Source of the DNA: Pseudomonadota bacterium | Lineage (GTDB): Bacteria > Myxococcota_A > UBA9160 > JADFDR01 | Length of the DNA stretch: 64,000 nucleotides | NCBI GenBank assembly: GCA_003353845.1 | Contig: PIVT01000010.1 | Span: 4,042-68,041 of the forward strand | Reading direction: 5' to 3' | Part shown: piece after piece, positions 1 to 64,000 of the stretch | How positions within the stretch are numbered: the first letter of the stretch is position 1 | Layout of the letters: each line of letters starts with the position of its first letter | Made by a program: the position numbers and the translations under genes | The notes under the pieces: generated by a model | The model's database searches: none | Told to the model about the DNA's origin: nothing | Seen by the model: the letters and a program-made list of their open reading frames with translations, nothing else

Positions 1-393
1 ATGAATTGCCACGGTGGTGGGTATAACAGAGTCATGGTCGATGGAAAAGGCGGTACGCACAACCTGATCGACAACCTGCAGTGGGGCGGGATTCACGGTA
101 TCCCGTATCTTGAGAATGACAGCAATCCCAATACCGTGGACTGGGTCGCCGGCCAGATGGATTTCACTTCTAGGGGTTTCGCACTCACGCCTCCCGATGT
201 GTTTATCTACGGAAGTGGGATAGGGGGTGTAAGCAACTGGAATCCTGATGGGAATCCTAGCTGTGGGGATTTTGGAGAAGCAAGCCAGATGAATAACTGC
301 GTCCATCACATGGGTAAGGATGGTCCCGGCGGGAATTACGATCGCCCGGCAGCCAACACGAGGAGCTATCGCGGCATACAATCGCGACCGTAA
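1..393 (+). CDS. 3' end of a hypothetical protein (ORF open to the left window edge)
   Basis: The frame is open from base 1 to the stop at 391-393. The product is Gly/Asn/Asp/Pro-rich with no motif I recognise. The ATG at base 1 is probably internal. Confidence 0.3.
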   Translation: MNCHGGGYNRVMVDGKGGTHNLIDNLQWGGIHGIPYLENDSNPNTVDWVAGQMDFTSRGFALTPPDVFIYGSGIGGVSNWNPDGNPSCGDFGEASQMNNCVHHMGKDGPGGNYDRPAANTRSYRGIQSRP

Positions 394-412
394 TCATATA
401 CGTTGGCACTCC

Positions 413-2464
413 TCATCTTTTCCCGGATGACGCTGCCAGGATGGGCTTGAGTAAGTTGACGTAGTCATCCGTCCACGCTGACCAGACCGGAAGCCCGCTC
501 GCATCATCCCCCAGCACCCAGCCCATGGCGAGCAGCGGCTCCAGTGTTTCGGACTCTCGGCTGAGCACGTAGTACTTGGATCGGGCTTCCCAGGGACCCA
601 AAAATTGGTTGCGAATCCGGTAGGCGCCGTAGGCCCCCACTGCATCCCCTGCGGCGCGCAGCACAGGTCGAAGGTCCAACCTCAGGCTGCTGATGTGGAA
701 GACCAGGTAGCCCCCAGGTGCCAGCTTGCGGAAGTATAACTCCATGGCTTCGCGCGTCAGAAGATGAGTCGGAATGGAGTCCCCCGAAAATGCATCCAGG
801 AGGATTACCTGGTAGGCCCCGTCGGGTTCAGCGCTTCGGGCGAGCTGAACCCGGGCATCACCGATCTCTATTTTGATATCGGCTTCGCAGTCCTCAAGAT
901 AGCTGAAGTAGGTCTGCGCAATTTCCACCACATGGGGATCCAGCTCGTAGAAGGTGAGTTCCTCTCCTTGTGTGAAGTAAGCGGCCGCCGCTCCAGTGCC
1001 CAACCCGACGACGGCAGCGCGGCTCGGTGTTGGAAGGATGCGCATCACCTCGCCCAGCGGTGACGTCGATGCGTAATAACCCATGGGTTGTCGGCGTAAG
1101 TCCGGCGCCAGGTTCTGTGCGCCGTGCTCAATGGAGTTATGCACGAGCACTCGCTGATCTTGATTGTTAAACCATTTGACCTGATACACGCCGTAAGCAT
1201 TGCGCTGCTGATGAAGAATTCCGGAAGTCGGATTCTCGGCCGGTGCACGCTGTAACCCGCTGCGAATGGACGGCGCCACTTGAACCCCGACGAACACGAG
1301 AAAGGCCAGCGAACCCACCAGCAAGAGACGGGGTTCATTGCGCAAAAAGTTTGTGAAGGGTCGCCAACGCCAGCTCAGCAGCGTGGCCACGACGCCCCCC
1401 ACCGCTATGGGATACTCCAATACGCTATCGAAGAGCCGGGGCGCGGCGAAAGCCACGAAGGCAGCCCCCGCCCAACCGCCGAGGGCCACCACGAGGTAGA
1501 AGCCAGTGAGCTTGGCCGGAGCTGGCCTGGACTCGTAGAGCGCAGAGTGGGCGGCAAGGCTTACGACAAAAAGCACGAGGAGATGGACGAACACGCTCCA
1601 TGGCTCAGGCTGTTGATCCACAAAGAAGAGGAAGACGCCAAGGACGGAAATTTCAAACCAGAAACGACGTAGGAGGGTGGGAACCCAAGCCCGCTCGCTA
1701 AAGACGAGGATGAAGCTTAGGAGGTAGAGGGCCAGGGGGACGACCCAGATTAAGGGGACGGAACCCAGGAGCTGTGCGATGAAGGCCGTGACCGCCAGCA
1801 GCAATACCGACGGCGTGGCTGAAAGCAGAAACCAAGCGAGTATGCGACGCCAAGGGTGCGCAGCATCCTCAGTTTTTTCACTCGGCTCTATCCCGCTGGA
1901 GGGAGCCGTGGCCGTCCCTTTTTCAGGCAGGCATCGCCACAAGAGGCCGAGGTAAAGTAGGTAGCCCGCGCTCCACAGCCAGCTCTGGGTATGAAGGGTG
2001 AGTAGCGGAGCCATCAGCAAAGGGTAGGCGAGTAAGCCCAGCAGCGATCCAGCATTGGAAGCCGCATAGAGCGTGTAGGGGTTTCGTGTCTCGGGCGTGC
2101 TTTGGGTTGTTGCCCAGCACTGCGCCAGCACACTGGTCGTCGAGAGCAAGATGAACGGAAGCCCGACACCCGCTGCAAGGCCGATTAAAATTGAAAGTTC
2201 CGGTGTGGCCGGATTCAAGTTTACGGCAGCGGCCACCGGCAAGAACCCCAGTGGCGCGCAAGCGACGAGGAAGTGCCAGCGGCCCATCCGCGGGCCGAGA
2301 AAGTGGCTGTAGAGATAGCCCACCACCAAGGCACCTTGGAAGAACATGAGGGTTGTTGACCAGGTGTGCGCCCCCCCGCCCGTTGCCGGAAGGATCATCT
2401 TTCCCGCCAGCGGTTCCAAGGCAAATAGCAAAAAGCCAGCGAGGAATACGAGAAGCCGCTTCAT
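413..2464 (-). CDS. Polytopic membrane protein fused to a spermidine-synthase-like (class I SAM/dcSAM-binding) domain
   Basis: The N-terminal ~450 aa are a run of hydrophobic helices. The C-terminus has VVGLGTGAAAAY (G-loop), ILLDAFSGDSIP and PGGYLVFH, typical of the spermidine synthase fold. I moved the start to MKRLLVFLAG (2464), 7 nt after the upstream stop; the ORF track gives 2515. Confidence 0.7.
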   Translation of the reverse strand: MKRLLVFLAGFLLFALEPLAGKMILPATGGGAHTWSTTLMFFQGALVVGYLYSHFLGPRMGRWHFLVACAPLGFLPVAAAVNLNPATPELSILIGLAAGVGLPFILLSTTSVLAQCWATTQSTPETRNPYTLYAASNAGSLLGLLAYPLLMAPLLTLHTQSWLWSAGYLLYLGLLWRCLPEKGTATAPSSGIEPSEKTEDAAHPWRRILAWFLLSATPSVLLLAVTAFIAQLLGSVPLIWVVPLALYLLSFILVFSERAWVPTLLRRFWFEISVLGVFLFFVDQQPEPWSVFVHLLVLFVVSLAAHSALYESRPAPAKLTGFYLVVALGGWAGAAFVAFAAPRLFDSVLEYPIAVGGVVATLLSWRWRPFTNFLRNEPRLLLVGSLAFLVFVGVQVAPSIRSGLQRAPAENPTSGILHQQRNAYGVYQVKWFNNQDQRVLVHNSIEHGAQNLAPDLRRQPMGYYASTSPLGEVMRILPTPSRAAVVGLGTGAAAAYFTQGEELTFYELDPHVVEIAQTYFSYLEDCEADIKIEIGDARVQLARSAEPDGAYQVILLDAFSGDSIPTHLLTREAMELYFRKLAPGGYLVFHISSLRLDLRPVLRAAGDAVGAYGAYRIRNQFLGPWEARSKYYVLSRESETLEPLLAMGWVLGDDASGLPVWSAWTDDYVNLLKPILAASSGKR

Positions 2465-2471
2465 CGTCACA

Positions 2472-3326
2472 TCAAGACTCCACCGCTTCGGCTGATTCCG
2501 GTTGACCTCGAACAAGCCTGTCTGCCGCTAGCCCTCCAGCCCAACCCAGCGTCATGGCCAGCAAGCTCAATAAGAGGAGCCGAGCGCCACGTGTCTCGCT
2601 GACGTTGAACAGGCCCCAGTGGCGGAGTTCGACAACTTTAAGCTCGTTGTTTCCAAATTTTACCGCCCCATCGATAGGCAAGAACGCTTCTCCGCTTCCC
2701 ACTTCGGGATCATCGGGCACGACCCGAACATGTAACACCGGGTTTCGAGGAGCCATGGAGCGCGAGTTCGGCCCCTCTGGCCCGGCCTGAAAATCGGGAT
2801 AGAAGCGCACCCAGGCGGTCGCGGGCGGCTGTTCAATGCGAAAGCTGTCTTCGAGAGCACCGGGACCCCACACATTCAGATTGACCACCATGGTGAAGGG
2901 GTTTGTTTCCGGGTCGGGTCGTATGGCGAACATGGGGGCGAGCCCCACATCGAGTAGGCTCACACGCACCCTGTTTACGACGATATCTCTTTGGTCGGAG
3001 AGCTTAAGATCTGTTGGGTTTTCACCCAGGACGCGGAGGTGCACCGCAGTGGCGACACGTTCCCCGGTCGGCCCATAATCGGGGACAATCTTTAGTGGTG
3101 CGAAGGCGATGTGAGGCAGAAGGGGATCGTCGGAAGGTTTCTCGTTGGGAGATTCAATGGACTGCTCGGGTCGTTTGTCAAAAGGTTGTCCCTCGGCGAG
3201 GATCATTTCCAATGAAATGGTGGATCCCACGCGCAGCACGATATCTACGAGGAGCAGAAGTACTCCCAAGCCGGCAAGGGTTCGGCTTGTTCCTCTGAGA
3301 GTGAACATTAAATTGGTTTTTTCCAC
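2472..3326 (-). CDS. Hypothetical bitopic envelope protein (N- and C-terminal TM helices, periplasmic middle)
   Basis: Hydrophobic segments sit at both ends (LAGLGVLLLLVDIVL and ARLLLLSLLAMTLGWAGGL). No catalytic motif was recognised. It is tightly linked to the downstream gene. Confidence 0.4.
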   Translation of the reverse strand: MEKTNLMFTLRGTSRTLAGLGVLLLLVDIVLRVGSTISLEMILAEGQPFDKRPEQSIESPNEKPSDDPLLPHIAFAPLKIVPDYGPTGERVATAVHLRVLGENPTDLKLSDQRDIVVNRVRVSLLDVGLAPMFAIRPDPETNPFTMVVNLNVWGPGALEDSFRIEQPPATAWVRFYPDFQAGPEGPNSRSMAPRNPVLHVRVVPDDPEVGSGEAFLPIDGAVKFGNNELKVVELRHWGLFNVSETRGARLLLLSLLAMTLGWAGGLAADRLVRGQPESAEAVES

Positions 3327-3393
3327 GGTACCCCGGATGATTGGCCTTGGGAACGGAGTCTACCAAGCACCTCCGAAGGCCGCACCGCCGCCC

Positions 3394-4173
3394 TTACTTT
3401 GCGAATGGGTTGGGCGGAATGGTTGGCTCCAGCCATTTTTCGATGAACTCATCCTTGAGTCGCGACGGATGTCCCCGCCATACGATCTTGCCGTTCTTGA
3501 CCATGGCGGCAGCGGGTACAGTGTTCACCGCATACCGCTTTGACATGGCCCCTGCATTGTCTTTAGCCATGGGGAAGGTGACCTTAAGCTCCTTGCTGAT
3601 AAAGGCTTCGAGCTTTTCGTCCGTGTAGAGGCTGCTCGCTGCTGTCACGCCTATGAGATTGAGCCCCTTGCCCTGGTATTTCTGATAGCGTTCCTCAAGC
3701 TTGGTAACCTCGCTCTGGCTATAAGGATCGAAAGGCCTCCAGAAGAGGAGCACCGTGATGCGGCCATCGCTCATCTTCGCATTCCCTGCAAACCACTTCT
3801 CGGCGTTGATCTCACCGGCGTCTTGTCCGAGAAGATTGATCTCGCGCAATTCTCGCTGTGCGCCAAGGACCTCCTCAGCCATGGGGTAGGTTTCGATTAA
3901 TTTTTTGAGGTTTTTCTTCGCGTCCTCGATATCACCGGTAGCCGCAAGCGTTTGCGCCGAACTTAGCAGTCCCTGCGCTGCGCGTTTTTCGGCAGCTTTC
4001 TGTGCCTGGCTCTTGACGTTATGCTCGACGATTACAATTCGCTCTTCGAGGGCTTGAATCTTCTGATCCCGAATTGCGGCTTCTTCCTTGAGCGACTCGA
4101 TCTCGCTGTCCCCTTGGCAAGAGACGAGCACAAAAGACGCACAGAGTACGACCCAAACCAGATTACTCTTCAT
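3394..4173 (-). CDS. Lipoprotein with a coiled-coil region and a C-terminal thioredoxin-fold (TlpA/AhpC-TSA-like) domain lacking the CXXC active site
   Basis: The lipobox FVLVSC follows MKSNLVWVVLCAS (start moved to 4173). The C-terminal region ITVLLFWRPFDPYSQSEV...NLIGV...YAVNTVPAAAMV..GKIVW aligns to the TlpA/ResA pattern, but DPYS replaces CxxC. Confidence 0.55.
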   Translation of the reverse strand: MKSNLVWVVLCASFVLVSCQGDSEIESLKEEAAIRDQKIQALEERIVIVEHNVKSQAQKAAEKRAAQGLLSSAQTLAATGDIEDAKKNLKKLIETYPMAEEVLGAQRELREINLLGQDAGEINAEKWFAGNAKMSDGRITVLLFWRPFDPYSQSEVTKLEERYQKYQGKGLNLIGVTAASSLYTDEKLEAFISKELKVTFPMAKDNAGAMSKRYAVNTVPAAAMVKNGKIVWRGHPSRLKDEFIEKWLEPTIPPNPFAK

Positions 4174-4539
4174 GCAAACCCCCACTCTCAACGTTTTGAG
4201 CCTTGCCTTTTTCAGGTGCTCAGGCGTGTGTTGCATGGCAAGGGTAGCAACACCGCCAGTCTCTTGGGAATGCCCGGTTCCCCACCGGCCAAGGGCAGAT
4301 GTCCGGGTTTGTTACCAAACGGCAGTTCACCGGTGACTCCTTCAGTAGGACTCTGACTTTACTGGGTAAGTGGCACTGCTCATTTTACGAGTAAAAGTTA
4401 CTTTTTTTGCTGATTTAACCGCGGGTGCGACATTTAATCGCGTTTACGAACCGGCCGAATGCCGATAAGTTAATAGGACGTAAACCTGCGTTTTTGGGGG
4501 GCAATTCGCGTTGTCTACAGGTTGCAAAAAGGTTGTAAT

Positions 4540-5676
4540 ATGAGAGTACAGGCCCTGGTGGTCTCCATATTGCTGCTGGCCGGACTGTTCGCCAACTCGG
4601 CCCATGCGGCAGTCATTTTTTTGAATAATGGTGGGTCACTGATCACCCTCAATGACGCCACGTATTCGGCCGATGACGTATACGTTCGAGATGCCACCTG
4701 CGGCGGTGAAGTCGACTTTCCCTACAGGCCTTGCCTTTCCCCGGGTGTATCAACGAACATCAACGTCGCCACCGGTGCTGTAGTGAATAAGCTTTCCGTC
4801 TTGGATTCCTCGAGCATTAGCATGAGCGATGGAACGGTCAACGGTTTATTGGCGGCTGCTGATTTCGGCAGTATCAACATGAGTGGTGGTGTGGTGGATG
4901 AATTGCTTGTCGAGCACGACGCCACCCTTGATCTGAATGGTGGAACGGTCAACCAGGGGCTCGAGGCTTGGGACGACAGCATTATTACCATGAATGACGG
5001 TCTAGCGGATGGTCTTTTGCTCGTGAATGACTCCCGCTTCATCATGAACGCCGGAACCGTGAACTACTTGGATTCTTGGCATACCTCCATTGCCACGATC
5101 TACGGTGGTACGGTTGGCGGAGGAGGGGGTGGGGATGATCTGAACGCCTGGGACTCCTCTGTGATTAAGTTCCTCGGTGGCACTGTGACCGGTTATTTAA
5201 ATGCCGGTGATTCTTCCACAGTGACGGTTGTCGGTGGCACGGTGGACTTGGACTTCGACTCTTGGTTCGAATCCAATGCGGCCTTTACTGGCGGTACGGT
5301 GAACGGAGACCTGGATGCTTGGGAAACTTCCAATATGGTGTGGAATGGAGGGACGCTTGTCGGAGAGTTGTTCGCGGGTGACGCAGCCATCCTTACGGTA
5401 CGAGGATTTGACTTTAGGGTCGACGGGGTTCCGGTTCCCGATGACTACGAGCTTGTTGCAACCACGGGCGTGCTCACCGGTACGCTTGAATCGGGGGATC
5501 CCATTAACAATGTATTCTACCAGGGTGGGCATGACTATTATGGGGATGGTTCATGGTTTGTCACTGGAACCATCACCCTTGTTCCCGAGCCTGGCAAGGT
5601 ACTGTTGCAGGCAATCGCTTTGTTGAGCATAGGGCTTCTCTCCGGCCGCCGAAAAGCGGTCGGCCCGCTTGCCTAG
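4540..5676 (+). CDS. PEP-CTERM-anchored secreted repeat protein
   Basis: There is a signal peptide (MRVQALVVSILLLAGLFANSAHA), about 10 degenerate GGTV(N/D)-type repeats, and a C-terminal VPEPG + hydrophobic helix + GRRK sorting signal. The ATG at 4540 is preferred over the TTG at 4522. Confidence 0.75.
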   Translation: MRVQALVVSILLLAGLFANSAHAAVIFLNNGGSLITLNDATYSADDVYVRDATCGGEVDFPYRPCLSPGVSTNINVATGAVVNKLSVLDSSSISMSDGTVNGLLAAADFGSINMSGGVVDELLVEHDATLDLNGGTVNQGLEAWDDSIITMNDGLADGLLLVNDSRFIMNAGTVNYLDSWHTSIATIYGGTVGGGGGGDDLNAWDSSVIKFLGGTVTGYLNAGDSSTVTVVGGTVDLDFDSWFESNAAFTGGTVNGDLDAWETSNMVWNGGTLVGELFAGDAAILTVRGFDFRVDGVPVPDDYELVATTGVLTGTLESGDPINNVFYQGGHDYYGDGSWFVTGTITLVPEPGKVLLQAIALLSIGLLSGRRKAVGPLA

Positions 5677-5739
5677 GGTATACTTCCCTCTGACGGCCCA
5701 GCTTCCACGCTTGCCTTTCTTGGGAAATCTTTTGAGCCT

Positions 5740-7176
5740 ATGACTACGACTCCGCTCTTCGTCAAGCTTCGCGTGCTGATTCTTTTCCTCGCGTCGGGTC
5801 GCTTGGCCGTGATGCTCCTGCCCGTGGTCATCACGGTGATGGCCATCTATCTATTTATCCCGCAGGTGGGCCAGAGCGACCCTGCGTGGGTCGAGCGTTG
5901 GGTGGAGCAGAAAGGCCTCGTCGGGCAGCTCTTCCACCGGCTGTGGCTAACGAATCTCCGTCACTCCTGGCTGTTCTTTTACACTCCCTATGGGCTGCTG
6001 TTCGTAAATCTGGTCTTCTGCATGATCAAGCGCTTTCCCGTGTTAATCCGCCAAAGTCGCTTCCCAAAAGGAGTGCCACGGGTTCCCGCGACCTCGTTTA
6101 CCTTGGCGCAGGAGCCACCGGTTGTCGGGGATATCGTCCGCTTGCTCAGCCGCAAAGGCTATCGAAGCCTGGGCGGGGACAGTTGTCTCTATGGTTTGCG
6201 CGGACGGTTTTCCTTGGTGGGGAGTTGGATATTTCACGTGAGCTTCCTCATCTTGATGGTGAGTGGCTTCTTCCTCATGACCAGCCCCGAAAATTTTCGC
6301 GGCAAGCTTGCCTTGGGTGAGGGGGAGCCTTTTGATTTGCACGCCACCTCGTTTCTCAGCGCTGAAGTTCGCCCCTCCCCGGATCTGCCCCCGCTGCAAT
6401 TTTGGATTGAAACCATCGAGTTTGTCACCGATGACGTCGATTTGCATCGTTTCGAATCCACGCTGGTATCGCCGGAAGGCACGCGAGCCACGGTGGGAAT
6501 CAACCGACCTTATCGCTCACCTCCCTACCAGGTGCTGGCCGAAGGGTTTGGCTATATGCCGGGCTGGATCATCAAGGACATGCGAGGGCGGGTGGTGAGC
6601 AGTGGATGGGTGAAGCTGGTTCCATTCCCCTTGGAAGTTGAGGATCTCTTCTCCTTGGGGGTCAGAGTGGGGGGGCTGGTTCGCGTGACCTTCTATCCGG
6701 ATTATGAAGAGATCGATGGGGAAGAGCGCAATCGGAGCTACGAAGCCCTAAACCCCAAATTCAAAACCCGCATCGAGATCGATGGAATATCGGTTTTCGA
6801 GGGCTTGCTCGAACCGGGACAAGAAGTGTCCATTGATAATGGGCGACTGCATTTTTTCTTCCTGCCCGAGATTCGGAAGTACACCATCCTGGACATCATC
6901 GAAGAGGAGGATTACGGCACGCCCTTCGCCTGCTTCGGGGGCATGATTCTGGGTCTCGTATTCCGATATGCTAGAATTCGAAAGGAAATTTGGGTCCAGA
7001 TCTCTGAAAACTCAGTCCAAATTGCAGGGCGTAGCGAGATTCTCCCGGCCCTGTTTCAAGAGGAGTTGGAAGCCTTTGCCGGTGACGTCGCGAAGCTGAG
7101 TCCTCGCCTGGATAATGGGAAAAGCCTGGGAAGTGGGAAGAAAATCCAGAGTCGAAAGGAGGAAGGTGTCACATGA
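5740..7176 (+). CDS. resB: ResB/CcsB-like cytochrome c biogenesis protein (compact form, set 1)
   Basis: N-terminal TM helices with HSWLFFYTPYGLLFVNLVFCMIKRF, a large periplasmic middle, and INRPYRSPPYQVLAEGFGY plus a C-terminal TM helix match ResB architecture. Its stop overlaps the ccsA start (ATGA). Confidence 0.65.
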   Translation: MTTTPLFVKLRVLILFLASGRLAVMLLPVVITVMAIYLFIPQVGQSDPAWVERWVEQKGLVGQLFHRLWLTNLRHSWLFFYTPYGLLFVNLVFCMIKRFPVLIRQSRFPKGVPRVPATSFTLAQEPPVVGDIVRLLSRKGYRSLGGDSCLYGLRGRFSLVGSWIFHVSFLILMVSGFFLMTSPENFRGKLALGEGEPFDLHATSFLSAEVRPSPDLPPLQFWIETIEFVTDDVDLHRFESTLVSPEGTRATVGINRPYRSPPYQVLAEGFGYMPGWIIKDMRGRVVSSGWVKLVPFPLEVEDLFSLGVRVGGLVRVTFYPDYEEIDGEERNRSYEALNPKFKTRIEIDGISVFEGLLEPGQEVSIDNGRLHFFFLPEIRKYTILDIIEEEDYGTPFACFGGMILGLVFRYARIRKEIWVQISENSVQIAGRSEILPALFQEELEAFAGDVAKLSPRLDNGKSLGSGKKIQSRKEEGVT

Positions 7177-8048
7177 GCCCACTCGAATACACGACCTTTT
7201 GGATTACCGTTGGTGCTTACAGCTTGGGCGCAGCCTTGGCCTTGTGGGGGATTGTCTTCCGTCGGGATCAACCTCTCGCGGTCGCCACATTCGTGTGTGG
7301 CGCTGGATTGCTGTCCAATTGTATTGCCATCGGCGCTCGCATCGCCTTTACGGGGCATCTGCCAGTCGCCAGTCGCTACGAGAATGTCTTGTTCGGTACC
7401 GCAGTGGTCATGCTCTTTAGCGTGGCTAGCCTCGTGAAACGACCGAGCCTTCGACCCATCCTCGTGTTCACCGCTCCCTTTGCCCTCTTGATGTTGGGCT
7501 ACGCGCTCTTGAACCAGCCGCGCTACACCACCATGTCCTTGGTGCTGGACAACCTCTGGATGTTTGTCCACGTATTTTTTGCCTGGCTGAGCTATGGCGC
7601 TTATTCGCTCGCGGCCGCTGTGGGTGTTCTTTATCTACTTCGCGCGCGCAAGTCCTTGGAGGGGCTGCCAGAGGAACAGATACCGACCATTTTCGCCCGA
7701 CTGCCCTCCATGCTCGTGCTGGAAGACTTGATCTTTCGCTACATCATTTTCGGCTTCATCACCCACGTGGTGATGATTGTTTCGGGTGCCATCTGGGCGC
7801 GAGACCTGTGGGGGAAGTACTGGAATTGGGACCCCGTAGAGACTTGGAGCTTGCTCTCGGTCTTGCTCTATGGGCTCTGGATTCATCTTCGCGTGACCTT
7901 GAACTGGGGTGGGAAACGAATGGCCGGGTTGGCCGTCGCTGCCATTATTACTGTGATCTTTGCCTATTGGGGGACGAGCTTGCTCAGCAGTACCGACCAT
8001 TCCCTCGATGACCTGAAACTGCGAACTCCGATGACGGAGGTGCAATGA
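7173..8048 (+). CDS. ccsA: Cytochrome c assembly protein CcsA (System II heme lyase subunit, set 1)
   Basis: It has the WWD domain WGKYWNWDPVETWSLLSVLLYGLWIHLR with the following His, plus TGHLPVASRYENVLF. It is polytopic. Confidence 0.85.
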   Translation: MSPLEYTTFWITVGAYSLGAALALWGIVFRRDQPLAVATFVCGAGLLSNCIAIGARIAFTGHLPVASRYENVLFGTAVVMLFSVASLVKRPSLRPILVFTAPFALLMLGYALLNQPRYTTMSLVLDNLWMFVHVFFAWLSYGAYSLAAAVGVLYLLRARKSLEGLPEEQIPTIFARLPSMLVLEDLIFRYIIFGFITHVVMIVSGAIWARDLWGKYWNWDPVETWSLLSVLLYGLWIHLRVTLNWGGKRMAGLAVAAIITVIFAYWGTSLLSSTDHSLDDLKLRTPMTEVQ

Positions 8049-8434
8049 GCCCCGATGAGATCAAAGGCATTCTTGTAATGCTCAACAACTATTTCCACGA
8101 CTTGGCTACCGCGGTCTTCGCGGTGAGCGCCTTGGGTGCCTATTTCTTGCAACGCACGCTGGCCATGAAGTCCGCGCCGGAAGTGGTGCGACCCGTGGCG
8201 GAGGGCCTTCGCAAGGTGGGGATTGTTGCACTGGTCTGGACTTTGGCCGGTGGCTACTTGCGGGGCCGATTCTACCATCAGTACGAGTACATGGAAGCTG
8301 CAGGACGAGGGCAGGTGCCTGCCCTGATTGCGAAACACGTCCTATTGGTTGTCTTGGTGACCTTGGGAGCCATCGTCTTATACAAAGTGCGAAGGACAAG
8401 CTACACTGGCGAGTGTAAAGAGGTTCATTCATGA
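8045..8434 (+). CDS. Small 3-4 TM membrane protein of unknown function
   Basis: The 129-aa product has hydrophobic segments and conserved-looking His/Tyr residues (LNNYFHD, FYHQYEY). ATGA overlaps occur at both ends (8045-8048 and 8431-8434). Confidence 0.45.
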   Translation: MSPDEIKGILVMLNNYFHDLATAVFAVSALGAYFLQRTLAMKSAPEVVRPVAEGLRKVGIVALVWTLAGGYLRGRFYHQYEYMEAAGRGQVPALIAKHVLLVVLVTLGAIVLYKVRRTSYTGECKEVHS

Positions 8435-9930
8435 GTCGTACCATCTTATTCATAACACCCCCCTACCACTGTGGCGTGGTCGAAGTCGCCGGGCATTGGA
8501 TGCCCTTGGGGCTAGTCTATCTAGCGGCCGCCGCGCGCCGGGCCGGTTGGACCCCGATGATCTACGATGCCATGACCAAGCGGCATGAGCACGCCCAGAT
8601 CCGCGAGCGCATCAAAGAGCTGAACCCCGATTGCGTTGCGACAACAGCCATTACGCCGACTTTTCCGGATTGCTTGGAACTCCTGCGCAATGCCAAGGAC
8701 GTGCTTCCCGATGTGATTACCATCATGGGGGGTGTCCATCCCACCTTCATGTTCAAGGATATTTTGCAGGAATCACCCGACGTGGTGGATTACATCGTCC
8801 GCGGAGAGGGCGAGGAGACCCTGGAAGAACTGTTGCGCTGCATCGCCCAGGACAATGACCCCGAGGACGTGAGAGGGCTCAGCTTTCCACGTGAGAGCGA
8901 GATCTTGTACACCCCGAGCCGCAAGTTCGCCAAGAGCATCGAGATGGCCCACGACGAGTGGGACCTTCTCGACTGGAATGACTACACCTACTTTGTGATT
9001 CCGAAATCTCGCTTGGCCGTGGTATCCACCTCGCGCGGCTGCTCCTTTAGCTGCACCTTTTGCTCGCAGCAGAAGTTCTGGGAGCAGAGTTGGCGTTCTC
9101 GTGGCCCTGGACTCGCCGCCGACGAAATTCTGAACTTGCAGAAAAAGTACGGCGCCAACGTCTTCTTGATTACCGATGAATACCCCACCCAAGACCAGGA
9201 TCGCTGGGAAGCGTTCCTGGATCGACTCATCTTTGCCAAGTTCGATGGCTACCTGCTCATTGAGACGCGGGCGGCGGATATCGTGCGCGATGCCCACCTG
9301 ATGGCGAAATACCGAAAAGCCGGTGTCATTCATATCTATATCGGGCTGGAGGCGACGGATCAGCAAACCCTGGATACGATCAATAAGGAGCTGGTGCTGG
9401 ACGAATCCAAGGAGTGTCTGCGCTTGATTCGCGAGCACGGCATGGTGAGCGAGACAGCCTTTGTGCTCGGCTTTCCCTGGGAGACGCCGGAGACCATTGC
9501 GGCCACGCTAAAGCTTTCACAGGAATACGATCCCGACTTCGCGCACTACCTGGCCATTACCCCCTGGCCCTACGCCGACATCTACGAAGAGATGAGGCCG
9601 CATATCCGCGATTTTGACTATCGCAAGTACAACTTGATCGACCCTGTGATCAAGCCCGAGAACATGACCTTGGAAGAGGTGGACCGCGCCATTGTGAATT
9701 GCTACCGCGATTTCTACATGGGCAAGCTGCCGCAGATTGCCAAGGACCCGGACCCCTTCCGCAAGCATTACTTGCTGGTCTCCATGCGTCTCATTATGCG
9801 CAGCTCCTTCTTGAAGAAGAAGATGGGCAACCTGGGGACGATTCCAGCGGAGGTCGACCGTATGCTCAAGCGCTTGGGAATCAAAAGCGAAGAAGCCAAA
9901 AAGAAGGCCGTGTGCCCGATCAAACATTGA
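8431..9930 (+). CDS. B12-binding-domain radical SAM enzyme (class B, BchE-like family)
   Basis: The N-terminus is Rossmann-like (ILFITPPY...PLGLVYLAAAARRAG...IMGGVHPT, the cobalamin-binding domain pattern). It is followed by the radical SAM cluster motif CSFSCTFC. Confidence 0.85.
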   Translation: MSRTILFITPPYHCGVVEVAGHWMPLGLVYLAAAARRAGWTPMIYDAMTKRHEHAQIRERIKELNPDCVATTAITPTFPDCLELLRNAKDVLPDVITIMGGVHPTFMFKDILQESPDVVDYIVRGEGEETLEELLRCIAQDNDPEDVRGLSFPRESEILYTPSRKFAKSIEMAHDEWDLLDWNDYTYFVIPKSRLAVVSTSRGCSFSCTFCSQQKFWEQSWRSRGPGLAADEILNLQKKYGANVFLITDEYPTQDQDRWEAFLDRLIFAKFDGYLLIETRAADIVRDAHLMAKYRKAGVIHIYIGLEATDQQTLDTINKELVLDESKECLRLIREHGMVSETAFVLGFPWETPETIAATLKLSQEYDPDFAHYLAITPWPYADIYEEMRPHIRDFDYRKYNLIDPVIKPENMTLEEVDRAIVNCYRDFYMGKLPQIAKDPDPFRKHYLLVSMRLIMRSSFLKKKMGNLGTIPAEVDRMLKRLGIKSEEAKKKAVCPIKH

Positions 9931-10059
9931 TGGAATATGATGTCATCGTAGTCAGTCCCTCATGGGCTGTGGAACTCGCTTCTGCTGCGCTCTTGACGGA
10001 CGAGTTCTTTCGTAGGGCCTTCTACGCGACTCACAGAGCAAGGGTCGATTTCGAGGAAA

Positions 10060-12012
10060 TCAACCAGCAGCTGATACCGCGTTGATTTCCTTCAGCATGT
10101 CGGCCAGTCGATAGGGTTTGACGAGAAAGCCGCTGGCCCCGAGCTGCATCAGCGCATTCTGCCTACCCTGTGAGCCGTAGGCGCTGCTCATGATGACTTT
10201 GACCTTGGGGTCGAGTGTGAGCAGCTTCTCCAGACACACCTGGCCACCCATTCCCGGCATGCCAATGTCGAGGATGACGACCTGGATTTCACGGCCGTGT
10301 TCTTCAAAAACCTCGACAGCCTTCTCCCCGCTATTGGCCGTGTGGACGATGTACCCCTGCTCTCGTAGTGCAACTCCCATGACCTCGACCATGTCCGCCT
10401 CATCGTCCACCAAGAGGAGGGTTTCGTTGCTGCGTACCTCCAGCTTGGAGGACTTCTGCTCCTTTTCGATTTTCAGGGAGCCTTCGGGAAGGGCAGGGAG
10501 GAAGATCTGAAAGGTGGTCCCGCTTCCCAGGGTGCTTTGGCAGTGGATTCGCCCACCGAAGTTTTTCACGATGTCATAGACCACGGCGAGTCCGAGGCCT
10601 GTCCCTACACCCAGCCCCTTGGTGGTGAAGAAGGGGTCGAAGATGCGGGCCACTGTTGCCGGATCCATTCCTTCGCCGTTGTCGCTGACACTTAGCCGGA
10701 TCCAGGCGCCTGGCAGCGCAGGTACGGAGCGCACGGGCAGGACGTCTGTTGCATCGACTTGAGCCGTCTCGATGCGCAGGAGACCCCCGTCGGGCATCGC
10801 GTCTTTGGCGTTGAGGGCGAGGTTGACGATACTGAGCTCGATCTGGGAGGGGTCTACGTTGACGGCGGGAAGCTGGTCTTGGAACGTGCTCTGGATGTCG
10901 ATGGTTCTTGAGATGGTTGTTCGAAGGATAGCCTCCACGCGCTGGACGAGCCCGTTGAGGTCGGTGGGCTCTAGCTGGGTCTCCGATTTGCTTCCGAAGG
11001 TGAGGAGGCGCCGTGAAAGGTCAGCCGCGCGGTGTGCGGCATCACTAATCATCCCCAGCTCTGGATGCTCCGTTCCCTGAAGGTTGCCCTTCATCCCGAG
11101 TAGGTCCGCACAGCTTTGTATGATCTGGATGGAGTTGCCGAACTCATGGGAGATTGCGGAAGCGAGCGTGCCGATGGCTTCCATTTTTTGCCCGTGCAAG
11201 AGCTGCGCCTGGAGTTCTTCTCTTTCATTGATCTGGGACTGGAGTTCGGCGTTGCTGTCTTCGAGCTGCGCATAACTCTCTTGAAGGGTTGTACTCATGG
11301 TATTGAAATGTTCGGCGAGCTTTTGGAACTCGGGATCCACGACATCTTCAATGCGATAGCTGAGGTCTCCCGACGCAATGATCTCCGTTGCGCCTACAAG
11401 TCGTTCGACAGGCCGGGTAAGAGATTTTACCAGCGAGGCAGTGACCACTATGCACAGAGTCATCGTGAAGAGCACCGTGATAAAGAGGATGATTCTCACC
11501 CGATTGATCTTGGTAATGGCTTCACCGGTCATCATGTCCAGCTTCTCACTTGCGGACATTGACATCCCTTCAGTGTGCACGAGGATCTGGTGACCGATGA
11601 TCTCGGCTTCTTGTTCGATTGCGTCGATGCGCTGTTTATTGGCGGATGCCGTGATGTAGTGACTCAGGGCAATTTTGTAATCACCTAGAAGGTCGTTGAC
11701 CTTATTGAGTTTTACTTCGATTTCGGGCCGATGGTGGCAGTTGCTGCATTCGGCAGCAGCCTGGTCGAGTTTCCTTACGCTGGCGATAATACCATCTAGA
11801 TTCCGCGCCATGGACGTATGCGTCGTGTGGACATCCACTTGGACCTCCTGCAGGCTGATCACGAGGTTTTGACGAAGTCCTTCGATCTCATGCAGGTTGA
11901 CGAGGTTTTGCAATTGATTCGTCGCGACGGAGACGTACCAGGAAGCAGCGGCTGCGCCGAGCGAGGAGAGTATGAAGAGGGCCAGGACTGAGATGACGAT
12001 TTTTCGTCGCAT
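10060..12012 (-). CDS. Hybrid sensor histidine kinase (periplasmic CXXCH-containing helical domain, HAMP, HisKA, HATPase, C-terminal receiver)
   Basis: It has TM1, ~150 aa containing ECSNCHH, then TM2. Further motifs are HAMP (LTRPVERLV..GDLSYRIE), an H-box (SAISHEFGNS), N/G boxes (DNGEGM, GTGLGLAVV) and a receiver (LLLVDDE...ILDIGMPGMGG...K). Confidence 0.85.
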   Translation of the reverse strand: MRRKIVISVLALFILSSLGAAAASWYVSVATNQLQNLVNLHEIEGLRQNLVISLQEVQVDVHTTHTSMARNLDGIIASVRKLDQAAAECSNCHHRPEIEVKLNKVNDLLGDYKIALSHYITASANKQRIDAIEQEAEIIGHQILVHTEGMSMSASEKLDMMTGEAITKINRVRIILFITVLFTMTLCIVVTASLVKSLTRPVERLVGATEIIASGDLSYRIEDVVDPEFQKLAEHFNTMSTTLQESYAQLEDSNAELQSQINEREELQAQLLHGQKMEAIGTLASAISHEFGNSIQIIQSCADLLGMKGNLQGTEHPELGMISDAAHRAADLSRRLLTFGSKSETQLEPTDLNGLVQRVEAILRTTISRTIDIQSTFQDQLPAVNVDPSQIELSIVNLALNAKDAMPDGGLLRIETAQVDATDVLPVRSVPALPGAWIRLSVSDNGEGMDPATVARIFDPFFTTKGLGVGTGLGLAVVYDIVKNFGGRIHCQSTLGSGTTFQIFLPALPEGSLKIEKEQKSSKLEVRSNETLLLVDDEADMVEVMGVALREQGYIVHTANSGEKAVEVFEEHGREIQVVILDIGMPGMGGQVCLEKLLTLDPKVKVIMSSAYGSQGRQNALMQLGASGFLVKPYRLADMLKEINAVSAAG

Positions 12013-12022
12013 GCGGTGTCTT

Positions 12023-12973
12023 TTATTTATTCCTGTATTCGTAGTTTTTCAGGTCGATACCCGCATTGGCCGCGGCATGGAAAACCGGAGCGTAGTCCTC
12101 CCGCGTCGTGGCAAGGAAGCGAATCGCCTCGAACCCCTCAAGTACGTCGCGCCCTTCGGGAACATGGTCCATGTTCAGGAGAGCATCTCTGAGCTTTGTC
12201 TTGATCTCTGGTTTGAGGTCCGGTCGTACGCCGAGCGCATTCGATGGAAATTCTTGGGAATGCGCGAGGATGAAAAGCTGATCTTCGATTTTCGGGTCGC
12301 GCCGAATGAGGTGGTGAAAGATCGTATTTTTCGCGCAGCCGATGTCTACTTTCTTGTTGAGTACTGCGGTGACGGCAGCGTCGTGGCTGCCGGCAAAATA
12401 ATGCTCCTTGAAGAAGCTGTTCACATCCGTGACGCCATGTTCGCCCAAGAACGCCATGGGGAAGATGTACCCGGCCGTTGTCGCCTTGTCGACGAAGACA
12501 ATGCTCCGGCCCTTCATGTCACTCACGTTCCTGATCCCACTGTCTCTGCGGGTGAATATGTAACCTCGGTAGCTGGACGTTTCATCCAGCCAGAGAGGGC
12601 GCACGAGAGGTTCGATGCCCAGATTTTCAATGGCGAGTGCACCCGTGAAGCTTCCCCAAAAAGCGCCGTCCATCTCATCTTTTGAGAAGCTCTCAACGAT
12701 GTTTCCGTAGCGCGACAGGATGCTGAACTTGACCTTTATGCCGGTCTTTTCTTGAATGTATCGCCCGATCGGTTCGTAGCGTTTCATTTGTTCGAAGACG
12801 TTTTGCTCTGGGATCAATCCGATGGTGATCTCCTCCGCAGAGGCGCTTGGAGAGATCATTACAAAGAGCAAGAGCAGGGCTGACACGACCCTGCGTAGCC
12901 TTTCGGCCGTCCTTGGTTCCGACGGGTCGGTGGGGTGAGGGTGCCGGGTCAGTGAAACGCCATGTGCCTGCAT
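12023..12973 (-). CDS. PhnD-like periplasmic substrate-binding protein (phosphonate/phosphate ABC-type SBP fold)
   Basis: ITIGLIPEQNVFEQMKRYEPIGRYIQEKTGIKVKF and ...VFVDKATTAGYIFP... are typical of PhnD-family SBPs. It lies 10 nt upstream of the kinase, and no ABC permease or ATPase is nearby. Confidence 0.7.
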   Translation of the reverse strand: MQAHGVSLTRHPHPTDPSEPRTAERLRRVVSALLLLFVMISPSASAEEITIGLIPEQNVFEQMKRYEPIGRYIQEKTGIKVKFSILSRYGNIVESFSKDEMDGAFWGSFTGALAIENLGIEPLVRPLWLDETSSYRGYIFTRRDSGIRNVSDMKGRSIVFVDKATTAGYIFPMAFLGEHGVTDVNSFFKEHYFAGSHDAAVTAVLNKKVDIGCAKNTIFHHLIRRDPKIEDQLFILAHSQEFPSNALGVRPDLKPEIKTKLRDALLNMDHVPEGRDVLEGFEAIRFLATTREDYAPVFHAAANAGIDLKNYEYRNK

Positions 12974-13250
12974 ACTTTCAGGTATCCTTCGGACGCTGGC
13001 GCTTTGCCCTGGCGAACCGCAAGAGGGTGGCCACGCCGTTATCTCGCGTCAGGCCAGTCTGAAAGGCGAATTATACCATGCGGAGAGCCCTGCCGCCCTC
13101 GCTTTGGGAGCGGGCCTCCAAGCGCGAGAATTCCGCCAAGGCGTCATCGTAGTGTTCCGCCTCGCATAGGAAGAATCCGACGTTGAATTGCGGATCGACT
13201 ACGAGAGTGCGTGAATCAATGCCGCCGTGCTGAAGGGTTTTTCGCGAGGC

Positions 13251-14051
13251 TCAGTCCGGTAGATCCGAGCCTTTGTTTCGACCCATCCATAACCCGACAA
13301 TGAAGGCCGCGGCGATGCCAAGAACGATGAGAGTAATATGGGTAGCACTGATTCCTGATGTGGGCTCCGTGACGGGCGGCGTCGACTGCTGGGGCTGGGC
13401 CGTGACGGGGGCTGCCGGTGTGGAAGGTGCGGCAGCCGGTGTTACGCTCAGTCGATCGTTCGGATTGCTGTAGGTCAATGCGATGGTCGTTTCTTGTGTG
13501 CTTGTGAGGGCTCCCAACCGCGCTTCTTGAACCATTACTCCGAAAGTCGTCATAGTCTCATTGGTAGGTGAGGGCATCACCGCGAGGTTTGATGCGTACT
13601 TGGGCTGCAATACTTCGTACTCAAACTGGGTGATTTCGAGTCCCCCGGGCCAACGGAAGATGAAGTTGCGGATTTCGCCCGTGGATAAGATCGGTGCATA
13701 GTACTCAAGCTGGAGGAAGGGGCTGTCGGTCGTGACCGTCACCGTGGCCCAGTCACCGTTAACCTCACGGGTGGATTCGGCGGTGTACAGGTTGCCGTCC
13801 GGGCCACGTCTGGCGATGGCATGTGGCATGCCGACATGGGTGGGGATGGGGAGTGCGACCTGAGCTGGCAACACGACGTCTGCTGCCAGTTGCAGGCGGT
13901 AGGTGACGAGTACCGCTGGGCGATCGTATTCTGGCCAGAGAGCGACGGTGAAGTTCTCGACTCTCGCAGCTTCCTCGCTCCATGCGGGCGAGGTGCCCCC
14001 AGCGAGGAAAAGACTCAGGAGGAGAAGGGCACGAGAAAAGTGAATTCGCAT
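13251..14051 (-). CDS. Hypothetical secreted protein with a Pro/Thr-rich linker and a C-terminal TM anchor
   Basis: The signal peptide is MRIHFSRALLLLSLFLAGGTSPAWS (start moved from 14144). The C-terminus reads PAAAPSTPAAPVTAQPQQSTPPVTEP followed by a hydrophobic helix. Confidence 0.4.
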   Translation of the reverse strand: MRIHFSRALLLLSLFLAGGTSPAWSEEAARVENFTVALWPEYDRPAVLVTYRLQLAADVVLPAQVALPIPTHVGMPHAIARRGPDGNLYTAESTREVNGDWATVTVTTDSPFLQLEYYAPILSTGEIRNFIFRWPGGLEITQFEYEVLQPKYASNLAVMPSPTNETMTTFGVMVQEARLGALTSTQETTIALTYSNPNDRLSVTPAAAPSTPAAPVTAQPQQSTPPVTEPTSGISATHITLIVLGIAAAFIVGLWMGRNKGSDLPD

Positions 14052-14181
14052 CGAGGTGACGCTTTGCCTTGGTTGTTGCACAGGGCCTCTCCTATTCGCT
14101 CCAAGAACAAGTCGCTCCGAGAACGAACTGCTCCGAAAAAGCAAGTGTCGACGTTCATGAAAGGAAGAGTAGGCGAATCGC

Positions 14182-14964
14182 TTACTCTACCGTGATGCTC
14201 GCCTTCTCAATGATCAGATCGTAGTTGTAGCCATAACCGAAATCTTTGTCGGCCGTGAGGATTCCCTTGACCAGCACCGTATCTCCCACCTTGGTTTGTG
14301 AATCTGTGGTGATGGTGAGATCGTTCACGCCGCTGGCAGAGGTTGTGCCGTCTTGGATGTGGACGAAGTTCGTTCCCATGATCCCGCCGCTGTACTTCAC
14401 AACCTTTCCTCGCAGGACGACTTCCTGGCCGACCAGGCTGCTCTTCCCATCGAAAAGCTCAGCGATGTCTTGTCCGCCTTGCGCCTTTTCGATTCCCGTT
14501 ATACCGACATCCTCAGCCGTGGTGTTTCCTTTGTATTCTGCGCTGGGTGCGTATCCTGCGCTGGCTGCTTGGGGGGCGGGCTGTCCTCCGACCTGGACCA
14601 TGCCAACGAAAAGGACTGAGTCGAAAGTACGTTGCAGCGTTTTGCTAAAGTAATTGTTCATGACTGCACCCTCAGGGATTGAGGCCTCGTCGCCTACTTT
14701 CACCTGGAAGCTGGGTGCCGCTGCCCAGATTTTCTCGCTGCCGGTGTCTACCAGAACGTAGGTGTATCCGCCCGCATCGATAGTCTCGATGACCTTTCCC
14801 GTCGCCCGCCAGTTTGTCATCTGAGGGGCAGGGGCGCCGGGGCTCCCGTCCACTACGGGGGGGTGGCCTTGGGGTACGGCCTCAGCATTCGAGAGGTGAG
14901 GGGCGAGGGTCAGGCCCATGGAAAGGGTTAGCCCTAATAAGATGGTCATCGGTGTCTTGTTCAC
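14182..14964 (-). CDS. Secreted protein with two beta-rich (OB-fold-like) modules
   Basis: It has a signal peptide, the motif GKVIETIDAGGYTYVLVDTGSEKIWAAAP, and a C-terminal half with LVGQEVVLRGKVVKYSG..NFVHIQDG. The family name is not certain. Confidence 0.45.
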   Translation of the reverse strand: MNKTPMTILLGLTLSMGLTLAPHLSNAEAVPQGHPPVVDGSPGAPAPQMTNWRATGKVIETIDAGGYTYVLVDTGSEKIWAAAPSFQVKVGDEASIPEGAVMNNYFSKTLQRTFDSVLFVGMVQVGGQPAPQAASAGYAPSAEYKGNTTAEDVGITGIEKAQGGQDIAELFDGKSSLVGQEVVLRGKVVKYSGGIMGTNFVHIQDGTTSASGVNDLTITTDSQTKVGDTVLVKGILTADKDFGYGYNYDLIIEKASITVE

Positions 14965-15129
14965 GGTCTTGTACTCCTAAGTGATGGCGACGAACGGCTG
15001 CATATAAAACGGCAGCATATGCTAAGGGGGCGCAAGATTATCCCAGCGACCTGCTGTCCGTCCAACCTTCCGGTAGTCTAACCTGTTCGGTATAATAGTT
15101 TCGGTAACTGCGACAAAAGGAGCCATATT

Positions 15130-15771
15130 GTGAGAGCAGGACTCAGCCCATTTCTCAGAGAGACTTTTATTGTAATCCTGGCACTCGTCGCCAGTGGTTG
15201 CACATCCATCAAGCTCGTCGATACCTGGAAAGATGGATCCTATGCAAAGCTTCCGATCCAGAAGATTCTGATCGTGATGACGGCTGAGGACGAGCGCAGC
15301 AGGCGATTGGCAGAAGACTCCGTCGTAACCGCTTTTCGTGTTGCCAATGTAGAGGCTGTTGCTGGCTACACACTCCTTCCGGGGGCGGTCCAGATCAATG
15401 AAGAGACCATTGCGAAGGCCATCGCGGGGAAAGGCTTTGACGTCGTCCTGATCACGAGTCACGAGAACACGGAGACAACCTCGGTTTATGTGCCCGGCGA
15501 GGTTCGAACCGAGGTGGTGGGCGCCCCGAATTACGGGGGGCGCGCAGGCTGGGGGCGTTACAATCGCCGAGAGTACCGAACCATCGAGCAGCCAGGTTAT
15601 TATCGAGAGGATAAGGTGGTGACCCTGGACACCAACTTGTACGAAACCAAGGCGGGGAATTTAATCTGGTCGGCACGTTCGCAGAGCCAGAATCCGCAGT
15701 CAGTCGCTGATCTCGTAGACCCCTTGGCCACGGAACTCATCAAACATCTGACGCTCGATGGGTTTTTGTAG
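15130..15771 (+). CDS. Lipoprotein of unknown function
   Basis: It starts at GTG and has the lipobox LALVASGC. No catalytic motif was recognised. Confidence 0.5.
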   Translation: MRAGLSPFLRETFIVILALVASGCTSIKLVDTWKDGSYAKLPIQKILIVMTAEDERSRRLAEDSVVTAFRVANVEAVAGYTLLPGAVQINEETIAKAIAGKGFDVVLITSHENTETTSVYVPGEVRTEVVGAPNYGGRAGWGRYNRREYRTIEQPGYYREDKVVTLDTNLYETKAGNLIWSARSQSQNPQSVADLVDPLATELIKHLTLDGFL

Positions 15772-16016
15772 TGAATATTGAAGTGCGCTGAGCAAGACGG
15801 CGTCGTGCAGTTCCGATAAAACTGTATTTACGTATCCGCGATGTCGTGCATATTGTCAGTCAGCCTGCGGCATTTTTACCCAATCCAAAGGAACGCAATC
15901 CGCCTAGAATACGCTGCGACAATCAGTTCGGGCTCCTGTGTGGAGTGTAAGTCCTGGTGTCTGGGCCCCTGTCGGAGCCTCGTAGTTCGCTGATCGGCAT
16001 TATGGAAAGGATGTTC

Positions 16017-17810
16017 ATGGAACACCGAAAGTCTCCCTTTATCCACTTTTTCCAGTTCTTAGGGAAAGTGCAGTTCACGATGGTCCTCCTCCTTCTCGGC
16101 GTCGTCGTGATGACGGTCGGTACGATTATTGAATCGCGCGAAAGTCGAGAGATTGCCCAGAGCGTAATTTACGGGGCTTTCTGGTTCGACACCTTTCTGT
16201 TTTTGATTGGCCTGAACCTCGTGATCTCCGTGATCAACCGGATTCCGATTCAACGTCACCAATGGGCCTTCGTCCTCGTCCATTTTTCCATCGTGATCCT
16301 GCTCATTGGTTCTTGGGTCTCCCACAGCATCGGTTACGAGGGCCAGGCCATGATCTACGAGGGCAGTACATCGAATCAGCTCTTTCTAGATACAAAACAG
16401 CTGCGTTTAGATTGGGTGGGGGGAGAGGCCATCTTTCCTATTGAGCCCGGTACCGATCTTACGGGTAAAATCCTCCAAGAAGAAGAAGGAACCCGCCCGG
16501 CCGTTCGGATCTTGGAATACATCCCACGTGGGACCCAAAAGGTTCTACTTGGCGAAGGGCGCCCGCAGGACCCTCCTGGAATCCGGTTCTCGATCACCGG
16601 TGATCAGGAGTTCGTCAACGATTGGGAGATCGCCAAAGGAGGGCGCGCGACGGTAAGAGACGTCGGCTCCTACGAAGTTGAGGTGGTGCCCGTCCCATCG
16701 GAAGCTTTTCTCGCAGCGCGTAGAGAGGCAAAGCCCAGCGCTGGCTACCGCGTCATCCTTCATGCCCGGGCGGATTCCAGCCCCGTCGAAATTCCATTGC
16801 CGGAGGGGCTGGGGAAGGACTTTCAAATCGGTGATGGGATCGTGGCAAAGGTAGAGAGCTTTTTTCTTAACGCGCGCTTGGTCAAAGGCGTACTTGAGGA
16901 TGTTCCCACCGCTGCCATCAACCCAGCGGTGATTGTCGAGATCCGCACAGCGTCGGGCAGTGAGCGCCACACCCTCTTTACGCAGTTTCCAGACTTTAAC
17001 GTCATCCACAACCGAGACCCGAATCAGAAGCGCATTGAACGCTTAGCCTTCGTCGGGGCCGCAAGTATCCCGAAGACTAGAATTTCTGTCTTGGTAGGTC
17101 CGGGTGAGCAACTCCACTTGCAGCTCACAACCGATAGTGGAATCGAGGCCGCGGTGCCCATCGCCGTCAAGGAAGGCATTCTCTTGCAATCCAGCGGAGT
17201 GAAGTTCGAGCTTACGGAACGCTTGCTCCATGCACGATCCAACCTCCGCGTTAAGCCAGTCCCAGACGGATGGCAGGGTGGGGAGAGTCCCTATCTCAAA
17301 GTTGAACTCAACTCCCAGGGGGTCGGCGAATCCTTTTGGATACAGTATGGATCGATGGCCCAGCACGAGTTGGCAGGGCAGGGGGTCGTGACTGTTTTTG
17401 GACAGGAAATTCGCACCTTGCCCTTTACCATCACGCTCAAAGAGTTTGAGGTATTGACGCACCCTGGCTCCAGTCGTCCATCGGAATACCGTAGCCAGAT
17501 CACCCTCACACCGGCATCGAAGTCGCTGCCGCCTCGCGAGGAGGTCATTTCCATGAACCGACCTCTGGACGAGCAAGGGTTTAGACTCTTTCAGAGCAGC
17601 TACAAACTTGGAAAAGGGAATGAACCCGACGCAACGATCCTCTCCATCTCACACGATCCCGGTGTGCCCATCGTCTACATTTCCTTTGGAATGCTTGTAT
17701 TGGGAATCACCTGGTATTTACGCAATCAGAGTCGGCAAGCCATGCTGCTCAGTCGAGCGGCGGATCGCGCGCGCGAGCAGTTGGCCCTGGCAGGGAATGA
17801 CGAGCGCTAA
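16017..17810 (+). CDS. resB: ResB/CcsB cytochrome c biogenesis protein (long form, set 2)
   Basis: A GGAAAGGA RBS precedes the ATG at 16017 (the ORF track starts at 15957). The N-terminus reads FLGKVQFTMVLLLLGVVVMTVGTIIES, followed by a large periplasmic domain. The C-terminus has SEYRSQITL...MNRPLDEQGFRLFQSSY plus a TM helix. Confidence 0.8.
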   Translation: MEHRKSPFIHFFQFLGKVQFTMVLLLLGVVVMTVGTIIESRESREIAQSVIYGAFWFDTFLFLIGLNLVISVINRIPIQRHQWAFVLVHFSIVILLIGSWVSHSIGYEGQAMIYEGSTSNQLFLDTKQLRLDWVGGEAIFPIEPGTDLTGKILQEEEGTRPAVRILEYIPRGTQKVLLGEGRPQDPPGIRFSITGDQEFVNDWEIAKGGRATVRDVGSYEVEVVPVPSEAFLAARREAKPSAGYRVILHARADSSPVEIPLPEGLGKDFQIGDGIVAKVESFFLNARLVKGVLEDVPTAAINPAVIVEIRTASGSERHTLFTQFPDFNVIHNRDPNQKRIERLAFVGAASIPKTRISVLVGPGEQLHLQLTTDSGIEAAVPIAVKEGILLQSSGVKFELTERLLHARSNLRVKPVPDGWQGGESPYLKVELNSQGVGESFWIQYGSMAQHELAGQGVVTVFGQEIRTLPFTITLKEFEVLTHPGSSRPSEYRSQITLTPASKSLPPREEVISMNRPLDEQGFRLFQSSYKLGKGNEPDATILSISHDPGVPIVYISFGMLVLGITWYLRNQSRQAMLLSRAADRAREQLALAGNDER

Positions 17811-17849
17811 GAAGGCTCTGGTATATCGAATGAAACGGAGATTACTAAC

Positions 17850-19502
17850 ATGAAGAAAAGTTTTCCTGCTCCTTTACACGGAATTTTGTTTGGGGTTCTC
17901 CTGCTCCTCTGTGCATTGACCTTGGCCCTACCTGCCAGTGCGGAGGGTGACAAGCTCCCCCTCGAAGAGACACGCGACTGGGCCGTGCTTGCAGATGGCC
18001 GCGTAAAACCGCTGCAAACCTTTGCGAACGAAACCGTATTGAGTGTCGTGGGTCGAAAGAAAATCGACGGGTTGAACGCGCTGGAGATCTTCTGGGGCTA
18101 TGCCTTGTCGCCGGAGGATTTCAAGGGTCGCCCGCTCATTCGCATTGAGAGCCCCACACTCAAGGAGGCGTTGGAATTCGATGCTGGGGCCCGTCGCTTC
18201 TCCTTTGACGATATCATGGGCAGTCTCCAGTTCCAGGAACTCGCGCGCTCCGCCATGGATCGGCAGCGCGACGACATGGATCTGACAAGCATGGAGAAGG
18301 ACGCTTTGAGCGTCTATAGCAAGGCCACGCGGGTCTCCGACTTGATGCGAGGGGATTCACTCACCATCATTCCTCTGCCAGACCGAGAAGGAAATTGGTC
18401 CACCCCGAGAGCCATTCAAGCCTCTCCCGACGCCAAGACGCAAACCATCTCAGGGAAATTTGCTGCAATGGCGATGGCCTACAACAAAGGCAATGTTGAG
18501 GTGTTTCGTTCGTCTGCCATTGAGCTCCGCAGTGATTTACGAAACCTCAACCCGAGCGTTTACCCGAGTGAGACCATTATTGAGCGAGAGGTTTTCTATG
18601 GGGACATAAACCCTTTTGGTAAAGCTTGGAAGTTCTATCTGGTAGGTACCCTCTTGATCTTCCTCCTTGGATTCTCCACGAAGCGTTGGTTGTATATCAG
18701 CGCACTGGCGCTGCTCGGTCTTGGCTTCGCCTGTCACACCATGGGCGTCGGTCTGCGCTGGTACATTGGCGGGCGCGCTCCCGTATCGAACATGTACGAG
18801 TCGCTCATCTTCATGGGATGGGGAATCATGGCCATCGGTTTCGTGCAAGAAGCGATCTACAAGAAACGCTTCTTTGCCTTGGCGGGGGGGTTGATGAGCT
18901 TTATCTGTCTCGCCTTCTCCGAGAATCTTCCCATCGACTCTTCCATCAGTCCACTGGTCCCTGTCCTGGCGCATACCTCTTGGCTGGCGATCCATGTCAT
19001 GACCATCATGCTTTCTTATTCGGCCTTTGCCCTGGCCATGATACTGGCTCATTTTGCGCTCTTTACACAATTGTGGAGGCCGAACAGGACAGACCTGGTT
19101 CAATCCCTGGCGCTGCTTCTTTACAATACGCTGCAGGTTGGCCTGCTCTTTCTCGCAGCCGGGATCATCTGTGGGGCTGTTTGGGCTAACGAAAGCTGGG
19201 GACGCTACTGGGGATGGGATCCCAAGGAAACCTGGTCGCTCATCACCTTCTTCATCTATCTCGCCATTGTGCACGGACGCTTTGCCGGCTGGCTAGAAGA
19301 GTTCGGATTGGCGGCGAGTTCGATCATCGGATTTTTGTCCGTGATCATGACCTACTACGGAGTAAACTTTATTCTGGCCGCAGGCATGCATTCCTATGGC
19401 TTCTCCGAGGGGGGCCAGTTCTGGATGCTCACGTTTACCCTTCTGGAACTCGGGGTGATTGCTATCGCCTTTGTGAGGCACCGCCGGCCGGCCGCGCCCT
19501 GA
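17850..19502 (+). CDS. ccsA: CcsA/ResC cytochrome c synthase subunit with a ~270-aa N-terminal periplasmic extension (set 2)
   Basis: It has the WWD domain WGRYWGWDPKETWSLITFFIYLAIVHGR and GGRAPVSNMYESLIFMGW. A signal/TM segment and a soluble extension precede the polytopic core. Confidence 0.85.
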   Translation: MKKSFPAPLHGILFGVLLLLCALTLALPASAEGDKLPLEETRDWAVLADGRVKPLQTFANETVLSVVGRKKIDGLNALEIFWGYALSPEDFKGRPLIRIESPTLKEALEFDAGARRFSFDDIMGSLQFQELARSAMDRQRDDMDLTSMEKDALSVYSKATRVSDLMRGDSLTIIPLPDREGNWSTPRAIQASPDAKTQTISGKFAAMAMAYNKGNVEVFRSSAIELRSDLRNLNPSVYPSETIIEREVFYGDINPFGKAWKFYLVGTLLIFLLGFSTKRWLYISALALLGLGFACHTMGVGLRWYIGGRAPVSNMYESLIFMGWGIMAIGFVQEAIYKKRFFALAGGLMSFICLAFSENLPIDSSISPLVPVLAHTSWLAIHVMTIMLSYSAFALAMILAHFALFTQLWRPNRTDLVQSLALLLYNTLQVGLLFLAAGIICGAVWANESWGRYWGWDPKETWSLITFFIYLAIVHGRFAGWLEEFGLAASSIIGFLSVIMTYYGVNFILAAGMHSYGFSEGGQFWMLTFTLLELGVIAIAFVRHRRPAAP

Positions 19503-19533
19503 CGGTACCTTTGATCGAGTGCCTTGAAGCTAG

Positions 19534-20205
19534 CTATTCAGCAGTCGTTGATGTGGGGTACTGCGCCCTGATTTCAGATTGAATCAAGTCCTGTAATTGC
19601 TGGTAGCCAAAGTTTTGGAGGGGTTTCCCATTCGCAAAGAAACCCGGCGTTTTCCGGACATTCAGCACTTTGGCGTCGGCTAGATCCTGTTCGATGATTT
19701 TTGTAAAGGCAGGATCACTCATGTCGATTTTGATCTTCTGTAGATCGAGTCCCTCTACCCGAGATAAAAATGGCCAGATCTTCGTCAGGTCCGGCTTGTG
19801 GTGACTCGCCCAGTAGCGTTGTGACTTGTACATGGCGTCCAACGTCTCCCAATACTTCCCTTGCTTCTTGGAGGCCTCGAGAATTCGTACAAAATCATCG
19901 GCGCCCTTGTGGAAAGGGGCATATCGAATCACTAGCTTGATTTTACCGGGGTTGGCGTCCATGATTTGCTTAACAAAAGTTGAAAAGGCCGCGCAGGTTT
20001 CGCAGGCAGGGTCCATGAACTCGACGAGATAAACTTTCGCATCATCACTGCCCAGGGTTTGAGAATGATCTCTGATAAAGAGTGAAGCATTTTCCTGGGC
20101 CATGAAGCCAAGTTTCTCGGCCTGTTGTTTTTTGTAGTAGGAAGTGCCGAACACGAATGCAAAGAGCAGCGCAAGACATGAAATTCCAAAGATTGCATAT
20201 TTCAT
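19534..20205 (-). CDS. DsbA-family thiol:disulfide oxidoreductase (membrane-anchored)
   Basis: It has an N-terminal anchor and a thioredoxin fold with the CETC active site (FMDPACETCAAF). Its start overlaps the stop of the upstream DsbB-like gene. Confidence 0.8.
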   Translation of the reverse strand: MKYAIFGISCLALLFAFVFGTSYYKKQQAEKLGFMAQENASLFIRDHSQTLGSDDAKVYLVEFMDPACETCAAFSTFVKQIMDANPGKIKLVIRYAPFHKGADDFVRILEASKKQGKYWETLDAMYKSQRYWASHHKPDLTKIWPFLSRVEGLDLQKIKIDMSDPAFTKIIEQDLADAKVLNVRKTPGFFANGKPLQNFGYQQLQDLIQSEIRAQYPTSTTAE

Positions 20206-20705
20206 TTAGAAGTCCTTTGTTTCAAGAAAATGAGAAGGGCGATGATGGTGGAAAAGGACAGTAGAGAAAGCATTGGGATTGTCAAAAAACCAAACAGGTC
20301 GATGTACTCTTCGGTGCAGGAGACGCCTTGACTGCAAGGTTGGACGCTCTCTGGGACAATTCCAGCAATCATCAGGTTTTGAAACAATGCGACCAGCCAG
20401 CCGACTACCGCCAAGGGCAGGGCATATTTCACAACGTTCTTATCAAAGGGGAAGAGCCCGGCTGCCAGGATCAGGACCAGAGGGAACAGGCATATTCTCT
20501 GGTACCAACACAAGACACAGGGTGCAAACGCCATCACGTAGCTGAAAAACAAGCTTCCCATGGCTGAGGTACTGACCAGGAGCCAGCATGCAAAAAGGAT
20601 GTTCCAGTTTACATTCGTTCTTGGATCGGTCTGAGGCATGTCAAAGGCTCGCTGCAATTGAGTGGGGAGATTGAATAACTCAGGATTCCAAGAGTTGAAA
20701 CCCAT
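20202..20705 (-). CDS. DsbB/BdbC-family disulfide bond formation protein
   Basis: It has four TM helices, the first Cys pair CVLCWYQR in TM1, and a second pair in the PCSQGVSC loop. An alternative start lies at 20639. Confidence 0.75.
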   Translation of the reverse strand: MGFNSWNPELFNLPTQLQRAFDMPQTDPRTNVNWNILFACWLLVSTSAMGSLFFSYVMAFAPCVLCWYQRICLFPLVLILAAGLFPFDKNVVKYALPLAVVGWLVALFQNLMIAGIVPESVQPCSQGVSCTEEYIDLFGFLTIPMLSLLSFSTIIALLIFLKQRTSK

Positions 20706-20767
20706 GAGGGATGCTGTGATTCACTGAAGTGAAGTATATCACAGCTCCCTCGTTCTCTCCTTGACTC

Positions 20768-22360
20768 TTAGAGATCCTCGTAGGCCGCGAATCCACCATC
20801 GTGGCAATCTGTACAGATCGTGAAGTCGTCAAAGTCTTCGTCGTCGTCGAGGTGAACGAACACTTGCCCCTCTTTGAAGTTGGAGAGTGTCTCGATAACC
20901 TCTTCGCCCTGCGCAAGGATCGAGTGACACTTCGTGCAATCGGTGAAGATGGTGTCACCCTCGACAGACTCCATGACATCGTTGTGGCAGCGGAAGCAGC
21001 CGGGGGCATCGCGATGCCCGATGTTGTCCGGATGGGCAGACCAGTCGGCCTTCATTTCTGGGAAAATCGTCCGGCGATAGATTTCCTGGAGGGCCGTGAC
21101 AGCCCGCTGGAGTTCTTCCCTTTGCTCCGTGAGGACCTCAGGATACTCTTCATTGTAATACCCGCTCAGACCGTAGGAGATCTCCTTGAGCGCTTCAGCC
21201 TTGGTCTCGTATCGGCTATCGAGCAACTTGAGACCCTGATACTTGATATAAGGGAGCTCACGCGAGATCTTGCCAGCCAGAATGGCGTCATTGATGGAGT
21301 CCATGGGTTTGGCGAATTGGTGCGCGGGACGGCTGTGGCAATCCAGGCACTCGACTTGGTGGGTCTCTAGCGAAGTTCTCTCTTCATCGCTAAGAGGCTC
21401 GTCAGTATTATTATATTCAGTGATCTTGCCATCCGGAGCAGTGACACGCACATATGGGATTTCTTGACGCCTGTGGTCGCGTGCGATGAACTCGATTTTA
21501 TTCTGGCTCAACATATGGTAGTGGATCCCTGCACCGTCAATCAGGCCAGCGCCTTTTTCCTGGCCGCCGATCTTTAGTAGAAGCTTGATCTCGGAGGGGG
21601 TGCTTTCCTCGTCGGCATGGAAGTATTGGCGCGACAGCACTTTGTAATCGACGAATCGGTCCTTCCAGTGGCAGCTCTCACACATCTCCAATGAAGATCT
21701 CCGATTGTGAATGGGCGTGGGGATCGGCCGGCTAAAGTCTCCAGAGACGACACCGTAGACTTGTCGGAGTCCGTTTACCTTGGCCTCAATAAATCCCTTA
21801 GCGCCATGACCTACATGGCACTCGACACACGCGACGCGCGCATGTGGCGAATCTTCATAAACCATGGCCTCCGGGCTCATGACAAAATGACAGGTATTTG
21901 CACAGAATGCATTTGACTCCGTGTATTCCACCATGGCGATGGATCCGGCCCCGAGCGTCATCAAAGTCAGTGTTACACCGATAGTCGTGAGCAGTGCGAT
22001 CAAGACGATCTTGGGATGCGTAAAGAGGCCGAGATTGAGTTCCACATGCCATTGCCCGCTGATGGTTGGCGGTTTGCCGTGCGCGCGATGCTTTTTTTCG
22101 GCCACTCTGCCGAGCAGGGCGACGCCGATACCGGCCAGAGTAAGCGCTACTGGTGCGATGTACATCACACCGGCATACCCGCCCGCGTCATGGCTGATGA
22201 GATCGAGGATGATAAAGAAAAACAGACTGGAGAACGAACCAATGGCAAGGATGATCCCGGCAATACTGATCCCATTGAAGACCAGCCGGGGAGGGGGCGG
22301 CCGCTCGTCATCATCTAGGTGTGAATGGTCGTCGTGTTTTCTTCGGATACGGATGGGCAT
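20768..22360 (-). CDS. Inner-membrane heptaheme c-type cytochrome (three N-terminal TM helices; NapC/NirT/ImcH-like)
   Basis: It carries seven CXXCH motifs (CANTCH, CVECH, CESCH, CLDCH, CFRCH, CTKCH, CTDCH) after three hydrophobic helices. Confidence 0.85.
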   Translation of the reverse strand: MPIRIRRKHDDHSHLDDDERPPPPRLVFNGISIAGIILAIGSFSSLFFFIILDLISHDAGGYAGVMYIAPVALTLAGIGVALLGRVAEKKHRAHGKPPTISGQWHVELNLGLFTHPKIVLIALLTTIGVTLTLMTLGAGSIAMVEYTESNAFCANTCHFVMSPEAMVYEDSPHARVACVECHVGHGAKGFIEAKVNGLRQVYGVVSGDFSRPIPTPIHNRRSSLEMCESCHWKDRFVDYKVLSRQYFHADEESTPSEIKLLLKIGGQEKGAGLIDGAGIHYHMLSQNKIEFIARDHRRQEIPYVRVTAPDGKITEYNNTDEPLSDEERTSLETHQVECLDCHSRPAHQFAKPMDSINDAILAGKISRELPYIKYQGLKLLDSRYETKAEALKEISYGLSGYYNEEYPEVLTEQREELQRAVTALQEIYRRTIFPEMKADWSAHPDNIGHRDAPGCFRCHNDVMESVEGDTIFTDCTKCHSILAQGEEVIETLSNFKEGQVFVHLDDDEDFDDFTICTDCHDGGFAAYEDL

Positions 22361-22461
22361 TTGGCAAGTTCTCCAGGCAGCATAAATAGATGAACCGTTA
22401 CTTTAAGCGCCCTGATGCCGACACAATAGTGTGATAAGGTGCTCATTTTTCCAGGCAGACC

Positions 22462-23304
22462 CTACTCTGACGGGGCCTTCTTGCTCTCTTCTTTACTTGC
22501 TTTTCGTATTTCATCGCGCTTGGACTTCAGTTGGTCGAGTACCTCTTTTGTCTCAGCCTCGATGGCATCCAAGTCAAAGGTATGCCACGTAATGGAAAGA
22601 TGGCTGAGCTTCTGGTCGACTTCCTTGAAGAACGCCCGGCTTTCACTCGGGTCGATCCGATGGCTGAGATAGCGGTAGTAGTGGCTAATGGAGAGAAAGC
22701 GGTTGATGAGATGCTCAGCTTTTTCTGGATTCTCTGGATGGTTGTCGGTTTCCTCATTGTGACAACGCACGCAGGATTCTGCGACGGAGCTTACGTTGAG
22801 AATCTCAACGTTGATGGAACCGTGACAGGTAACGCAGGTAGGACCTTGATCCTCGATTTTTTCTGCGACCACGTGTTTGAAGTGCTCGCTTTCTTTGAAG
22901 CCCTCTAGAATGTCGTCGTGGCAGTCGCCGCATGTTTCGCTGACATTCGTGAAGTAGACGCCGCTGGCTTCATCTGTTGAAGCGACCCCCGCGCCATGGG
23001 AATCTTTCTTCTTGGAGGCTCGGGGATTTCCACCGTGGCAATCGTCACAGCTGACGCTTTCCAGGGAGTGAATGGATGTTTCCCATTGTTGGAAGTAGTC
23101 GTACAGCTTCTTGTTTCGCACGAGGAAGGTCTTGTTTCCGTGACATTCGATACAAGTGTTTTTTTCGGCTTCAGCTGCGGAGAGATCGATTTGAGGAATG
23201 AACCCGATGGTGAGTATGAGTACGAGGCGAAGAAGCGCAGGTAGGCCTTCGACTATTCGGATACGGATACGAGCAGGATTTTGGCTGTTGTATTGAAAGG
23301 GCAT
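22462..23304 (-). CDS. Pentaheme c-type cytochrome with a helical C-terminal region
   Basis: It carries five CXXCH motifs (CIECH, CDDCH, CGDCH, CVTCH, CVRCH) and a signal/anchor segment LPALLRLVLILTIGFIP. The start at 23304 is favoured by a GAGAGGA RBS; the ORF track gives 23397. Confidence 0.85.
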   Translation of the reverse strand: MPFQYNSQNPARIRIRIVEGLPALLRLVLILTIGFIPQIDLSAAEAEKNTCIECHGNKTFLVRNKKLYDYFQQWETSIHSLESVSCDDCHGGNPRASKKKDSHGAGVASTDEASGVYFTNVSETCGDCHDDILEGFKESEHFKHVVAEKIEDQGPTCVTCHGSINVEILNVSSVAESCVRCHNEETDNHPENPEKAEHLINRFLSISHYYRYLSHRIDPSESRAFFKEVDQKLSHLSITWHTFDLDAIEAETKEVLDQLKSKRDEIRKASKEESKKAPSE

Positions 23305-23801
23305 TTCCATTCCTCTCGGTTTCTTGAAGCTGTGAGAACGAAGATCGGCGCGAGGTTTGGAGCCATCGTGTGAAAGTCGGCGAACCCCACTCGTCACGCT
23401 CTATTTCTCCAGTCAGCCCGCCTTTCAGATTCAGGGGGAAGATCAAATTTGAGTCAGAGACCCTTAATTTTGAGGGCATTTCCCGCGCATTAAATCCCCA
23501 ATCAGACGGAAAAAATGTTAGCAAGAAGCATGGGTTGCAGCCACGCGGCTCGCTCCTGCAATGGGACTAATTTGTCGCACCCAGGCTTTTTAGCACGGAA
23601 TTCGGGTCTTCTAGCGTGCCGGTTTTAGGCGGTCGTGGATGATTCCCGGACCGTACACAATTTTGTCATCAAAGTGCAAAGCGAGACAAAATACAGGTGC
23701 CGGTTTGCAGGAGTGAAGAAAGTTTTACGGATGCGTTCGTCGTGAACCCTTGATCGGCGTTTGTTGTAGCGTTCGCTCGTGTCAGATGCTGATTCAGGTA
23801 C

Positions 23802-25148
23802 TTGAAGATCAAGTTTCGATCTGGGCATCTGACTCTACTTTCCTTACTCTTCCAGAAGCTTCATACTTGGGTTCCGGCCAATAGGCGGACCTGTCTTGCT
23901 GGCACTGCGCAGTTGGCGCCGATCCGGCAGAGGAGATTCTTGAGCTTTTCTGGGTCCCTTAAAGTTGTGCGTCGAGCACTGGAGAGCTTGAGCCGTCTCT
24001 CGCTAGACGCCGTGCTCGATCCCTTTGGTGGCGCAATCCCGCTATCTCCTGAACGCGTTGCGACGCCAAAATTTTTGACTTCACTTCTCCGAGATCACGC
24101 GGTTGACCCGACCCTGCGAGGCTTGCAGGTTGAGCACGCTTCCCTGCTGGATATCAAATCCATCAGTAGCAACTGCAATAACTCTGTCTTGTCCATCGAA
24201 GGGCATGGCGTTGATGCGGTGTCGGTCTCGACCAGTCTGTTTATGAAACAGCCGGCCCCCGAGCTACTTACCCGCGCTTTTTGCAATATGATTCGCATCT
24301 GGGAGCTTGAGTGCCGCTTCTACCGACGGGTAGCGCCCCAGCTTCCCATCCGTACCCCCAAGGCCTGGGCAGTGGCCCATCGCGGTACTCGCTTTGTGAT
24401 GTTACTCGAGAACCTCCACGCCGACCCGGAGGTACAGCTCTTTACGAACCCTGACATGCTGAAGGGCCCGTCTATTCCGCAAGTGAAACGCTGCCTTGCC
24501 ACCTTGGCGAAACTGCACGCCTCCTTTGCAGGTCAGACGGCAGCGCAACGCGAGGAGTTGTTGCCCAGGGTGCTTCATCCGTACCTCTCTCCGGACATGC
24601 GTGAGATTTCCAAGGCCATTGCCGCGGTGTCCATCGACCCCTGTCAGAAGAAGGCCCCGCATGTGCTCACCGCTGAGTACGTCACGCTCTTGAAACGAGT
24701 CATGGCCCGTTGGGATGTGCTGCTGGACTGCTGGTACCAGGAACCGCTTACTCTGGTTCACGGGGACAGCCATCTTGGCAACTTTTTCGTGAGTGGTGAC
24801 GACATGGGCATGCTCGATTGGCAGGCCGTGCAATGGGGCAAAGGAATACGCGATGTGCAGTACCTGCTCATCGATTCGCTGCCCGCTGAGATTCTCGCCG
24901 CCCATGAAGAAGGGCTCGTGCTCTATTACCTGTCCGAATTGGCAGAGCAGGGCGTATCGCTGCCCTTTGACGAGGCTTGGGAGCAGTACCGCGCTTATTC
25001 CTTCCAGACTTTCATTACCATCGTTGTCTCTCTGGGCTCTGGCAGTATGCTGGGGATGGACGAGGTGATGATCGAGATCCTTGCGCGCTGCATTGCGGCC
25101 ATGGAGCGTTTAGACTTTTCAGGCTGGGCCGACGCCAACCTGGGCTGA
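23802..25148 (+). CDS. Aminoglycoside-phosphotransferase/choline-kinase-fold small-molecule kinase (CHK/EcKL-like)
   Basis: It has the catalytic loop VHGDSHLGNFF and the downstream MLDWQ (metal-binding Asp). The start is uncertain: a TTG at 23940 preceded by AGGAG is an alternative. Confidence 0.65.
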   Translation: MKIKFRSGHLTLLSLLFQKLHTWVPANRRTCLAGTAQLAPIRQRRFLSFSGSLKVVRRALESLSRLSLDAVLDPFGGAIPLSPERVATPKFLTSLLRDHAVDPTLRGLQVEHASLLDIKSISSNCNNSVLSIEGHGVDAVSVSTSLFMKQPAPELLTRAFCNMIRIWELECRFYRRVAPQLPIRTPKAWAVAHRGTRFVMLLENLHADPEVQLFTNPDMLKGPSIPQVKRCLATLAKLHASFAGQTAAQREELLPRVLHPYLSPDMREISKAIAAVSIDPCQKKAPHVLTAEYVTLLKRVMARWDVLLDCWYQEPLTLVHGDSHLGNFFVSGDDMGMLDWQAVQWGKGIRDVQYLLIDSLPAEILAAHEEGLVLYYLSELAEQGVSLPFDEAWEQYRAYSFQTFITIVVSLGSGSMLGMDEVMIEILARCIAAMERLDFSGWADANLG

Positions 25149-25181
25149 TCGCGCTTCAACGAATAGATTGAAAAGAGCTGA

Positions 25182-26525
25182 ATGAGCAATAGAAATCACC
25201 CCGAAGAAGTTCGCTTTACTGATATTGCTGATCCCGAACTTGGTTGGCAGCAAAAATTGGCTTTGTACTTTGGTGAAAAGCAGAAGGTTTCTTTTACGCA
25301 GGCTGCGGTTTTGGCTCAGGCACAAAAGAGAACGGGACTTTCTGACTTCGGAGCCGAAGACTTTCATGAGCCGTTACAAGTCTTACTCGATGAATACAAG
25401 GGCGATGATGGGCTTACGGCTTTAAATCGTCAAATCCTGTTCAACAATCTAGTCCGCTATGCAAGCAATCGCCTGCTAATCGAGGATGTTCTCAAAAGGC
25501 ATCCTGAAATTCACGATATTGAAATAAGAAAACCAACTGTGGTGGTAGGTCTCCCGCGTTCGGGGACCACTCATTTGTTGAATCTCCTTGCGGCAGACCA
25601 GCGTTTTCGCTCCCTGCCACTCTGGGAATCCTATGAGCCACTTCATGTCCCGGGAAAAGAAAAGCCAGAGGCTTTGCGTGCTGCGTTGATCAAGCTTGTT
25701 GACGGGATACGTACCTTGCGAGAAAAAGATTTTACTCCTTCCTCGAATCAGTTTGATCCACGTTATCGTCGTTGTGATTTTGAATGGAAGATGATGCAAG
25801 TCATGGCGCCGCACATTGCAGCGATGCATCCCATGAATCCAGATCACATTCACGAAGAATTAGAATTGATGGGTCCGGATTTTTCTTCGTATATCTTTGA
25901 GTGGACGGCCATGGTGCCGAACTATCGTGATTATTATTACAAGACAGATCAGGCCCCTCATTATGAGTACATGAAAAAAGTGCTCAAAATTTTGCAGTGG
26001 CAAAAAGGTCCTGATCGCTGGGTGCTGAAATGTCCGCAACACTTAGAGCAGCTTCCGGTGCTGCAGAAGACCTTTCCAGATGCCACTTTTGTGGTGACAC
26101 ACCGTGACCCCATTGCGGTCATTCAATCTGCAGTCACGATGATGGCCTATGCTCAGCGGATGGGTCGCAAGAAGGTTGAAACAAAAAAACTGATTGAATA
26201 TTGGACCGATCGAATTGAGCATTTGCTACGCGCCTCGATTCGGGATCGTCATGTTCTTCCCGACGCGCAGACAATCGATGTCTTGTTCCACGAATTCATG
26301 GCGGATGATCTGGGCATGATTGAGAAGATCTATGCAAAAGCAGGTGTTGAGATGACCTCCGAGGCGAAAGAACAGCTGGAAGGGTTCGTTCGCGATCATC
26401 CACGCGGGAAGCATGGTCGTGTCGTTTATGATCTGAAGAATAACTTTGGCGTTGATCCCAAATCGCTACAGGAACGTTTTGATTTCTATTACAATCAATT
26501 CCCGGTTAGAAAAGAGCACGGATAA
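25182..26525 (+). CDS. PAPS-dependent sulfotransferase family protein
   Basis: It has the 5'-PSB loop GLPRSGTTHLLNLL and a 3'-PB-like VVTHRDPIAVIQS. Confidence 0.8.
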   Translation: MSNRNHPEEVRFTDIADPELGWQQKLALYFGEKQKVSFTQAAVLAQAQKRTGLSDFGAEDFHEPLQVLLDEYKGDDGLTALNRQILFNNLVRYASNRLLIEDVLKRHPEIHDIEIRKPTVVVGLPRSGTTHLLNLLAADQRFRSLPLWESYEPLHVPGKEKPEALRAALIKLVDGIRTLREKDFTPSSNQFDPRYRRCDFEWKMMQVMAPHIAAMHPMNPDHIHEELELMGPDFSSYIFEWTAMVPNYRDYYYKTDQAPHYEYMKKVLKILQWQKGPDRWVLKCPQHLEQLPVLQKTFPDATFVVTHRDPIAVIQSAVTMMAYAQRMGRKKVETKKLIEYWTDRIEHLLRASIRDRHVLPDAQTIDVLFHEFMADDLGMIEKIYAKAGVEMTSEAKEQLEGFVRDHPRGKHGRVVYDLKNNFGVDPKSLQERFDFYYNQFPVRKEHG

Positions 26526-26542
26526 AGGTTTTGGGGGCACGA

Positions 26543-28416
26543 TGTTTCAAGCGAAGTCGAATCGGTTGGATGGAAAAGTGTGCATGGTTACAGGACCGAC
26601 AAGTGGCATCGGTCGGGAAGTCGCTCTTGAGTTGGCTTCTCTAGGCGCGAAGCTCATCCTCGTAGGGCGCAACCCCGGTAAATGCGAGCAGTTAAAGCGG
26701 GACATCCTGGCTAAAGGTGGAGGAGCACCTGAAATTATTATCTGTGATATGGGATCAATCAAACAGGTGGCACAAGCGGCCCGGCAGTTCTTGGATCTGG
26801 GTTTGCCATTGCATGTCTTGGTGAATAACGCGGGTCTTTTAAATCAGAGACGAATTGAAACGGACGAGGGGCTTGAGCAGGCCATGGCTGTGAATTACTT
26901 CTCAGCTTTCCAATTAACGCTTTCACTTCTTGACTGTATGAAGAAAAGTGCTCCTGCGCGAATCATAAATGTTGCCTCAAGCAGTTATCCCTTGGGAAAG
27001 ATCAACTTTGAAAATCTGAACTTCGAAAGATCCTATGGCCCCATCAAGAGCTATGCGGCTTCGAAGTTGGCGACGATTCACTTCACTCGTTTGCTGGCTA
27101 AAAAACTTGAAGGCACGCGGGTCACTGCAAATGTTTATAATCCAAAAATGATCTACACCAATCTGGCCGTTAGCAACAACGAGGGTCCATTGGTGAAATT
27201 TGCTGATTTCTTCTGGAAGCGAATCGCGGAGCCCCTGGAGTTTGGGAAAGTCACACCCGTGTTTCTTGCAACGTCGCCTCGGGTGGCCGATGTGTCGGGG
27301 AAATTCTTTGAGGACTGCAGGCAAGTGCCCTTGAAAAAGAAGGCACTTGATGATCGGGTGGCGAAAAGGCTTTGGCACAGAAGTGAAGTGATTGTTAACG
27401 CAAGATCAGGGTCCGACACACCTCTTGAAGAGGGTGTGATTAATATCGGCATTCTAGGGGCGGCAAGAATCGCTCCCTTTGCTTTGTTGAAACCCGCCAG
27501 GTCGATTCTAGGCGTGAAGGCCTATGCGGTAGCCGAGGAGTACCAACCCACTGAAGCCTTGCAGGAATTTGCCATAAAGCATGACATCCCATACACGTAT
27601 CCTCGATTCGATGAGCTCTTGCAAGATGCTCAGATTGATGCCGTATACATTCCTCAACCGATCAGCATGCATGCAAAGTGGGTGCTTCAAGCCATTCGTG
27701 CGGGTAAGCATGTTCTTTGTGAAAAACCTCTCGCCGCCAATGCTGAAGAAGCGCAAGAAATACATGATGCTGCCCGGGGAACAGGCTTGGTCGTGAGTGA
27801 GGCCATGCATTTCTGCTATCACCCCATGGTTGATCGAGTAAAAGAAGTGATCGCAAGTGGGGAAATCGGAAGGCTTGAGCATATCGATGCCAGCTTCAGC
27901 GCCTTTCTACCCTTTAATGATTTCCGCTTTAACTACGATTTGGGGGGAGGCTGCACCATCGATATGGGTTGCTATCCCATCGGTTTTATCCGCGCAGTGA
28001 CAGGGATGGAACCCGAAGTGGTTTCCGCAAAGGCGGGTCTGCACGGAGACAAGATTGATCGATGGATGGATGCAGATCTGCAATTTGCGGATCAGAGCAC
28101 AGCCAAGATCTACATGGGGATGCGTTCTCGTAAAGTTCTCAGTGTTTCGATGAAGATCATCGGAGAGCGTGGGACTATCGACATTGTGAATTTCATCAAG
28201 CCCGAACTCTATCACCGGCTTGTGATTAAAACCGATCGGATGAAGCGCCGTGAAACCATTTACGGAAAATCAACCTATGCCGCTCAATTGGAGGCCTTTG
28301 TGCGGGCCGTCAAGACGAAAACTCCCATTTTGACTTCGACTGAAGATGCTGTGAAGAATATGCGCGTGATCGATGCGGTCTATTTAAAGGCGGGCCTTCC
28401 GGTACGTGGTAGTTGA
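26543..28416 (+). CDS. Fusion protein: N-terminal classical SDR plus C-terminal Gfo/Idh/MocA oxidoreductase
   Basis: The SDR half has TGPTSGIGREV, NNAG and YAASK. After ~300 aa the Gfo/Idh/MocA half has IGILGAARIA and HVLCEKPLA (EKP motif). The ATG at 26543 is preferred; the ORF-track start at 26446 overlaps the sulfotransferase. Confidence 0.8.
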
Positions 28417-28573
28417 TCCTGATTCATTGCCTCCGCGGCAGCAGCGATGAAGGCAAGTTGGAAATCGAAATTCCGTTTGTTATTGGGATTCGGAGGGTTA
28501 CCTTATTCCAAGGGGATGCACCGGGCAGCCCCTTTACCTGCGTAACCGAGAGAGCCTCTCCGGGAGCCGACCC

Positions 28574-29446
28574 TTGTTGAACGAACCCTCCATCGCCGTC
28601 TTCATCGATTTCGAAAACCTCGCCTTGGGCGTCCGCGACGTGAAAGGTGAAAAATCCTTCAAAATTGAGCTGATCTTGAAGCGACTGCTTCAGAAGGGGC
28701 GCGTGGTCTACAAACGCGCGTATAGCGATTGGAGCAGTTACCGCGGCGAAGTACAGGATTTTCACCGTCAAGGGATCGAGTTGGTGGATATTCCACAGAG
28801 TAAGATGAGTGGCAAGAACTCCGCCGATATCCGCATGGTGGTTGACGCCATCGACCTGTGTCACACCAAGGACAATATCGACATCTTTGCGCTGATTTCA
28901 GGCGACAGCGATTTCTCGCCACTGGTTTCCAAGCTGAAGGAGAACAACAAGCGCGTCATCGGCTGCGGCATCAAGAACTCCACCTCGAACCTGCTGGTCT
29001 CCAACTGCGACGAGTTCATCTACTACGATGACCTGGTTCGGGCCACCGCGGAGGCACCGCGCAAGAAGGACGCCAGCGCGAAACCCGAGAAGACGACCAA
29101 GACGACCAAGGTAAGCAAGGCCAGTAAGGTTACCAAGGCCAGCAAGGCGAAGCGGGCTGAAACCGACAAAAAGGCCGAGGCGGAGGGCAAGCCAGGCGCC
29201 GAGGAGCGCAATAAGGCGCTCATGCAGGTGGTGGAAATTGTTCGCTCCCTCCAGGCCGATTACGATCCCTTGTGGGGCTCCATGGTGAAGCAGACCATCC
29301 GGCGCGTGTACCCCGGCTTCAACGAGGTGTATTACGGATACAGCGCCTTTGCCGAGGTGTTGGAGGACGTCGAAGATTTGGGCTACATCGATTTGGAATT
29401 CGATCAGCACCGCGGGAATTACAAGGTGAGCCTCGTTCGTGACTGA
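28574..29446 (+). CDS. NYN (LabA-like) nuclease-fold domain protein with a Lys-rich linker and a C-terminal OST-HTH/LOTUS domain
   Basis: The NYN part has IAVFIDFENL and LISGDSDFSPLVSKLKENNKRVIG. The linker reads KPEKTTKTTKVSKASKVTKASKAKRAE. The C-terminal part reads LWGSMVKQTIRRVYPGFNEVYYGYSAFAEVLEDV. It starts at TTG. Confidence 0.8.
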   Translation: MLNEPSIAVFIDFENLALGVRDVKGEKSFKIELILKRLLQKGRVVYKRAYSDWSSYRGEVQDFHRQGIELVDIPQSKMSGKNSADIRMVVDAIDLCHTKDNIDIFALISGDSDFSPLVSKLKENNKRVIGCGIKNSTSNLLVSNCDEFIYYDDLVRATAEAPRKKDASAKPEKTTKTTKVSKASKVTKASKAKRAETDKKAEAEGKPGAEERNKALMQVVEIVRSLQADYDPLWGSMVKQTIRRVYPGFNEVYYGYSAFAEVLEDVEDLGYIDLEFDQHRGNYKVSLVRD

Positions 29447-29452
29447 CTGGCG

Positions 29453-29482
29453 CGCACCGAGGGCACTGTGGCCCTCGGTGCG
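29453..29482 (+). terminator. Stem-loop immediately downstream of the NYN gene (possible terminator)
   Basis: A perfect 12-bp stem (cgcaccgagggc / gccctcggtgcg) has a 6-nt loop and begins 7 nt after the stop. It is followed by ttctcgc rather than a clean U-tract. Confidence 0.45.
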
Positions 29483-29488
29483 TTCTCG

Positions 29489-29537
29489 CTAAAGACAAAC
29501 TAAAAGACAAACTAAAAGACAAACTAAAAGACAAACT
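29489..29537. repeat. Tandem repeat, 12-bp unit ctaaaagacaaa x ~4
   Basis: Read directly from the sequence: one 11-nt copy, three perfect 12-nt copies and a partial copy. It lies in the convergent intergenic gap between two stop codons. Confidence 0.9.
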
Positions 29538-29583
29538 CTCTAGTCTGGCGCAACGTCGCTACCAGGCATTTTTGTCTCGTTAC

Positions 29584-30069
29584 TTATTTCTGAGGTGCAG
29601 CAACGTCGGGTCGAACCAGTGGAATGATCCCTGCCAACTCGTAGTTGATGACGGAGTCGAGTTTGTTTTCGATTTGGAAGTAGCGCACCACCGTTTTGGG
29701 CGGCAGAACTTTATTGAATTTTTTGATGTACTTCGTTTTTAGTTTCGTTCTGTCGGCTTCGATCTTGAGCGAGGTCTTCAGCATCTCTTGGGATCGGTCG
29801 CCATCCAGTGTTTCGAACTCTTTGGCGAGATCGAGAATCAGGTTGGCGCGCTTGTCATTGAGCTTTCGTAAAGCTACTTGAAATTCATCGTATACTGGCC
29901 AGAACGCCTTGCTCTGCTCGTCGGTCAAGCTCAGATTGTTGGCAACGATCATCTTGCGTTCAACTTCGATAATGGACTGTGTAAGGGCGAGATTGTCCCT
30001 GGTTTCCCCGGCGAGTGCCGGTGACGCCACGAATACCGCTAATAAAATCGCAATGCCTAGACGCTTCAT
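29584..30069 (-). CDS. Small periplasmic all-helical protein (unknown function)
   Basis: It has the signal peptide MKRLGIAILLAVFVASPALA after a GGAGAAAG RBS (start moved from 30189). The product is helical and charged, with no Cys or His motif. Confidence 0.45.
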   Translation of the reverse strand: MKRLGIAILLAVFVASPALAGETRDNLALTQSIIEVERKMIVANNLSLTDEQSKAFWPVYDEFQVALRKLNDKRANLILDLAKEFETLDGDRSQEMLKTSLKIEADRTKLKTKYIKKFNKVLPPKTVVRYFQIENKLDSVINYELAGIIPLVRPDVAAPQK

Positions 30070-30240
30070 TCTTTCTCCTTCTTGCAGGTGAGGTGTCTCG
30101 AAAAAGTTCAGCGATTCTAATAGAAAGGCTTGCGGGATGTCTACCGATAAATCTCTCTGTTGAATATTCCTTGGATTAACGGTGTACACTTCTCTGAAGA
30201 AGTTCGTATCTAGTAGCCACTCTGCCTGGGCATAGGTGTT

Positions 30241-30933
30241 CTAAAGCTCAAACAAGATGACTACAAGCCCTGAGGTCGCCACCGCAACGCCCGCCAGGGC
30301 ATGTCCCCATTTCTCGGTCCAGCGGAAGGAGAGGCGTTCCAGCCCGGCCATTCCCAGGGCGGTCAGAGAAAGCATGGTTACGAGGGTAACCACACTGAAC
30401 ACGACGGCGGTCAGCAGCGCCAGGTCCCATAGGCCACGGCTCGCAGGCAAGATAAAGAGCGGCACCAAGGGTTCACAGGGGCCCAGAACAAAGACGAGCA
30501 AGAGCATCCAGAACGTCAGCGTGTCACCGTTCGTGTCGTCGTGTCCGTGTGGCTCGGATGCGTGTTGGTGAATATGGACGTGGCCCATATGCCTGTGCGC
30601 CTGCAGGTCTCGCTTGTTGCGCAATGCAATCCGCAGGCCCCACATGGCGTAGGCAAAACCAAAGGCCACCAATAGCCAGGCCGCCCAATCGCCACGCCAG
30701 GCTTGGATTTGATCGACGTTGGCGACGCTGGCACCGATGGCGAGGCCGGCGACACCGAGCAGGAGGGATCCCGCCACATGTCCCAGGCCGCAGATCCCGG
30801 CCACGGCCAGCGTGCGCGTCCAACTCCACTTGCGTGCGGCCGCCAGCATGAGGAAGGGAAGATAGTGGTCGGGACCCATGATCGTATGGAGAAATGCCAC
30901 ACCCGCGGCAGCGCTCAGCAATAATCCATCCAT
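30241..30933 (-). CDS. Metal (Ni/Co-type) permease-like membrane protein with a His-rich cytoplasmic loop
   Basis: It is a 6-TM-like protein. It has FLHTIMGPDHYLP in the first half and LGPCEPLVP in the second, with a central loop HRHMGHVHIHQHASEPHGHDD. It resembles the NicO/RcnA-type organisation; the family call is tentative. Confidence 0.5.
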   Translation of the reverse strand: MDGLLLSAAAGVAFLHTIMGPDHYLPFLMLAAARKWSWTRTLAVAGICGLGHVAGSLLLGVAGLAIGASVANVDQIQAWRGDWAAWLLVAFGFAYAMWGLRIALRNKRDLQAHRHMGHVHIHQHASEPHGHDDTNGDTLTFWMLLLVFVLGPCEPLVPLFILPASRGLWDLALLTAVVFSVVTLVTMLSLTALGMAGLERLSFRWTEKWGHALAGVAVATSGLVVILFEL

Positions 30934-30952
30934 TTTTCTTGCCTCAAAACCG

Positions 30953-31750
30953 CTACGCCAAGACGTAGTTTCCGATGAGTTCGCGAACCGCGGACAAGCC
31001 CGGCGAATCCGCGGGAAGATCGGTGACCGGCCGCCCGATGAGATCGTGTTCAGTAATGATCTCGTCGAAGGGAATCATCCCTGCGATGTCCAAATCCAAT
31101 TTTGCTGCCGCATCCCGCAAGAGTTCCTCGTTTCCTCGCACGCGGTTGAACACCAACCCGAGCTTCTGACACTCCATGATATTGTCGACGCGGATCATGC
31201 GTTGAATCACATCGGCGGTCTCCAGGCCACGCGCCGTCGGGTCGGTAATGATCAGCAAGCTGTGGAGTTCACGTACGACCTGTCGATTGATTTGCTCAAG
31301 TCCAGCCTCACCATCGATGAGGATGGTGTCGAAGTTCTTGGAGAGTGCCTCGATGGAACCGCGGAGCAGAGAGTTTACCGGGCAATAGCAGCCCAAGGTT
31401 TCCGTCCTGCCCATGGCCAACACGGAATAGTCGTCCGCCTCGGTCAGGGCCTCCAGCAGCATGTATTCGATCATGTCGCCGATATGAGCTTTTTCCTCTT
31501 CCTTGCCGCGCTTGGCGGTCTTGATGATCTCCTCGCGAACCTCACCCATGGTTCGTCGAACACTCACACCGAGAGCACTGAGAAGTCCCATGGCTGGATC
31601 CGCATCGATGAGCAACAGCCTGCCGGCTCGCCCATCTTCGACGAGTGCGCGCGCCATCATGGCGATGGAGGCGGTCTTACCCGTTCCGCCTTTTCCACAC
31701 ACTGCAATCAGCTTTTTTTCTTTTTCCATCGTTTCCACAGACTCCGACAT
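30953..31750 (-). CDS. cooC: CooC/AcsF-type nickel-insertion ATPase (MinD/ParA superfamily)
   Basis: It has a deviant Walker A (CGKGGTGKTA), a metal-bridging CxC motif (LGCYCPVN), and a size (265 aa) typical of CooC. Confidence 0.75.
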   Translation of the reverse strand: MSESVETMEKEKKLIAVCGKGGTGKTASIAMMARALVEDGRAGRLLLIDADPAMGLLSALGVSVRRTMGEVREEIIKTAKRGKEEEKAHIGDMIEYMLLEALTEADDYSVLAMGRTETLGCYCPVNSLLRGSIEALSKNFDTILIDGEAGLEQINRQVVRELHSLLIITDPTARGLETADVIQRMIRVDNIMECQKLGLVFNRVRGNEELLRDAAAKLDLDIAGMIPFDEIITEHDLIGRPVTDLPADSPGLSAVRELIGNYVLA

Positions 31751-31781
31751 AAAAACCTTCTTGCGTCTTCCCGCACCTTGT

Positions 31782-32603
31782 TTAAGGCACGCTCTCCGCG
31801 TTCACTTGATCCACTGGGTTGTCGACGACACGCAACTCGTCGGACTCTTCATCGGACGAGGTGCTGTGGACAATGTCTCGAATATCGTCACAGACTTCTT
31901 GATCATGGCAGGACGCGCAATCCACTTCACAGTCGATATCGAATCCGCGCTCCTTCCAGGTTTCCTTGATCATTTCCCGACCGATGCTTCGCGTCTCACT
32001 CACAATCAAGTCCAGACCTTTTACGTCTTTCTTCGAACTCGTGATGAAGATGATCTCCATGGCGCTAACGCTAGGTACCTTGGATTTTACGAGGCTCATC
32101 AAAGCGCGACCCAGAGTCTCGAAATCAAAACCCTTGGCACCGGCCTCCTTGCTCACTCGGGCCCAGATATGCTCTGAGGTGCTTCGCAACATATAGCCGT
32201 CGATGTGATCCCCGACGTGTTGTGAACCCTTCAGGCGTTCGTGATCTGCCGGCGTCAGCTTTGGACCCGATACCAGCAAAACCTGGCCAAAGGGTAGGCT
32301 GCCGCCCTCGGATTCAGGAATGTCCGGCCCGATGAGTGTCATTTTGCCGTCGCTCACCAGGGCGGAGTCGGTCGTCCAGAGCAGGTGTGAGGCCGACCCC
32401 ATCTCAGGATTCCCCAGTTCTGCGAAGGTATCTCCGCGCAAGATGATTCCTTGATTCGCGTTCACGCCGATCTGAACTGGCAAGCCTTCGCGAAGCTGTT
32501 CCGGGTCATTGGGGAACTGGAGGCTCTTCGCAGGCCTGTCCTGCTCTTGTAAGAGCTCGACGTAGCGGCAAACGCCCTCGATAAATTCATCGAAGGTTGG
32601 CAT
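31782..32603 (-). CDS. Truncated acetyl-CoA synthase (AcsB/CdhC middle-domain)-like protein with a C-terminal Cys4 motif and acidic tail
   Basis: It is colinear with my recollection of the ACS/CdhC pattern: FAELGNP.., GKMTLIGPDIPE, ..HIDGYML.....HIWARVSKEAGAKGFDFETLGRALMSLVK..., EIIFITS. That is followed by CEVDCASCHDQEVC. It lacks the C-terminal Cys-Gly-Cys Ni-site region. A GAGGTG RBS precedes the ATG at 32603. Confidence 0.55.
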   Translation of the reverse strand: MPTFDEFIEGVCRYVELLQEQDRPAKSLQFPNDPEQLREGLPVQIGVNANQGIILRGDTFAELGNPEMGSASHLLWTTDSALVSDGKMTLIGPDIPESEGGSLPFGQVLLVSGPKLTPADHERLKGSQHVGDHIDGYMLRSTSEHIWARVSKEAGAKGFDFETLGRALMSLVKSKVPSVSAMEIIFITSSKKDVKGLDLIVSETRSIGREMIKETWKERGFDIDCEVDCASCHDQEVCDDIRDIVHSTSSDEESDELRVVDNPVDQVNAESVP

Positions 32604-32656
32604 CAAGGCACCTCATGACACATCTCCATTCCAAACGGTTCAAGCACACAACGCGT

Positions 32657-33982
32657 CTAAGCGAGACCCATACCCTTGAAGAAGTCTGTAACTTTCTCCT
32701 TTACTTCATCAACACTGGTATATCGCTTATCAAAGAGGTCGAGACCGATGTGCATGAAGGGCACGCCCAGCTCACGACAGGTCTCACGCATGATACCTAT
32801 GGTGGCAGAGCCGTCTTTGTGCCCCATATGCCCGGGCCAGATCACGCAATCGATCCGGTAATCCGTCACCATGCGCCGAATGTCCTCCGAGAAATTCTCG
32901 GCTGTACTTCGCGCCTGGCGAATCATGGGAGCATCGAGCAGGTTGCGCTTGGCGAGATCGTGGAAGATCGTTTCTTCTGAGGACGTGTCAATCAAGGTGT
33001 ATGGGAAATTCCCAAACATATCCATCACGATTACCGCGCCAAATTCCGTCTCAAGCCAGGGCATGAACTCGAACACCCAGCCGTAGGGCATGATGTCGAA
33101 CCAGAGCAAGCGAATCTTCTCTGTCCAGCCCTCGGCGGTGTTCGCGCCCTGACCGGCCTTCACTCGTGCTTCGCCGCATTTATAGAGTTGCTCGAACCAT
33201 GCGGTACATCGGGGATCGCCTGCTACGAAGCATTGGCTGATGGCGAAGGCCTGCGCTCCACCGATCTCCCATCCGTGCGGGCTGGGGACATTGCGCCGCA
33301 ACTCATTATAGTCCTGCCACTTGCTATAGGTCTTATTGGACTCGTCACACACCGTGACGAGTTTGTCCATGTCCAAGGTCTTGCCTGTGTGCTCCTCCAA
33401 AAATTTCGACATACGCCGCAACTCATCGGCGAAATACTCCACCGCGCGCTCATCGGATTTATAGGGAGGATCACAGCTATAGATCGGGACATTTTTCCAG
33501 GCTTCATTGTGCTGGAGCACCTGATGCAGCATGGGCGCGCCGTCACAGGGGTAGAGCAGGCCGAGAACGGCCGTAGGCATGGGCATGAGCCCGTTCTCGA
33601 TGTAGTACATGGGGAGTCGAATGGCGGTGCATAGATCCGTCCCCAATCCCATTTCTTCCGCACCCTCGATATCGTTGATCAAGTAGGGTGCTGTCGCTGC
33701 CAGGAATGGCGTTTCCATAACCATGAACCAGGGCAGGTCCATAGCCGTGAACAGCTCCGGCGCGTTGCAGAAATAGCCACCGATGAAGGGCTTATCGTTT
33801 TCGACGCAGTCGACAACGGTTTCCTTGGAATCCAGAAGGATTTCAAGCAGCTTTGCTTGAAGTGCGTTTTCCTCTCCAGGCATCACCTTCGCTGCGCTGA
33901 GCAGCAGCTTGAAATAGTCTCGTTCTTCTTTGTATCGCGATAAGGACTTGGCCTTGATCTCTTCAATATCCATCTTTGCCAT
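32657..33982 (-). CDS. HGD-D family protein (2-hydroxyacyl-CoA dehydratase beta / BcrB-BadE-like subunit)
   Basis: It has conserved Cys contexts (GGYFCNAPE, TDLCTAIR, YPCDGAP) and a length and layout typical of HGD-D components. The start MAKMDIEE lies 5 nt after the upstream stop, with a GGAGAAC RBS. Confidence 0.75.
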   Translation of the reverse strand: MAKMDIEEIKAKSLSRYKEERDYFKLLLSAAKVMPGEENALQAKLLEILLDSKETVVDCVENDKPFIGGYFCNAPELFTAMDLPWFMVMETPFLAATAPYLINDIEGAEEMGLGTDLCTAIRLPMYYIENGLMPMPTAVLGLLYPCDGAPMLHQVLQHNEAWKNVPIYSCDPPYKSDERAVEYFADELRRMSKFLEEHTGKTLDMDKLVTVCDESNKTYSKWQDYNELRRNVPSPHGWEIGGAQAFAISQCFVAGDPRCTAWFEQLYKCGEARVKAGQGANTAEGWTEKIRLLWFDIMPYGWVFEFMPWLETEFGAVIVMDMFGNFPYTLIDTSSEETIFHDLAKRNLLDAPMIRQARSTAENFSEDIRRMVTDYRIDCVIWPGHMGHKDGSATIGIMRETCRELGVPFMHIGLDLFDKRYTSVDEVKEKVTDFFKGMGLA

Positions 33983-33986
33983 CAGT

Positions 33987-35141
33987 TTAGTTCTCCGCCG
34001 CTTCGAGCTTTTCCAAGAATGCTTGTACACGTGTTCTGAGTTGCCCTTTGCCGCTCAGAATGTATTCCCGATCAAGTGCCATGAAGGGGATGCCATCGTC
34101 TTTGAGGTCGAGATTCGTCATGTAATGTTCGACGAGCCACTGATCACAGAAGAGCAAGCGCTCGCCAATGATGCCGTCCACATTGAATTCCTTGGCCATC
34201 TCCCGCGTGTAGTCGATGCGACGTTCTTGATCGCCATACATTCGGGGGCAGGAGGGTCGATCGTAGATGTAGTAGCTCGCCAGGGCCTGTACCGGGTCGA
34301 GATTGTCTTCGTCCACGGGCCGCCACATCAACCGGGTACCGAAACAAGTGGAATCGGTAACGACGAGTCCCCCTTGTTCCTCGATGATCTTGATGTACTC
34401 GGGATCGTCGAGTTCGCCGCCCACGATCATGATTCGGGCTCGGTACTTCCCCGTCCCTTCGTGGCCGCTAAGGTCTTCGAGTAGTTCTTCCAGTAAAGCC
34501 TTGTACTGAGGTCTTGGCATGGCCGTGCCAGCCACCATGACGGCGAGGGTTTCCGTGCCGGTAATGGGCGGATTATCAACCTTCCTCAGCTCATACAGTT
34601 GCTTTTGTAAGCTGCGAATCTCATTGTGGAGCTTGATGGCATCACGCAGATTCTTATCCGTAATCTCTACTTTGAAGTGCTCTTCAATTTGACCCTTTAA
34701 AACATTGATTTCATCGCGGTACCAATCGATCTGAGGTTGCTCGATCTTGCGAGGAAGGCTCATGACCTCGACGAAGGGTGTCTTCAGGTGACGAATCCAG
34801 TTGTCGTAGATGCGCCGGACGTGATCACAGCTGTTGATGCAAATCAGACCGTCGAGAAAATCATATTCGCCCTTGAGAGCTTGATTCATCGTATGCCGAG
34901 GGAAGCTGCAGTTGATGGCGCTGAAGCAGGAGTCCGAGAGTTCCGTCCCCGTGCTCCCCGTCCCGCGCATTCGGAAGGGCATGATCCCAGCTGCCGTGAA
35001 AATCTCTTCGGGTACCGTCGAGCAGAAAAAACCGGCGACCTTGCCACCCTGTTCCTTCCACGCTTCGATCTCGGGATTGAGAATACAGCTACTGGCCTGA
35101 ACAAACTTGTCAAATGCATCCGACTTGATCGACGTTTCCAA
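33987..35141 (-). CDS. HGD-D family protein (2-hydroxyacyl-CoA dehydratase alpha / BcrC-BadD-like subunit)
   Basis: It has GFFCSTVPEEIFTAAG, INCSFPRH and INSCDHVRR, plus a C-terminal FCDQW... pattern typical of HgdA/BcrC. It starts at TTG with an AAGGAG RBS. Confidence 0.8.
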   Translation of the reverse strand: METSIKSDAFDKFVQASSCILNPEIEAWKEQGGKVAGFFCSTVPEEIFTAAGIMPFRMRGTGSTGTELSDSCFSAINCSFPRHTMNQALKGEYDFLDGLICINSCDHVRRIYDNWIRHLKTPFVEVMSLPRKIEQPQIDWYRDEINVLKGQIEEHFKVEITDKNLRDAIKLHNEIRSLQKQLYELRKVDNPPITGTETLAVMVAGTAMPRPQYKALLEELLEDLSGHEGTGKYRARIMIVGGELDDPEYIKIIEEQGGLVVTDSTCFGTRLMWRPVDEDNLDPVQALASYYIYDRPSCPRMYGDQERRIDYTREMAKEFNVDGIIGERLLFCDQWLVEHYMTNLDLKDDGIPFMALDREYILSGKGQLRTRVQAFLEKLEAAEN

Positions 35142-35193
35142 TATACAGCTCCTTCATGCGGGAAGAGTGACGCCCGCGCATCGTTATTCCGTA

Positions 35194-35982
35194 TCAATCC
35201 GCCTTGTCTAAGCGCTCGGCGGCGAATAGCGCGGCGCCCAGAGCCCCCGCGATTTGTGGATCCTCTGGCAGTTTTTGCAGCGTGATATCAAGCTTGTCTG
35301 CCAGGGCTTTCGCCAAGCCGTAATTCTTGGAACAGCCACCCGTCAGTGCGACATCCTCAATGACACCGACCCGCCGCGACATGGACATCAATCGAGAGGC
35401 TACGGAGTTGTTGATGCCGGCAATGATGTTCTTGACGTCAATGCCCTCGTTCACCAGGGTGACCACCTCCGACTCTGCGAAGACGCTGCACTGATTACTG
35501 ATCGTGCAAGGATTGTCGCCCTGATTTTCCAAGGCCGAGATCCCTTCGAGTCCGCAGTCGAGCGCTCGTGCCATGGCTTCGAAGAATCGCCCCGTACCCG
35601 CCGCACATCGGTCATTCATGGAGAATTCGAGCACCGCCCCTTTGGGTGAAACGGAAATCACTTTGCAATCCTGGCCACCGATGTCGATGACAGTTCGCAG
35701 AGAAGGGGTCATCCAGTGCGCACCCTTTGCGTGACAGGTGATTTCGGACATGTTTTCCGATGCATAGGGGATCTGAAGTCGCCCATAGCCAGTTACGACA
35801 ACGTTTTCGAGATGGTCGACGGAAGGCAATCCCGCTTGTTCAAGCGCTTGCCCCATGGCCTCGTCCGCTGTGATCACCGGGTTGGTAGTGGATTTGATAA
35901 CCTGCTGGCCGACAATGTCGCCATCCTTGAGGATGACTGCCTTACCGGTGGCAGAGCCTATGTCGATTCCTCCAACAATCAT
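35194..35982 (-). CDS. HgdC/BcrAD-BadFG-type ATPase (activase, [4Fe-4S]-bridged archerase)
   Basis: It has the ASKHA motifs GIDIGSATGKAV and DIGGQDCKVI, the cluster-ligand contexts NDRCAAGTGRF and SNQCSVFAESE, and a size of 262 aa. Confidence 0.9.
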   Translation of the reverse strand: MIVGGIDIGSATGKAVILKDGDIVGQQVIKSTTNPVITADEAMGQALEQAGLPSVDHLENVVVTGYGRLQIPYASENMSEITCHAKGAHWMTPSLRTVIDIGGQDCKVISVSPKGAVLEFSMNDRCAAGTGRFFEAMARALDCGLEGISALENQGDNPCTISNQCSVFAESEVVTLVNEGIDVKNIIAGINNSVASRLMSMSRRVGVIEDVALTGGCSKNYGLAKALADKLDITLQKLPEDPQIAGALGAALFAAERLDKAD

Positions 35983-36231
35983 TCAATCGCTTCCTTTTTG
36001 TAGGGGTGAGTCCGAGTCGGGCTTGAGAGGGTGGGGTGCGCTGAATTCGAAGCGGGGAGTTTCTTTTCGCCCTACGTTATGAACGTCGTAAGGCGTCGGA
36101 ATAAGGGTCACTTGGAAGGTTTTGAATTCATTCATATAAAGCAGCCACCGTAGTTGGATCAAAATAAGAATAAACGTTCGTTAGTTTTTTTGCTAGTGTC
36201 TAAAGGCGAAAAAACCTAGAAATATCAGTAG

Positions 36232-36255
36232 TTTAGAAAGTGTTTACTTTCTAAA
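36232..36255. promoter_or_regulatory. Perfect 10-bp inverted repeat TTTAGAAAGT-gttt-ACTTTCTAAA in the divergent intergenic region (candidate regulator binding site)
   Basis: Read directly from the sequence. An extra TCTAAAG half-site at 36199-36205 repeats 51 nt upstream of the one at 36250-36256. The region is A/T-rich and lies between the activase operon and the His-rich/CooT genes. Confidence 0.4.
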
Positions 36256-36348
36256 GTCAATAGACAACCATCGATTGTGACGGTTGAAAACAGGAAATGA
36301 CGCCTTCTATTCACCTAGAAGGCCTAGACGTGTCCGCAGAGAGGAAAG

Positions 36349-36571
36349 CATGGATTTTCTAGAAAAAGCTTCCACCCGCCTGAAACACTGGCTGGAGCAT
36401 AATCACCATCACGAGGCCGATTACGAGAGCTTCGCCCGCCAACTTGAGGAGGCGAACCAGGACGCCAGCGCGCAATGCATTCGAGATATGATTGCCTTGA
36501 CGCGAAAGAGCAGCGACTGTCTCACAAAGGCCTTGGAGTCCCTTGAGAGTTCTTCAAGCGGGAACAAGTGA
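36349..36571 (+). CDS. Small helical protein with a His cluster (possible metal-binding protein)
   Basis: The 74-aa product reads MDFLEKASTRLKHWLEHNHHHEADYE... and has two Cys further on. A GAGAGGAAAG RBS precedes the ATG at 36349; the ORF track starts at 36284. Confidence 0.45.
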
Positions 36572-36611
36572 AGAACCGTGACGGTTCGCAATCTAGACTA
36601 GGAGCACGGCC

Positions 36612-36806
36612 ATGTGCGATACGAATGCATTCCTTGTGAAACAAGGCGTTCAAGAAAAAATTTTGGAGAGCGTCGACCGTGTCGAATTTCTGGATGGTGA
36701 AATTCGGTTGACGAATATCTTCGGCGAGCAGAGTACGCTGCGCGCAAAGCCGACGCTCTTTGATAACACCCAGGGAGTTCTTCTTTTCGAACCCATCGAC
36801 GGGTAA
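36612..36806 (+). CDS. cooT: CooT-family small nickel-binding protein
   Basis: The 64-aa product starts MCDTNAFLV (invariant Cys2) and continues ...ILESVDRVEFLDGEIRLTNIFGEQ..., matching the CooT-family beta-barrel pattern. A GGAG RBS is present. Confidence 0.6.
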   Translation: MCDTNAFLVKQGVQEKILESVDRVEFLDGEIRLTNIFGEQSTLRAKPTLFDNTQGVLLFEPIDG

Positions 36807-36858
36807 TGGCGCACTTGGCTCTCGACTGATTATTCTGAAGAGGTTTGGAGAGAGTCTC

Positions 36859-38283
36859 CTAAGACTCGGACTCACCAAGATCGGTGGGTTCTTTGTCCCC
36901 GTCTTCGAGGTAGGGGGCGAGGTCCTCATAGCGGCGGTACAGGGTTCGTCGGTCGATGCCGAGAATTCGGGCCGCCTGCATTTTGTTGCCATCGGTACGC
37001 TTGAGAACTTCAGCGATGTATCGGTCTTCGAGTTCTTGAAGCTTCGGTAGGTCTTCGATCGAGTGTTCGAAGAGGTTACCTTGGTTTAGAAGGTTTGTGC
37101 CTAGCTCCTCCTCGTCGAGGAAAGGAAATGCATCTGCATCGATCTCTAAATAATCGGAAAGCGTAATGGCGCGCTCGATGGCATTTTCCAACTCTCGGCC
37201 GTTTCCTTTCCAGGGCGCGGATGCAAGCTTCTTGATCGCCCCCGGTGTAAGACGTTGGCGAGGATCGACTTCATGTCTGCGAAGAAACGCCTCGGCCAAG
37301 ACGCTGATGTCTTCGGGACGTTCTCTGAGGGGGGGGATGTGAATGGGGATGACGCTCAAGCGGTAGTATAGATCTTCTCTGAAGTCTTCTGTCTCAATAC
37401 GGCTTCGCAGGTTTTGATTGGTTGCGGCAATCAGGCGGACATTGGTCCGAAAGGAACGAGTGGCACCGACGGGTCTGACCTCACCGTCTTGCAGGACGCG
37501 CAATAGCTTCGCTTGCATCAAGGGGCTGATATCACCGATTTCATCAAGGAATAGCGTGCCGTCATTCGCTTCCTCGAAGAGGCCTTTCTTTGCAGTGTGG
37601 GCTCCGGTAAAGGCGCCGCGGACGTGCCCGAAAAGTTCACTCTCAAGGAGATTTTCAGGTAGTGCAGTGCAATTGACAGGGATGAAGGCCTCAGACGCAC
37701 GGTCGCTTGAGAAGTGTATCGCTCGTGCCACCACCTCTTTCCCAGTGCCACTTTCGCCTGTGATCAAAACGGTGCTGCGATTAAGCGCAACTTTACGCAC
37801 GACGGCAAAGATCTCGCGCATTGCGGGGCTCTCTCCAAGCAAATCACCATAGGAACTTGTTTGAGCTGCGACAGTTCGCCGTAACTTCGTGTTTTCGTCC
37901 GCAAGGAGCCGATATTCGAAGGCGCGCTCAAGCGTGATGAGCACTTCCTTTCGTTTGAAAGGCTTTGTGATGTAGTGAAATGCCCCAAGTCGCATGGCTT
38001 CCACAGCAGTATCAATTCGCCCAAAGGCGGTCATGAGTATGACTGGTGTGGATGGCCGAAGCTCACGGATTTCACCCAGCAGCTCAATCCCTGATTTGCC
38101 CGGCATTCGAATGTCACTGAGAATGGCCGTGACATCACGGCCTTGAAGAAGCTCTATGGCTTCATCGGCGGAAGAAACGGGAATTCCCTCGATGTTCTCT
38201 TCTTCGAGCATTGAGCAAAGCGTACTTCGCATTGCCGAGTCGTCGTCAACAATCAGGACTGAATGAAGTTTGTTCGTGGTCAT
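36859..38283 (-). CDS. Sigma54-dependent response regulator (NtrC family: receiver, AAA+, Fis-type HTH)
   Basis: It has VLIVDDDSAMR...DIRMPGKSG (receiver), GESGTGKEVVARAIH (Walker A), GAFTGA, ESELFGH and a C-terminal AARILGIDRRTLYRR. Confidence 0.9.
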   Translation of the reverse strand: MTTNKLHSVLIVDDDSAMRSTLCSMLEEENIEGIPVSSADEAIELLQGRDVTAILSDIRMPGKSGIELLGEIRELRPSTPVILMTAFGRIDTAVEAMRLGAFHYITKPFKRKEVLITLERAFEYRLLADENTKLRRTVAAQTSSYGDLLGESPAMREIFAVVRKVALNRSTVLITGESGTGKEVVARAIHFSSDRASEAFIPVNCTALPENLLESELFGHVRGAFTGAHTAKKGLFEEANDGTLFLDEIGDISPLMQAKLLRVLQDGEVRPVGATRSFRTNVRLIAATNQNLRSRIETEDFREDLYYRLSVIPIHIPPLRERPEDISVLAEAFLRRHEVDPRQRLTPGAIKKLASAPWKGNGRELENAIERAITLSDYLEIDADAFPFLDEEELGTNLLNQGNLFEHSIEDLPKLQELEDRYIAEVLKRTDGNKMQAARILGIDRRTLYRRYEDLAPYLEDGDKEPTDLGESES

Positions 38284-38512
38284 TCGTTACAAGATCTCTT
38301 TGTCGTTCGGTTCCGCTGCCAGGCGGATGCATTAGCTGGAAGTCGAAGCTTAACAATTGTTGAAGAAACTATCGACTCGATCAGCTGCCTTGCGGGCAGG
38401 GAAGGATTAGTGAGGAATTCTGCGGTCATGCGCGAGAAGTGCTTCCTTTGAGCCCCTCGTTTTTTGCATAGACTGTAGTGAGCCGAGGGGAGGACTGGTG
38501 TGGGTTTCTTGC

Positions 38513-39514
38513 TCAGTACTTCTTGTTTCCCAGTTTCTGTTGATGTCGGAACCAGCGTGCAGCTTCGGCGATGGATTCTTCAACCGGTCGGGGATTCCAA
38601 TGAAGTTCGTTTCGAGCTTTGCTGTTGTCGAAATCCTGAATGATTCGCGTCAGGCGAAGGCTTTTCACAGACACTTGGGTTTCCCGACCCAATAACCAGT
38701 GAGCCCGTTCAGAAAGCCAGCAACTCAGGTACATCACCCACATGGGCACGCTGGGCACAGGCCAGCGTAGGCCTGTGGCCTTGGCGGCAATGTCCCAGAT
38801 TTGCTTGAGGCTAAGCGTTCGGTCGGTAATCAAGTAGCGCTCGCCGAGGCGGCCATGCTTCTCCGCCAGAACCATGGCGTTGGCGGCATCTTGAATCCCA
38901 ACGGCACTGAAGCGCCCACCCCAAGCGGGCAGCAAGCCGCGAATGACCTCGGTGATCATCCAGCCGTGAGGTGTGGGTTGGAGGTCTTCGGCACCGTAGG
39001 TCATGGCGACATTGCAGGCGACGCCGGGTAGGCCGCGCTTGCAATAGTCGAGAAAAAGCTCCTCGGCTTCGACACGCACGCATACGTATTCCGAAGCTTG
39101 GTCCGCCCAGTTGAAGGCGTCGGCTTCCGTGGCTATCCCCGTTGGATTCAAGCCCAAGGTCATGAAGGTACTGGTATAGATGAAGCGCTCGACGCCGACA
39201 TCCAGAGCCGCGTCCAAGACATTGCGCAAGCCTTCGACGTTGGTGACGCGCAGGGGGGCAGGGTCTTTTAGCCAGGCTCGCGTGTCCACCACGCAATAAT
39301 AGATGGTGGAACAGCCCTGCATGGCTTCGCGTAGCGAGTCTGCGTCGCACACATCACCAATCGCGCGCTCAACTTTTAGATGATCGATGGCCGAAGTGTC
39401 GCTCGTCGCACGAGTGAAGATGCGGATCTCGCGGCCATCCTTGGCCAGTGTCCTGACGACGTGACTGCCGAGAAACCCGCTGGCGCCCATTACCAGGGCT
39501 TTTCCTTCTGACAT
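38513..39514 (-). CDS. Extended-SDR NAD(P)-dependent epimerase/dehydratase or 3beta-hydroxysteroid dehydrogenase-like reductase
   Basis: It has VMGASGFLGSHVV (the GxxGxxG of extended SDRs). The start is moved to MSEGKALVMG (39514); the ORF track gives 39577. Confidence 0.75.
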   Translation of the reverse strand: MSEGKALVMGASGFLGSHVVRTLAKDGREIRIFTRATSDTSAIDHLKVERAIGDVCDADSLREAMQGCSTIYYCVVDTRAWLKDPAPLRVTNVEGLRNVLDAALDVGVERFIYTSTFMTLGLNPTGIATEADAFNWADQASEYVCVRVEAEELFLDYCKRGLPGVACNVAMTYGAEDLQPTPHGWMITEVIRGLLPAWGGRFSAVGIQDAANAMVLAEKHGRLGERYLITDRTLSLKQIWDIAAKATGLRWPVPSVPMWVMYLSCWLSERAHWLLGRETQVSVKSLRLTRIIQDFDNSKARNELHWNPRPVEESIAEAARWFRHQQKLGNKKY

Positions 39515-39584
39515 GCTTATCCTTTGCTGCGGGTGTCTGGCACGCTGGGGTGGAAGGTGGAAGGTACCTTTCTTCAATTCAGGA

Positions 39585-41393
39585 TCAAGCGAGAGGCGGA
39601 GTACCGGTCACGTGGCGTGCCGCTCGGTAGCCAAAGGTCATGGAGGGGCCAATGGTGCCGCCAGCGCCGGGGTAGCTGGCCCCCATCACGGAGGCGGAAC
39701 AATTACCCGTGGCATACAGCCCGGGGATGGGGCTGTCATCTTCGCGAAGCACACGGGCATGGGCGTCGGTGCGCAATCCGCCCTTGGTGCCGAGGTCTCC
39801 CGGCACCACTTTGATGGCATAGAAGGGCGGTTTCTCAATGGGGGCGATACAGGGATTGGGTTTGACTAGAACATCGCCATAGTAACGGTCGATGGTTGTT
39901 TCGCCGCGTCGAAAATCAGGATCTTGTCCCTTGCGGGCAGAGGCATTGTATCGTTCGAGTTCACTCGCAAGGCCTTGGGGATCGATGCCGCACTGGCGAG
40001 CGAGGTCTTCGATACTGTCGGCCTTCTTCAAAAAACCACTTTTTATATATTTCTTCGTGGGCATGCCCAGCATGATCGGGCCGAGGGGATAACGCATGTG
40101 GAAGCGGTGATCGGCAATTTGGAAGGCGGGAATGGCCTTAGCGCCCTGGCGGTGATGCTCCAATTGGGCGTGACCCACATCTAGATAGGGAGCCGCTTCG
40201 TTGGTAAAACGATGGCCCGCTGCATCGACGATGATGGTTCCAGGCAGTGTACGTTCAGGCAAAAGGAACCAGGGAAAATCCTTTCCTTGTTCACGACTGA
40301 GTTCTGTCCACCAGGAGCCCTTGGCGTACCAGGGGAGGAGATGTCCGGGAACCATGGTCGTAGGCATCCACCAAGCTTCGTCCATATTGCCCAGGGAGGC
40401 GCCGACCTCCACGCCCATGCGGATGGCGTCCCCCGTGTTTTCGGGACTACCCGACGACCAGGTCGCGCAATCACTAGAAAAATGGTGGGCTTGTCGCAAC
40501 GTGGGATTTTTGTCAAAGCCACCCGCCGCAATGATGACGCCTTGACGCGCGCGAATTCGGATCGGTTGGCCGCAGCGAGTGGCTTCGACTCCGACAACGC
40601 GCTCGCCTTCGCTAATGAGTTTCGTCACCGGGCTTTCGAGCCAGAGCGGGATGGAACGTTCCATCAGGGCCAGTCGCAGCGCTCCGCACAGCGCATTTCC
40701 AAGCGTGAGGCGCGTGTCTCTCCGAGCAAAAGAGCGTGTGGGGTTTAGAAGGTAGGAGGCGAAGCTAGTCAGAATCGCGAAGCGGGCGCGAAGAGAGGCG
40801 CTTACCATGTCGCGAGCCTCGGCGCTGCGGATCATCCAGCGCCCGAGGATCAAGAGATGTGGTCCGGGAACGCGAAGCTCTTTTCCCCGCTCTCCTAGTT
40901 TTCGCAGGTTGAAGGGCAGAGATTCAAGAGTACGACCTCCCTCGGGTTTGCTGCCCTCCACATGGGGGTAGTAATCGGGGTAATCGCTAGAGATTTCAAA
41001 GCGGAGCGGGCTGTTTTTTTCCAGGTAAGCGACAACTTCAGGGCTGGATTCGACATAGGCTTGGAGCAGTTCTTCTGCGACGCAGCCAGAAGTGATACTT
41101 CGCAGATAGCTAAGCGCTTCCCCTGGAGAGTCACTTAACTGAGCCTTGGCCATGAGGTGGTTATTGGGGATCCAGATGGAGCCGCCCGAAATAGCGGTGG
41201 AGCCGCCAAACACTGAGCTTTTTTCGAGGACCAGGGTCTTGCTGCCGCAGTCTTTTGCCACGAGCGCCGCGGTCATGGCGCCGCCACCAGATCCGATCAC
41301 GACGACATCAACCTCTTCATCCCAATCTGCCACGGTGCCTTTGGTCCTTTCTATAGCGGGGGTTGACTCGTACCGGGAGGGAGAGATTAGCAC
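39585..41393 (-). CDS. FAD-binding flavoprotein, 3-ketosteroid delta1-dehydrogenase/fumarate-reductase-like (FAD_binding_2)
   Basis: It has the dinucleotide fold VDVVVIGSGGGAMTAAL...LEKSSVFGGSTAISGG and the C-terminal GLYATGNCSASVMGASYPGAGGTIG. Confidence 0.8.
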   Translation of the reverse strand: MLISPSRYESTPAIERTKGTVADWDEEVDVVVIGSGGGAMTAALVAKDCGSKTLVLEKSSVFGGSTAISGGSIWIPNNHLMAKAQLSDSPGEALSYLRSITSGCVAEELLQAYVESSPEVVAYLEKNSPLRFEISSDYPDYYPHVEGSKPEGGRTLESLPFNLRKLGERGKELRVPGPHLLILGRWMIRSAEARDMVSASLRARFAILTSFASYLLNPTRSFARRDTRLTLGNALCGALRLALMERSIPLWLESPVTKLISEGERVVGVEATRCGQPIRIRARQGVIIAAGGFDKNPTLRQAHHFSSDCATWSSGSPENTGDAIRMGVEVGASLGNMDEAWWMPTTMVPGHLLPWYAKGSWWTELSREQGKDFPWFLLPERTLPGTIIVDAAGHRFTNEAAPYLDVGHAQLEHHRQGAKAIPAFQIADHRFHMRYPLGPIMLGMPTKKYIKSGFLKKADSIEDLARQCGIDPQGLASELERYNASARKGQDPDFRRGETTIDRYYGDVLVKPNPCIAPIEKPPFYAIKVVPGDLGTKGGLRTDAHARVLREDDSPIPGLYATGNCSASVMGASYPGAGGTIGPSMTFGYRAARHVTGTPPLA

Positions 41394-41423
41394 CTTGATC
41401 GGTACCCGGCCTCCATCGAGGGT

Positions 41424-42209
41424 TCAGGTGGCCGCTAAAAGCCGTTGGATCACTTCGTAGACTTTTGGATTTAACGCAAAGCCCATGTGCGAGGAGTCGA
41501 CTTCAATGTATTCAACGCAGGGCTGATTCTTGAGTCGGGCTGCGGAACTTGGGACGATGCCGTCTCTCTCGCTGTATATGACTTTGATGGGCACATCATT
41601 GGTTTTCAAGCGGCGCAGTTTTAGCCAAACCCCAAAGTCTTGTTCTTCCAGGGGGACGTCCGATCCTTTGACTCGATTTAGTAATTTGTAAAGCGATGTG
41701 CTGCGCGGGTCCCCGTAAGGTGCTCCCATAGTAATCACGTTGCGCGTCAGGTCAGGAACTTCTTGTGAGGCGTCCAAGGCATAAGCACCGCCCATGCTCC
41801 AGCCGACGAGGGAGACTTTTCTCTTTTCAGATTGATAAATTTCTTTGATGCGCTCGACGACAAGACCGCTCATTTTTTTACGGAAGGCGGCGGCCTCCTC
41901 GATTCGGTGGATGCTGTCTTCAGCAGTATCAAAGTTGACGCCTAGCTTCAAGGGGTGCGCTTGGTAACCGATCTTGTTGAGGTAATGTCGAATCAGACCC
42001 ATGGACCCGTCACCCGCGCCATAGCCGGGCAGCGTTAACACAGGGTGTCCATCACCGGGGTGGGCTTTCTTGATCAGTCGCGGCATGCCTACCAGCAGCC
42101 GCGCTACTTCTGCGCCTGAGCGCGGGAACTCACTTAGGGCAAGGGATAGACTCGGTGGTGTTGGGTGGTCGAGCACCAATTCGGATGAAGTCATCCGTTG
42201 ATTGTACAC
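41424..42209 (-). CDS. Alpha/beta-fold hydrolase
   Basis: It has the nucleophile elbow VSLVGWSMGGAYA and a C-terminal D...H pattern (SERDGIV, DSSHMGF). The start is uncertain. Confidence 0.65.
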   Translation of the reverse strand: MYNQRMTSSELVLDHPTPPSLSLALSEFPRSGAEVARLLVGMPRLIKKAHPGDGHPVLTLPGYGAGDGSMGLIRHYLNKIGYQAHPLKLGVNFDTAEDSIHRIEEAAAFRKKMSGLVVERIKEIYQSEKRKVSLVGWSMGGAYALDASQEVPDLTRNVITMGAPYGDPRSTSLYKLLNRVKGSDVPLEEQDFGVWLKLRRLKTNDVPIKVIYSERDGIVPSSAARLKNQPCVEYIEVDSSHMGFALNPKVYEVIQRLLAAT

Positions 42210-42218
42210 CCTGAGAGT

Positions 42219-43883
42219 CTATTGACCCAAGGTTTCTACCAATCTCTTGCTACTCGCATGGTTCGCAGCGCGGCGACCCGAAAAGACGCAATCGGCGATG
42301 GAAAGCCCGCTGACATAACCACTGGAAGAGACACCCACAGCCGTGCGACCCGCGGCGTAGAGTCCATGAATTTCCGAACCATCCTCGCGTTTGACTTCAC
42401 CCGTTTCTTCGTTGACCACGAGTCCGCCCAGGGTCAAGGTGGCTCCGGCAAAGGCGTCGAGGGAGATGTTGATACCGACGAAAGGCGGTTTGAGTTCGTG
42501 GAAGAAGGCTGGCATTTTGCCCATGGGATCGCCTTCGCCGTTATTACGAGCCAAGGCGTTGTATTCTTCGATGGTCTCTATCAGTGTGTCTGCTGGAATG
42601 CCAAAGCGTTTTCCCAGTTGTTCAACACTGCCCGCTCGCTTCCCTGTGTAAAGGAACAAGGTGGTGAGCATGGACTGAAACCACTTGGCTCGATCGGGAA
42701 GGAGGCCTCTGTGGGCTTGTCGCCAGAGTTTGGTGTCAATGATGAGAATGCCTTGGGTTGCATTCTCTTCATTGCACATGAATTCGCCAGCCTTGGCACC
42801 GTAGTACTGCTCATTGCAAATGCGCTTGCCCTTGCGATTGACCAGGATGCCCTTGGGAAAGGCATCAGGAGGATTGATGAAACGCCAAAAGGAAACGTTT
42901 CCCATCATGTCCGTCGCGCCACCAGCGTTACACCCCAGTTGAATACCGCTGCCATCGTCGCCTTGAGAACCCAGTGGGATACCGGCCAGATAACGCGGGG
43001 CATGTTCTTTGAGCATCTCACGGTTGTAAATGAAACCGCCGGATGAAAGGATCACACCTGACTTTGCCCGGATGCGCTTGGGGACTGCAAAGCGCTCGGC
43101 CAGCGCATACAAGAAGAGGGCGATATAGCGGAAGGGCGGGAAGCCCAGGGTGACATAACGTGTGTTGTATTCAAATGCGCCGACGAAGTTGTGGAAGCGC
43201 GCCCAAAAGCTGTCTTCCGGAATCACTGCGGCTTCAACGCCGATAGTGTTTCCGTCTTCGCCAGTAAGGATGCGCGTTACTTTACTCTGGCAGCGAATGC
43301 GCACACCTTTTTGAACGGCGGCGCTGCGCAATGGATCATAGAAATCTCGCCCGCCCATGCCCTTGCCAATGGGTTTGTGGCCGCGGGGTGCGGGCTCGGA
43401 GGTTTGCGTGTAGGGGAGAAAGGACTCGTTCCCCGAGTAGTAGAGATTGTACTTGTCGATGGGGTAAGAGGTTTTGAAGGTGCAAAAATTCGGTCCGAAG
43501 ACGACGCCGTTGTCTTCTAGAAATTGCAGGTTGTCCGGGCTCTCATCGCAGAACTTTCGCAGCGTTTCGTCTTTCACAACGCCTCGCGTTTCTTGGGTCA
43601 GGTAATTAAACATGTTTTCGGGTGTGTCATCGAAGCCCGCCTCTTTCTGATAGGGGGTGCCGCCCCCGCCATAGAAGACACCGCCACTCATGCGCGTGGC
43701 GCCTCCCCCGGCATAGCGTTCCAGCACCAGGGTATCGGCTCCGTTGTCGGCGGCTTCGAGAGCGGCTGAAACGCCCGCTCCCCCAAATCCGACCACGATG
43801 ACATCGGCCTCATCATCCCAGGGCTGGGAGGGGGTAGGTTGGAAGGAAGTGTGTTCAGGGGAGGTGGCTTCGGATGACGGCAT
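42219..43883 (-). CDS. FAD-binding flavoprotein, KstD/fumarate-reductase-like (second copy)
   Basis: It has ADVIVVGFGGAGVSAALEAA...LERYAGGGATRMSGG and the C-terminal GLYAAGRTAVGV. Confidence 0.8.
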   Translation of the reverse strand: MPSSEATSPEHTSFQPTPSQPWDDEADVIVVGFGGAGVSAALEAADNGADTLVLERYAGGGATRMSGGVFYGGGGTPYQKEAGFDDTPENMFNYLTQETRGVVKDETLRKFCDESPDNLQFLEDNGVVFGPNFCTFKTSYPIDKYNLYYSGNESFLPYTQTSEPAPRGHKPIGKGMGGRDFYDPLRSAAVQKGVRIRCQSKVTRILTGEDGNTIGVEAAVIPEDSFWARFHNFVGAFEYNTRYVTLGFPPFRYIALFLYALAERFAVPKRIRAKSGVILSSGGFIYNREMLKEHAPRYLAGIPLGSQGDDGSGIQLGCNAGGATDMMGNVSFWRFINPPDAFPKGILVNRKGKRICNEQYYGAKAGEFMCNEENATQGILIIDTKLWRQAHRGLLPDRAKWFQSMLTTLFLYTGKRAGSVEQLGKRFGIPADTLIETIEEYNALARNNGEGDPMGKMPAFFHELKPPFVGINISLDAFAGATLTLGGLVVNEETGEVKREDGSEIHGLYAAGRTAVGVSSSGYVSGLSIADCVFSGRRAANHASSKRLVETLGQ

Positions 43884-44066
43884 CTACGTATCTCCGATTG
43901 GATTGAAGTAGTGGGGTTAAAACTGTAGCAGGTCTGATGAGAACGTAATGAGGCAAAGACTGGAATGACAAATTGCCGCGAGGGGGTGGGTTCGGTTATG
44001 TATAGGTTCACGGATCGAGCCCTGCGGGCTGGCCGGATCTGGAATGATGAAAGGATCTACCCTTAA

Positions 44067-44933
44067 ATGCGATATTCCTATAGCGAAAACATGTGTGATC
44101 CCAGCTATTACCTCCCCCTGGCCAAGGCAGCCGAAGAAGCAGGCTACGCCTCTATGGCTGTTCCAGACAGCCTCTGTTACCCCAAGGTCACCGACAGCGA
44201 ATATCCCTACTTCGGCGACGGGACCAACGATTTTCTAGAGGGCAAACCCTTTATTGAGCCCTTTTCCCTGATTCCAGCCATGGGTGCCGTGACGACGAAA
44301 CTTCGCTTTACCACCTTCGTGATGAAACTGCCGATTCGGCAGCCCGTGCTGGTGGCAAAATCGGCTAGCTCAGTTGCCGTGCTTACCAATAATCGCTTTG
44401 GGTTTGGCATCGGATTGTCTCCCTGGCCCGAGGATTTCAAGGTCTGTGGTGAACGTTGGAAAGGGCGTGGAAAGCGCATGGATGAGATGATTGAGATTAT
44501 TCGTGGGCTCACTACGGGTGAGTTCTATGAGTTCCATGGGAAGTACTACGATTTTGATGCCATCAAGATCTGTCCGACACCCAGCGAGCCCATCCCCCTG
44601 CTGATCGGTGGACACAGCGATGCCGCGCTGCGACGCGCCGCTTTTATCGGGGACGGCTGGATGCACGCGGGCGGGGAAGAAGACGAACTCATCGGTATGG
44701 TGCAGCGGCTTCAGGAGTTGCGCCGTGAAGCGGGTAGAGAGAATGAGCCTTTCGAAGTGCACGCCATTGCCATGGCGGGTTACACGCTGGACGGTGCCAA
44801 ACGGCTTGAGGATCTTGGCGTGACAGATTTGATTGTCGCTTTTCGAAATCTGTACGAGGCCGATGAACAGAGCCTGGAGCAAAAACTCAGTATCTTGAAC
44901 CAGTTTGCCGACGATGTGGTTTCGAAGATCTGA
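44067..44933 (+). CDS. Luciferase-like monooxygenase (LLM) class flavin/F420-dependent oxidoreductase, paralog 1
   Basis: It follows the TIM-barrel LLM pattern (F.EPF..I.AMG..TTKLRF.T.V.KLP.R.P.LVAK; WKGRGKRMDE; LLIGGHSDAALRRAA). It shares this with ORFs 45822 and 49252. Confidence 0.75.
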   Translation: MRYSYSENMCDPSYYLPLAKAAEEAGYASMAVPDSLCYPKVTDSEYPYFGDGTNDFLEGKPFIEPFSLIPAMGAVTTKLRFTTFVMKLPIRQPVLVAKSASSVAVLTNNRFGFGIGLSPWPEDFKVCGERWKGRGKRMDEMIEIIRGLTTGEFYEFHGKYYDFDAIKICPTPSEPIPLLIGGHSDAALRRAAFIGDGWMHAGGEEDELIGMVQRLQELRREAGRENEPFEVHAIAMAGYTLDGAKRLEDLGVTDLIVAFRNLYEADEQSLEQKLSILNQFADDVVSKI

Positions 44934-44945
44934 TTGGTTTCCGTG

Positions 44946-45620
44946 CTACTTTTTTTCCAGGGTTTGCAGGTATGCCGTAAGGACATCCGCGAGGGCTTCG
45001 CGCTCGTGTTTGTAATCGTAGTTACTGGGATATTGCATGTATTCAAAGGCGAAACCCCGCAACGCTGAAATGAAAACACGCTGCGCTTTTTTAGGCGGCT
45101 GTTTCTGGCCTAGCGTTTGCGCCAGTAACTGATCACTGCTTTCCTTTAACTCTTTGGCGACGACGAGCAGTCGGTCGCGGGAAGCGGAGCGCGGCGTCAT
45201 CTCGCTGCGTGTCGCTAAAATAATCTCGAAGCATGCGCGCGCGATGGGTGCGCCAAAGATGTCCCAGCCCACATCGACCAACCCTTGGACGCGTTCTTGA
45301 AGGTTGTCCCCACGAATCTCGATTTCTTGAAGGCGGCGTGTGAGATGTTCGTAACCCGCGTCGAGTACGGCCGAGAGCAGGCCGCCGCGGTCTCCAAAGT
45401 GGTATTGCATCACGCCCCAGGTGACACCGGCGCGCGCCGCGATGCGCTTCATGGTGGTGGCCGCAAATCCCTCCGTGCAGATGCAATCCACGGCGGCTTC
45501 GATGACCAGGATTCGAGTTTCGGTCCCCCGCGTGGTGGGCCGCCGCTTTTGTTTGTGTTGTCCGGGGGTTACGCGGTGGCTTCGCAATGCGGTTTTCTGT
45601 GGCTTTGGCTCAGGACTCAT
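44946..45620 (-). CDS. TetR family transcriptional regulator
   Basis: It has the N-terminal HTH ILVIEAAVDCICTEGFAATTMKRIAARAGVTWGVMQYHFG. Confidence 0.85.
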   Translation of the reverse strand: MSPEPKPQKTALRSHRVTPGQHKQKRRPTTRGTETRILVIEAAVDCICTEGFAATTMKRIAARAGVTWGVMQYHFGDRGGLLSAVLDAGYEHLTRRLQEIEIRGDNLQERVQGLVDVGWDIFGAPIARACFEIILATRSEMTPRSASRDRLLVVAKELKESSDQLLAQTLGQKQPPKKAQRVFISALRGFAFEYMQYPSNYDYKHEREALADVLTAYLQTLEKK

Positions 45621-45652
45621 GTTGTTTCCTAGCGGGAAAACGTGATTTTTGA

Positions 45653-45672
45653 ATTATTGCACAGACAATAAT
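45653..45672. promoter_or_regulatory. Inverted repeat ATTATTG-N6-CAATAAT (candidate TetR operator)
   Basis: Read directly from the sequence. It lies 33 nt upstream of the tetR start, in the divergent region shared with LLM paralog 2. Confidence 0.4.
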
Positions 45673-45821
45673 CTTAGGCTATAAAAGAATCGAAGTCGCA
45701 ATGTTTTGCGTTGCTCATTCTTTACCCAAGCCAGCGATTTTTTGCTGCAACTTCCGCCCGTTCGGGGTAGGAGAGAGCAGCGCTTCGTCAAACCTTCCTA
45801 CTCTTAACAGGAGATCGACTG

Positions 45822-46694
45822 ATGAAATTTTCAATGACCCTCACCTTTAATCCCATCGACGATTACATCCCGCTGGCCAAAGTAGCCGAAGCGGAGGGCT
45901 GGGATTCGGTCAACGCAGGTGATGGCTTGTTTTTCTACGACGAAACCACTGTGAAGTATCCATACTCCGATAGCGGTGCGCGTTACTGGAGCGCCAATAC
46001 GCCTTTCCTGGATCCCTTCAATGTGATTTCGGCCATGGGGCAGGTCACTGAGAATATTCGATTCCTCATCAATGTGTTGAAGCTGCCTGTGCGCAATCCC
46101 ATGCTGGTGGCCAAGATGGCGGGTACCACGGCGTACCTGACGCAGGATCGACTCGACCTGGGCGTGGGCCTCAGTGTTTGGCCAGAAGATTTTTCCATCA
46201 CCCAAACCGAGATGAAGAACCGCGGGGTTCGCTGCTCGGAAGCCATTGAAATTATGCGCAAAGCTTTCACGGGTGAGTTCTTTGAGCATCATGGAAAGTA
46301 CTATGACATTCCGTCCTGCTCCATCAACCCGGTTCCAGGCAAGCACCTGCCCATCATCATTGGTGGCACGGCTGATCTGGCCTTGAGGCGGGCCGCACGT
46401 CTCTGCGATGGTTTTGTTTCTCCCAATACCACCTCGGACAAGATCGACGAAATGGTTCAGAAGATTCACGGCTACCGAAAAGAATACGGTACCGATGACA
46501 AACCCTTCGAGATGACTTCGGTGGCCATTGATGCCTTCGATCTCGATGGGCACCGACGTTTGGAGGCCATGGGAATCGATCAGGCTTGTGACATGCCCTG
46601 GCTGTACTACGGCGGCAAGTTTAATTCACCGTTGGACTTCAAGATTGATGCCGTGAAGCGCTTTGGAGACGAAGTGATTTCCAAGATGAAATAG
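45822..46694 (+). CDS. LLM class flavin/F420-dependent oxidoreductase, paralog 2
   Basis: It has the same motif set as 44067 (FLDPFNVISAMGQVTENIRFLINVLKLPVRNPMLVAK; IIIGGTADLALRRAA). Confidence 0.75.
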   Translation: MKFSMTLTFNPIDDYIPLAKVAEAEGWDSVNAGDGLFFYDETTVKYPYSDSGARYWSANTPFLDPFNVISAMGQVTENIRFLINVLKLPVRNPMLVAKMAGTTAYLTQDRLDLGVGLSVWPEDFSITQTEMKNRGVRCSEAIEIMRKAFTGEFFEHHGKYYDIPSCSINPVPGKHLPIIIGGTADLALRRAARLCDGFVSPNTTSDKIDEMVQKIHGYRKEYGTDDKPFEMTSVAIDAFDLDGHRRLEAMGIDQACDMPWLYYGGKFNSPLDFKIDAVKRFGDEVISKMK

Positions 46695-46710
46695 TCGAGA
46701 TCAGGACCCA

Positions 46711-48777
46711 GTGAGCATGTCTTCGAGTGCGATGAAGCTATTTAGCCCGGTGTCCATTGGAACCATGACGCTGCGCAATCGTATCGTCATGGCGCCGATC
46801 ACGACCAATTACGGGACTGAGGATCAAGAGCCTTCGGAGCGATTGGTTCGATATCTCGAAGAGCGGGCCAAAGGTGGCGTGGGCTTGATCACCGCCGAAG
46901 TGTGTTCGGTAGACCTCAAGCATCGCTATCAAACCAACTCGCTGAGCCTGGCGCATGATCGCTACATCGATCAGCACCGTCAGCTCGTCGATGTGATTCA
47001 TCGTCACGGCGCAAAAATTCAACCGCAGATTACCCACCCCGGGCCGGAATCCATGTCGATTTGGATGGAGGACACACCGGGGCTTGGCCCTTCCTCGATT
47101 TGCGGTTTGGGGAATCGCCCCCCGTGCCGTGAGTTGGCGCTGGAAGAATTGCCGGCCATCGTCGAGCAGTACGCTCAGGCGGCCCGACGCGCACAAGAGG
47201 CTGGTTATGACGGCATGGAATTACATGCGGCCCATGCCTATATGCTTTTGGCATCCTTCCTGACGCCTTGGCGCAATAAACGAAGCGATGAGTACGGCGG
47301 CAAGAAACCCGAAGGGCGCTTCCGCTTCTTGCTCGAAGTGATCCGCGCGATGAAGCAAAGCACCGGCGGAAATTTCCCATTAACCCTGCGTATTTCAGGC
47401 TACGAGCGATTAAAAGGCGGCCGGGAGTTGAACGAAACCCAAGCCATGGCTCCTATTATGGTGGAAGCAGGTGTCGATGCCTTTCATCTCACGGGCGGCT
47501 ACGCGGGGGACGCCGAAGCAGCCAGCACCATCTGTGGGTCGGAGTACGATTTCGGTTATAACGTTTCCGAGGCAAAAGCCTTGAAACAAGTGGTCGACGT
47601 GCCGGTCATGGCCGTAGGTCGCATCCACGATCCGAAACACGCCGAACAAATTCTCCAAAGTGGTGGGGCGGACTTGGTGGTGATGGGGCGACCCTTGCTG
47701 GCCGACCCCGAGCTTCCGCTCAAGGCACAGCAGGGTCGGTTCCAGGAAATTCGCCGCTGTATTTCCTGCCAGAACTGTGTCGATACCCTGATCGTTATGG
47801 ATATGAACTGCGCGGTGAATGCGCGTTCCGGGCGAGAGACGCAATATAGTGTGGGGCTTGCTTCTTCCTCAAAGAAAGTGTTGGTCATTGGTGGCGGTAC
47901 GGCGGGGATGGAGGCTGCACGGGTGGCAGCCTTGCGCGGGCATCGCGTGACCTTGTGTGAACAGGGTCAGCGCCTGGGTGGTTCGCTCACCCTGGCCTCT
48001 ACGGTGCACAGCGATAACGAAGCCTTTCTTAGCTATTTAACCGGAGAGGTGAAGCGGCTGCCCATCTCGCTGCGCCTGGGTCACAAAGCTTCACCAGCGT
48101 TCGTGCGAGATTTTGCACCCGATGCGGTGATCGTTGCCAGCGGGATGCGGCTAGAGGAACCGAAGATTCCGGGAGCTGACTTGCCTCAGGTGTTGAGCGG
48201 ATCTCAGATGAGACGCTTGTTGTCGGGGGATGTGCAACCGGTGGAGCAGGGCGTGCCCGCATGGATGACGAAATTGTTGCAGTTGGCTGGAGATAAGATT
48301 CAGAGACATATTACGCCTCAGCGCTTGCGTCAGTTGTCGAAACTCTGGATGCCACTGGGTTCTCGCGTAGCCATCATCGGTGCTGACCTGGCGGGGATAG
48401 AACTGGCTGAGTTCCTGGCTGAGCGCGGTCGCGAGGTGTTTTTGTTGGACGAAGGCAAACGCATTGCACTTGATGTGGGCTTGCGGCGGCGTGCCGACCA
48501 CATGGATCGCTTGGATCGCTTGGGTGTTATTGTGAATACCTCTGTGACGGTGGAGCGAATCACGCCCGAGGGTGTGTGGATTCAGAATCAATTGGGTGGC
48601 AAGCATAGGGTCGAAGTGGATAGCGTGATCCTGTCCGGAACACCGGTTGCAGACACGCGTCTATTTGAAGAGATTTCGCCCTTGGTCCCAGAGGCGTATG
48701 CCATCGGTGATTGTACGGGCCTGGGTTTAATCGCCAAGGCGACAACCGAGGCCATGCGTGTTGCATGCTTGCTGTAG
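46711..48777 (+). CDS. OYE-FeS-FAD three-domain NAD(P)H:flavin oxidoreductase (2,4-dienoyl-CoA reductase FadH / BaiCD-BaiH family), copy 1
   Basis: It has an OYE TIM barrel (LRNRIVMAPITTNY; HAAHAYMLLASFLTPWRNKRSDEYGG), a Cys cluster (CISCQNC), FAD (VLVIGGGTAGMEAA) and NAD (VAIIGADLAGIELAE) folds. Confidence 0.85.
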   Translation: MSMSSSAMKLFSPVSIGTMTLRNRIVMAPITTNYGTEDQEPSERLVRYLEERAKGGVGLITAEVCSVDLKHRYQTNSLSLAHDRYIDQHRQLVDVIHRHGAKIQPQITHPGPESMSIWMEDTPGLGPSSICGLGNRPPCRELALEELPAIVEQYAQAARRAQEAGYDGMELHAAHAYMLLASFLTPWRNKRSDEYGGKKPEGRFRFLLEVIRAMKQSTGGNFPLTLRISGYERLKGGRELNETQAMAPIMVEAGVDAFHLTGGYAGDAEAASTICGSEYDFGYNVSEAKALKQVVDVPVMAVGRIHDPKHAEQILQSGGADLVVMGRPLLADPELPLKAQQGRFQEIRRCISCQNCVDTLIVMDMNCAVNARSGRETQYSVGLASSSKKVLVIGGGTAGMEAARVAALRGHRVTLCEQGQRLGGSLTLASTVHSDNEAFLSYLTGEVKRLPISLRLGHKASPAFVRDFAPDAVIVASGMRLEEPKIPGADLPQVLSGSQMRRLLSGDVQPVEQGVPAWMTKLLQLAGDKIQRHITPQRLRQLSKLWMPLGSRVAIIGADLAGIELAEFLAERGREVFLLDEGKRIALDVGLRRRADHMDRLDRLGVIVNTSVTVERITPEGVWIQNQLGGKHRVEVDSVILSGTPVADTRLFEEISPLVPEAYAIGDCTGLGLIAKATTEAMRVACLL

Positions 48778-48809
48778 ATTGGTTTGAGAATAAATGGAAG
48801 GAGTAGAAC

Positions 48810-49232
48810 ATGGCGGAGGAACATCCCGCACGTGCGGCGTCTTTTAAATCCCGAGAGTGCGTTCATAACCACGACAAGGAAGGTTGGCTATCGCTGTATG
48901 CGGAGAATGCAGTCATCGAAGATCCTATTGGCGTTTCTCCTTTGGATAAAGCCGGAAAGGGTTACGGAACACCCGAAGAGCGCGAAGCTTTTTGGGAACG
49001 CAATATCGCCAATTCCGACATCAAGATTACCATCCACAAGTCCTATGCCTGCGGAAACGAGTGCGCCAATATCGTTACGCTGAATATCATCATCAACCTG
49101 GGTGAGAAAAAACTGTCACAGCAAGTCGATGGCATTTTTACCTATGAAGTGAATGATGCTGGCAAGCTGCTTTCATTGCGTGGCTTCTGGGAGTTCGACG
49201 AAGCCATGAAGGCCATGAAGACCATCGAATAA
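48810..49232 (+). CDS. SnoaL/NTF2-fold protein (ketosteroid-isomerase-like)
   Basis: The 140-aa product matches the SnoaL-like pattern in its N-terminus (AASFKSRECVHNHDKEGWLSLYAENAVIEDPIG) and size. The function is inferred only from fold class. Confidence 0.5.
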   Translation: MAEEHPARAASFKSRECVHNHDKEGWLSLYAENAVIEDPIGVSPLDKAGKGYGTPEEREAFWERNIANSDIKITIHKSYACGNECANIVTLNIIINLGEKKLSQQVDGIFTYEVNDAGKLLSLRGFWEFDEAMKAMKTIE

Positions 49233-49251
49233 GGAAGCGGAAGGGGAAAAC

Positions 49252-50154
49252 GTGAAGCACTGGATATCGCTGGTCAATGTTCCGGAAGTAGAGCAGTACG
49301 TAGAGATTGCTCAGTTTGCAGAAGAGGTGGGCTTCTACGGCATTACCATTGCTGATCACCTCGTAATGCCGACAAACATCACGCAGTCCAAGTATCCCTA
49401 TACGCCCGATGGGAAAATGTGGTGGCCCGAAGACACACCGTGGCCCGATCCCTGGGTGACGCTTACGGCCATGGGGGTGGCGACAACGAAATTGCGCCTG
49501 GCCACCAATATCTATCTGGCTGCGCAGCGAGATCCTTTTGTTTCAGCGCGTGCCATTGCGGCTGCTTCGGTTTATACCAAGGGCCGCGTCGTGTGTGGCG
49601 TCTCTTCGGGATGGATCAAAGAAGAGTACGAAATGGTGGGTGTCGATTTTCATACACGCGGACGTCGCTTGGATGAAACGGTAGAGGTGATGAAGAAACT
49701 GTGGACCGGGAAAGATGTCAGCCATAAGGGAGAGTTCTTTTCCTTCGAGCATGCGCTCCTGTCGCCCAAGCCTCATGCTGAGGTTCCGGTCTGGAGTGGA
49801 GGTGCCAGTAAGGCCGCCTTGCGGCGCGCTGCGCAAAACGACGGATGGCTCGGCATCCCGATGCTGGCTACCCAACTCGAAGAAGTGGTCAAAGAGTTGT
49901 TCGTCCTGCGCGAGAAGATGGGTAAGAGCGATGAGCCCTTTGATATCTGTGCCAGTCTTTTTGAGCCACTCAAGCCCGATTTGCAAGAACACTTGGAAGG
50001 GTTGGGTGTACAGAATAACATGGTGCTGCCCTGGATTGTAACGCCTTGGGGGCGAGCCGGTTGGTTGGAAGAAGGCGAAGACCCCGCGGAACTCGATGTG
50101 AAAAAGCGTGTCATGGAGCGCTTTGCGCATAAGGTAATACATCGACGGTCGTAA
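49252..50154 (+). CDS. LLM class flavin/F420-dependent oxidoreductase, paralog 3
   Basis: It starts at GTG. It has WPDPWVTLTAMGVATTKLRLATNIYLAAQRDPFVSAR and VWSGGASKAALRRAA, parallel to the other two LLMs. Confidence 0.75.
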   Translation: MKHWISLVNVPEVEQYVEIAQFAEEVGFYGITIADHLVMPTNITQSKYPYTPDGKMWWPEDTPWPDPWVTLTAMGVATTKLRLATNIYLAAQRDPFVSARAIAAASVYTKGRVVCGVSSGWIKEEYEMVGVDFHTRGRRLDETVEVMKKLWTGKDVSHKGEFFSFEHALLSPKPHAEVPVWSGGASKAALRRAAQNDGWLGIPMLATQLEEVVKELFVLREKMGKSDEPFDICASLFEPLKPDLQEHLEGLGVQNNMVLPWIVTPWGRAGWLEEGEDPAELDVKKRVMERFAHKVIHRRS

Positions 50155-50226
50155 TTTTCCGTCAGTGAAGCAGGTTTTATTTTTGTGATGAACTCAGATC
50201 AGCCAATGGTTTCGTAGGAGACGTCG

Positions 50227-52194
50227 ATGTCAAATCTCGAAAAATTGTTAAGCCCCATAAAAATCGGTTCCATGGAAATCCGTAATCGGTTGGCCATGTC
50301 TCCCATGACCGTTGACACGGCCAACGACAATGAGACGCCGTCCGATCGACAAATTGAGTATTATGCAGAACGAGCCAAGGGTGGGGCGGCTTTGATCCGA
50401 GTCGAAGTGACCACCATCGATCGCGCGCACCGCTACCAGAGGCGCTCTCTAGGCCTGTACCATGACGATCTCATTCCCGGGCACAAGAAGCTTGTCGACG
50501 CCGTTCATGCGCATGGCGCGAAAATACAGCCACAGCTTGCACACACAGGGCCAGAATCCCTGGCGCCATTCTATGAGGGCATGGAACCGCTAGGTGCGTC
50601 GGTGATTCGCACGCAAACCACCAAGCAAGTTTGCCGGGAAGCGACCGTAGAGGAACTCGAGGCTATTATTGAAATGTACGGTGATGCCGCTCGCCGAACC
50701 CAAGAAGCAGGGTACGACGGTCTCGAACTTCATGCCGCACATAGTTATATGCTCTTGGGTTCCTTCTTGTCGCCCCTGCGAAACTTCCGTCAGGATGAAT
50801 ACGCCGGTCATAAGTTCGAAGGTCGAGCCAAGCTCTTACTTCAGGTGATCGAGAAGGTGCGTAAAACGGTAGGACCGGATTTCCCCATTACGCTTCGGGT
50901 GTCGGGCTTTGAAAAAGAGGCAGGAGGTCGTGAAGTCAACGACACGCAGCGCCTTGCACCGCTTCTGGTTGCGGCAGGTGTGGATTGCTTTGACGTGAGT
51001 GGCGGTGTGGGAGATGCCAATATCACGCAAATTATTACGGGAGCCGAATACGGACCAGGGTATAACCTGGGAGCTGCCATTGCCATCAAGCAGGTGGTGG
51101 ATGTCCCGGTCATGGTTGTGGGTCAGAACATGGATCCCGCTTTTGCGGAGTCCATCTTGCAGGACGGAAAAGTCGATGTCATTGCCATGGGTCGTGCGCT
51201 ACTCGCGGATCCCGAACTGCCGATGAAAGCGAGCCAGGGCAACTTGGCTGGAATCAACCGCTGTACGCTTTGCCAGGACTGTATCGATTCGATGATGACC
51301 TTGGGTGACGGAGTGAAGTGCGCGGTGAACCCCCGTTGTGGGAACGAAGCGGATTTCCCCGTCGAGCAGGCAAAGACCAAAAAGAAAGTACTCGTGATTG
51401 GTGGAGGCCCTGGTGGGTTGGCGGCCGCGCAGATTGCTTGTGAGAGAGGCCACCAGGTGACGCTGATGGAAAAGCAGAGTGAACTTGGGGGTGCCTTCCG
51501 CTGGGCCTCGACGGTTTTTCCACACAACCAGGTATTCTTGGATTATCTCACGCACCAAGTAGAGTCTCTTCCCATTGAAATCAAATTGGGGCAAGAGGCG
51601 ACGGATGTGTCCATCAAGGAGATTGCTCCAGACGCGATCATTGTCGCGACGGGAGGAAAAATTGATGTACCCCAAATTCCCGGAGGCGATTTGCCTCATG
51701 TGATCAGTGGGTCCCGCATTCAAGAGTTTATCCAAGCTGTGCGTGGGGTGGAGGAAGGCTCGACCTTGAACATCGAAGGTCCGGTGGCCATTATCGGTGC
51801 CAATCTCATCGGCTTGGAACTAGCCGAGTTCATCGCCAGGCGTGGCAAGGATGTGCGGCTGCTTGAACCCAGTCGAAGGTTTGCTGTGCCAGCAGGGAAA
51901 AAGCGTCGTGGGGATCACGCCAAGCGCTTGGACCTACTCGGTGTCAGTGTGAACACGGGAATGGCTATTGAGGAAATTACGACGGAAGGAGTGAAGATTC
52001 GCATCGATGACGGCAGCGAGCATTTGGTGAAAGCCAAATCTGTCTTCGTGATGGGCACGCCCTTGGAAGAGCCACGCTTCCTGGAAAGCGTGCAGGGGGC
52101 CGCGGCAGAAGTCTATGGCATCGGCGATTGCACAGGTTTTGGTCTCTCCAAGAAGGCCGTGGCTGAGGCGATGTCTTCGATTTACAAGCTCTGA
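50227..52194 (+). CDS. OYE-FeS-FAD three-domain oxidoreductase (FadH/BaiCD-BaiH family), copy 2
   Basis: It has IRNRLAMSPMTV, HAAHSYMLLGSFLSPLRNFRQDEYAG, CTLCQDC, VLVIGGGPGGLAAA and VAIIGANLIGLELAE. Confidence 0.85.
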   Translation: MSNLEKLLSPIKIGSMEIRNRLAMSPMTVDTANDNETPSDRQIEYYAERAKGGAALIRVEVTTIDRAHRYQRRSLGLYHDDLIPGHKKLVDAVHAHGAKIQPQLAHTGPESLAPFYEGMEPLGASVIRTQTTKQVCREATVEELEAIIEMYGDAARRTQEAGYDGLELHAAHSYMLLGSFLSPLRNFRQDEYAGHKFEGRAKLLLQVIEKVRKTVGPDFPITLRVSGFEKEAGGREVNDTQRLAPLLVAAGVDCFDVSGGVGDANITQIITGAEYGPGYNLGAAIAIKQVVDVPVMVVGQNMDPAFAESILQDGKVDVIAMGRALLADPELPMKASQGNLAGINRCTLCQDCIDSMMTLGDGVKCAVNPRCGNEADFPVEQAKTKKKVLVIGGGPGGLAAAQIACERGHQVTLMEKQSELGGAFRWASTVFPHNQVFLDYLTHQVESLPIEIKLGQEATDVSIKEIAPDAIIVATGGKIDVPQIPGGDLPHVISGSRIQEFIQAVRGVEEGSTLNIEGPVAIIGANLIGLELAEFIARRGKDVRLLEPSRRFAVPAGKKRRGDHAKRLDLLGVSVNTGMAIEEITTEGVKIRIDDGSEHLVKAKSVFVMGTPLEEPRFLESVQGAAAEVYGIGDCTGFGLSKKAVAEAMSSIYKL

Positions 52195-52241
52195 CTTTTA
52201 CAAGCGCTGACATTTACAAAGCCTGAACCGGGCACATGGAT

Positions 52242-52700
52242 TCAGGCCGCATCTCCATCATCGTTTGACGAAAAGTAGGAGCTCAGCACCTGGGCTAAAC
52301 TGCGACAAATGTCCGTTGTGGATAGGATCCCTACGAGTTTTTCATGCTTGACGACAACGGCACAGCCCACATGGCACTTGGCCATGGCGGTAACGACCTG
52401 GTCTAAAGGTGTATCCATCTCTACGATGAAAGGATCGGGCAGCAAAATATCGCGCGCGCAGATCGTGGCTTTGTCGACCTGGGGCAGGGCGGGGTTGACC
52501 AGTCGGTGGAGGTCGCGCTCAGAGATTAAGCCCATCACACGTCCTCCCTCCTGAACCGGGACGTGACGAATGCCATGCTCTTGCATCAATCGCTCAACGA
52601 AAACCGCGGAATCAGCTGTGCGAACAAAGTGAGGGAAGGGTGTCATGACGCCCCCTACGGCAGGCATGCGTTTGTACTTGCTTAAGTCCATTTTCGTCAT
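52242..52700 (-). CDS. CBS-domain pair protein
   Basis: It has two CBS repeats (..IRHVPVQEGGRVMGLISERDL.. and ..VGCAVVVKHEKLVGILSTTDI..). Confidence 0.8.
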   Translation of the reverse strand: MTKMDLSKYKRMPAVGGVMTPFPHFVRTADSAVFVERLMQEHGIRHVPVQEGGRVMGLISERDLHRLVNPALPQVDKATICARDILLPDPFIVEMDTPLDQVVTAMAKCHVGCAVVVKHEKLVGILSTTDICRSLAQVLSSYFSSNDDGDAA

Positions 52701-52715
52701 TTTGATCCCATTGGC

Positions 52716-52943
52716 TTAGAAACGCGGGGTAATGCCATAATAGAGAATTATCTGGAACACGGCATAGGAAAGAAAGAAGGCCAGAAGGGAAACAAGTGCG
52801 CGGCGCAATCCCTTTTGGCGCGTAAAAAGAGCAGTTGTTCCAGCGACCATCACGGCCGAAAAAATAAACATGTGACTGAAGATGTCTAAGAGGTGTGCAT
52901 CTTCGGGGGAAAGGCTGCTAAGCAGGACGACGTAGGATCCCAT
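52716..52943 (-). CDS. Small two-TM membrane protein (hypothetical)
   Basis: The 75-aa product has two hydrophobic helices. It lies 15 nt upstream of the CBS gene. Confidence 0.3.
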   Translation of the reverse strand: MGSYVVLLSSLSPEDAHLLDIFSHMFIFSAVMVAGTTALFTRQKGLRRALVSLLAFFLSYAVFQIILYYGITPRF

Positions 52944-53069
52944 TCAGTCTTCCAGTTCTTTTGCCGTAGGGCTAGCGACGTGCACTGGGTCATCCCTTTT
53001 TGAGAGGGGTGTCGAATGCGTAGTTTATCGGATACAAGCGATATGACCATGCGCCCTGATTATGACTAG

Positions 53070-54359
53070 ATGGTCCGGCTGGATCTGAAATTTCGCATGT
53101 TCTATCATATGCAGGATGCAGGAGAGCAGATTTTGTCGAAACCTGAAGATTTTGATCCCTTTGATCCTGAGACCATCGTCAATCCCTTTCCTTTCTACGC
53201 CGCCCTTCGCAAACACGCACCGGTCTTTGAAATGCGACGCTGTGGCTACTACTTGGTGACGCGTTTTGCTGATGTACGTGCTGCGGCCCTCGATACACAG
53301 ACCTTCTCTTCAAACCTCGTAGCCATCGTCACCGAAGGTGTCGCCGATGGGCCACAAATACTCGACCTGACCAACTCACCTCGCCCAGCGGATGTATTGG
53401 CCATTGCAGATGCTCCAACGCATACCCGCCAGCGCAAGCTCACCAACAAGGCCTTTTCGTTCCGGCGCGTCGCTAAGCTGGAACCTTTTGTGAAGGGGCT
53501 CATGGATGAACTTTTTACGACCCTGAGAGAAACTTCGGAAGTCGATTGGATGGAGGCTGTGGGTCTGCCTTTTCCAATGCGCATCATTTCAGAACTCGTT
53601 GGCTTTCCTCCTGAAGATGCAGATCGGATTCAACGTTGGTCGGATGATGCCTTGGATTTGCTTTCGGGTATTCAATCCCAGGAGAAACTTGGCAGGAATG
53701 CGCTTAGCGTCATTGAGTTGAGTCGATACCTCGGAATTTTGGTTGTCGCGGCCAAAGCCGACCCGGGCGAGAATGTATTGGGTGACTTGGTTCGAGCAAC
53801 CCAAGGGGATGAAGAGGCATTGAGTGACGAGGAAGTGGTTTCCATCTTGGTGCAGTTGGCTACGGCAGGACAAGAAACCACGGGAAGTCTTATCGCAAGT
53901 GCGGCGATGTATCTGGCGAGGGATCCCGAACTGCAAGAACGGTTACGGGCTGAGCCTCAGCGAATTCCTGACTTCATTGAGGAGGCCGTCCGTCTAGAGT
54001 CCCCTTTCTATGGACATTTTCGACAGACCACGCGTGATACGGAAATTGCTGGAGTGGCATTGCCCGAAGGGGCGCGCGTAATGCTTTGCTGGGCATCGGC
54101 CAATCGTGACGAAGATGAGTTCACTAATCCTGAACAAGTCGATCTCGATCGCAGCAACACTCATCTGGGGTTCGGGTTCGGGCCACATTTGTGCATTGGT
54201 GCTTCACTGGCGCGCCTCGAAGCGCGAGTTGCCTTGGAGACCTTGTTGGCACGCACCAGAGAATTCTCCTTGGCGAGGCCGGAAGAACCTTTGCAATATG
54301 TCGAGAGTCTTTTTCTGCGAAGGCTAAAAGCTTTGCCTTTAAGGCTGACCTATTCCTAA
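53070..54359 (+). CDS. Cytochrome P450
   Basis: It has the heme-thiolate loop FGFGPHLCIGASLAR, the I-helix AGQETTGS and the ExxR motif (EAVRLESP). The start is uncertain, with internal Met candidates at 53097 and 53109. Confidence 0.9.
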   Translation: MVRLDLKFRMFYHMQDAGEQILSKPEDFDPFDPETIVNPFPFYAALRKHAPVFEMRRCGYYLVTRFADVRAAALDTQTFSSNLVAIVTEGVADGPQILDLTNSPRPADVLAIADAPTHTRQRKLTNKAFSFRRVAKLEPFVKGLMDELFTTLRETSEVDWMEAVGLPFPMRIISELVGFPPEDADRIQRWSDDALDLLSGIQSQEKLGRNALSVIELSRYLGILVVAAKADPGENVLGDLVRATQGDEEALSDEEVVSILVQLATAGQETTGSLIASAAMYLARDPELQERLRAEPQRIPDFIEEAVRLESPFYGHFRQTTRDTEIAGVALPEGARVMLCWASANRDEDEFTNPEQVDLDRSNTHLGFGFGPHLCIGASLARLEARVALETLLARTREFSLARPEEPLQYVESLFLRRLKALPLRLTYS

Positions 54360-54608
54360 GCGTGCTTGTTTGAGAAAGTCAACCTGCGTCCATCTTTCAA
54401 GAGAGGCGCCAACCCGGAATGTATTAGCGCGGCTCCTGCCCGATCAAACGCTACCCTTGGGGAGTCCTTCTATCTATATAGCTAGATAGAGAACCTGGCG
54501 GGCCAGCCCCTTGCGGTTAGTTGTCGCTCTTTGAATTTTTAGGTGCTGCGGGGCTTCTACGTGATTTAAATTATCTTTGATGGTGGATCGTGATTTCGAG
54601 GTGAAGTG

Positions 54609-54959
54609 ATGTTGAATGTCACATTCGTGCGAATTGAGGAGGGCGGCATTGAGCGTTTGCAGCAGTGGCTGGCCAAACTCCCCGAGCGAAAATCTGAATT
54701 GAAAGAGAGCTACATCGAGCAAGGAACGCGTCAGGAGCTTTTTTACGTTTTGCAAGGCAGGCGCGGCCCCGTTTTGGCCATGATTACAGAGCTTAAAGAC
54801 GTAGAGAAAGGATGTGTGTCTTTCTTGAAGTCAGAGAACCTGTTGGACATTGAATTTAAGGAACTCATTCAAGAGATTTCCTTGGGCTCACCCGCAAACA
54901 TTGAGACGATCTATGATTCTCTCGATTGTATAAAGCCACTTTCCTTCTTGCCTTCGTGA
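54609..54959 (+). CDS. Hypothetical small protein
   Basis: A GAGGTG RBS precedes the ATG at 54609. I recognised no motif. Confidence 0.35.
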   Translation: MLNVTFVRIEEGGIERLQQWLAKLPERKSELKESYIEQGTRQELFYVLQGRRGPVLAMITELKDVEKGCVSFLKSENLLDIEFKELIQEISLGSPANIETIYDSLDCIKPLSFLPS

Positions 54960-54980
54960 GTAACCCACTTTATTGAAAGC

Positions 54981-56351
54981 CTAGGGGTCAGACGATCGGG
55001 TCGACCCTTCGCCAGTGGTTAGCAACCCATGACGGAACAGGATGGGTCCGCAGAGTTGGTTGATGAAGATGGTGCCGATGAGCACTTCCCGAACGGGCGC
55101 TGCCCAAGAGGTATGGCTAAAGGCCTCACTGATCACCGTAACCAACACCAGAGACACGCCGGCTTGTGAGACCATCCCAAGCCAAAGATATTTTGTCCAG
55201 GAACCTCTTTCTGCAGACAGTCGCACGCCGTAGGCGATGCCTACCCAGGTGGCGGCAAGGCGTACCGCCGCGAGGCAAAGGGATAAATGCCAAAGCGAAG
55301 TAAGCGCTCCCAAGTCGATCTTGGCAGCGGCCAATGCAAAGAAAATGCAATACACGGGCAGGCTGGTGATTTCGACGGCGTGAAACAGGGCCCGACTGCG
55401 TTCTGGCCAGAGATTCTTGAGTAGCAATCCTGAAGAGAGGGCCATGAGCAAGGGCTCAACATGTACTTGTTGGCCTTCGAGGCCGGGGAGTTGAAAGTGG
55501 TGTTCGCCGAGCACCGCCACAAAAAGACACCATCCGCTCAGAAAGATGGGTAGGTGGACCCGAACTTTGGCCACATAGAGTCCCATGACCAAACCGAGGA
55601 TGGCGCCGACGGTCAGGGAGCCAATGAGTTGAATGCCCACGGCCCACATGAAGTCTCCAGAAATCTGGCTATTGCCGAGGAGTCCCTTGCTCACCGCCAT
55701 GACGACGGAAAACATAATGATGAGGACTAGATCCTTTAAGACGGTGATGACGAGTGTGGTTTGGCTGAGTGGGCCAACGGCTTTGTAATCGTTGATCATG
55801 GCGATGGTGACCGCCGGACTCTTGGCAACCATGACGACGGCACACAGCATGGCGACTACGAACACCGATTCTGGTGTCAAGTCAGCGAGGAAGGGTACCC
55901 AAGACCGTGTCAGCCAAATTGCAGCGGCAACGGCCACCATGAGTGTGGCCATGTGTACGAGTAAAATGACGGACACGTTTCGAAAGTGGCTCTTGAGAAA
56001 ATCAATACGTATTTCACCACCCGCGGTCAGGGCAATAAGCGCGATGGCCATGTCGCTTACAAACTGAAGAGGTGGGATTTTTCCGCCCTCCGAACGAAGG
56101 ATCATGCCCTTGTCGACCAGGTCGAGAATCTCTGGTCCCACGATGACGCCCAGGATGAGGTAGCCCGTGATGGCCGGTACCTGAACACGCTCGGCCAACT
56201 TTCCGCTCATCCATCCGCCGAGCAAAAGCAAACCGATGAGCATGACAGCCCGAGTCGGCTGGGCGCTTTCACCCATCATGCTGGGATGGGAAAAATATTT
56301 TACCAAGGTCGCGAGAAGCAGCATGCCCGCCAGACTGAAGAGTTCCTTCAT
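54981..56351 (-). CDS. Cation:proton antiporter (Na_H_Exchanger/CPA family) membrane protein, paralog B
   Basis: It is polytopic. VPAITGYLILGVIVGPEILDL is typical of the CPA N-terminus. Its start overlaps the upstream stop (ATGA at 56348-56351). Confidence 0.75.
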   Translation of the reverse strand: MKELFSLAGMLLLATLVKYFSHPSMMGESAQPTRAVMLIGLLLLGGWMSGKLAERVQVPAITGYLILGVIVGPEILDLVDKGMILRSEGGKIPPLQFVSDMAIALIALTAGGEIRIDFLKSHFRNVSVILLVHMATLMVAVAAAIWLTRSWVPFLADLTPESVFVVAMLCAVVMVAKSPAVTIAMINDYKAVGPLSQTTLVITVLKDLVLIIMFSVVMAVSKGLLGNSQISGDFMWAVGIQLIGSLTVGAILGLVMGLYVAKVRVHLPIFLSGWCLFVAVLGEHHFQLPGLEGQQVHVEPLLMALSSGLLLKNLWPERSRALFHAVEITSLPVYCIFFALAAAKIDLGALTSLWHLSLCLAAVRLAATWVGIAYGVRLSAERGSWTKYLWLGMVSQAGVSLVLVTVISEAFSHTSWAAPVREVLIGTIFINQLCGPILFRHGLLTTGEGSTRSSDP

Positions 56352-57661
56352 GCGCCAACCCCCTGCCCAGGCAGTTTTGAGAGAGGCGGTTTTGAGACAG
56401 GCGGTTTAGAGCCATGCGTTTTCGAGAAGTGAATGTCTTGATACTCCTTGGTCAGAATCAATGAACTTAAATCCGAAATGAAACCGACAACGATGAGTAC
56501 CATGAGGAGTTGGGATGCGAGAACCGGCGAAGCCTCAGCACGTCCCAAGGTGGAAATGGTATAACCAGCAGCAATGGCAATAGAGACAGGGTTGGGTCTC
56601 AGCAAGCCGATAAGGGAGGGGGTAGGGGCCGGGTGGTCGAGTTTTGATCGAAACACTTGCTGAATCAGGCCCGATTTAAGTAGCCCGCGTGTAACCAACA
56701 AGAAAACGATGAGTGCCAGGGCCAGTTTTGGCTCAGCCAGCAAAATGGAAGGGTCAGCCATGAGTCCGATGGCCAGCATCAAGATCATGGCCATGGGTTG
56801 TTCACCGTCGATGATCACCCGCTTTAGACGCGCAAGGGAAATTTTGGGTAGGTTGACCAGGACGGCGCCCAGCAGCATGGCGACAAAGAGGGGCAGCTGG
56901 TCCATCAGCGTTGCGGCACCCGCCGTAAAACAAATCATCCCCAATAAGACAACAAGAAATTGGCCTTTGTCCTGCTCTGTCATCTTGAAGATCCAAGGCC
57001 CTGCAAATCCCACAGCCACTGCAATCAGGATCGGTGCGAAAACTCCCAGGCTTAGTTGGGAGAAGGAAATGGCATAGAACGGTTCTCCGCCCGGAGTGAC
57101 TCGGAAGGCGTTGATTAGCAGCGTGTACAAAACCACCATGAGGATCGATCCCATTCCCGCACCTCCGCGAATGAGAAGGCCTGTTTGCATGCGAATGGCC
57201 GGGTTGGCTCTTAAGCTGCGCAATTCCGGTGACCAGCTAATGGAACAAATGCCTAGCAACAGCGAGTGGGGAAGAACGCTCCACGCAGATTCGTGAAGAA
57301 TCCACATGAATACGGTCATTGCGATGGAGGTTGTGAGAATGAGGCTGAGACAGGCGTCCAAGAGGGCGATGCTGAGAATCCAGTGAGGGACCACCTTGGG
57401 TAGGCGCCGGTCCACTTGGAAGCCGATGATCAGTCCAATCCACCCCAGGCAGAAAATAACCAGTGGATGATGCAACGCGATTTGACTGGACTCGATGACA
57501 CCCGTGCCATGTGGGCCAAGTAGAATTCCGATGCCAATCAGGAGCCAGCCTCCAGAGAAGAGCGTGGCACCGGTGGGTCTTCGGCGAAAGGCCCAGAACT
57601 TCCTGCTGGAAGCCATGAGCGCCAGGATCAGGAGGATGGAGAGTGCTAGGAGTATTCGCAT
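56348..57661 (-). CDS. Cation:proton antiporter-like membrane protein, paralog A
   Basis: It is polytopic, with LLIGIGILLGPHGTGVI. The start is moved to MRILLALSILL (57661); the ORF track gives 57730. Confidence 0.65.
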   Translation of the reverse strand: MRILLALSILLILALMASSRKFWAFRRRPTGATLFSGGWLLIGIGILLGPHGTGVIESSQIALHHPLVIFCLGWIGLIIGFQVDRRLPKVVPHWILSIALLDACLSLILTTSIAMTVFMWILHESAWSVLPHSLLLGICSISWSPELRSLRANPAIRMQTGLLIRGGAGMGSILMVVLYTLLINAFRVTPGGEPFYAISFSQLSLGVFAPILIAVAVGFAGPWIFKMTEQDKGQFLVVLLGMICFTAGAATLMDQLPLFVAMLLGAVLVNLPKISLARLKRVIIDGEQPMAMILMLAIGLMADPSILLAEPKLALALIVFLLVTRGLLKSGLIQQVFRSKLDHPAPTPSLIGLLRPNPVSIAIAAGYTISTLGRAEASPVLASQLLMVLIVVGFISDLSSLILTKEYQDIHFSKTHGSKPPVSKPPLSKLPGQGVGA

Positions 57662-57684
57662 GAGTTTTGACTCCAGCCAGTGGC

Positions 57685-58032
57685 TTAGCTGCGAATCCCA
57701 CGAAACTCTTCGATGGGCAGGGTAAAGCAAATCACGGAGTGTGCTTCCTCTTGGGTGCCGACCAATTCATCGATGAGATCAAAAACAGGTTGAATAATGG
57801 ACTGCGGCATGGCAGAGAGGATCATACGACTGCCGCTGGTTTCAGGAAACAGGCCCGCGAGCCCGGCGAAAATCGGCATGTCTTGGCGCACAATCTGGCC
57901 CATGCCCCTTGTTTCAACCACGGTGGCACCGCGTACTCCAATTTCGAGGAAGCCGGTGATGAGGGCATCGGTTAAATCCGGGTCATCGACGATGATGACG
58001 CATAGCTTGTTGAGTTCCTCGGCGTCAGGCAT
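57685..58032 (-). CDS. PII-like small regulatory protein
   Basis: The 115-aa product reads MPDAEELNKLCVIIVDDPDLTDALITGFLEIGVRGATVVETRGMGQ..., a beta-alpha-beta ferredoxin-like pattern with a T-loop-like segment. Only the 3' third of ORF-track entry 57685..58404 is used. The ATG overlaps the EIIA stop by 8 nt. Confidence 0.5.
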   Translation of the reverse strand: MPDAEELNKLCVIIVDDPDLTDALITGFLEIGVRGATVVETRGMGQIVRQDMPIFAGLAGLFPETSGSRMILSAMPQSIIQPVFDLIDELVGTQEEAHSVICFTLPIEEFRGIRS

Positions 58033-58489
58033 GGTTACCGTCCTCGCTCTGGATGCGCTCGAACAAGTCATCTCCGTCTGTGGCGCAGCGTAGATTGGCG
58101 AGGGCATTCGGTTTCCGGCAAATACGGGCAATGTGCGCCAAGAGGCGAAGGTGGTCCCATTCGCTTCCCGGTGGGCCCAGGAGGAGAAAAAGGATGTTGC
58201 AGGGAGTGTCGTCTGCTTCGCTGAAATTGACGGGTTGCTCCAATAGGCTAACGGCGACGATGGATTGATCGAGTCCTTCAATAACGGTGTGTGGAAAAGC
58301 GACCCCTTCTGGGGTGGCTGTGGATCCGCGGTTTTCGCGTTCGAGTAGAGCCTCGAAAAGATCTGAGGCCTGAACGCCCGAATTCTTGGCCGCAATCTTT
58401 TCACTCAACTCGCGCAGTACATCATCCCGTGAGCTAACATTTTTTAAGATCCAACATAACTCGGGTGAGGTTAAATCTGGAATTCTCAT
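58025..58489 (-). CDS. PTS EIIA type-2 (EIIA-Ntr/PtsN-like) domain protein
   Basis: It has ...ERENRGSTATPEGVAFPHTVIEG... with the phosphorylatable His context (AFPH). Its 154-aa size is typical. Confidence 0.75.
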   Translation of the reverse strand: MRIPDLTSPELCWILKNVSSRDDVLRELSEKIAAKNSGVQASDLFEALLERENRGSTATPEGVAFPHTVIEGLDQSIVAVSLLEQPVNFSEADDTPCNILFLLLGPPGSEWDHLRLLAHIARICRKPNALANLRCATDGDDLFERIQSEDGNHA

Positions 58490-58601
58490 TCAATGTCCTT
58501 CATCGGTTCATGTAAGAAAAGGATTCCCCGGTAGCCCTGAACTAGATGTTACTGTTGGTTAAATTGATCGCAACGTAAGGGCGAAAAGAAGCGCGTAGAG
58601 C

Positions 58602-60620
58602 ATGCTTTGGGCATGGCTCAATAAAAGGGAGACTGTGGAGCAACCAAGGTTCGTCTTGGACATTCTGATCGTATTGCTTTCCGCTGGAGTGGGTGGAGCG
58701 ATCTTTGAAAAGATGCGGCTGCCGGGAGTTATCGGCTTCTTGTTGACAGGGGCCCTGGTGGGTCCCGGTGGATTGCAGTTGATTTCCGACCCTGAACAAG
58801 TTCGCACCTTTGCCGAGTTCGGCGTCGCATTCCTGTTGTTTGAAATTGGAATCGAGTTGCCCCTGGGTGAGCTGCGCCACAGCTTCCGGAAACTGGTTAT
58901 TTCCGGCTTCCTGCAAGTCACGGCCACGCTTGGCATTGCCACAGGGCTTTGTGTTTTTTTGGGGCGGCCGTTAAATACCTCCATCATCATGGGCATGTTG
59001 GTGACCATGTCCAGTACTGCGGTGGTGATGCGAATCCTGAGCCAGCGTGGAGAAGTGGATGCTCCCCATGGTCGGCTGTCCTTGGGGATTCTCCTTTTTC
59101 AAGACCTCTGCATCATCCCATTTCTTTTGGCCGTGCCCCTGTTGGCAGCGGATACTCATGGCTCGGTGGCTTCCCTGGGCCTGGCCTTTGTAAAAGCAAT
59201 TGTGGTGTTGCTGCTCTTTGCCCTGGCTTCGCGTTTTGTCTTGCAGTGGGTGATGAAACAAATCGCACATCTGCGCTCGCCAGATCTGTTTAGTATTTTT
59301 GCCTTTCTCCTGGCCATGGGCTCGGCAGTATTGGCCGAGGAGATCGGGCTCACCCTTGCTGCCGGCGCCTTTGTGGCAGGCCTGGTGTTGAATTCTTCCG
59401 CCTACGGGCATCAACTTTTCGCAGAGATTGTCCCATGGCGCGGTGTGCTCCTGGGCGTCTTCTTTACGACCGTGGGAATGTTGCTGGATGTTCAAGGTGC
59501 GCTGCCCCTTTGGGACGAGATTCTGCTTTTCTTAGGGGGCGTAATCATACTGAAATCCGTGGTGGTGGTTGTTGTCCTGTACGGCGTGATGCGCGAACGG
59601 TTGGGGCAGGCCATTCAAACGGGGTTGACCTTGGCGCAGGCGGGAGAGTTTTCCTTTGTGCTGGCGACGGCTGCGGCTGTGGCTGGTTTGATCGACGAAC
59701 CCACGGAGCAAGTGTTTATTGCGGGCTCAATTCTATCGCTGATTTTTACGCCCGGTTTAATTGCTGCAGGGCCGCGCTTGGCCACCTTTGGAAGCATGCC
59801 CATTGAGAAGATGCGCGAGAAGGTGACAGGAAAGGCCAAACCGCCTCAGCGAGTGGAAGTCAAAGAGAATCATGTGGTGATCATTGGCTACGGAATGGCA
59901 GGACGTACGCTGGGGCAAATTTTAGGTTCCTTGGGGCTGGCGTATCACATCGTCGACAGCAACCCCTATACCGAAGCTAAACTGAGAGACTCTGGAGAGC
60001 CTTTCACGTTCGGGGATGCGACGCGACTCGTGATTCTCAAGGCGGTGGGGGTCGAGCGAGCCAAGGCAGTGGTCATTGCAATCTCCGACCCAATAGCGAC
60101 TCGACGTTGCATTGCGATGATTCGATCGCTGGCCCCCGACGTTCACATCGTGGTACGAACACGCTACGCACGAAACCTTGATCACTTGTTGGAGGACGGA
60201 GCCTCTGAAGTGGTAGCCGAAGAATTCGAGTCCACCATTGACTTGTTCAGTAAGGTGCTGCGCCTATACGAAGTTTCTTCTCAATCCATCGGAGATTTTG
60301 CGCAAGAAATGCGTGCCGAGGGCTATACCTTCTTGCTTGAAGCAAGCGACAGAGCCGTGGATCCCTGGCTCGTCGACTTGTTAAAGGGTGTCTCGACCCA
60401 TTGGATCGAGGTGCCACAAGACTTTGTGGGAGGTCGCTCCATTGCAGAACTTAGCGTGCGCGCAACCACGGGTGTCAATATTGTCGCTGTGCGCCATAAC
60501 GGAAGAATGGTGACCAACCCACCTCCTGAGTATTGCATCGAAGAGGGAGACGAGTTGCTGATTTTGGGGACGGGGGCAGCGGTGGCTAAGTTTCGAGGTC
60601 TCTTAGAAAACGTCCAATAA
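58602..60620 (+). CDS. CPA2 monovalent cation:proton antiporter with C-terminal RCK (TrkA-N + TrkA-C) domains (KefB/YbaL-like)
   Basis: The membrane domain has LPGVIGFLLTGALVGPGGL. It is followed by VVIIGYGMAGRTLGQIL (Rossmann GxGxxG) and a C-terminal GRSIAELSVRATTGVNIVAVRHNGRMV...GDELLILG. Confidence 0.85.
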   Translation: MLWAWLNKRETVEQPRFVLDILIVLLSAGVGGAIFEKMRLPGVIGFLLTGALVGPGGLQLISDPEQVRTFAEFGVAFLLFEIGIELPLGELRHSFRKLVISGFLQVTATLGIATGLCVFLGRPLNTSIIMGMLVTMSSTAVVMRILSQRGEVDAPHGRLSLGILLFQDLCIIPFLLAVPLLAADTHGSVASLGLAFVKAIVVLLLFALASRFVLQWVMKQIAHLRSPDLFSIFAFLLAMGSAVLAEEIGLTLAAGAFVAGLVLNSSAYGHQLFAEIVPWRGVLLGVFFTTVGMLLDVQGALPLWDEILLFLGGVIILKSVVVVVVLYGVMRERLGQAIQTGLTLAQAGEFSFVLATAAAVAGLIDEPTEQVFIAGSILSLIFTPGLIAAGPRLATFGSMPIEKMREKVTGKAKPPQRVEVKENHVVIIGYGMAGRTLGQILGSLGLAYHIVDSNPYTEAKLRDSGEPFTFGDATRLVILKAVGVERAKAVVIAISDPIATRRCIAMIRSLAPDVHIVVRTRYARNLDHLLEDGASEVVAEEFESTIDLFSKVLRLYEVSSQSIGDFAQEMRAEGYTFLLEASDRAVDPWLVDLLKGVSTHWIEVPQDFVGGRSIAELSVRATTGVNIVAVRHNGRMVTNPPPEYCIEEGDELLILGTGAAVAKFRGLLENVQ

Positions 60621-60663
60621 GTCGGGTATGGTAAGGTGATTCTCTTAGCCTTCGGAACCCTCG

Positions 60664-62193
60664 ATGCCCCAGTTTGTTCAAGTCACCCTTGCACCAAGTA
60701 ACCAGACGATTCAGGTTCCCTACGGTGCTGATCTGAAGGAAGTGTTGCATCGGTTTGGTGTCGAATTTCCCTGTGGTGGACGAGGGAGGTGTGGGGCCTG
60801 TCGCATCAAGGTGATTCAGGGGGTGCTGCCACTGTCGCAGGCCTGTGCCAGTATCTTGTCCAAAGAAGAAATCGATGCGGGTTGGCGTTTCGCCTGTCGA
60901 CATCGAGCAGAGCAAGATATTACTTTCGAACTCGGGCAGCGCGAAGCCCCGGTGTTGACCGAGCACGGTGCCTTTCATGTGGAGGCTCGGGACGGGACGG
61001 CGGTTGTCATCGACCTCGGCACGACAACTCTTGTGGCGCAGTTGCTCGATCTTCAATCGGGCCACGTCCTCGCGGTGGAGACCGCGCTCAACCCCCAGGC
61101 GGTGCATGGCGCCGATTTGATGACGCGTGTTGACTATGGCCTGCGCGCGTCCGGTCGGGAGCAGCTTACGCAAAGCATACGCGAGAAACTTGGCGAGTTG
61201 ATTCACGGACTGATTGCGCTTGCGCCTTCCACAATGGATCCGCCTGGAAGTGTGTTGCTAGCGGGCAACACTGTGATGCACCATTTGTTCTGCGGACTTG
61301 ACCTGAGCCCCTTGTCGCAGCCTCCTTTTGAAAGCTCGCAACTCGCAGCTCGACAATTTACTGCTCGGGAATTGGGCTGGGAACTTCCATATGATCCCGA
61401 GGTGGCGTTTCTTCCTTGTCTCGGAGGGTTTGTCGGCAGCGATATTCTGGCGGGCATTCTCGCTACGCAGATGCATGACAGTGAGGAATTGATCGGTTTC
61501 GTCGATTTGGGGACCAATGGGGAAATCGCCATTGGGAATCGACATGGCATCTTTTGTACCTCTACGGCGGCGGGCCCGGCCTTTGAAGCGGGAGGCATCG
61601 AAATGGGTATGCGCGCCGCCACTGGCGCTATTGTCGAAGTCGAAAAGGATCAAGAGAAGGAAGTCTTGTGTCACGTGCTCGGAGGAGGTCAGGCGCAAGG
61701 GGTTTGCGGTAGTGGTCTTGTCGACGCCGTCGCCACGGGCTTGGACCTGGGATTCATCAGCCCCAGCGGTCGCTTGCGCAACGACCATCGGCCCTTTCAC
61801 TTAAAGGATGCCGTTTCCATTACTCAACATGATATTCGGCAGCTGCAACTCGCCAAGGGAGCCATTGCGGCGGGGATTTCAATTTTGCTCAAAGAAGCCA
61901 ACGCAGGGCCTTCCGATCTCAGTGCCTTTTATCTGGCTGGCGCCTTTGGAAACTATGTGAAAAGTGAAAGTGCGAGAAGAGTGGGCTTGCTCCCATTTTC
62001 ACAGGAGCAGATTCAATCTGCTGGAAATACATCATTGCATGGATTGAAAACCGTGATCTTCTCCGAAACACGTCCTGATTTCGATCCAGTGCTGGAAAAA
62101 GTTCGGCATGTCTCGCTGGCCAGTGACGGAGAGTTTCAAGAGACCTTTATTAAAAAGACATCCTTTCCGGAAAACGAGAGGCTAAAGGACTGA
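60664..62193 (+). CDS. RACo-type reductive activator of corrinoid proteins (2Fe-2S ferredoxin domain + ASKHA ATPase)
   Basis: It has the N-terminal FPCGGRGRCGACRIKV...WRFACRH (plant-type 2Fe-2S). ASKHA phosphate motifs VVIDLGTTTLVAQLLD and GFVDLGTNGEIAIG follow. Confidence 0.8.
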   Translation: MPQFVQVTLAPSNQTIQVPYGADLKEVLHRFGVEFPCGGRGRCGACRIKVIQGVLPLSQACASILSKEEIDAGWRFACRHRAEQDITFELGQREAPVLTEHGAFHVEARDGTAVVIDLGTTTLVAQLLDLQSGHVLAVETALNPQAVHGADLMTRVDYGLRASGREQLTQSIREKLGELIHGLIALAPSTMDPPGSVLLAGNTVMHHLFCGLDLSPLSQPPFESSQLAARQFTARELGWELPYDPEVAFLPCLGGFVGSDILAGILATQMHDSEELIGFVDLGTNGEIAIGNRHGIFCTSTAAGPAFEAGGIEMGMRAATGAIVEVEKDQEKEVLCHVLGGGQAQGVCGSGLVDAVATGLDLGFISPSGRLRNDHRPFHLKDAVSITQHDIRQLQLAKGAIAAGISILLKEANAGPSDLSAFYLAGAFGNYVKSESARRVGLLPFSQEQIQSAGNTSLHGLKTVIFSETRPDFDPVLEKVRHVSLASDGEFQETFIKKTSFPENERLKD

Positions 62194-62278
62194 GGGATCG
62201 CAGCTTTCTCGATTGCTCTGGAGGCACTCTGAAATTAAACTAGAGTCATAGGCTGAGAAGAGAAGCTGGGGAGATTCG

Positions 62279-62926
62279 ATGTCAGCGCAAGAAATGGAGA
62301 AACTCAAAGAGGCTTTGCTCGATCTCAACAAAGCTGGCGTGTTGGAAGTGGTGAGCGCTACGGCCACTACGGCGGACCTCCAAGCAGCCAAGCTGGCAGT
62401 GGAAGCCATCGCAGGCGCTTTGCAAGTGGTTGGAAAGCGCTTCCAGGAGGGGGAGTGGTTTCTGGACGAACTCGTGTATTCGGGTGAGATTGCCAAACAG
62501 GCCATGGAGAAACTTTCACCGATTTTGTGTGATGAAACGCAGCCAACTCAAGGCTGTGTGGTGATCGGGACGGTCTTCGGGGATCTCCATGATTTGGGCA
62601 AGGATATTTTTATTAATTTCGCGACGAGTGCCGGTTTTAAAGTGATTGACTTGGGTGTCAATGTTTCGGTGGAAGCCTTTACCAAGGCAGTCCTGGAGCA
62701 TCAGCCGGTGGCGTTAGGGATTTCCTGCCTGCTCACCCCGGCTGCCGGTGGCATTCCACAGGTCATTCAAGACCTCGTTGAGAAAGGGGTTCGTGAGTCG
62801 CTAAAAATCATCGTTGGTGGCGCCGCACTTACAGAGAAGTTTTCACTCGAAGTGGGGGCGGATGCTTTTGCGCCTGACGCGGTTACGGGAACGGACATTA
62901 TTCGCGCTTGGAGTGAAGGACAGTGA
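62279..62926 (+). CDS. Cobalamin-binding corrinoid protein (MtaC/MtbC/MttC-like)
   Basis: It has a helical cap domain, then a B12-binding Rossmann domain with the DxHxxG motif (GDLHDLGKD), SxL (ISCLL) and GG (IIVGGAAL). Confidence 0.85.
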   Translation: MSAQEMEKLKEALLDLNKAGVLEVVSATATTADLQAAKLAVEAIAGALQVVGKRFQEGEWFLDELVYSGEIAKQAMEKLSPILCDETQPTQGCVVIGTVFGDLHDLGKDIFINFATSAGFKVIDLGVNVSVEAFTKAVLEHQPVALGISCLLTPAAGGIPQVIQDLVEKGVRESLKIIVGGAALTEKFSLEVGADAFAPDAVTGTDIIRAWSEGQ

Positions 62927-64000
62927 ATTTCAAGGAACGTATTCTGACTACCTTGAACCATGAAGAACCGGACCAGATCCCTGTCATGGGACTGATCATG
63001 GATCCCTCCACCGTGAGTCAAGTAACGGGAAAGAGCGCAACCAATATCGTAAATTTTCTGGACAAGCCTGTATTGGGCAAGGTGGCAAAAGGGCTGGTCA
63101 ATACCAACTGGTTTTGGAACCGGATGTATTACGGGAACTTTGCACTGGCCATGGAAAGCTCCATTCAACTGGGGTTCGATGCCAACTGGTCGATCTATGC
63201 CTTGATGAAACTCTATGAGGATCCCGCCTCCACCCTGGGAACGGCGATGCACGATGCCTACGGAAGAGTCTGGGAAATGGGCACCAATGATCGCGGCGAT
63301 CTATCCGTCGATTACAGTCGCGCACTGTGTCCCACCGAAGCCGAATGGGAAGCCTGGGTGGACGCGAAAGCTCCTCTCTTCGATCAGTTGGTAAAAAACG
63401 CGACGGGATTTCACAAGAAGCTGGCCGACAAGTATTCCCATCGAATCATGCCCATTGGCTACGCAGCTCCTGGGATCTTCGAAAATAGTTGGCAGGCCAT
63501 TGGTTTCGTCAACTTTACGAAACTTGTTTATGAGAACCCGGAGTTCGTCAAACGAGTTGTGGCATTTCAAACGGATCTTTACCTGCGCTATCTCGAAGGG
63601 GTAATGGACTCCGGTGTCGAGGTGGTTCTCGGTGGTGATGATTTGGGACAGAAAACGGGTCCGCTCATGCGTCCGGCATTGATCGACAAGTTTTTCGGAG
63701 AGAGCTATCGCCGCGTCGCTGAATTGGTGCACAGCCGAGGGCGAAAATTCATCTTTCACTCTTGCGGAAAGATCTATCAGTTCTTGGACATGTTTATTGA
63801 CTGGGGCTTTGATGGGATCATTACCATGGAACCCACAGCGGATATGGATCTCGCTCGCGTGCGAGAGCAGGTGGGGCATAAACTGGCACTGGTTGGGAAC
63901 CTCGATGTTTCTCATCTCCTGGTTCGAGGTTCGCACAAAGAGGTAGACCAAGCCGTGAGAGATGCCATTCGCGCGGCAGGGCCGGGCGGAGGCTACATCT
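62923..64000 (+). CDS. URO-D-family methyltransferase (MtaA/CmuA-like corrinoid methyltransferase), 3' end beyond window
   Basis: My own translation from the GTG at 62923 (overlapping the upstream TGA) gives VNFKERILTTLNHEEPDQIPVMGLIMDP...GGDDLGQKTGPLMRP...FIFHSCGKIYQFLD...ITMEPTADMD. The frame is open to base 64000. The HxCG motif and overall pattern match URO-D-like MT2 enzymes. This ORF is not in the supplied track. Confidence 0.75.
   Translation, partial: MNFKERILTTLNHEEPDQIPVMGLIMDPSTVSQVTGKSATNIVNFLDKPVLGKVAKGLVNTNWFWNRMYYGNFALAMESSIQLGFDANWSIYALMKLYEDPASTLGTAMHDAYGRVWEMGTNDRGDLSVDYSRALCPTEAEWEAWVDAKAPLFDQLVKNATGFHKKLADKYSHRIMPIGYAAPGIFENSWQAIGFVNFTKLVYENPEFVKRVVAFQTDLYLRYLEGVMDSGVEVVLGGDDLGQKTGPLMRPALIDKFFGESYRRVAELVHSRGRKFIFHSCGKIYQFLDMFIDWGFDGIITMEPTADMDLARVREQVGHKLALVGNLDVSHLLVRGSHKEVDQAVRDAIRAAGPGGGYI

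Follow-up and report, generated by a model that had tools for sequence, protein, structure and literature searches.

Four consecutive genes of the window (the whole 64,000-nucleotide stretch of DNA that was analysed), possibly five with a PEP-CTERM gene upstream, form one operon, which we tentatively assign to a dedicated System II synthase of c-type cytochromes with two accessory factors: a class B (B12-binding) radical SAM enzyme and a small membrane protein of three helices. The enzyme belongs to a family that is the sister of BchE and is linked to ResB/CcsA genes across distant lineages. It is quite possible, if less than probable, that it tailors haem in the cytoplasm for the dedicated synthase.

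Operon architecture

The four ORFs are encoded on the same strand (Table 1) and, as the earlier note had claimed, are joined by ATGA overlaps at all three junctions, which we read directly in the sequence. At each junction the Shine-Dalgarno-like purine run of the downstream start lies within the preceding gene. The window's gene set recurs with identical 4-base overlaps, that of the small protein with the radical SAM enzyme included, at locus L162 (contig PJEL010016560.1), where the small protein shares 89% identity with that of the window; in many other loci these two ORFs abut or overlap.

The PEP-CTERM gene is separated from ResB1 by 63 bases and may open the operon. Between this gene and position 5740 the + strand showed no terminator-like or promoter-like site, and L162 keeps both the gene and the spacer to ResB1. 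Its product, a repeat protein, gave no Pfam or NCBIfam match.

Table 1 Features of the operon and of the second ResB/CcsA pair, in positions of the window.
Feature	Position	Strand	Evidence
Secreted repeat protein, PEP-CTERM sorting tail (VPEPGK...RRK)	4522-5676	+	Translation
ResB1, ResB/CcsB-type subunit of System II cytochrome c synthase, 478 aa	5740-7176	+	Pfam ResB, 94.7 bits, E = 7.7e-27, full model
ATGA stop/start overlap, ResB1/CcsA1	7173-7176	+	Direct reading; Shine-Dalgarno-like AAGGAGG at 7156-7162
CcsA1, short CcsA/ResC-type haem-handling subunit, 291 aa	7173-8048	+	Pfam Cytochrom_C_asm, 122 bits, E = 3.6e-35
ATGA stop/start overlap, CcsA1/small protein	8045-8048	+	Direct reading; Shine-Dalgarno-like GGAGG at 8036-8040
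Membrane protein with three long helices, family not described, 129 aa	8045-8434	+	Homologue alignment, AlphaFold2 model
ATGA stop/start overlap, small protein/radical SAM enzyme	8431-8434	+	Direct reading; Shine-Dalgarno-like AAAGAGG at 8417-8423
Class B (B12-binding) radical SAM enzyme, cytoplasmic, 499 aa	8431-9930	+	Pfam B12-binding (3.1e-29) and Radical_SAM (2.1e-21)
ResB2/CcsA2, more conventional pair, 617 and 550 aa	15957-19502 (ResB2 15957-17810, CcsA2 17850-19502)	+	Pfam ResB, 93.6 bits; Cytochrom_C_asm, 131 bits

A putative dedicated System II synthase

Sequence alignment finds the WWD motif and all four haem-ligand histidines of ResB1/CcsA1 intact, in agreement with the intact WWD domain and flanking His noticed earlier in the CcsA. 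The motif, WGKYWNWDPVETW, occupies CcsA1 residues 213-225. In the alignment with the solved CcsBA structure 7S9Y, H133 falls on P-His1, H238 on TM-His2 and H276 on P-His2. Residues W129, H133, W217, W219, E223 and H238 are invariant among 20 relatives. In ResB1, H166 (FHVSF) is presumed to be TM-His1: it aligns with a histidine retained by every CcsA-adjacent ResB and lost only in FtrD-linked paralogues.

The pair shares its ResB-family and CcsA-family subunits, the WWD motif and the two periplasmic and two transmembrane haem histidines with the known System II synthases (CcsBA of Helicobacter hepaticus, PDB 7S9Y/7S9Z; ResBC of Bacillus; CcsB/CcsA of plastids and Bordetella). CcsA1 differs from these in being a short form that scores below the NCBIfam equivalog cut-off (155 bits on TIGR03144, cut-off 187.6). 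The second, conventional pair that the earlier note had reported 6 kb away starts 6 kb past the cluster and reaches 185.9 bits on the same model; CcsA1 and CcsA2 are merely 27% identical. Since the window holds this second pair, the first appears specialised, and the earlier term "specialised module" is a fair name.

An extra synthase alongside a housekeeping one is also found in Wolinella succinogenes, whose dedicated CcsA isoforms serve CXXCK (NrfI) and the CX15CH haem of MccA (there also named CcsA1). We know of no radical SAM partner for these isoforms and of no described System II that includes the two extra genes of the window; our literature search likewise returned no System II with them.

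The radical SAM enzyme is a sister of BchE

The Pfam domains of the enzyme, its C204-x3-C208-x2-C211 motif, with three invariant cysteines, and its score of 426 bits on TIGR02026 (BchE; cut-off 481) bear out the cobalamin-binding N-terminus, radical SAM motif and BchE resemblance described before. The next family, HpnR, scores 153 bits. All family members tested reach 408-447 bits on TIGR02026, with the next family at about 150. The enzyme has no signal peptide and no hydrophobic or membrane segment, and is therefore cytoplasmic.

For comparison we used BchE genes located in photosynthesis gene clusters. BchE, the anaerobic Mg-protoporphyrin IX monomethyl ester oxidative cyclase, has the same B12-binding and radical SAM architecture and a similar N-terminal motif (TPPYHCGVVEVAGHW in the window enzyme, PNYHSGGAEIAGNW in BchE). 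Identity to authentic BchE is 36-38% over about 490 aa, compared to 24.5% for HpnR, and the enzyme family and BchE form reciprocally monophyletic sister clades (100/100 bootstraps). Phylogenetic placement had been named in the earlier note as a check on its reading; the closest characterised relative is BchE, which acts on a tetrapyrrole, and the reading is not refuted. On the other hand, the proteobacterial BchE proteins used for comparison have 553 and 562 aa (the cyanobacterial one 681 aa), about 55-65 residues more than the window enzyme, whose family, unlike BchE, is found in non-phototroph hosts, with no bch genes nearby and haem-handling genes adjacent instead. Because class B enzymes readily switch substrate class, the sister relation is a lead on the substrate, not proof.

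In anaerobes, HemN, AhbC/AhbD, NirJ and ChuW/HutW carry out radical reactions on tetrapyrrole side chains, like those proposed here. To our knowledge none of these is a B12-dependent class B enzyme and none is coupled to a cytochrome c synthase; the match of HemN to the window enzyme has an E-value of only 0.0025.

Conservation of the linkage

We assessed linkage in 56 unfused members of the enzyme family from species-representative genomes, spanning about 12 phylum-level lineages that include Nitrospirota, Thermodesulfobacteriota/Geobacter-Geotalea, Ignavibacteria, Bacteroidota, Zixibacteria, Acidobacteriota, Lentisphaerota, Marinimicrobia, Elusimicrobia, Deferribacteres and Myxococcota. A CcsA- or ResB-like gene lies within 8 kb of the enzyme in 43 of the 56 (77%), and the small protein in 40 (71%), 30 of them within 300 bp. 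The tightest partner of the enzyme is the small membrane protein, not ResB/CcsA. ResB/CcsA-linked enzymes are present in all deep clades of the family tree, and the same synteny was found again in dozens of unrelated genomes.

These results bear on the simplest alternative, that a radical SAM gene happens to follow a ResB/CcsA pair with no functional link. The window taken alone is compatible with it, as are certain CcsA1-type clusters without the enzyme. However, the observed linkage stands against a chance expectation of about 1% (a rough inference for a genome with a few CcsA genes), the genes are translationally coupled in the window and in L162, and linkage persists through rearrangements: the enzyme is convergent in L165/L166, shifted 6 kb inside the cluster in L167, and precedes ResB-CcsA in L020, L047, L053 and L060. 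Chance adjacency, against which the earlier note had set a synteny check, is not borne out, and the alternative is already close to refuted.

In several loci, as in the window, the ResB/CcsA pair is present with no multihaem gene near, and the tie is therefore to ResB/CcsA, not to cytochromes alone. The closest relatives of CcsA1 include enzyme-free clusters, so the enzyme is an accessory rather than an obligatory part. Among these relatives, L084-L086 have no enzyme and serve cytochromes with 15 to 17 haems, which counts against haem tailoring. So does one Nitrospirota subclade in which the enzyme is fused to an SRPBCC/Polyketide_cyc2 domain and stands mostly alone among housekeeping genes; this fold binds lipids and quinones.

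Extracellular electron transfer setting

The usual setting of the module is an extracellular-electron-transfer cluster with an NHL propeller, an undecahaem cytochrome, ResB, CcsA, the small protein and the enzyme, and in most genomes its neighbours are NHL propellers and cytochromes with 10 to 37 haems. The window has neither of these in cis; its operon contains no client cytochrome gene, and the missing client also counts against haem tailoring. In relatives, client cytochromes often carry non-standard CX3-8CH motifs. Unlike the case of the Wolinella isoforms, such motifs occur here with or without the enzyme: they track the dedicated synthase, and no haem-motif feature distinguishes clients with the enzyme from those without, a further point against tailoring.

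The relatives resemble the uet cluster of 'Candidatus Tenderia electrophaga', where the NHL proteins UetH/UetI and the undecahaem UetJ are followed by ccsAB-nrfG, and for which a dedicated CcsAB is proposed to mature the cluster's own cytochromes (bioRxiv 10.1101/2022.05.06.490989). They likewise combine a small cytochrome, NHL, an undecahaem-type cytochrome, ResB, CcsA and NHL; the window itself differs by its lack of NHL and cytochrome genes in cis. The uet paper mentions no radical SAM gene (bioRxiv 10.1101/2022.05.06.490989).

This typical context would also suit a non-tetrapyrrole hydrophobic substrate (menaquinone, a membrane lipid or a hopanoid), with the enzyme tuning the membrane or quinone pool for extracellular electron transfer and the ResB/CcsA adjacency reflecting co-regulation inside electron-transfer islands. 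The Listeria electron-transfer locus, with its dedicated genes for quinone synthesis, offers a precedent; the next-best matches include HpnR (a hopanoid methylase) and a lipid B12-radical SAM family, and in Nitrospirota the enzyme has SRPBCC/Polyketide_cyc2 domains fused to it or encoded adjacent. We nevertheless regard this as unlikely: scores reach about 150 bits for lipid-acting families and more than 400 for BchE, linkage is closest with ResB/CcsA and persists without a nearby cytochrome gene, and the fused, stand-alone form is a single derived subclade.

The small membrane protein

The small protein has no Pfam or NCBIfam family match and no match among solved structures. A profile search recovered only 301 clusters among 1.84 billion proteins, so its family is small and separate. 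It is weakly similar over helices 2-3 to CopD-like proteins (Pfam CopD, DUF2214), from which it differs in having three helices only; CopD matches occur in 15 of 41 family members, all below the gathering score (best E = 1.3e-5). The AlphaFold2 model has three helices (pLDDT 86.4). Alignment of 41 homologues reveals the invariants NNYxHD, G70, R73, E81 and K97-H98, which are predicted to face the periplasm from a topology based on natural fusions. Because it faces the periplasm, this conserved site cannot be where substrate is presented to the enzyme, and it counts against haem tailoring.

Genes for a precursor and its maturase typically have this layout too, with a small ORF in translational coupling to a B12-radical SAM gene. 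The enzyme might accordingly modify a protein post-translationally (the small protein, its tightest partner; ResB/CcsA; or an apocytochrome before export), as do the class B methylases of methyl-coenzyme M reductase or of ribosomal peptides, and RiPP methylases (ApyD, rSAM_ocin_1) and the MCR glutamine methyltransferase are among its weaker matches. We consider this quite unlikely. The small protein is not a leader/core peptide but a conserved membrane protein of three helices, with its invariant residues on the predicted periplasmic side; apocytochromes exit the cytoplasm unfolded via Sec; and in L020, L047, L053 and L060 the enzyme directly adjoins ResB-CcsA, the small protein not being immediately upstream.

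Proposed mechanism

In the haem-tailoring proposal, ResB1 and CcsA1 would collect cytoplasmic haem via the TM-His1 (H166)/TM-His2 (H238) site, present it at the periplasmic WWD/P-His site (H133, H276) and join it to secreted apocytochromes at their CXXCH-type motifs. The radical SAM enzyme would act in the cytoplasm, its target most likely being the tetrapyrrole cargo before export, haem or an immediate precursor, given the BchE sister relation and the genomic tie to haem handlers. The most likely chemistry would be side-chain tailoring, either BchE-type radical oxidation at the propionate beta-carbon or B12-dependent C-methylation. BchE-type cyclisation requires a propionate methyl ester; no conserved BchM-like methyltransferase was found in the clusters, which counts against the proposal. 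At the periplasmic face, the conserved His/Asp/Arg/Glu/Lys/His cluster of the three-helix protein would probably handle the same cargo, or the client protein, beside CcsA and ResB.

The BchE sister relation and the linkage to haem handlers fit equally well with haem supply, the enzyme being an oxygen-independent late step of haem synthesis. A candidate reaction is oxidative decarboxylation of coproporphyrinogen or coprohaem propionates, with H abstraction from the propionate beta-carbon as in BchE; ordinary haem b would be made at the membrane and fed directly to the dedicated synthase during many-haem cytochrome production. The module is carried by anaerobes with an abundance of multihaem cytochromes, radical SAM chemistry at tetrapyrrole propionates has precedents in HemN and AhbD, and in Thiodictyon a true bchE adjoins hemN. 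Yet HemN and AhbD work without B12, no haem-biosynthesis enzyme is among the families present in at least 7 of 81 loci, and the same synthase-type clusters function without the enzyme. We judge haem supply to be rather unlikely.

The earlier note's reading, in which haem or an apocytochrome would be modified, is partly supported. Our full-text literature search found no description of a synthase/radical SAM coupling, and its recurrence in about a dozen bacterial phyla points to an undescribed cytochrome-maturation step.

Organization of the operon and its surroundings

Read directly from the sequence, all three junctions between the four forward-strand open reading frames are ATGA, and the internal starts are preceded at 4–10 bases by Shine-Dalgarno purine runs (AAGGAGG at 7156-7162, GGAGG at 8036-8040 and AAAGAGG at 8417-8423). 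The genes form a translationally coupled operon. The three ATGA junctions, the WWD domain and flanking His of CcsA, the B12-binding-type N-terminus, radical SAM motif and BchE resemblance of the last gene, and the second ResB/CcsA pair had all been described in the earlier note, and each of these observations is correct. A relative on contig PJEL010016560.1 (L162), whose small protein is 89% identical to that of the window, carries the same five genes with the same overlaps. The PEP-CTERM repeat gene may be the fifth gene of the operon, because only 63 bases separate it from ResB1, no promoter-like or terminator-like site was found on the forward strand between the two, and the gene plus its spacer are conserved in a relative.

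No client cytochrome gene lies in the window operon, which is a stripped-down version of the cluster. Directly after the second pair, on the reverse strand, lie DsbA-like and DsbB-like genes followed by two cytochrome genes at 20768-22360 and 22462-23397. One of the two cytochromes is membrane-anchored and NapC/NrfH-like with six CXXCH and one CX3CH, the other is pentahaem. For either synthase these two are the nearest candidate clients. They show no relation to the undecahaem cytochromes found at the other loci, with no tblastn match.

Three reverse-strand genes lie on the other side of the cluster. A ResB-like protein of 284 residues has a periplasmic domain of ResB type between two transmembrane helices, lacks the transmembrane histidine and scores 112 bits with an HMM built from the ResB-like genes of related loci. 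A thioredoxin-fold protein with weak ResA/StoA similarity carries RPFDPYS in place of CXXC and is for this reason probably redox-inactive. A 700-residue protein combines about nine transmembrane segments with a domain resembling spermidine synthase (NCBIfam 'fused MFS/spermidine synthase', 53.6 bits), and its gene shares 44 bases with the end of the gene for the ResB-like protein. Elsewhere, the window suggests an anaerobe degrading cyclic or aromatic acids. Encoded there are a benzoyl-CoA-reductase/2-hydroxyacyl-CoA-dehydratase-like pair together with its activase, two flavoproteins resembling ketosteroid dehydrogenases and two fusion proteins resembling enoate reductases. No tRNA genes were found in the 64 kb.

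Table. Features of the window and of related loci. L-numbers are loci from other genomes or metagenomes; P-numbers are proteins from the small-protein profile search.
Feature	Position or locus	Strand	Remarks
700-aa fusion protein	413-2515	-	
ResB-like protein	2472-3326	-	divergent from cluster
Thioredoxin-fold protein	3394-4236	-	divergent from cluster
PEP-CTERM repeat protein	4522-5676	+	upstream of ResB1
ResB1	5740-7176	+	Pfam ResB (PF05140), 94.7 bits, model positions 2-485
CcsA1	7173-8048	+	Pfam Cytochrom_C_asm (PF01578), 122 bits (gathering score 29.9)
Small protein	8045-8434	+	no family in Pfam search
Radical SAM enzyme	8431-9930	+	B12-binding (PF02310), 101.7 bits; Radical_SAM (PF04055), 77.3 bits
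ResB2/CcsA2 pair	15957-19502	+	Pfam
DsbA-like, DsbB-like, two cytochromes	19534-23397	-	
Degradation-type regions	32657-35982; 39585-43883	-	
Degradation-type region	46711-52194	+	
Undecahaem-type cytochromes	L028:4308-6296; L033:4223-6106; L040:3623-5506; L052:186-2096; L070:4149-6080; L071:1036-3036		
FtsX/FtrD-linked loci	L013, L019, L026, L032, L034, L035, L042, L046, L054, L062, L067, L076		e.g. L046:4197-9850
Small-protein fusions	P0251, P0260, P0265, P0334		rare
SRPBCC-fused enzymes	L002-L024 (Nitrospirota)		e.g. L004:5469-7400
Second B12-radical SAM gene	L016:1114-2460; L025:1722-3041; L046:2422-3792; L047:5968-7362; L078:8214-9551; others		
Split enzyme gene	L168:2338-3905		metagenome contig; pieces of 297 and 243 aa

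A divergent cytochrome c synthase

In the accepted view, System II cytochrome c maturation takes two proteins plus thiol-redox helpers, and haem c is unmodified haem b with two thioethers. CcsA1 aligns its WGKYWNWDPVETW (residues 213-225) with the WWD motif of the solved Helicobacter hepaticus CcsBA (7S9Y), and its H133, H238 and H276 with the histidines of the CcsA half of that structure known as P-His1, TM-His2 and P-His2. W129, H133, W217, W219, E223 and H238 are invariant in 20 relatives. As judged from the Pfam match and the hydrophobic segments, ResB1 has the ResB layout: transmembrane helices at the N-terminus, then a large domain in the periplasm, and a last helix at the C-terminus. 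It matched no PDB sequence. By pattern and family alignment, as distinct from a direct PDB alignment, its TM-His1 is H166 in FHVSF (compare LLLHASFIVI in 7S9Y and FVLVHFSIVI in ResB2). This histidine is kept in every CcsA-adjacent ResB of the comparison set, and ResB-like paralogues of a separate group, located beside FtrD-like genes, have another residue in its place. H75 (RHSWLF), considered as TM-His1, was rejected on the same alignment, which shows H166 to be the conserved residue. The synthase carries all haem ligands and looks functional, as predicted from its sequence.

CcsA1 scores 154.9 bits on the NCBIfam CcsB equivalog TIGR03144, below the cut-off of 187.6, which CcsA2 nearly reaches, and the two proteins are only 27% identical. 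On these alignments and scores, we describe the window as carrying a conventional synthase and an additional, divergent one.

The enzyme is linked to ResB/CcsA across lineages

One scan of species-representative genomes gave 80 loci with enzyme-family members at 51–60% identity. Their carriers belong to the Nitrospirota/Thermodesulfovibrionia, Thermodesulfobacteriota, Geobacter/Geotalea, Ignavibacteria, Bacteroidota, Zixibacteria, Acidobacteriota, Lentisphaerota, Marinimicrobia, Elusimicrobia, Deferribacteres and Anaeromyxobacter. By the earlier note, a lack of synteny in other genomes would have spoken against its proposal, and synteny is clearly present: besides L162, a CcsA- or ResB-like gene lies within 8 kb of the enzyme in 43 of 56 unfused members (77%), as counted with HMMs built from the loci, and in 17 of the 22 enzyme genes whose flanks extend for 5 kb or more in each direction. 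We put the linkage expected by chance near 1%, since a genome has only a few CcsA genes. The small protein is found within 8 kb in 40/56, in 30 of these within 300 bp, and a cytochrome with at least four CXXCH in 22/56; the enzyme is linked to haem-handling proteins also at sites without a nearby cytochrome gene.

Linked members occur on all deep branches of the enzyme-family tree, and the linkage is kept through rearrangement: the enzyme precedes ResB-CcsA in L020, L047, L053 and L060, is convergent with the small gene in L165/L166, and is shifted by 6 kb within the cluster in L167. That the enzyme has no functional link to the synthase is, given this distribution, very improbable. In one metagenome contig (L168) the enzyme gene is called as two pieces with the rest of the cluster intact, which may reflect a frameshift, a pseudogene or misassembly.

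A sister family of BchE

The enzyme has the class B layout, with a B12-binding domain at the N-terminus and, after it, a radical SAM core whose cluster motif, C204-x3-C208-x2-C211, has all three cysteines invariant in 23 sequences. No hydrophobic segment was found in it, and it is a cytoplasmic protein. A search of 5.8 billion proteins returned 1597 relatives at E <= 1e-20 among 8000 scored candidates. Nearly all of the 120 relatives listed are 55–60% identical to the enzyme, many are about 645 residues long with a C-terminal Polyketide_cyc2/SRPBCC domain, and public annotations name such relatives BchE. On the BchE equivalog TIGR02026 the enzyme scores 426.1 bits, below the cut-off of 481.35, and five further family members score 408–447; its next NCBIfam matches are HpnR (153 bits), ApyD (115) and HpnJ (97).

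As authentic references we used three bchE sequences only, two from the plasmid photosynthesis gene clusters of Roseinatronobacter (neighbours bchF, ppsR, bchJ and chlG) and Thiodictyon (flanked by puhE and hemN), and one cyanobacterial copy. These three, from three phyla, are 56–59% identical among themselves, and the enzyme is 36–38% identical to them over about 490 residues, as against 24.5% to HpnR. In a neighbour-joining tree with these three BchE sequences, and with HpnR and a second B12-radical SAM type as outgroups, the enzyme family, the BchE group and their union were each monophyletic in 100/100 bootstraps. In contrast to the chlorophyll-gene setting of BchE in phototrophs, no bch, chl or puf genes were found among the scanned ORFs of the window or among the families conserved across the 81 loci, and the carriers are non-phototrophic lineages. 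Because the family scores below the cut-off, branches outside the BchE clade, lacks bch genes nearby and occurs in non-phototrophs, we assign it as a sister family of BchE, distinct from BchE itself.

A second B12-binding radical SAM gene of about 440–470 residues often accompanies the BchE-like gene and sometimes lies directly upstream of ResB-CcsA. It has no close characterised relative, its best NCBIfam matches being about 75 bits.

The SRPBCC-fused, mostly stand-alone form of the enzyme is one derived subclade in the family tree. These Nitrospirota genes lie among housekeeping genes, and in other Nitrospirota (L063, L078) SRPBCC is a separate gene beside the enzyme. The subclade's neighbours (GlmS, GlmU, chorismate synthase, DAHP synthase, a TonB receptor, LarC and a LysR regulator) were uninformative as to function, and the SRPBCC protein matched no PDB sequence. 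The ligand of the SRPBCC domain might point to the enzyme's substrate. These fusions speak for a lipid or quinone as substrate, for which the Listeria-type use of dedicated quinones is a precedent; we nevertheless consider such a substrate improbable.

The small three-helix protein

An AlphaFold2 model of the small protein has three long helices (pLDDT 86), and N15, Y16, H18 and D19 (NNYxHD, at the start of helix 1), G70, R73, E81 and K97-H98 are invariant in 41 homologues. It matched no solved structure and no plasmid sequence. Membership in CopD/DUF2214 was rejected, the Pfam matches being sub-threshold (CopD at 16.4 bits against a gathering score of 32.1, with weak matches in 15 of 41 relatives). 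A profile search of 1.84 billion proteins returned only 301 clusters, all of one small family, so the protein represents a small, separate family.

In three natural fusions, helix 3 leads into a signal-peptide-like fourth helix, beyond which lie periplasmic domains (SurA/PPIase, PKD/NHL and PsbP/DcrB-like), and one fusion has a signal peptide and a domain ahead of helix 1. Read-through in gene calling may account for some of these; in P0251 a lipobox-like AAFGC follows the extra helix. Proteins of the same kinds, a PPIase (UetB) and NHL proteins (UetH, UetI), are encoded separately in uet-type clusters. The fusions argue for a topology with the N-terminus outside and the C-terminus inside, which would put every invariant polar residue on the periplasmic face, where the WWD site of CcsA also lies. 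For this reason the small protein is unlikely to present a substrate to the cytoplasmic enzyme, and more probably acts with CcsA/ResB on haem or on the client.

Large multihaem cytochromes as probable clients

We clustered the proteins of all 81 loci and found a recurrent layout in a group of Ignavibacteria, Bacteroidota, Zixibacteria and Marinimicrobia: a tetra- or pentahaem cytochrome, an NHL propeller, a cytochrome of about 630 residues, ResB, CcsA, an NHL propeller, the small protein and the enzyme. The 630-residue cytochrome has ten CXXCH and one CX3-8CH (Paired_CXXCH_1), and in other lineages giant cytochromes with 13–37 CXXCH take its place. Closer relatives of the window small protein (58–62% identical) show the same order of NHL, cytochrome, ResB, CcsA, small protein and enzyme. 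NHL and undecahaem-type cytochrome genes adjoin ccsAB in L028, L033, L040, L052, L065, L070-L072, L079 and L164-L167; they are not found there in the window, where the upstream gene encodes the PEP-CTERM repeat protein.

This layout is like that of the uet cluster of 'Ca. Tenderia electrophaga', in which ccsAB comes after genes for NHL proteins and an undecahaem cytochrome and is proposed by the authors to mature the cytochromes of the cluster; no radical SAM gene is mentioned in that paper (bioRxiv 10.1101/2022.05.06.490989).

The undecahaem-type cytochromes have, besides ten CXXCH, one conserved site of variable spacing, E...C(X4-8)CHG (e.g. CYDGTNTGCH), and a pair of conserved cysteines at the C-terminus. 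This one CXnCH site and the pair appear to account for the family's extra cysteines. A cytochrome motif specific to the enzyme was ruled out, as CX3-8CH sites lie near CcsA1-type synthases with and without it; such motifs, common in both settings, do not explain the enzyme.

In a metagenome search with CcsA1 as a reverse synteny test, the matches listed were mostly ordinary CcsA and about ten loci were informative. Among the closest CcsA1 relatives listed, L084-L086 lie beside 15- to 17-haem cytochromes without the enzyme, and L092, L110 and L129 have it. The short CcsA type is therefore a mark of synthases dedicated to large cytochromes, and the enzyme and small protein are accessory in a subset of them.

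Variants of the cluster in Geobacter/Geotalea and Nitrospirota, and at one Acidobacteriota locus, link the enzyme to an FtsX-FtsX-ABC transporter set, an FtrD-like membrane protein (PF10080) and a histidine-less ResB-like protein. The Geobacter/Geotalea and Nitrospirota variants also add a thioredoxin-fold protein, a separate SRPBCC protein and a second, unrelated B12-radical SAM gene. The FtsX-ABC/FtrD/ResB-like set resembles the P19/Ftr1-associated iron-uptake genes cj1660-cj1665 of Campylobacter. No domains were found in the unnamed neighbours or in an apparent N-terminal extension in L057.

Proposed role of the enzyme

The enzyme, as sister of a tetrapyrrole-modifying enzyme, would act on the tetrapyrrole that the synthase exports; the chemistry that we propose is an altered haem, for example with a propionate oxidised or cyclised, or C-methylated. 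That the enzyme tailors haem is our tentatively favoured reading, held with somewhat less than even confidence. An oxygen-independent step of haem supply catalysed by the enzyme is unlikely. As apocytochromes leave unfolded through Sec and the enzyme requires SAM and a reductant, a small cytoplasmic substrate is more plausible than the client protein, and modification of a protein by the enzyme is a doubtful prospect, slightly less probable than a lipid or quinone substrate. The remaining probability belongs to mechanisms outside these five explanations. The full form of the haem-tailoring reading, in which a haem altered by the BchE-sister enzyme is attached by the dedicated ResB/CcsA, with help from the three-helix protein, to extracellular or periplasmic multihaem cytochromes, is possible, though on the unlikely side.

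Among open-access papers searched in full text, none was found to connect CcsBA, ResB or cytochrome c biogenesis to a radical SAM enzyme, and Pfam and NCBIfam hold no curated family for the enzyme clade or the small protein. We regard the module as a System II cytochrome c synthase that comes with two accessory components, both undescribed. Its presence in the cultured strains Geotalea toluenoxydans JCM 15764 (L035) and Geotalea sp. SG265 (L046) makes the hypothesis directly testable.

A B12-radical SAM enzyme and a membrane protein of unknown function are conserved in dedicated synthase operons of metal-reducing and electroactive bacteria. The conserved pair suggests either that haem is tailored or that the oxygen-free production of very large multihaem cytochromes has a requirement so far unrecognised. 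If the enzyme alters haem, this would be a new kind of cofactor tailoring and a previously unseen step of cytochrome c biogenesis in about a dozen anaerobic phyla. Either outcome would bear on extracellular electron transfer, on efforts to produce multihaem cytochromes in heterologous hosts and on the puzzling frequency of 'BchE' annotations among non-phototrophs.

Follow-up and report, generated by a model that had tools for sequence, protein, structure and literature searches.

The closest described counterparts of the locus analysed here are the class I benzoyl-CoA reductases (BzdNOPQ and MbdONPQ; PDB 8S02, 9G87, and 9GAI), DCCP with DCCP-R (6ENO, 7YYL), the 2-hydroxyacyl-CoA dehydratases (HadBC/HadI, HgdAB/HgdC), acetyl-CoA synthase (ACS) with AcsF, and the CooC/CooT/CooJ set. 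The benzoyl-CoA reductases are heterodimers of HGD-D-fold subunits with an ATP-hydrolysing BcrAD_BadFG partner encoded by two genes (P and Q), and the [8Fe-9S] cluster of BzdN is ligated by six Cys residues (PMC11971306). DCCP, in turn, is built from two copies of a single kind of subunit and is served by a homodimeric HgdC-type ATPase. The beta subunits of the dehydratases have a simple [4Fe-4S] cluster and are not known to possess a six-Cys double cubane. In ACS, both nickels are bound by a Cys-Gly-Cys motif, and AcsF reportedly serves this Ni-Fe-S centre (Gregg et al. 2016). The middle domain of ACS interacts with CoA (PMC12289521), and Cys2 is the nickel ligand of CooT from R. rubrum (PMC6006190).

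A literature search returned no published description of an activase/HGD-D pair combined with an ACS-derived protein (mini-ACS) and a CooC-type ATPase, in agreement with the preliminary description, which knew of no system linking such a reductase to nickel factors and an ACS domain. We estimate a probability of about one half for the reading that the product is a so far uncharacterised low-potential reductase, driven by ATP and of the benzoyl-CoA-reductase/double-cubane kind, and that it is accompanied by two proteins for the maturation of a metal centre, recruited as a pair from the acetyl-CoA-synthase machinery.

Gene content and conservation of the locus

Within the window, that is, the whole 64-kb stretch of DNA analysed, the locus comprises the following features.

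30241–30933, minus strand: putative Ni/Co permease (UreH-like/NicO-like), 230 aa, with the His-rich loop HRHMGHVHIHQHASEPHGHDD
30953–31750, minus strand: CooC-family (AcsF-type) P-loop ATPase with a CxC metal motif, 265 aa
31782–32606, minus strand: mini-ACS, an ACS/CdhC middle domain with a C-terminal 4-Cys motif, 274 aa, TTG start; PF03598 (CdhC), 4e-18
32657–33982, minus strand: HGD-D subunit B, BzdO/HadB-like, putative substrate-binding subunit, 441 aa from ATG; PF06050, 4e-45
33987–35141, minus strand: HGD-D subunit A, BzdN-like, predicted [8Fe-9S] double-cubane electron relay, 384 aa; PF06050, 1.6e-94
35194–35982, minus strand: HgdC/DCCP-R-type activase, 262 aa; PF01869 (BcrAD_BadFG), 5e-59
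36232–36255: perfect palindrome TTTAGAAAGT-N4-ACTTTCTAAA, candidate operator in the divergent promoter region
36347–36571, plus strand: small His-motif protein (H-W-x-x-H-N-x-x-H; DUF8180-like), accessory, 74 aa, divergently transcribed
36612–36806, plus strand: CooT-type nickel chaperone, accessory, 64 aa, Met-Cys start; PF10133, 6e-13, 49 bits against a cut-off of 27
36859–38283, minus strand: sigma54-dependent response regulator, 474 aa, with Sigma54_activat, Response_reg, and HTH_8 domains, convergent with cooT

All nine open reading frames named in the preliminary description are present where it placed them, and the motifs it quoted occur in the translations (NDRCAAGTG and SNQCSVFAES in the activase, GKGGTGKT and GCYCP in the ATPase, the His-rich loop in the permease, HWLEHNHHHE in the small His protein, and the MC start of CooT). 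Its motif-based family calls were upheld by the profile matches listed above for BcrAD_BadFG, HGD-D, CdhC, and CooT; the two HGD-D genes are separated by 4 nt, not by the 5 nt given there.

The genes for the activase, subunits A and B, mini-ACS, and the ATPase form a five-gene module, a conserved unit common to many uncultured anaerobes. Among the 53 independent related loci with enough flank around the module, 41 carry the five core genes in one direction within 5 kb. The module loci, all of them from MAGs, belong to at least eight lineages, among them Chloroflexota, Desulfobacterota, Binatia, Actinomycetota, and Myxococcota. A chance neighbourhood is set aside because of this co-directional recurrence. 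Public annotations name the subunits 2-hydroxyacyl-CoA dehydratase or benzoyl-CoA reductase, as would suit an ordinary locus of either type lying by accident beside unrelated nickel genes, but the linkage of the five genes in many phyla already contradicts such an accident. It is also opposed by NCBIfam equivalog scores far under the cut-offs (167 against 454 and 32 against 449), by the presence of one activase gene instead of two, and by the replacement of the third catalytic Cys, so that we regard it as extremely improbable.

The reductase subunits and the altered cluster site

The activase scores 247 bits against TIGR00241 (acyl-CoA dehydratase activase; cut-off 125), and its cluster-bridging residues Cys126 and Cys165 are conserved in 100% of 53 orthologues. 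Since it is encoded by a single gene, as in the dehydratases, it is presumably a homodimer like that of DCCP-R. The solved structure nearest to subunit A is BzdN (8S02_B, 1.8e-50), and the six conserved Cys residues (C40, C78, C105, C266, C298, and C332; 95–100% in 63 sequences) all line up with Cys residues of BzdN. The six-Cys double-cubane motif is also shared with DCCP, although the score against NCBIfam double_cubane (NF040772) is 216 bits, under the cut-off of 350. Assignment of the HGD-D pair to the dehydratase type was considered and rejected, as a six-Cys double-cubane subunit like that of BzdN and DCCP points to the reductase type; the module further differs from the dehydratases in its replaced third Cys and in having no linked CoA-transferase.

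No protein of the module is better conserved than subunit B (70–80% identity across phyla), and a 441-aa homologue, 97% identical, covers its full length. The AF2 model (pLDDT 86.6) superposes on MbdO and BzdO, and its top Foldseek matches are MbdO (9G87_A), BzdO (8S02), HadB (3O3M_A, the best TM-score, 0.78/0.86), and DCCP. By sequence, the nearest solved structure is DCCP (2.2e-07, against 3.2e-05 for BzdO), with which it has the C-D-G motif at the second Cys in common. Unlike DCCP, subunit B lacks the six-Cys pattern and belongs to an A/B pair. The catalytic His131 of BzdO corresponds to Gly or Ala in subunit B, and Glu65 lies outside the alignment span.

The cluster site of subunit B consists of Cys118, Cys146, and then His388 where the third Cys (Cys380 of BzdO) is expected. 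The canonical G-[HN]-x-G-C-[KR] is here P-G-H-M-G-H-K-D-G, a form found in 54 of the 63 B-type open reading frames in the loci and also in 29 representatives among the best-scoring ~75 matches, all with E < 1e-35. The Cys-to-His swap (G-H-M-G-H-K-D) at the predicted third ligand therefore appears to extend throughout the module clade. His385, close by, also occurs often in relatives that have the canonical Cys. Six of the eight Cys-type B subunits in the loci are found beside a divergent mini-ACS, two of these also beside the ATPase. The mini-ACS/ATPase pair thus does not depend on the His variant, which counts against our preferred reading.

The His change may simply correspond to a His-ligated [4Fe-4S] cluster, which counts against a nickel reading. 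The enzyme would then be a benzoyl-CoA-reductase- or DCCP-type reductase with no nickel, in which mini-ACS is a dedicated [4Fe-4S] electron carrier or a scaffold for clusters, and the ATPase is an ATP-dependent Fe-S insertion factor or a conformational chaperone. CooT, the His protein, and the permease would then be additions of particular lineages for the handling of another metal, or would be unrelated. His385, as part of the widespread G-H-x-G-C-K, is consistent with this, only one ligand having changed. In view of the evidence from the mini-ACS/ATPase pair and CooT given below, we hold a nickel-free enzyme to be rather unlikely.

The mini-ACS protein and its ATPase

The mini-ACS protein aligns with residues 312–485 of M. 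thermoacetica ACS and 19–193 of CdhC. It differs from ACS in lacking the N-terminal CODH-docking domain, and the C-terminal A-cluster domain (PF19436) was not matched in the profile search. The first cubane-binding C-x2-C is kept: C230-x2-C233 matches the C-x2-C of 'GCTLCQ' in CdhC, which belongs to the A-cluster cubane. In alignment A1 none of the four Cys residues varies, and 54 of 59 family members possess them. The family alignment contains no Cys-Gly-Cys and no conserved His, so that mini-ACS could supply no more than a single ligand for nickel apart from the cubane, which counts against a nickel reading. Judged from its sequence, the protein is ACS-derived, as first proposed, and the 4-Cys motif would be a remnant of the A-cluster cubane site. 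With ~50% identity it is the least conserved of the core proteins.

The ATPase matches only generic CbiA/MinD models in Pfam. Its nearest solved structure is CooC1, aligned over the full length including the CxC motif, and a profile of the orthologues gives 3.7e-24 to CooC1 (3KJE) over the full length, against 3.4e-16 to MinD in fragments; identity to CooC1-type proteins is, however, only ~25%. The deviant Walker A motif GKGGxGK[ST] and C[YFW]C are found in 50 of 50 orthologues. In phmmer searches, the CooC paralogue located inside genuine acs operons, between RACo and acsD, scored mostly 130–167 bits, and the upstream CooC1-like paralogue 47–75 bits. The module clade received 96 of 100 bootstraps in an NJ tree rooted on a fragmentary MinD, and in the best tree it joined the acs-internal CooC clade (only 51 of 100, which counts against our preferred reading). 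Among CooC proteins, the ATPase thus appears closest to the AcsF type, and therefore mini-ACS and the ATPase, whose genes are always adjacent in the related loci, look like a recruited ACS/AcsF pair. Unlike ACS and AcsF, they are accompanied by an HGD-D reductase, with no CODH, CoFeSP, or methyltransferase nearby.

Among the findings that would speak against it, the preliminary description had first named no ACS similarity, grouping of the ATPase with MinD/ParA, and an unconserved gene order. None of them was obtained, because mini-ACS proved ACS-derived by profile and alignment, the ATPase grouped with CooC/AcsF in the structure profile, phmmer searches, and NJ tree, and the gene order is conserved across phyla. 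On the whole, that first reading is partly supported.

We know of no characterised CooC/AcsF-family member that does not serve a Ni-Fe-S centre, which argues against a nickel-free enzyme, as does the retention of the CxC nickel motif in every orthologue. To our knowledge, the bzd and mbd clusters also have neither a mini-ACS nor a CooC-type ATPase gene. BzdNO needs no special factors to gain its [8Fe-9S] cluster when made in E. coli (PMC11971306), which makes it improbable that the double cubane by itself would call for a dedicated ATPase. Four Cys residues with no further metal ligands in mini-ACS, and a review arguing that CooC is possibly a folding chaperone and not a nickel carrier (PMC6006190), favour the absence of nickel. 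In locus L063, the mini-ACS/ATPase pair is present without any HGD-D genes, which counts against the recruited-maturation reading, and it adjoins there a gene for a class-V aminotransferase (cysteine-desulfurase-like), as an iron-sulfur role would suggest.

That the pair can stand alone would also suit a different arrangement, in which mini-ACS and the ATPase form a stable catalyst complex and the reductase is its activator. Its site would be an A-cluster-like [4Fe-4S]-Cys-Ni, possibly completed by the Cys-x-Cys of the ATPase, and would perform C-C or C-S chemistry on acyl-CoA. The activase, double cubane, and B chain would drive the nickel low-valent, like RACo for corrinoid proteins and the MCR activation complex for F430. 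The derivation of the pair from ACS/AcsF, the CoA contact of the ACS middle domain, and the alignment of C233 with what we take to be the Cys bridging the cubane and proximal Ni in ACS agree with this arrangement, and Ni(II)/Ni(I) couples require very low potentials. However, the strong conservation of subunit B, with its substrate-binding fold and buried site, fits a catalyst better than a relay; mini-ACS is the core protein that varies most, and a CooC-type ATPase as a permanent catalytic subunit would be without precedent. We consider this arrangement quite improbable.

Accessory genes, substrate, and proposed function

CooT and a small His-rich protein recur at no fewer than ten module loci. 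CooT homologues adjoin the module in L001, L006, L007, L009, L031, L047, L057, L070, and L073, and those of the small His protein in L001 (PF26551, DUF8180), L006, L007, L009, L031, L047, L064, and L070 (phmmer). That CooT turns up next to the module in several lineages far removed from one another, with no CODH in the vicinity, argues against a nickel-free enzyme, whereas the lack of CooT and permease in most loci argues for it. The two small proteins and the CxC ATPase resemble the CooC/CooT/CooJ set, with Cys2 present in CooT and the His protein in a putative CooJ-like role, but the latter is DUF8180-like and not CooJ.

The permease, first described from its sequence as permease-like, has no Pfam match, but some of its more than 3800 homologues match PF13386 (UreH-like/DsbD_2) and are annotated by JGI as nickel/cobalt exporter or NicO. 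It follows the ATPase in the same position in the related contig L086 and is absent from the other module loci scanned; it is thus a lineage-specific accessory gene kept only in close relatives. HupE/UreJ genes lie 4 kb upstream of the module in L002. The sigma54 regulator, described as next in line, has the expected domains, but it is not conserved beside the module elsewhere (one distant match in L068), no -24/-12 promoter match occurs in 35983–36346, and it probably stands outside the system. The palindrome was found in none of the related loci.

The absence of CODH and acyl-CoA genes, noted earlier for this locus, holds for the scanned open reading frames of the window, where CODH, full ACS, CoFeSP, CoA-transferase, and acyl-CoA dehydrogenase were not found; this lack of CoA-pathway genes counts against our preferred reading. 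Elsewhere, 16 of 52 larger loci have the module flanked by CoA-ester genes (acyl-CoA dehydrogenase, CoA-ligase-like, thiolase/DUF35, or MaoC), and one Chloroflexota sublineage has a conserved operon with acyl-CoA dehydrogenase, MaoC, thiolase, and DUF35 on one side of the module and a CoA-ligase-like gene on the other. Because of these flanking genes, a CoA thioester is probably the substrate. A conserved CoA-ester pathway as the real partner, a possibility raised at the outset, thus has some support, but it does not make this an ordinary dehydratase locus, since the module has conserved both its mini-ACS/ATPase pair and the exchange of Cys for His.

A DCCP-like reduction of a small non-CoA substrate (an unsaturated or C1/N compound), with the CoA genes being neighbours by pathway clustering only, would be in keeping with the DCCP likeness of subunit B and with the 36 of 52 larger loci that, as in this window, have no CoA-type neighbour. 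We judge it unlikely in view of the in-line CoA operon of the Chloroflexota sublineage and of four invariant Arg residues of subunit B: R16 and R21 in the N-terminal helix, and R229 and R230 just before the segment aligned to the CoA-contacting helix 220–234 of BzdO. In addition, the characterised heterodimeric family members all use CoA thioesters (PMC11971306).

In the preferred reading, a reductase with a recruited maturation pair, the homodimeric activase would take an electron from a ferredoxin-type donor and, upon ATP hydrolysis, inject it into subunit A at the [8Fe-9S] double cubane. If the path is that of the homologous BzdNOPQ and DCCP, the electron would then pass to the buried cluster of subunit B, held in the module clade by two Cys and His388 instead of three Cys, and there reduce the substrate, for which a cyclic or aromatic acid bound as its CoA thioester is the likeliest candidate. 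Mini-ACS and the AcsF-type ATPase would work jointly, as ACS and AcsF do, to build or load a nickel-containing centre required by the holoenzyme, with nickel supplied in some lineages by CooT, the small His protein, and the permease. The gene context suggests nickel dependence, and the mini-ACS cubane or the His-bearing site of subunit B are the candidate positions of the metal. The module may thus mark a new nickel enzyme.

Layout of the locus and its predicted electron-transfer proteins

The ORF survey of the window reveals a co-directional minus-strand run of six ORFs, extending from 35982 down to 30241, together with two short ORFs that diverge from it on the plus strand and the regulator gene that follows them. 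All of the ORFs listed in the preliminary description are thus present:

35194-35982 (-), activase
33987-35141 (-), subunit A, HGD-D family
32657-33982 (-), subunit B, HGD-D family
31782-32606 (-), mini-ACS, 274 aa
30953-31750 (-), CooC-family ATPase
30241-30933 (-), putative permease
36347-36571 (+), 74-aa His protein
36612-36806 (+), CooT
36859-38283 (-), sigma54 response regulator

Successive genes of the run are separated by 52, 4, 50, 31, and 19 nt, short gaps that fit a single operon. The family assignments, previously based on motifs, are confirmed by Pfam and NCBIfam for the activase, both HGD-D proteins, the CdhC-like protein, CooT, and the sigma54 regulator. The reported absence of CODH, CoFeSP, CoA-transferase, and acyl-CoA dehydrogenase nearby also holds, since none of these, nor a full-length ACS, is found among the scanned ORFs of the 64-kb window. 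A 363-aa ORF (30878-31969, +) that overlaps the ATPase gene and the end of mini-ACS in antisense orientation was rejected as a shadow ORF rather than a gene; similar shadow ORFs come back in related loci. Just downstream of the permease gene is a 201-aa ORF (29584-30189, -) with an internal signal-peptide-like start (MKRLGIAILLAVFVASPALA), which has no Pfam match and no module-adjoining homologue in other loci.

The scan of positions 29000-39000 against Rfam gave no riboswitch or other RNA element at gathering score, and promoter and terminator scans gave counts at or below shuffle expectation. The sigma54 regulator is present with its domains, as previously described, but is probably not part of the conserved system. 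Control of the module by sigma54 was rejected, since the regulator is not conserved beside the module and no -24/-12 site (TGGCAC-N5-TTGCW, with up to two mismatches) is found in the divergent promoter region, the window-wide counts being those of chance. The intergenic region between the activase and His-protein genes contains a perfect 10-bp inverted repeat, TTTAGAAAGT-N4-ACTTTCTAAA (36232-36255), which is a candidate operator and does not occur in any of 86 loci searched.

The activase matches PF01869 (BcrAD_BadFG) at 5e-59 (200 bits, cut-off 31.5) and TIGR00241 with 247.5 bits (curated cut-off 125.4). Its residues C126 and C165, fully conserved in 53 sequences, would supply the two cysteines per monomer that hold a subunit-bridging [4Fe-4S] cluster. 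Subunit A matches the HGD-D Pfam family at 1.6e-94 and BzdN of benzoyl-CoA reductase (BCR) at 1.8e-50. Its six cysteines, 95-100% conserved in 63 relatives, all align to those of BzdN, which hold an [8Fe-9S] double cubane (PMC11971306). This pattern identifies subunit A, as far as its sequence can tell, as a reductase-type relay subunit rather than the beta subunit of a dehydratase; the HGD-D membership of the pair stands, and the pair is of the reductase rather than the dehydratase type.

Subunit B and its relation to known reductases

Subunit B matches the HGD-D Pfam family at 4e-45. No other protein of the module is as highly conserved: sequences from Desulfobacterota, Binatia, Krumholzibacteriia, and Dehalococcoidia share 70-80% identity. 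Among solved folds, its confident AF2 model (pLDDT 86.6) comes closest to MbdO, BzdO, and HadB, all substrate-binding subunits, and next to the double-cubane cluster protein (DCCP). In BzdO, the catalytic [4Fe-4S]-OH2 cluster is ligated by Cys95, Cys128, and Cys380 (PMC11971306). Subunit B has invariant Cys118 and Cys146, and His388 is found at the position of Cys380, within the strictly conserved loop W-P-G-H-M-G-H-K-D-G. The position of BzdO His131 is occupied by Gly or Ala, and Glu65 falls outside the alignment.

As the motif in the wider family is usually G-H-x-G-C-K, the clade-specific event is a single Cys-to-His change, and His385, common in canonical relatives, was ruled out as a clade-specific ligand. 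Cys402 was likewise rejected as a third Cys ligand, being located 14 residues into the next helix in the model and missing from one HxGH-type member, as well as from most Cys-type relatives. Among 150 representatives of the relatives of subunit B, clustered at 50% identity, 29 carry HxGH, each scoring better than 1e-35. The best-scoring full-length matches are mostly of this type; Cys-type relatives predominate from about 1e-52 downwards, with one already at 1.7e-62.

Comparison with class I BCR and DCCP suggests that the module would work like either of them, although it falls outside both by membership tests. The BzdN-like six-Cys subunit is shared with the Bzd enzyme, which differs in the cluster ligand and His131 positions just described and in having two ATPase subunits, BzdP and BzdQ, where the module has a single activase gene. 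The NCBIfam equivalog scores are 167 for BzdN (cut-off 454), 32 for BzdO (449), and 180 for BzdQ (380). Whereas DCCP is a homodimer of one six-Cys subunit, the module encodes a heterodimer with a subunit B devoid of the six cysteines; against NF040772 (DCCP), subunit A scores 216 (cut-off 350) and subunit B 41. The module also departs from 2-hydroxyacyl-CoA dehydratases: His takes the place of the third Cys, the pattern in subunit A is that of a double cubane rather than of a simple [4Fe-4S] cluster, no CoA-transferase is linked in the window, and the HadB/HadC scores are far below cut-off. The names given to these genes in public annotations are "2-hydroxyacyl-CoA dehydratase", "benzoyl-CoA reductase subunit", and "CODH/ACS beta subunit". 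If the homology with BzdNOPQ and with DCCP and its reductase, DCCP-R, is a guide, electrons would pass from a ferredoxin-type donor to the activase, with consumption of ATP, then to the [8Fe-9S] cluster of subunit A, the buried cluster of subunit B, and finally the substrate.

The mini-ACS protein and its companion ATPase

The previously noted similarity of the 274-aa protein to ACS/CdhC is upheld, for the middle domain only: the match to PF03598 (CdhC/ACS middle domain) reaches 4e-18 (66 bits, cut-off 24), and the aligned region corresponds to residues 312-485 of the M. thermoacetica ACS. The profile search gave no match to PF19436, the C-terminal A-cluster domain, and the NCBIfam score is 77 against a cut-off of 372. 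Thus, mini-ACS keeps the middle domain of ACS/CdhC and lacks both the A-cluster domain and the Ni-binding Cys-Gly-Cys, which is found nowhere in its sequence. The tail carries four invariant cysteines (C226-x3/5-C230-x2-C233-x5-C239), which 54 of the 59 family members retain, and the protein ends ~35 residues past this motif. Of the four, only the C-x2-C pair aligns with CdhC, namely with the C-x2-C of 'GCTLCQ', which we take to be the first two cubane ligands of the A-cluster. This tail, without Cys-Gly-Cys, suggests that mini-ACS probably binds a cubane and, on its own, could not form a Ni-Ni site. The AlphaFold model of mini-ACS (pLDDT 41.8) is too poor for use.

The ATPase matches only generic MinD/CbiA models in Pfam and NCBIfam. 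Like the CooC/AcsF insertases, it has a deviant Walker A motif, GKGGxGK[ST], and a Cys-x-Cys motif, C[YFW]C, both present in all 50 orthologues compared; the latter aligns with the CxC of CooC1, and a role in nickel delivery is putative. The profile of the orthologues matches CooC1 over its full length (3.7e-24, 88.5 bits) and MinD in fragments (3.4e-16, 62 bits).

The 80 genuine acs operons used for comparison contain two CooC paralogues. One, positioned upstream of CODH, has the CooC1-like motif G-G-S-x-C-Y-C-R-E-N-S; the other, located between RACo and acsD, has the motif G-P-G-C-Y-C-Y-P-N-D and is presumably the AcsF subgroup. The latter gene order was confirmed in one fetched acs operon (L088). 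With phmmer, the window ATPase scores mostly 130-167 bits (~34% identity) against the acs-internal, AcsF-type paralogues, and 47-75 bits (~25% identity) against the upstream, CooC1-type ones. In a quick neighbor-joining tree rooted on fragmentary MinD, the module ATPases are monophyletic (96/100) and the CooC1-like group is separate (100/100), whereas the clade uniting the module with the acs-internal ATPases, found in the best tree, has a bootstrap of only 51/100. The ATPase groups with CooC/AcsF and not with MinD/ParA, the support for its exact sister group being moderate. AcsF is said, in work attributed to Gregg et al. in 2016, to insert Ni into the A-cluster. Together, mini-ACS and the ATPase look like a recruited, truncated ACS/AcsF pair.

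Conservation, substrate, and the nickel question

Clustered at 90% identity, the mini-ACS family comprises no fewer than 419 groups. Scanning a single genome for each species yielded 80 loci, all from MAGs and mostly from Dehalococcoidia/Chloroflexota, the remainder being delta-proteobacterial/Thermodesulfobacteriota, Binatia, Acidimicrobiales, Myxococcales, Acidobacteria, Spirochaetales, Bacteriovoracaceae, and Bacillota. The gene order is conserved across many lineages, with the five core genes, activase to ATPase, co-directional within 5 kb in 41 of the 53 loci with enough flank. Wherever both occur, the mini-ACS and ATPase genes sit side by side at the end of the order. The exceptions include the frameshifted genes of locus L001 and the divergent paralogues L082-85, which combine a three-Cys mini-ACS with a Cys-type subunit B and have no ATPase. 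In a Desulfobacterales MAG (L063, 10004-11661), the mini-ACS/ATPase pair occurs by itself, 10 kb on either side being free of HGD-D and activase genes; it is preceded by MetV/MetF and a large HdrA/NfnB-like flavoprotein and immediately followed by a class-V aminotransferase (cysteine-desulfurase-like).

Two tandem activase genes are found in the BCR-like sets of some loci (L074, L075, L084, L030, L044, and L051). In the first three, the sets have a Cys-type subunit B and adjoin a divergent mini-ACS, so the mini-ACS partnership reaches beyond the His-variant clade. Several loci, among L020, L021, L026, L034, L040, L054, L060, and L068, have two or three tandem A/B pairs with a single activase, mini-ACS, and ATPase between them, and several MAGs have two paralogous modules located on separate contigs (L002 and L070, L006 and L083, L031 and L082, L009 and L085).

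Outside the core, SDRs are the most frequent neighbours (15 loci), ahead of acyl-CoA dehydrogenases (13), ADP-forming CoA-ligase-like proteins (9), pairs of thiolase-like and DUF35 proteins (9), MaoC hydratases (7), and OYE/FadH-like flavoenzymes (6), counts that may be too low, as the clustering relied on crude ORF calls. The earlier statement that acyl-CoA genes are lacking holds for this window and not elsewhere, with at least one clearly CoA-linked neighbour in 16 of the 52 loci that span 12 kb or more. A sublineage of Chloroflexota has a fixed operon in which acyl-CoA dehydrogenase, MaoC, thiolase, and DUF35 genes precede the module and a CoA-ligase-like gene follows it. In the window itself, the following genes together resemble an island devoted to compounds of steroid, terpenoid, or aromatic type:

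Catabolic genes around the module
23802-28416, upstream: ecdysteroid-kinase-like gene, sulfotransferase, SDR-Gfo/Idh/MocA fusion
38513-54359, run that includes the genes below and a TetR regulator
38513-39577: 3-beta-HSD/epimerase-like
39585-41393 and 42219-43883: two KstD-like FAD_binding_2 proteins
45822-46694: third of three luciferase-like (LLM) oxidoreductases, assigned by similarity only, the other two by Pfam
46711-48777 and 50227-52194: two OYE/FadH-like flavoenzymes
53070-54359: P450

Taken together, the CoA-linked neighbours and these catabolic genes make the CoA thioester of some cyclic or aromatic acid the likeliest candidate substrate. The ACS middle domain reportedly interacts with CoA (PMC12289521), which could be relevant to mini-ACS.

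Other genes of the window include two ResB/CcsA-type cytochrome c biogenesis sets with multihaem cytochromes of NapC/NirT-like and MtrC/c7-like types (5740-8048, 15957-19502, and 20768-23397), and a B12-binding radical SAM gene (8431-9930). RACo is an ATP-dependent reductive activator of corrinoid proteins. A RACo-like gene (60664-62193, +) with Fer2, Raco_middle, and RACo_C_ter domains is present, with no CoFeSP or ACS in the window; in genuine acs operons (L088) RACo directly precedes the AcsF-type ATPase.

CooT (64 aa) matches PF10133 at 6e-13 (49.3 bits, cut-off 27) and, like its orthologues, starts with MC. Together with the small H-W-x-x-H-N-x-x-H protein, it adjoins the module in at least 10 loci of several lineages. 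Neither the 74-aa His protein nor the permease has a match in the Pfam copy searched, and the permease has none in PDB; it contains a His-rich loop and an H-x3-G-x-D-H motif, and its homologues are assigned to PF13386 and carry JGI Ni/Co-exporter names. The permease gene does adjoin the module, as proposed, but follows the ATPase directly in close relatives only. In a Deltaproteobacteria MAG (L002), three HupE/UreJ-family (Ni/Co transporter-type) genes are located ~4 kb upstream of the module (129-2616), and the ATPase gene is directly followed by those for a large molybdopterin oxidoreductase and a Fer4 protein.

To our knowledge, all characterised AcsF-type members serve Ni-Fe-S centres, and characterised CooC-family ATPases do so as well (PMC6006190). 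With the recurring CooT, His protein, and Ni/Co-type permease, this gene context makes involvement of nickel in the function of the module the best reading, at somewhat better than even odds. One candidate Ni site is the Cys2-His site of subunit B, which a His-ligated [4Fe-4S] cluster would explain equally well; the other would be the mini-ACS cubane plus one bridging Cys, with no further ligands. A live alternative is that the module contains only Fe-S centres and that the mini-ACS/ATPase pair acts in iron-sulfur maturation or as an electron carrier. It draws on the Cys-type loci, which refute a strict coupling of the pair to the His variant, and on the pair standing alone in the Desulfobacterales MAG, beside the cysteine-desulfurase-like gene. 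When produced in E. coli, BzdNO obtains its double cubane with no need of special factors (PMC11971306), which counts against a role of the pair in double-cubane assembly.

The nickel reading can be extended, tentatively and with a probability of about one in three, to a new class of nickel enzyme, in which an archerase/double-cubane chain feeds a Ni-Fe-S centre, built by the recruited ACS/AcsF pair, that reduces CoA thioesters at very low potential. This would place an A-cluster-like site outside the Wood-Ljungdahl pathway, in uncultured Chloroflexota, Desulfobacterota, Binatia, and their relatives; the mini-ACS cubane and ligands of another protein may each hold a part of the centre, or it may be located at the Cys2-His site of subunit B.

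A search of the accessible literature found no paper joining the HGD-D/BCR/activase/double-cubane side with the CooC/CooT/AcsF/ACS/nickel side, and the same was true for DUF8180. Only about ten kinds of nickel enzyme are known. If the nickel dependence is true, the module adds one more, provides the first link of ATP-driven, HgdC/BCR-type electron injection to nickel chemistry, and represents the reuse of an ACS piece and its insertase outside carbon fixation. The five core genes span ~5 kb, making them a cloneable and directly testable target. The clade occurs in abundance among uncultured bacteria of sediments and the subsurface (Dehalococcoidia, Binatia, Desulfobacterota), and little is understood of how these bacteria break down recalcitrant cyclic compounds. 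Even without nickel, the module would still represent a widespread, strongly conserved relative of BCR and DCCP, in which the catalytic cluster is predicted to be ligated by His and two accessory proteins are obligatory.

Follow-up and report, generated by a model that had tools for sequence, protein, structure and literature searches.

A stand-alone acetyl-CoA synthase middle-domain protein paired with a CooC-type ATPase in a conserved HGD-D gene cassette

Results and Discussion

Genes and features of the locus

The window, the 64,000-nucleotide stretch of DNA analysed here, contains a five-gene cassette encoding a BcrAD activase, two HGD-D proteins (HGDD_1 and HGDD_2), the stand-alone ACS-like protein ACSmid and a CooC-like protein (Table 1). 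The ACSmid ORF extends over 31782..32606, with TTG at 32606 and ATG as the next codon at 32603, giving a product of 273 residues; a GAGGTG box lies 5' of the start, and 31 nt separate the stop codon from the start of the CooC-like gene. All sequence blocks listed in an earlier, sequence-only reading of this DNA were present in the translation, namely FAELGNP, KMTLIGPD, HIDGYM, WARVSKEAGAKGFDFETLGRALMSLVK and IFITS, followed by DIDCEVDCASCHDQEVCDD and the acidic C-terminal tail SSDEESDELRVVDNPVD. The complete set of Cys residues is C13, C225, C229, C232 and C238. Sigma-54 promoter matches upstream of the cassette were no more frequent than expected by chance, with none in the intergenic region, and scans for consensus promoters and terminators were not informative.

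Table 1. Position and basis of assignment of features at the ACSmid locus
Feature	Position in window	Strand	Basis
NicO/RcnA/UreH-like membrane protein with His-rich loop, candidate Ni/Co transporter	30241..30933	-	Translation, homologue names
CooC-type P-loop ATPase, CXC metal motif C121-Y-C123	30953..31750	-	PDB 3kje, conservation, linkage
ACSmid, stand-alone ACS middle-domain protein, 273 aa	31782..32603 (stop codon included)	-	ORF, Pfam CdhC, PDB ACS matches, fold
Disordered acidic C-terminal tail of ACSmid, residues 247-273	31785..31865	-	pLDDT, homologue tails
Cys patch of ACSmid, C225-x3-C229-x2-C232-x5-C238-D239	31887..31931	-	Conservation, CdhC alignment
A2 domain of ACSmid (CdhC N-terminal/AcsB middle), residues 42-192	32028..32480	-	Pfam envelope, AcsB alignment
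HGDD_2, divergent BzdO-like HGD-D subunit, 441 aa from ATG	32657..33982	-	Pfam HGD-D, alignments
HGDD_1, BzdN-like HGD-D subunit, six double-cubane [8Fe-9S] Cys	33987..35141	-	PDB BzdN, alignment
BcrAD/HgdC-type ATP-dependent activase, single gene	35194..35982	-	Pfam, TIGR00241
73-aa helical protein, CooJ Ni-site motif H13-W-x2-H17-x3-H21	36350..36571	+	Motif conservation
CooT homologue, 64 aa, Met-Cys N-terminus, divergent from cassette	36612..36806	+	Pfam PF10133

ACSmid is the middle domain of ACS

Pfam CdhC (PF03598) matched ACSmid over residues 42-192 at E=4.4e-18 (66 bits, cutoff 24), and NCBIfam cdhC/acsB models matched the A2 part only, with E values of 1e-16 to 1e-21. Coverage of the full-length NCBIfam cdhC/acsB models was limited to ~160 of 460-710 positions and scores were far under their cutoffs. 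Against the PDB, phmmer aligned ACSmid with residues 317-474 of Moorella thermoacetica AcsB (E~1e-14), while a profile built from the ACSmid family reached ACS at E=4e-21. An AF2 model (pLDDT 83.7) returned 22 Foldseek matches from the PDB with E values of 3e-11 to 1.5e-6, exclusively ACS chains, the next match having E>1. Residues ~40-195 of ACSmid are the ACS middle (A2) domain by sequence and by fold, with homology to AcsB/CdhC across ~155 residues and a resemblance far above chance level. The HMM and structure comparisons proposed in the sequence-only reading both matched ACS/CdhC strongly, bearing out its description of the protein as a truncated ACS/CdhC derivative that retains only the middle domain.

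ACS also contains A1 and A3 domains, whereas ACSmid lacks both. The protein stops 35 residues past its Cys patch with no A3 domain, and no Cys-Gly-Cys, the two-nickel ligand, occurs anywhere in its 273-residue sequence. Ni_p of a true A-cluster requires the Cys-Gly-Cys thiolates. Because this motif and the rest of A3 are missing, ACSmid cannot form a canonical Ni-Ni-[4Fe-4S] A-cluster, as had been anticipated from the sequence.

Searches recovered 377 ACSmid homologues; among the 120 matches listed, nearly all were 250-285 aa long with PF03598 as their only domain. The family comprises 505 representatives at 50% identity, the best 150 of which were all 310 aa or shorter. In one natural fusion, a ferredoxin domain of the 2x[4Fe-4S] type is joined to ACSmid. 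Loci carrying the cassette span more than 10 phyla, all as metagenome-assembled genomes of uncultured organisms, and the ACSmid-CooC pair occurs in Dehalococcoidia, Desulfobacterota-like deltaproteobacteria, Binatia, Ignavibacteria, Bacteroidota, Acidobacteria and other groups. Automatic annotation labels ACSmid proteins 'CO dehydrogenase/acetyl-CoA synthase beta subunit', though they have about one third of its full length.

A protein annotated as the CODH/ACS beta subunit at a third of the expected length might stem from an acsB/cdhC gene that is damaged or in decay, or from faulty assembly, and have no function. This reading is refuted by the hundreds of homologues from different phyla that agree in length, share invariant residues and have matching neighbours, and a different gene begins 31 nt past the ACSmid stop codon; we give it practically no credence. 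ACSmid belongs to a large stand-alone family and is not a broken gene. The C-terminal tail is less constant. Residues 248-273 had pLDDT below 50 in the AF2 model, and since the tail is Lys-rich in most homologues, the acidic tail highlighted in the sequence-only reading, while present in ACSmid, is not a family feature and is specific to its clade.

ACSmid belongs to a conserved gene cassette

BcrAD, HGDD_1, HGDD_2 and the CooC-like gene were each found in 62 to 74 of 80 ACSmid genome loci. In 69 of the 77 informative loci, the CooC-like gene follows ACSmid on its strand at a distance of no more than 250 nt. In three loci, the sequence downstream of ACSmid exceeds 3 kb and no CooC-like gene is nearby. 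The position of BcrAD varies among loci; the ACSmid-CooC pair remains together. ACSmid-family members at only 28-39% identity likewise have a CooC-like gene next downstream and HGD-D or BcrAD genes nearby. The placement of ACSmid between upstream HGD-D genes and a downstream CooC-type gene, first seen at this locus, is therefore real and strongly conserved. Of the cassette's components, ACSmid shows the lowest conservation in 43 of 57 loci.

The arrangement recalls acs operons in that a CooC/AcsF-type gene adjoins the ACS-type gene. ACS is associated with CODH and a corrinoid Fe-S protein, however, whereas the conserved neighbours of ACSmid are HGD-D, BcrAD and CooC-like genes. Flanks of many loci also encode acyl-CoA dehydrogenase, CoA-transferase III, thiolase/ChsH2 and ADP-forming CoA ligase; in one subclade the linked genes are linalool dehydratase/isomerase-like instead of encoding CoA enzymes. 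Literature on ACS, CdhC, CooC, double-cubane, BCR and HAD topics yielded no description of this cassette.

Three cassette proteins resemble the BCR I/HAD family (BzdNO(PQ), DCCP and 2-hydroxyacyl-CoA dehydratases); scores fell far short of the equivalog cutoffs. HGDD_1 matched BzdN in the PDB at E=1.8e-50 and the NCBIfam double_cubane model at E=9e-64, below cutoff. Its C40, C78, C105, C266, C298 and C332 align to BzdN C36/73/100/263/293/327, the [8Fe-9S] ligands (PMC11971306), so that all six are kept; five were present in 74/74 orthologues, and C40 in 70/74, where the four exceptions are truncated sequences. The HgdC/BcrAD-type activase, also shared with this family, matched Pfam BcrAD_BadFG (E=5e-59) and TIGR00241, acyl-CoA dehydratase activase (247 bits, cutoff 125), with C126 and C165 conserved. 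We found no ACS-derived subunit or CooC partner described for BCR I/HAD enzymes in the literature.

HGDD_2 (Pfam HGD-D, E=4e-45) was aligned to BzdO, MbdO and DCCP, with residues numbered from the ATG (441 aa; the whole ORF encodes 457 aa, an offset of 16). The catalytic [4Fe-4S] cluster of BzdO is held by C95/C128/C380 (PMC11971306). HGDD_2 keeps two of these three positions, and the third is a His within H-x2-H-x-D: among 77 orthologues, C118 and C146 are invariant and C402 is near-invariant, while the third canonical Cys position is H388, in P-G-H385-M-G-H388-K-D390-G, in 73. This unusual His was considered as the reason for the presence of ACSmid and CooC, and was downgraded because a distant cassette has the ACSmid-CooC pair as well, yet its HGD-D subunit keeps the canonical Cys in a GHHACK motif.

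The CooC-like ATPase and nickel-related neighbours

The best PDB match of the CooC-like protein was CooC1 (3kje), with C121-Y-C123 aligned on the CooC1 CYC. Its GKGGTGKT is a deviant Walker A (GKGGxGKT), and at least 90% of 61 orthologues retain the P-loop and the CXC. In CooC1, Cys112/114 bind metal; the CXC site also binds Zn, and the protein was crystallised with Zn (PMC6006190). The CooC-like neighbour thus shares both the deviant Walker A and the CXC of the AcsF/CooC ATPases, which insert Ni into the A-cluster and C-cluster, and is likewise genetically paired with an ACS-derived protein. These similarities suggest that it may deliver nickel in an ATP-dependent manner. While the clients of AcsF/CooC are CODH and ACS, the client here cannot be CODH or canonical ACS. 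No CODH (Prismane) was found among the scanned ORFs of the window, which included all but four of those of at least 330 aa.

Additional genes point to nickel. The CooT homologue matched PF10133 above cutoff (E=6e-13), its Cys2 is invariant in 7 orthologues, and it adjoins the cassette in 6 other loci; Cys2 of CooT binds Ni (PMC6006190). Always beside it is the gene for the 73-aa protein, in which the CooJ-type motif is invariant in 7 orthologues; HWXXHXXXH is reported as the metal site of CooJ (bioRxiv 10.64898/2026.03.10.710785). Pfam and NCBIfam gave nothing for this 73-aa ORF, nor for the 230-aa membrane protein or a 201-aa exported protein. Homologues of the NicO-like protein are named nickel/cobalt exporter, NicO family, RcnA or UreH-like, and about as often sulfite exporter TauE/SafE; some match PF13386, and NicO-like homologues also occur near the cassette, within 8-kb flanks, in three other loci (L009, L010 and L021). 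Only about 4-7 of ~80 loci have the genes for CooT, the CooJ-motif protein and the NicO-like protein alongside the cassette.

CooC and NifH belong to one ATPase class, and there was a weak Fer4_NifH match in the Pfam scan. Conceivably, then, a CooC-like dimer could carry a cluster at its CXC interface and drive electrons into an ACSmid cluster with ATP, a second electron-activation module that the ACSmid-ferredoxin fusion would suit. We regard this as very improbable: a dedicated BcrAD activase is already part of the cassette, the CXC falls precisely on the Ni/Zn site of CooC1 in the alignment, and nickel chaperones are close by.

A compact Cys patch beside a partly conserved A2 domain

Residue conservation was counted in two sets, 114 close ACSmid homologues and 125 distant representatives of the family. 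C225, C229, C232 and C238 are all invariant in the close set. C229, C232 and C238 were also kept in 125/125 distant representatives, but C225 only in 92 (74%), with E or D in the others; of the proposed Cys4 patch, three members are invariant across the wider family and the first is variable. The family profile aligns C229-x2-C232 to 'GCTLCQ' (C189/C192) of M. thermophila CdhC with only moderate HMMER posterior, and the ACSmid CxxC is most likely the first CxxC of the A-cluster motif. Of the ACS cubane motif C-x2-C-x8-C-x9-C, ACSmid has a counterpart for this CxxC only; ACS C518 and C528 have none at normal spacing. With an invariant C-x2-C-x5-C and a fourth Cys in 74%, the spacing of the patch may be compatible with a cubane. 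The [4Fe-4S] loop of endonuclease III/MutY is C-x6-C-x2-C-x5-C, nearly identical to a spacing of C-x3-6-C-x2-C-x5-C. These proteins have an unrelated fold and no homology to ACSmid, and serve only as a precedent for the feasibility of a compact [4Fe-4S] patch.

In the A2 domain, W147 and R149 are invariant in the 114 close homologues and kept in 121/125 and 123/125 distant representatives, respectively. W147 aligns to M. thermoacetica W427 which, judging from the spacing R-x2-H-x12-G-x5-W, would correspond to W405 of Clostridium autoethanogenum, the Trp stacked against the CoA adenine. ACSmid thereby appears to keep this Trp and the following Arg. By contrast, the A2 Arg/His proposed for acetyl transfer in ACS are replaced by Gln and Ala/Gly: positions of C. 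autoethanogenum R383/H386, which the same motif spacing equates with M. thermoacetica R405/H408, are Q128/G131 in ACSmid, with family consensus Q and A.

Zn is often found in compact Cys4 patches. A redox-inert ACSmid might be envisaged, in which A2 binds the CoA of an acyl-CoA, the Cys patch is a structural Zn site and the CooC-like protein has a non-nickel role. Conservation of the adenine-stacking Trp and adjacent Arg, the CoA-ester enzymes encoded in the flanks of many loci, and crystallisation of CooC1 with Zn (PMC6006190) would agree with such a protein. However, BCR/HAD enzymes bind CoA on their own (PMC11971306), the CxxC derives from a cubane-binding motif, and one subclade is linked to the linalool dehydratase/isomerase-like genes. 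A redox-inert role also leaves the ferredoxin fusion and Ni-chaperone neighbours unexplained, and we consider it decidedly unlikely.

A proposed role for ACSmid

On balance, we lean toward ACSmid being an accessory subunit of Fe-S, possibly Ni-Fe-S, type that derives from ACS and belongs to a hitherto uncharacterised, ATP-dependent radical enzyme. Such a possibly nickel-dependent system would be at home in many uncultured anaerobes. Consistent with this proposal are the sequence and fold match to ACS, a family under selection, the invariant Cys residues with their CxxC aligned on CdhC, the conserved W147 and R149, the ACSmid-CooC linkage, the CXC and P-loop of the CooC-like protein, the nickel-chaperone neighbours, the lack of CODH among scanned ORFs of the window, the ferredoxin fusion, and the six [8Fe-9S] Cys of HGDD_1. 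ACSmid would be a functional, vertically maintained CdhC/AcsB derivative that kept A2, the linker helix and the first A-cluster Cys while losing the rest of A3. It would act as one unit with the downstream CooC-type ATPase, as a small metallo-subunit retained in the mature enzyme. The enzyme served would be of the HGD-D/benzoyl-CoA-reductase type, comprising the BcrAD activase, the BzdN-like double-cubane subunit and the divergent BzdO-like catalytic subunit. The D-C-x2-C-x5-C core, together with a fourth Cys or carboxylate, most likely holds a [4Fe-4S] cluster, to which the CooC-type partner probably adds, or at which it maintains, a further metal, nickel being the likeliest candidate. The A2 domain may provide a docking surface and perhaps a surface that binds CoA or nucleotide. 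The scaffold or electron-entry role suggested in the sequence-only reading is thus narrowed by the CooC pairing, the ferredoxin fusion and the Ni-chaperone neighbours, and we still regard it as an inference.

Several observations weigh against this proposal. The CXC site of CooC1 binds Zn too (PMC6006190), and CooT, CooJ-motif and NicO-like genes are restricted to a small minority of loci. ACSmid lacks the Cys-Gly-Cys thiolates and has replaced the A2 Arg/His, the conservation of W147/R149 could be structural, and three loci have no CooC-like gene nearby. Moreover, the rapid divergence of ACSmid fits an accessory protein or chaperone as well as a subunit.

Chaperones are often fast-evolving, and ACSmid evolves fastest of the five proteins. 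It could be a maturation adaptor or scaffold outside the mature enzyme that hands the catalytic HGD-D subunit either Ni or a Ni-Fe-S fragment, with A2 and the CxxC kept as the part recognised by an AcsF/CooC-type ATPase and Ni held transiently on the Cys patch. The near-invariant ACSmid-CooC unit and the nearby CooT and CooJ-motif proteins would fit such a relay, as would the conserved H385/H388/D390 that replace the BzdO C380 equivalent in HGDD_2 of this clade. Distant HGD-D subunits with the same ACSmid-CooC pair keep the canonical Cys (GHHACK), though, and therefore no constant special Ni site exists on the HGD-D side. The ferredoxin fusion, furthermore, is more readily expected of an electron-transfer subunit than of a transient chaperone. 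We view an adaptor as a serious but rather unlikely alternative to an accessory subunit.

In a bolder reading, the five genes would specify a nickel-dependent radical enzyme of a new class, with ACS-like organometallic chemistry on a benzoyl-CoA-reductase-type machine. Nickel inserted by CooC would be bridged via C232 to the ACSmid cubane, beside a CoA-binding A2, and a thioester or C-C bond would be made or broken with electrons of low potential from the ATP-driven activase and the double-cubane subunit. We offer this as an unlikely speculation.

Conclusions

To our knowledge, ACS domains occur only in Wood-Ljungdahl and ACDS machinery; CooC, CooT and CooJ act only as CODH and ACS maturases; and we know of no nickel or ACS parts in BCR/HAD radical enzymes. 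The present cassette ties a piece of ACS and a CooC-type ATPase, as a constant pair, to radical enzymes of the BCR/HAD type. Even without a link to nickel, the results delimit a large and so far unnamed family of proteins misannotated by pipelines as 'CODH/ACS beta subunit', flag environmental 'benzoyl-CoA reductase' annotations that probably represent a different enzyme, and make the cassette directly testable as a five-gene expression construct. If the nickel link is real, the cassette would extend the small set of nickel enzymes in biology by a new client and would show reuse of a piece of the A-cluster site.

An ACS middle domain as a stand-alone protein

The sequence-only reading took the small protein ACSmid for a truncated acetyl-CoA synthase (ACS) derivative, and every ACS-type sequence block quoted for it is found in the 273-aa translation. 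Residues 42-192 match Pfam PF03598 (CdhC; E=4.4e-18; 66 bits, cutoff 24), whose current 155-position model covers the N-terminal domain of CdhC or the middle domain of AcsB. Full-length NCBIfam cdhC and acsB models give partial matches far under their cutoffs, covering the first ~160 positions of the CdhC models and positions ~300-455 of the AcsB models. ACS chains were the sole phmmer matches among all PDB sequences (M. thermoacetica AcsB 317-474, E~1e-14). Likewise, an AF2 model built from 114 homologues (pLDDT 83.7, pTM 0.81; disorder confined to the last 26 residues) yielded 22 Foldseek matches in the PDB, every one ACS (E 3e-11 to 1.5e-6), with no non-ACS match under E=1. Collectively, these results confirm the proposed ACS/CdhC homology and establish ACSmid as an ACS-derived middle (A2) domain bearing a conserved patch of three to four cysteines, a putative metal site.

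A word-indexed search returned 377 homologues; among the 120 listed, almost all have 250-285 aa with PF03598 as lone domain. Source names are 'CO dehydrogenase/acetyl-CoA synthase beta subunit', 'carbon monoxide dehydrogenase' or hypothetical. Exhaustive searching of 1.84 billion representatives gave 505 clusters with E<=1e-3, of which 305 reach E<=1e-10; the best 150 of the 505 are all <=310 aa, and the match runs to about residue 245, Cys patch included. Among the five cassette proteins, ACSmid shows the lowest conservation in 43 of 57 loci. A pseudogene is excluded by the large same-length family, its invariant residues and its shared gene neighbors in many phyla.

The Cys patch and A2 residues

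Apart from C13, the only cysteines are those of the patch, C225-x3-C229-x2-C232-x5-C238. All four are invariant in 114 close homologues. Among 125 representatives reaching down to ~28% identity, the proposed four-cysteine patch held for C229, C232 and C238 (125/125) but not throughout for C225 (92/125, else Glu/Asp), and the C225-C229 spacing ranged from 3 to 6. The acidic tail noted earlier is present but restricted to the closest relatives; most members carry a Lys-rich tail.

Mapping of the cysteines on AcsB/CdhC used the family profile, which aligns with M. thermophila CdhC (9c0s_E) past the A2 domain and pairs D-C-x-S-C of the family with G-C189-T-L-C192 of CdhC, with only moderate HMMER posterior there. 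By spacing, C189/C192 equate to C506/C509 of M. thermoacetica, the pair that supplies the first two ligands of the cubane; C509 bridges to the proximal Ni. Alternatively, counting residues without gaps from the last A2 strand brings C225/C229 close to positions 506/509. Under either alignment the patch is predicted to lie exactly at the start of the A-cluster motif, and the first A-cluster CxxC is more plausibly matched by the invariant CxxC. As the sequence-only reading held, the A-cluster region is otherwise absent: C518, C528 and Cys-Gly-Cys have no counterpart in the alignment to ACS, and the 273-aa sequence contains no Cys-Gly-Cys. The family spacing C-x3-6-C-x2-C-x5-C equals that of the endonuclease III/MutY [4Fe-4S] loop, which by analogy makes a cubane sterically plausible.

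In the acetyl-CoA complex of C. autoethanogenum ACS, A2 carries most of the CoA, whose adenine is stacked against Trp405; a helper role in acetyl transfer is proposed for Arg383 and His386 (bioRxiv 10.1101/2024.08.05.606187). Spacing (R-x2-H-x12-G-x5-W) maps these residues by alignment to M. thermoacetica R405, H408, G421 and W427. W427 and R429 correspond to ACSmid W147 and R149, both invariant in the 114 close homologues and kept in 121 and 123 of the 125 representatives, respectively, whereas R405 and H408 are replaced by Q128 and G131 (family consensus Q and A). ACSmid would thus keep the nucleotide-stacking surface of A2 and lose the residues proposed for acetyl transfer. We regard a Zn-stabilised CoA-binding subunit as improbable.

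The cassette and its conservation

Gene order (Table) agrees with the earlier placement of ACSmid between HGD-D genes and cooC.

Table. Features of the window; loci, tblastn matches to the window protein among 80 related loci
Feature	Coordinates	Strand	Remark	Loci
BcrAD activase	35194-35982	-	first gene of operon	62/80
HGDD_1	33987-35141	-	second gene	71/80
HGDD_2	32657-33982	-	third gene, then ACSmid	74/80
ACSmid	31782-32606	-	TTG start candidate; ATG adjoining at 32603; GAGGTG box upstream	
CooC-like	30953-31750	-	starts 31 nt past ACSmid stop	74/80
NicO-like membrane protein	30241-30933	-	after CooC-like; 230 aa	
Signal-peptide protein, ~160 aa	29584-30189	-	last gene of apparent operon	
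73-aa helical ORF	36350-36571	+	no Pfam match; H13-W-x2-H17-x3-H21	
CooT homologue, 64 aa	36612-36806	+	Met-Cys start; PF10133 E=6e-13	
Sigma-54 enhancer-binding response regulator	36859-38283	-	just upstream of cassette	
Redox-rich surroundings	38513-43883; 46711-48777; 50227-52194; 26446-28416	-; +; +; +		
RACo-like protein	60664-62193	+	Fer2, RACo middle and C-terminal domains	
B12-binding radical SAM protein	8431-9930	+		
Antisense ORFs	30878-31969; 31503-32177	+; +	shadow ORFs	

A scan at one genome per species found 95 relatives, and the 80 loci kept are all from metagenome-assembled genomes. Hosts include deltaproteobacteria/Thermodesulfobacteriota, Dehalococcoidia and other Chloroflexota, Binatia, Krumholzibacteriia, Ignavibacteria, Bacteroidota, Elusimicrobia, Acidobacteria, Verrucomicrobiota, Actinomycetes, Bacillota and others. 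The majority of tblastn misses fall at contig ends. In 69 of 77 informative loci, a same-strand CooC-like gene follows <=250 nt downstream of ACSmid; the gene is missing from three loci with enough sequence for it. ACSmid-CooC and HGDD_1-HGDD_2 each remain paired, the position of BcrAD shifts among clades, and unbiased clustering of all flanking ORFs revealed no additional gene in >10 loci. Even members at 28-39% identity have CooC-like next and HGD-D or BcrAD genes nearby. The ACSmid gene is established as tightly linked to that of a CooC-type ATPase and as attached to genes for ATP-dependent benzoyl-CoA reductase (BCR)/2-hydroxyacyl-CoA dehydratase (HAD)-type enzymes. In one distant cassette (L083:1-8466), ACSmid and CooC-like are accompanied by four HGD-D paralogues and two BcrAD ATPases.

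In one family representative, P0294 (L081:235-1161, L082:216-1142), ACSmid with an intact Cys patch carries a 2x[4Fe-4S] ferredoxin domain fused at its C-terminus, and CooC-like comes next. This fusion supports an Fe-S and electron-transfer setting for ACSmid. We regard a NifH-like electron module as very improbable.

Partner proteins

The activase scores over the TIGR00241 cutoff and keeps C126/C165, the counterparts of the HgdC cluster ligands C127/C166. HGDD_1 matches the class I benzoyl-CoA reductase subunit BzdN (E=1.8e-50, PDB sequences) and has the same six [8Fe-9S] cysteines (ligands from PMC11971306), conserved across 74 orthologues. HGDD_2 is a divergent, catalytic-type subunit resembling BzdO and the double-cubane cluster protein. 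The residues equivalent to BzdO C95 and C128 never vary; the third cluster cysteine, C380, is replaced by a conserved P-G-H-M-G-H-K-D-G (residues 383-392 of 441), with His in the C380 column in 73 of 77 orthologues; C402, 14 residues further on, is near-invariant. This suggests a candidate non-canonical active-site cluster or metal site. The distant L083 cassette retains the canonical GHHACK.

CooC1 is the best PDB match of CooC-like, which shares its P-loop and whose C121-Y-C123 falls exactly on the Cys112-x-Cys114 metal site (PMC6006190); P-loop and CXC both persist in >=90% of 61 orthologues. HGD-D active-site ligands differ among cassettes, whereas ACSmid is the constant partner of CooC-like and is, for that reason, its more parsimonious client. 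A transient nickel adaptor or scaffold is a possible role of ACSmid, which we hold to be rather unlikely.

Nickel-related and other neighbors

The CooT homologue gene is upstream of the cassette and divergently transcribed. The 73-aa ORF always adjoins it, with its histidine motif, invariant in seven orthologues, matching the reported CooJ nickel-site motif H-W-x2-H-x3-H (bioRxiv 10.64898/2026.03.10.710785); the ORF may encode a tail-less CooJ analogue. The pair adjoins the cassette in six other loci (CooT homologues in L001, L002, L004, L037, L013 and L021). The NicO-like protein has an HTIMGPDH motif, a His-rich loop (HRHMGHVHIHQH..HGHDD) and GPCEP. Its very large family (3824 matches) is named nickel/cobalt exporter, NicO, RcnA or UreH-like and, about equally often, sulfite exporter TauE/SafE; within the 8-kb flanks a member occurs near the cassette in 4 loci only, the window and three others. 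No CODH was seen among the window ORFs scanned (most, not all, of those >=330 aa). With these neighbors, a putative nickel-handling set is attached to the HGD-D/ACSmid cassette in the window's clade; most other clades have CooC-like alone of this set.

Flanks vary by clade, with CoA-ester enzymes in Dehalococcoidia and relatives. A divergent subclade (L026, L028, L045, L048, L061, L074, L076, L077, L079; e.g. L061:11952-13709) has flanking genes of the linalool dehydratase/isomerase family (PF18566) and one for a 436-aa exported protein, which hints at terpene or alkenol substrates, not CoA esters. The window's redox-rich surroundings encode two FAD_binding_2 (KstD/fumarate-reductase-like) and two OYE/2,4-dienoyl-CoA-reductase-like proteins, an SDR-GFO fusion, epimerase, alpha/beta hydrolase and TetR regulator; the redox enzymes are of types typical of alicyclic or steroid-like catabolism. 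The window also encodes a B12-binding radical SAM protein and a RACo-like protein (RACo is the reductive activator of corrinoid proteins). Homologues of the sigma-54 regulator occur in 4 loci only, and AT-rich intergenic 35983-36350 contains no convincing -24/-12 promoter. The operon-terminal protein (signal peptide MKRLGIAILLAVFVASPALA) has no family match and is not conserved in related loci. The long antisense ORFs overlapping CooC-like and ACSmid are shadows of GC-rich coding sequence; their recurrence in related loci simply reflects conservation of the sense genes.

Conclusions

The literature searched, which covered few subscription journals, contains no description of the ACSmid family or cassette. 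All cassette components come from known families and their combination is new; that it represents a truly new nickel enzyme class is doubtful. With modest confidence, we favor ACSmid as a small subunit, of Fe-S or possibly Ni-Fe-S type, in the BCR/HAD-type enzyme.
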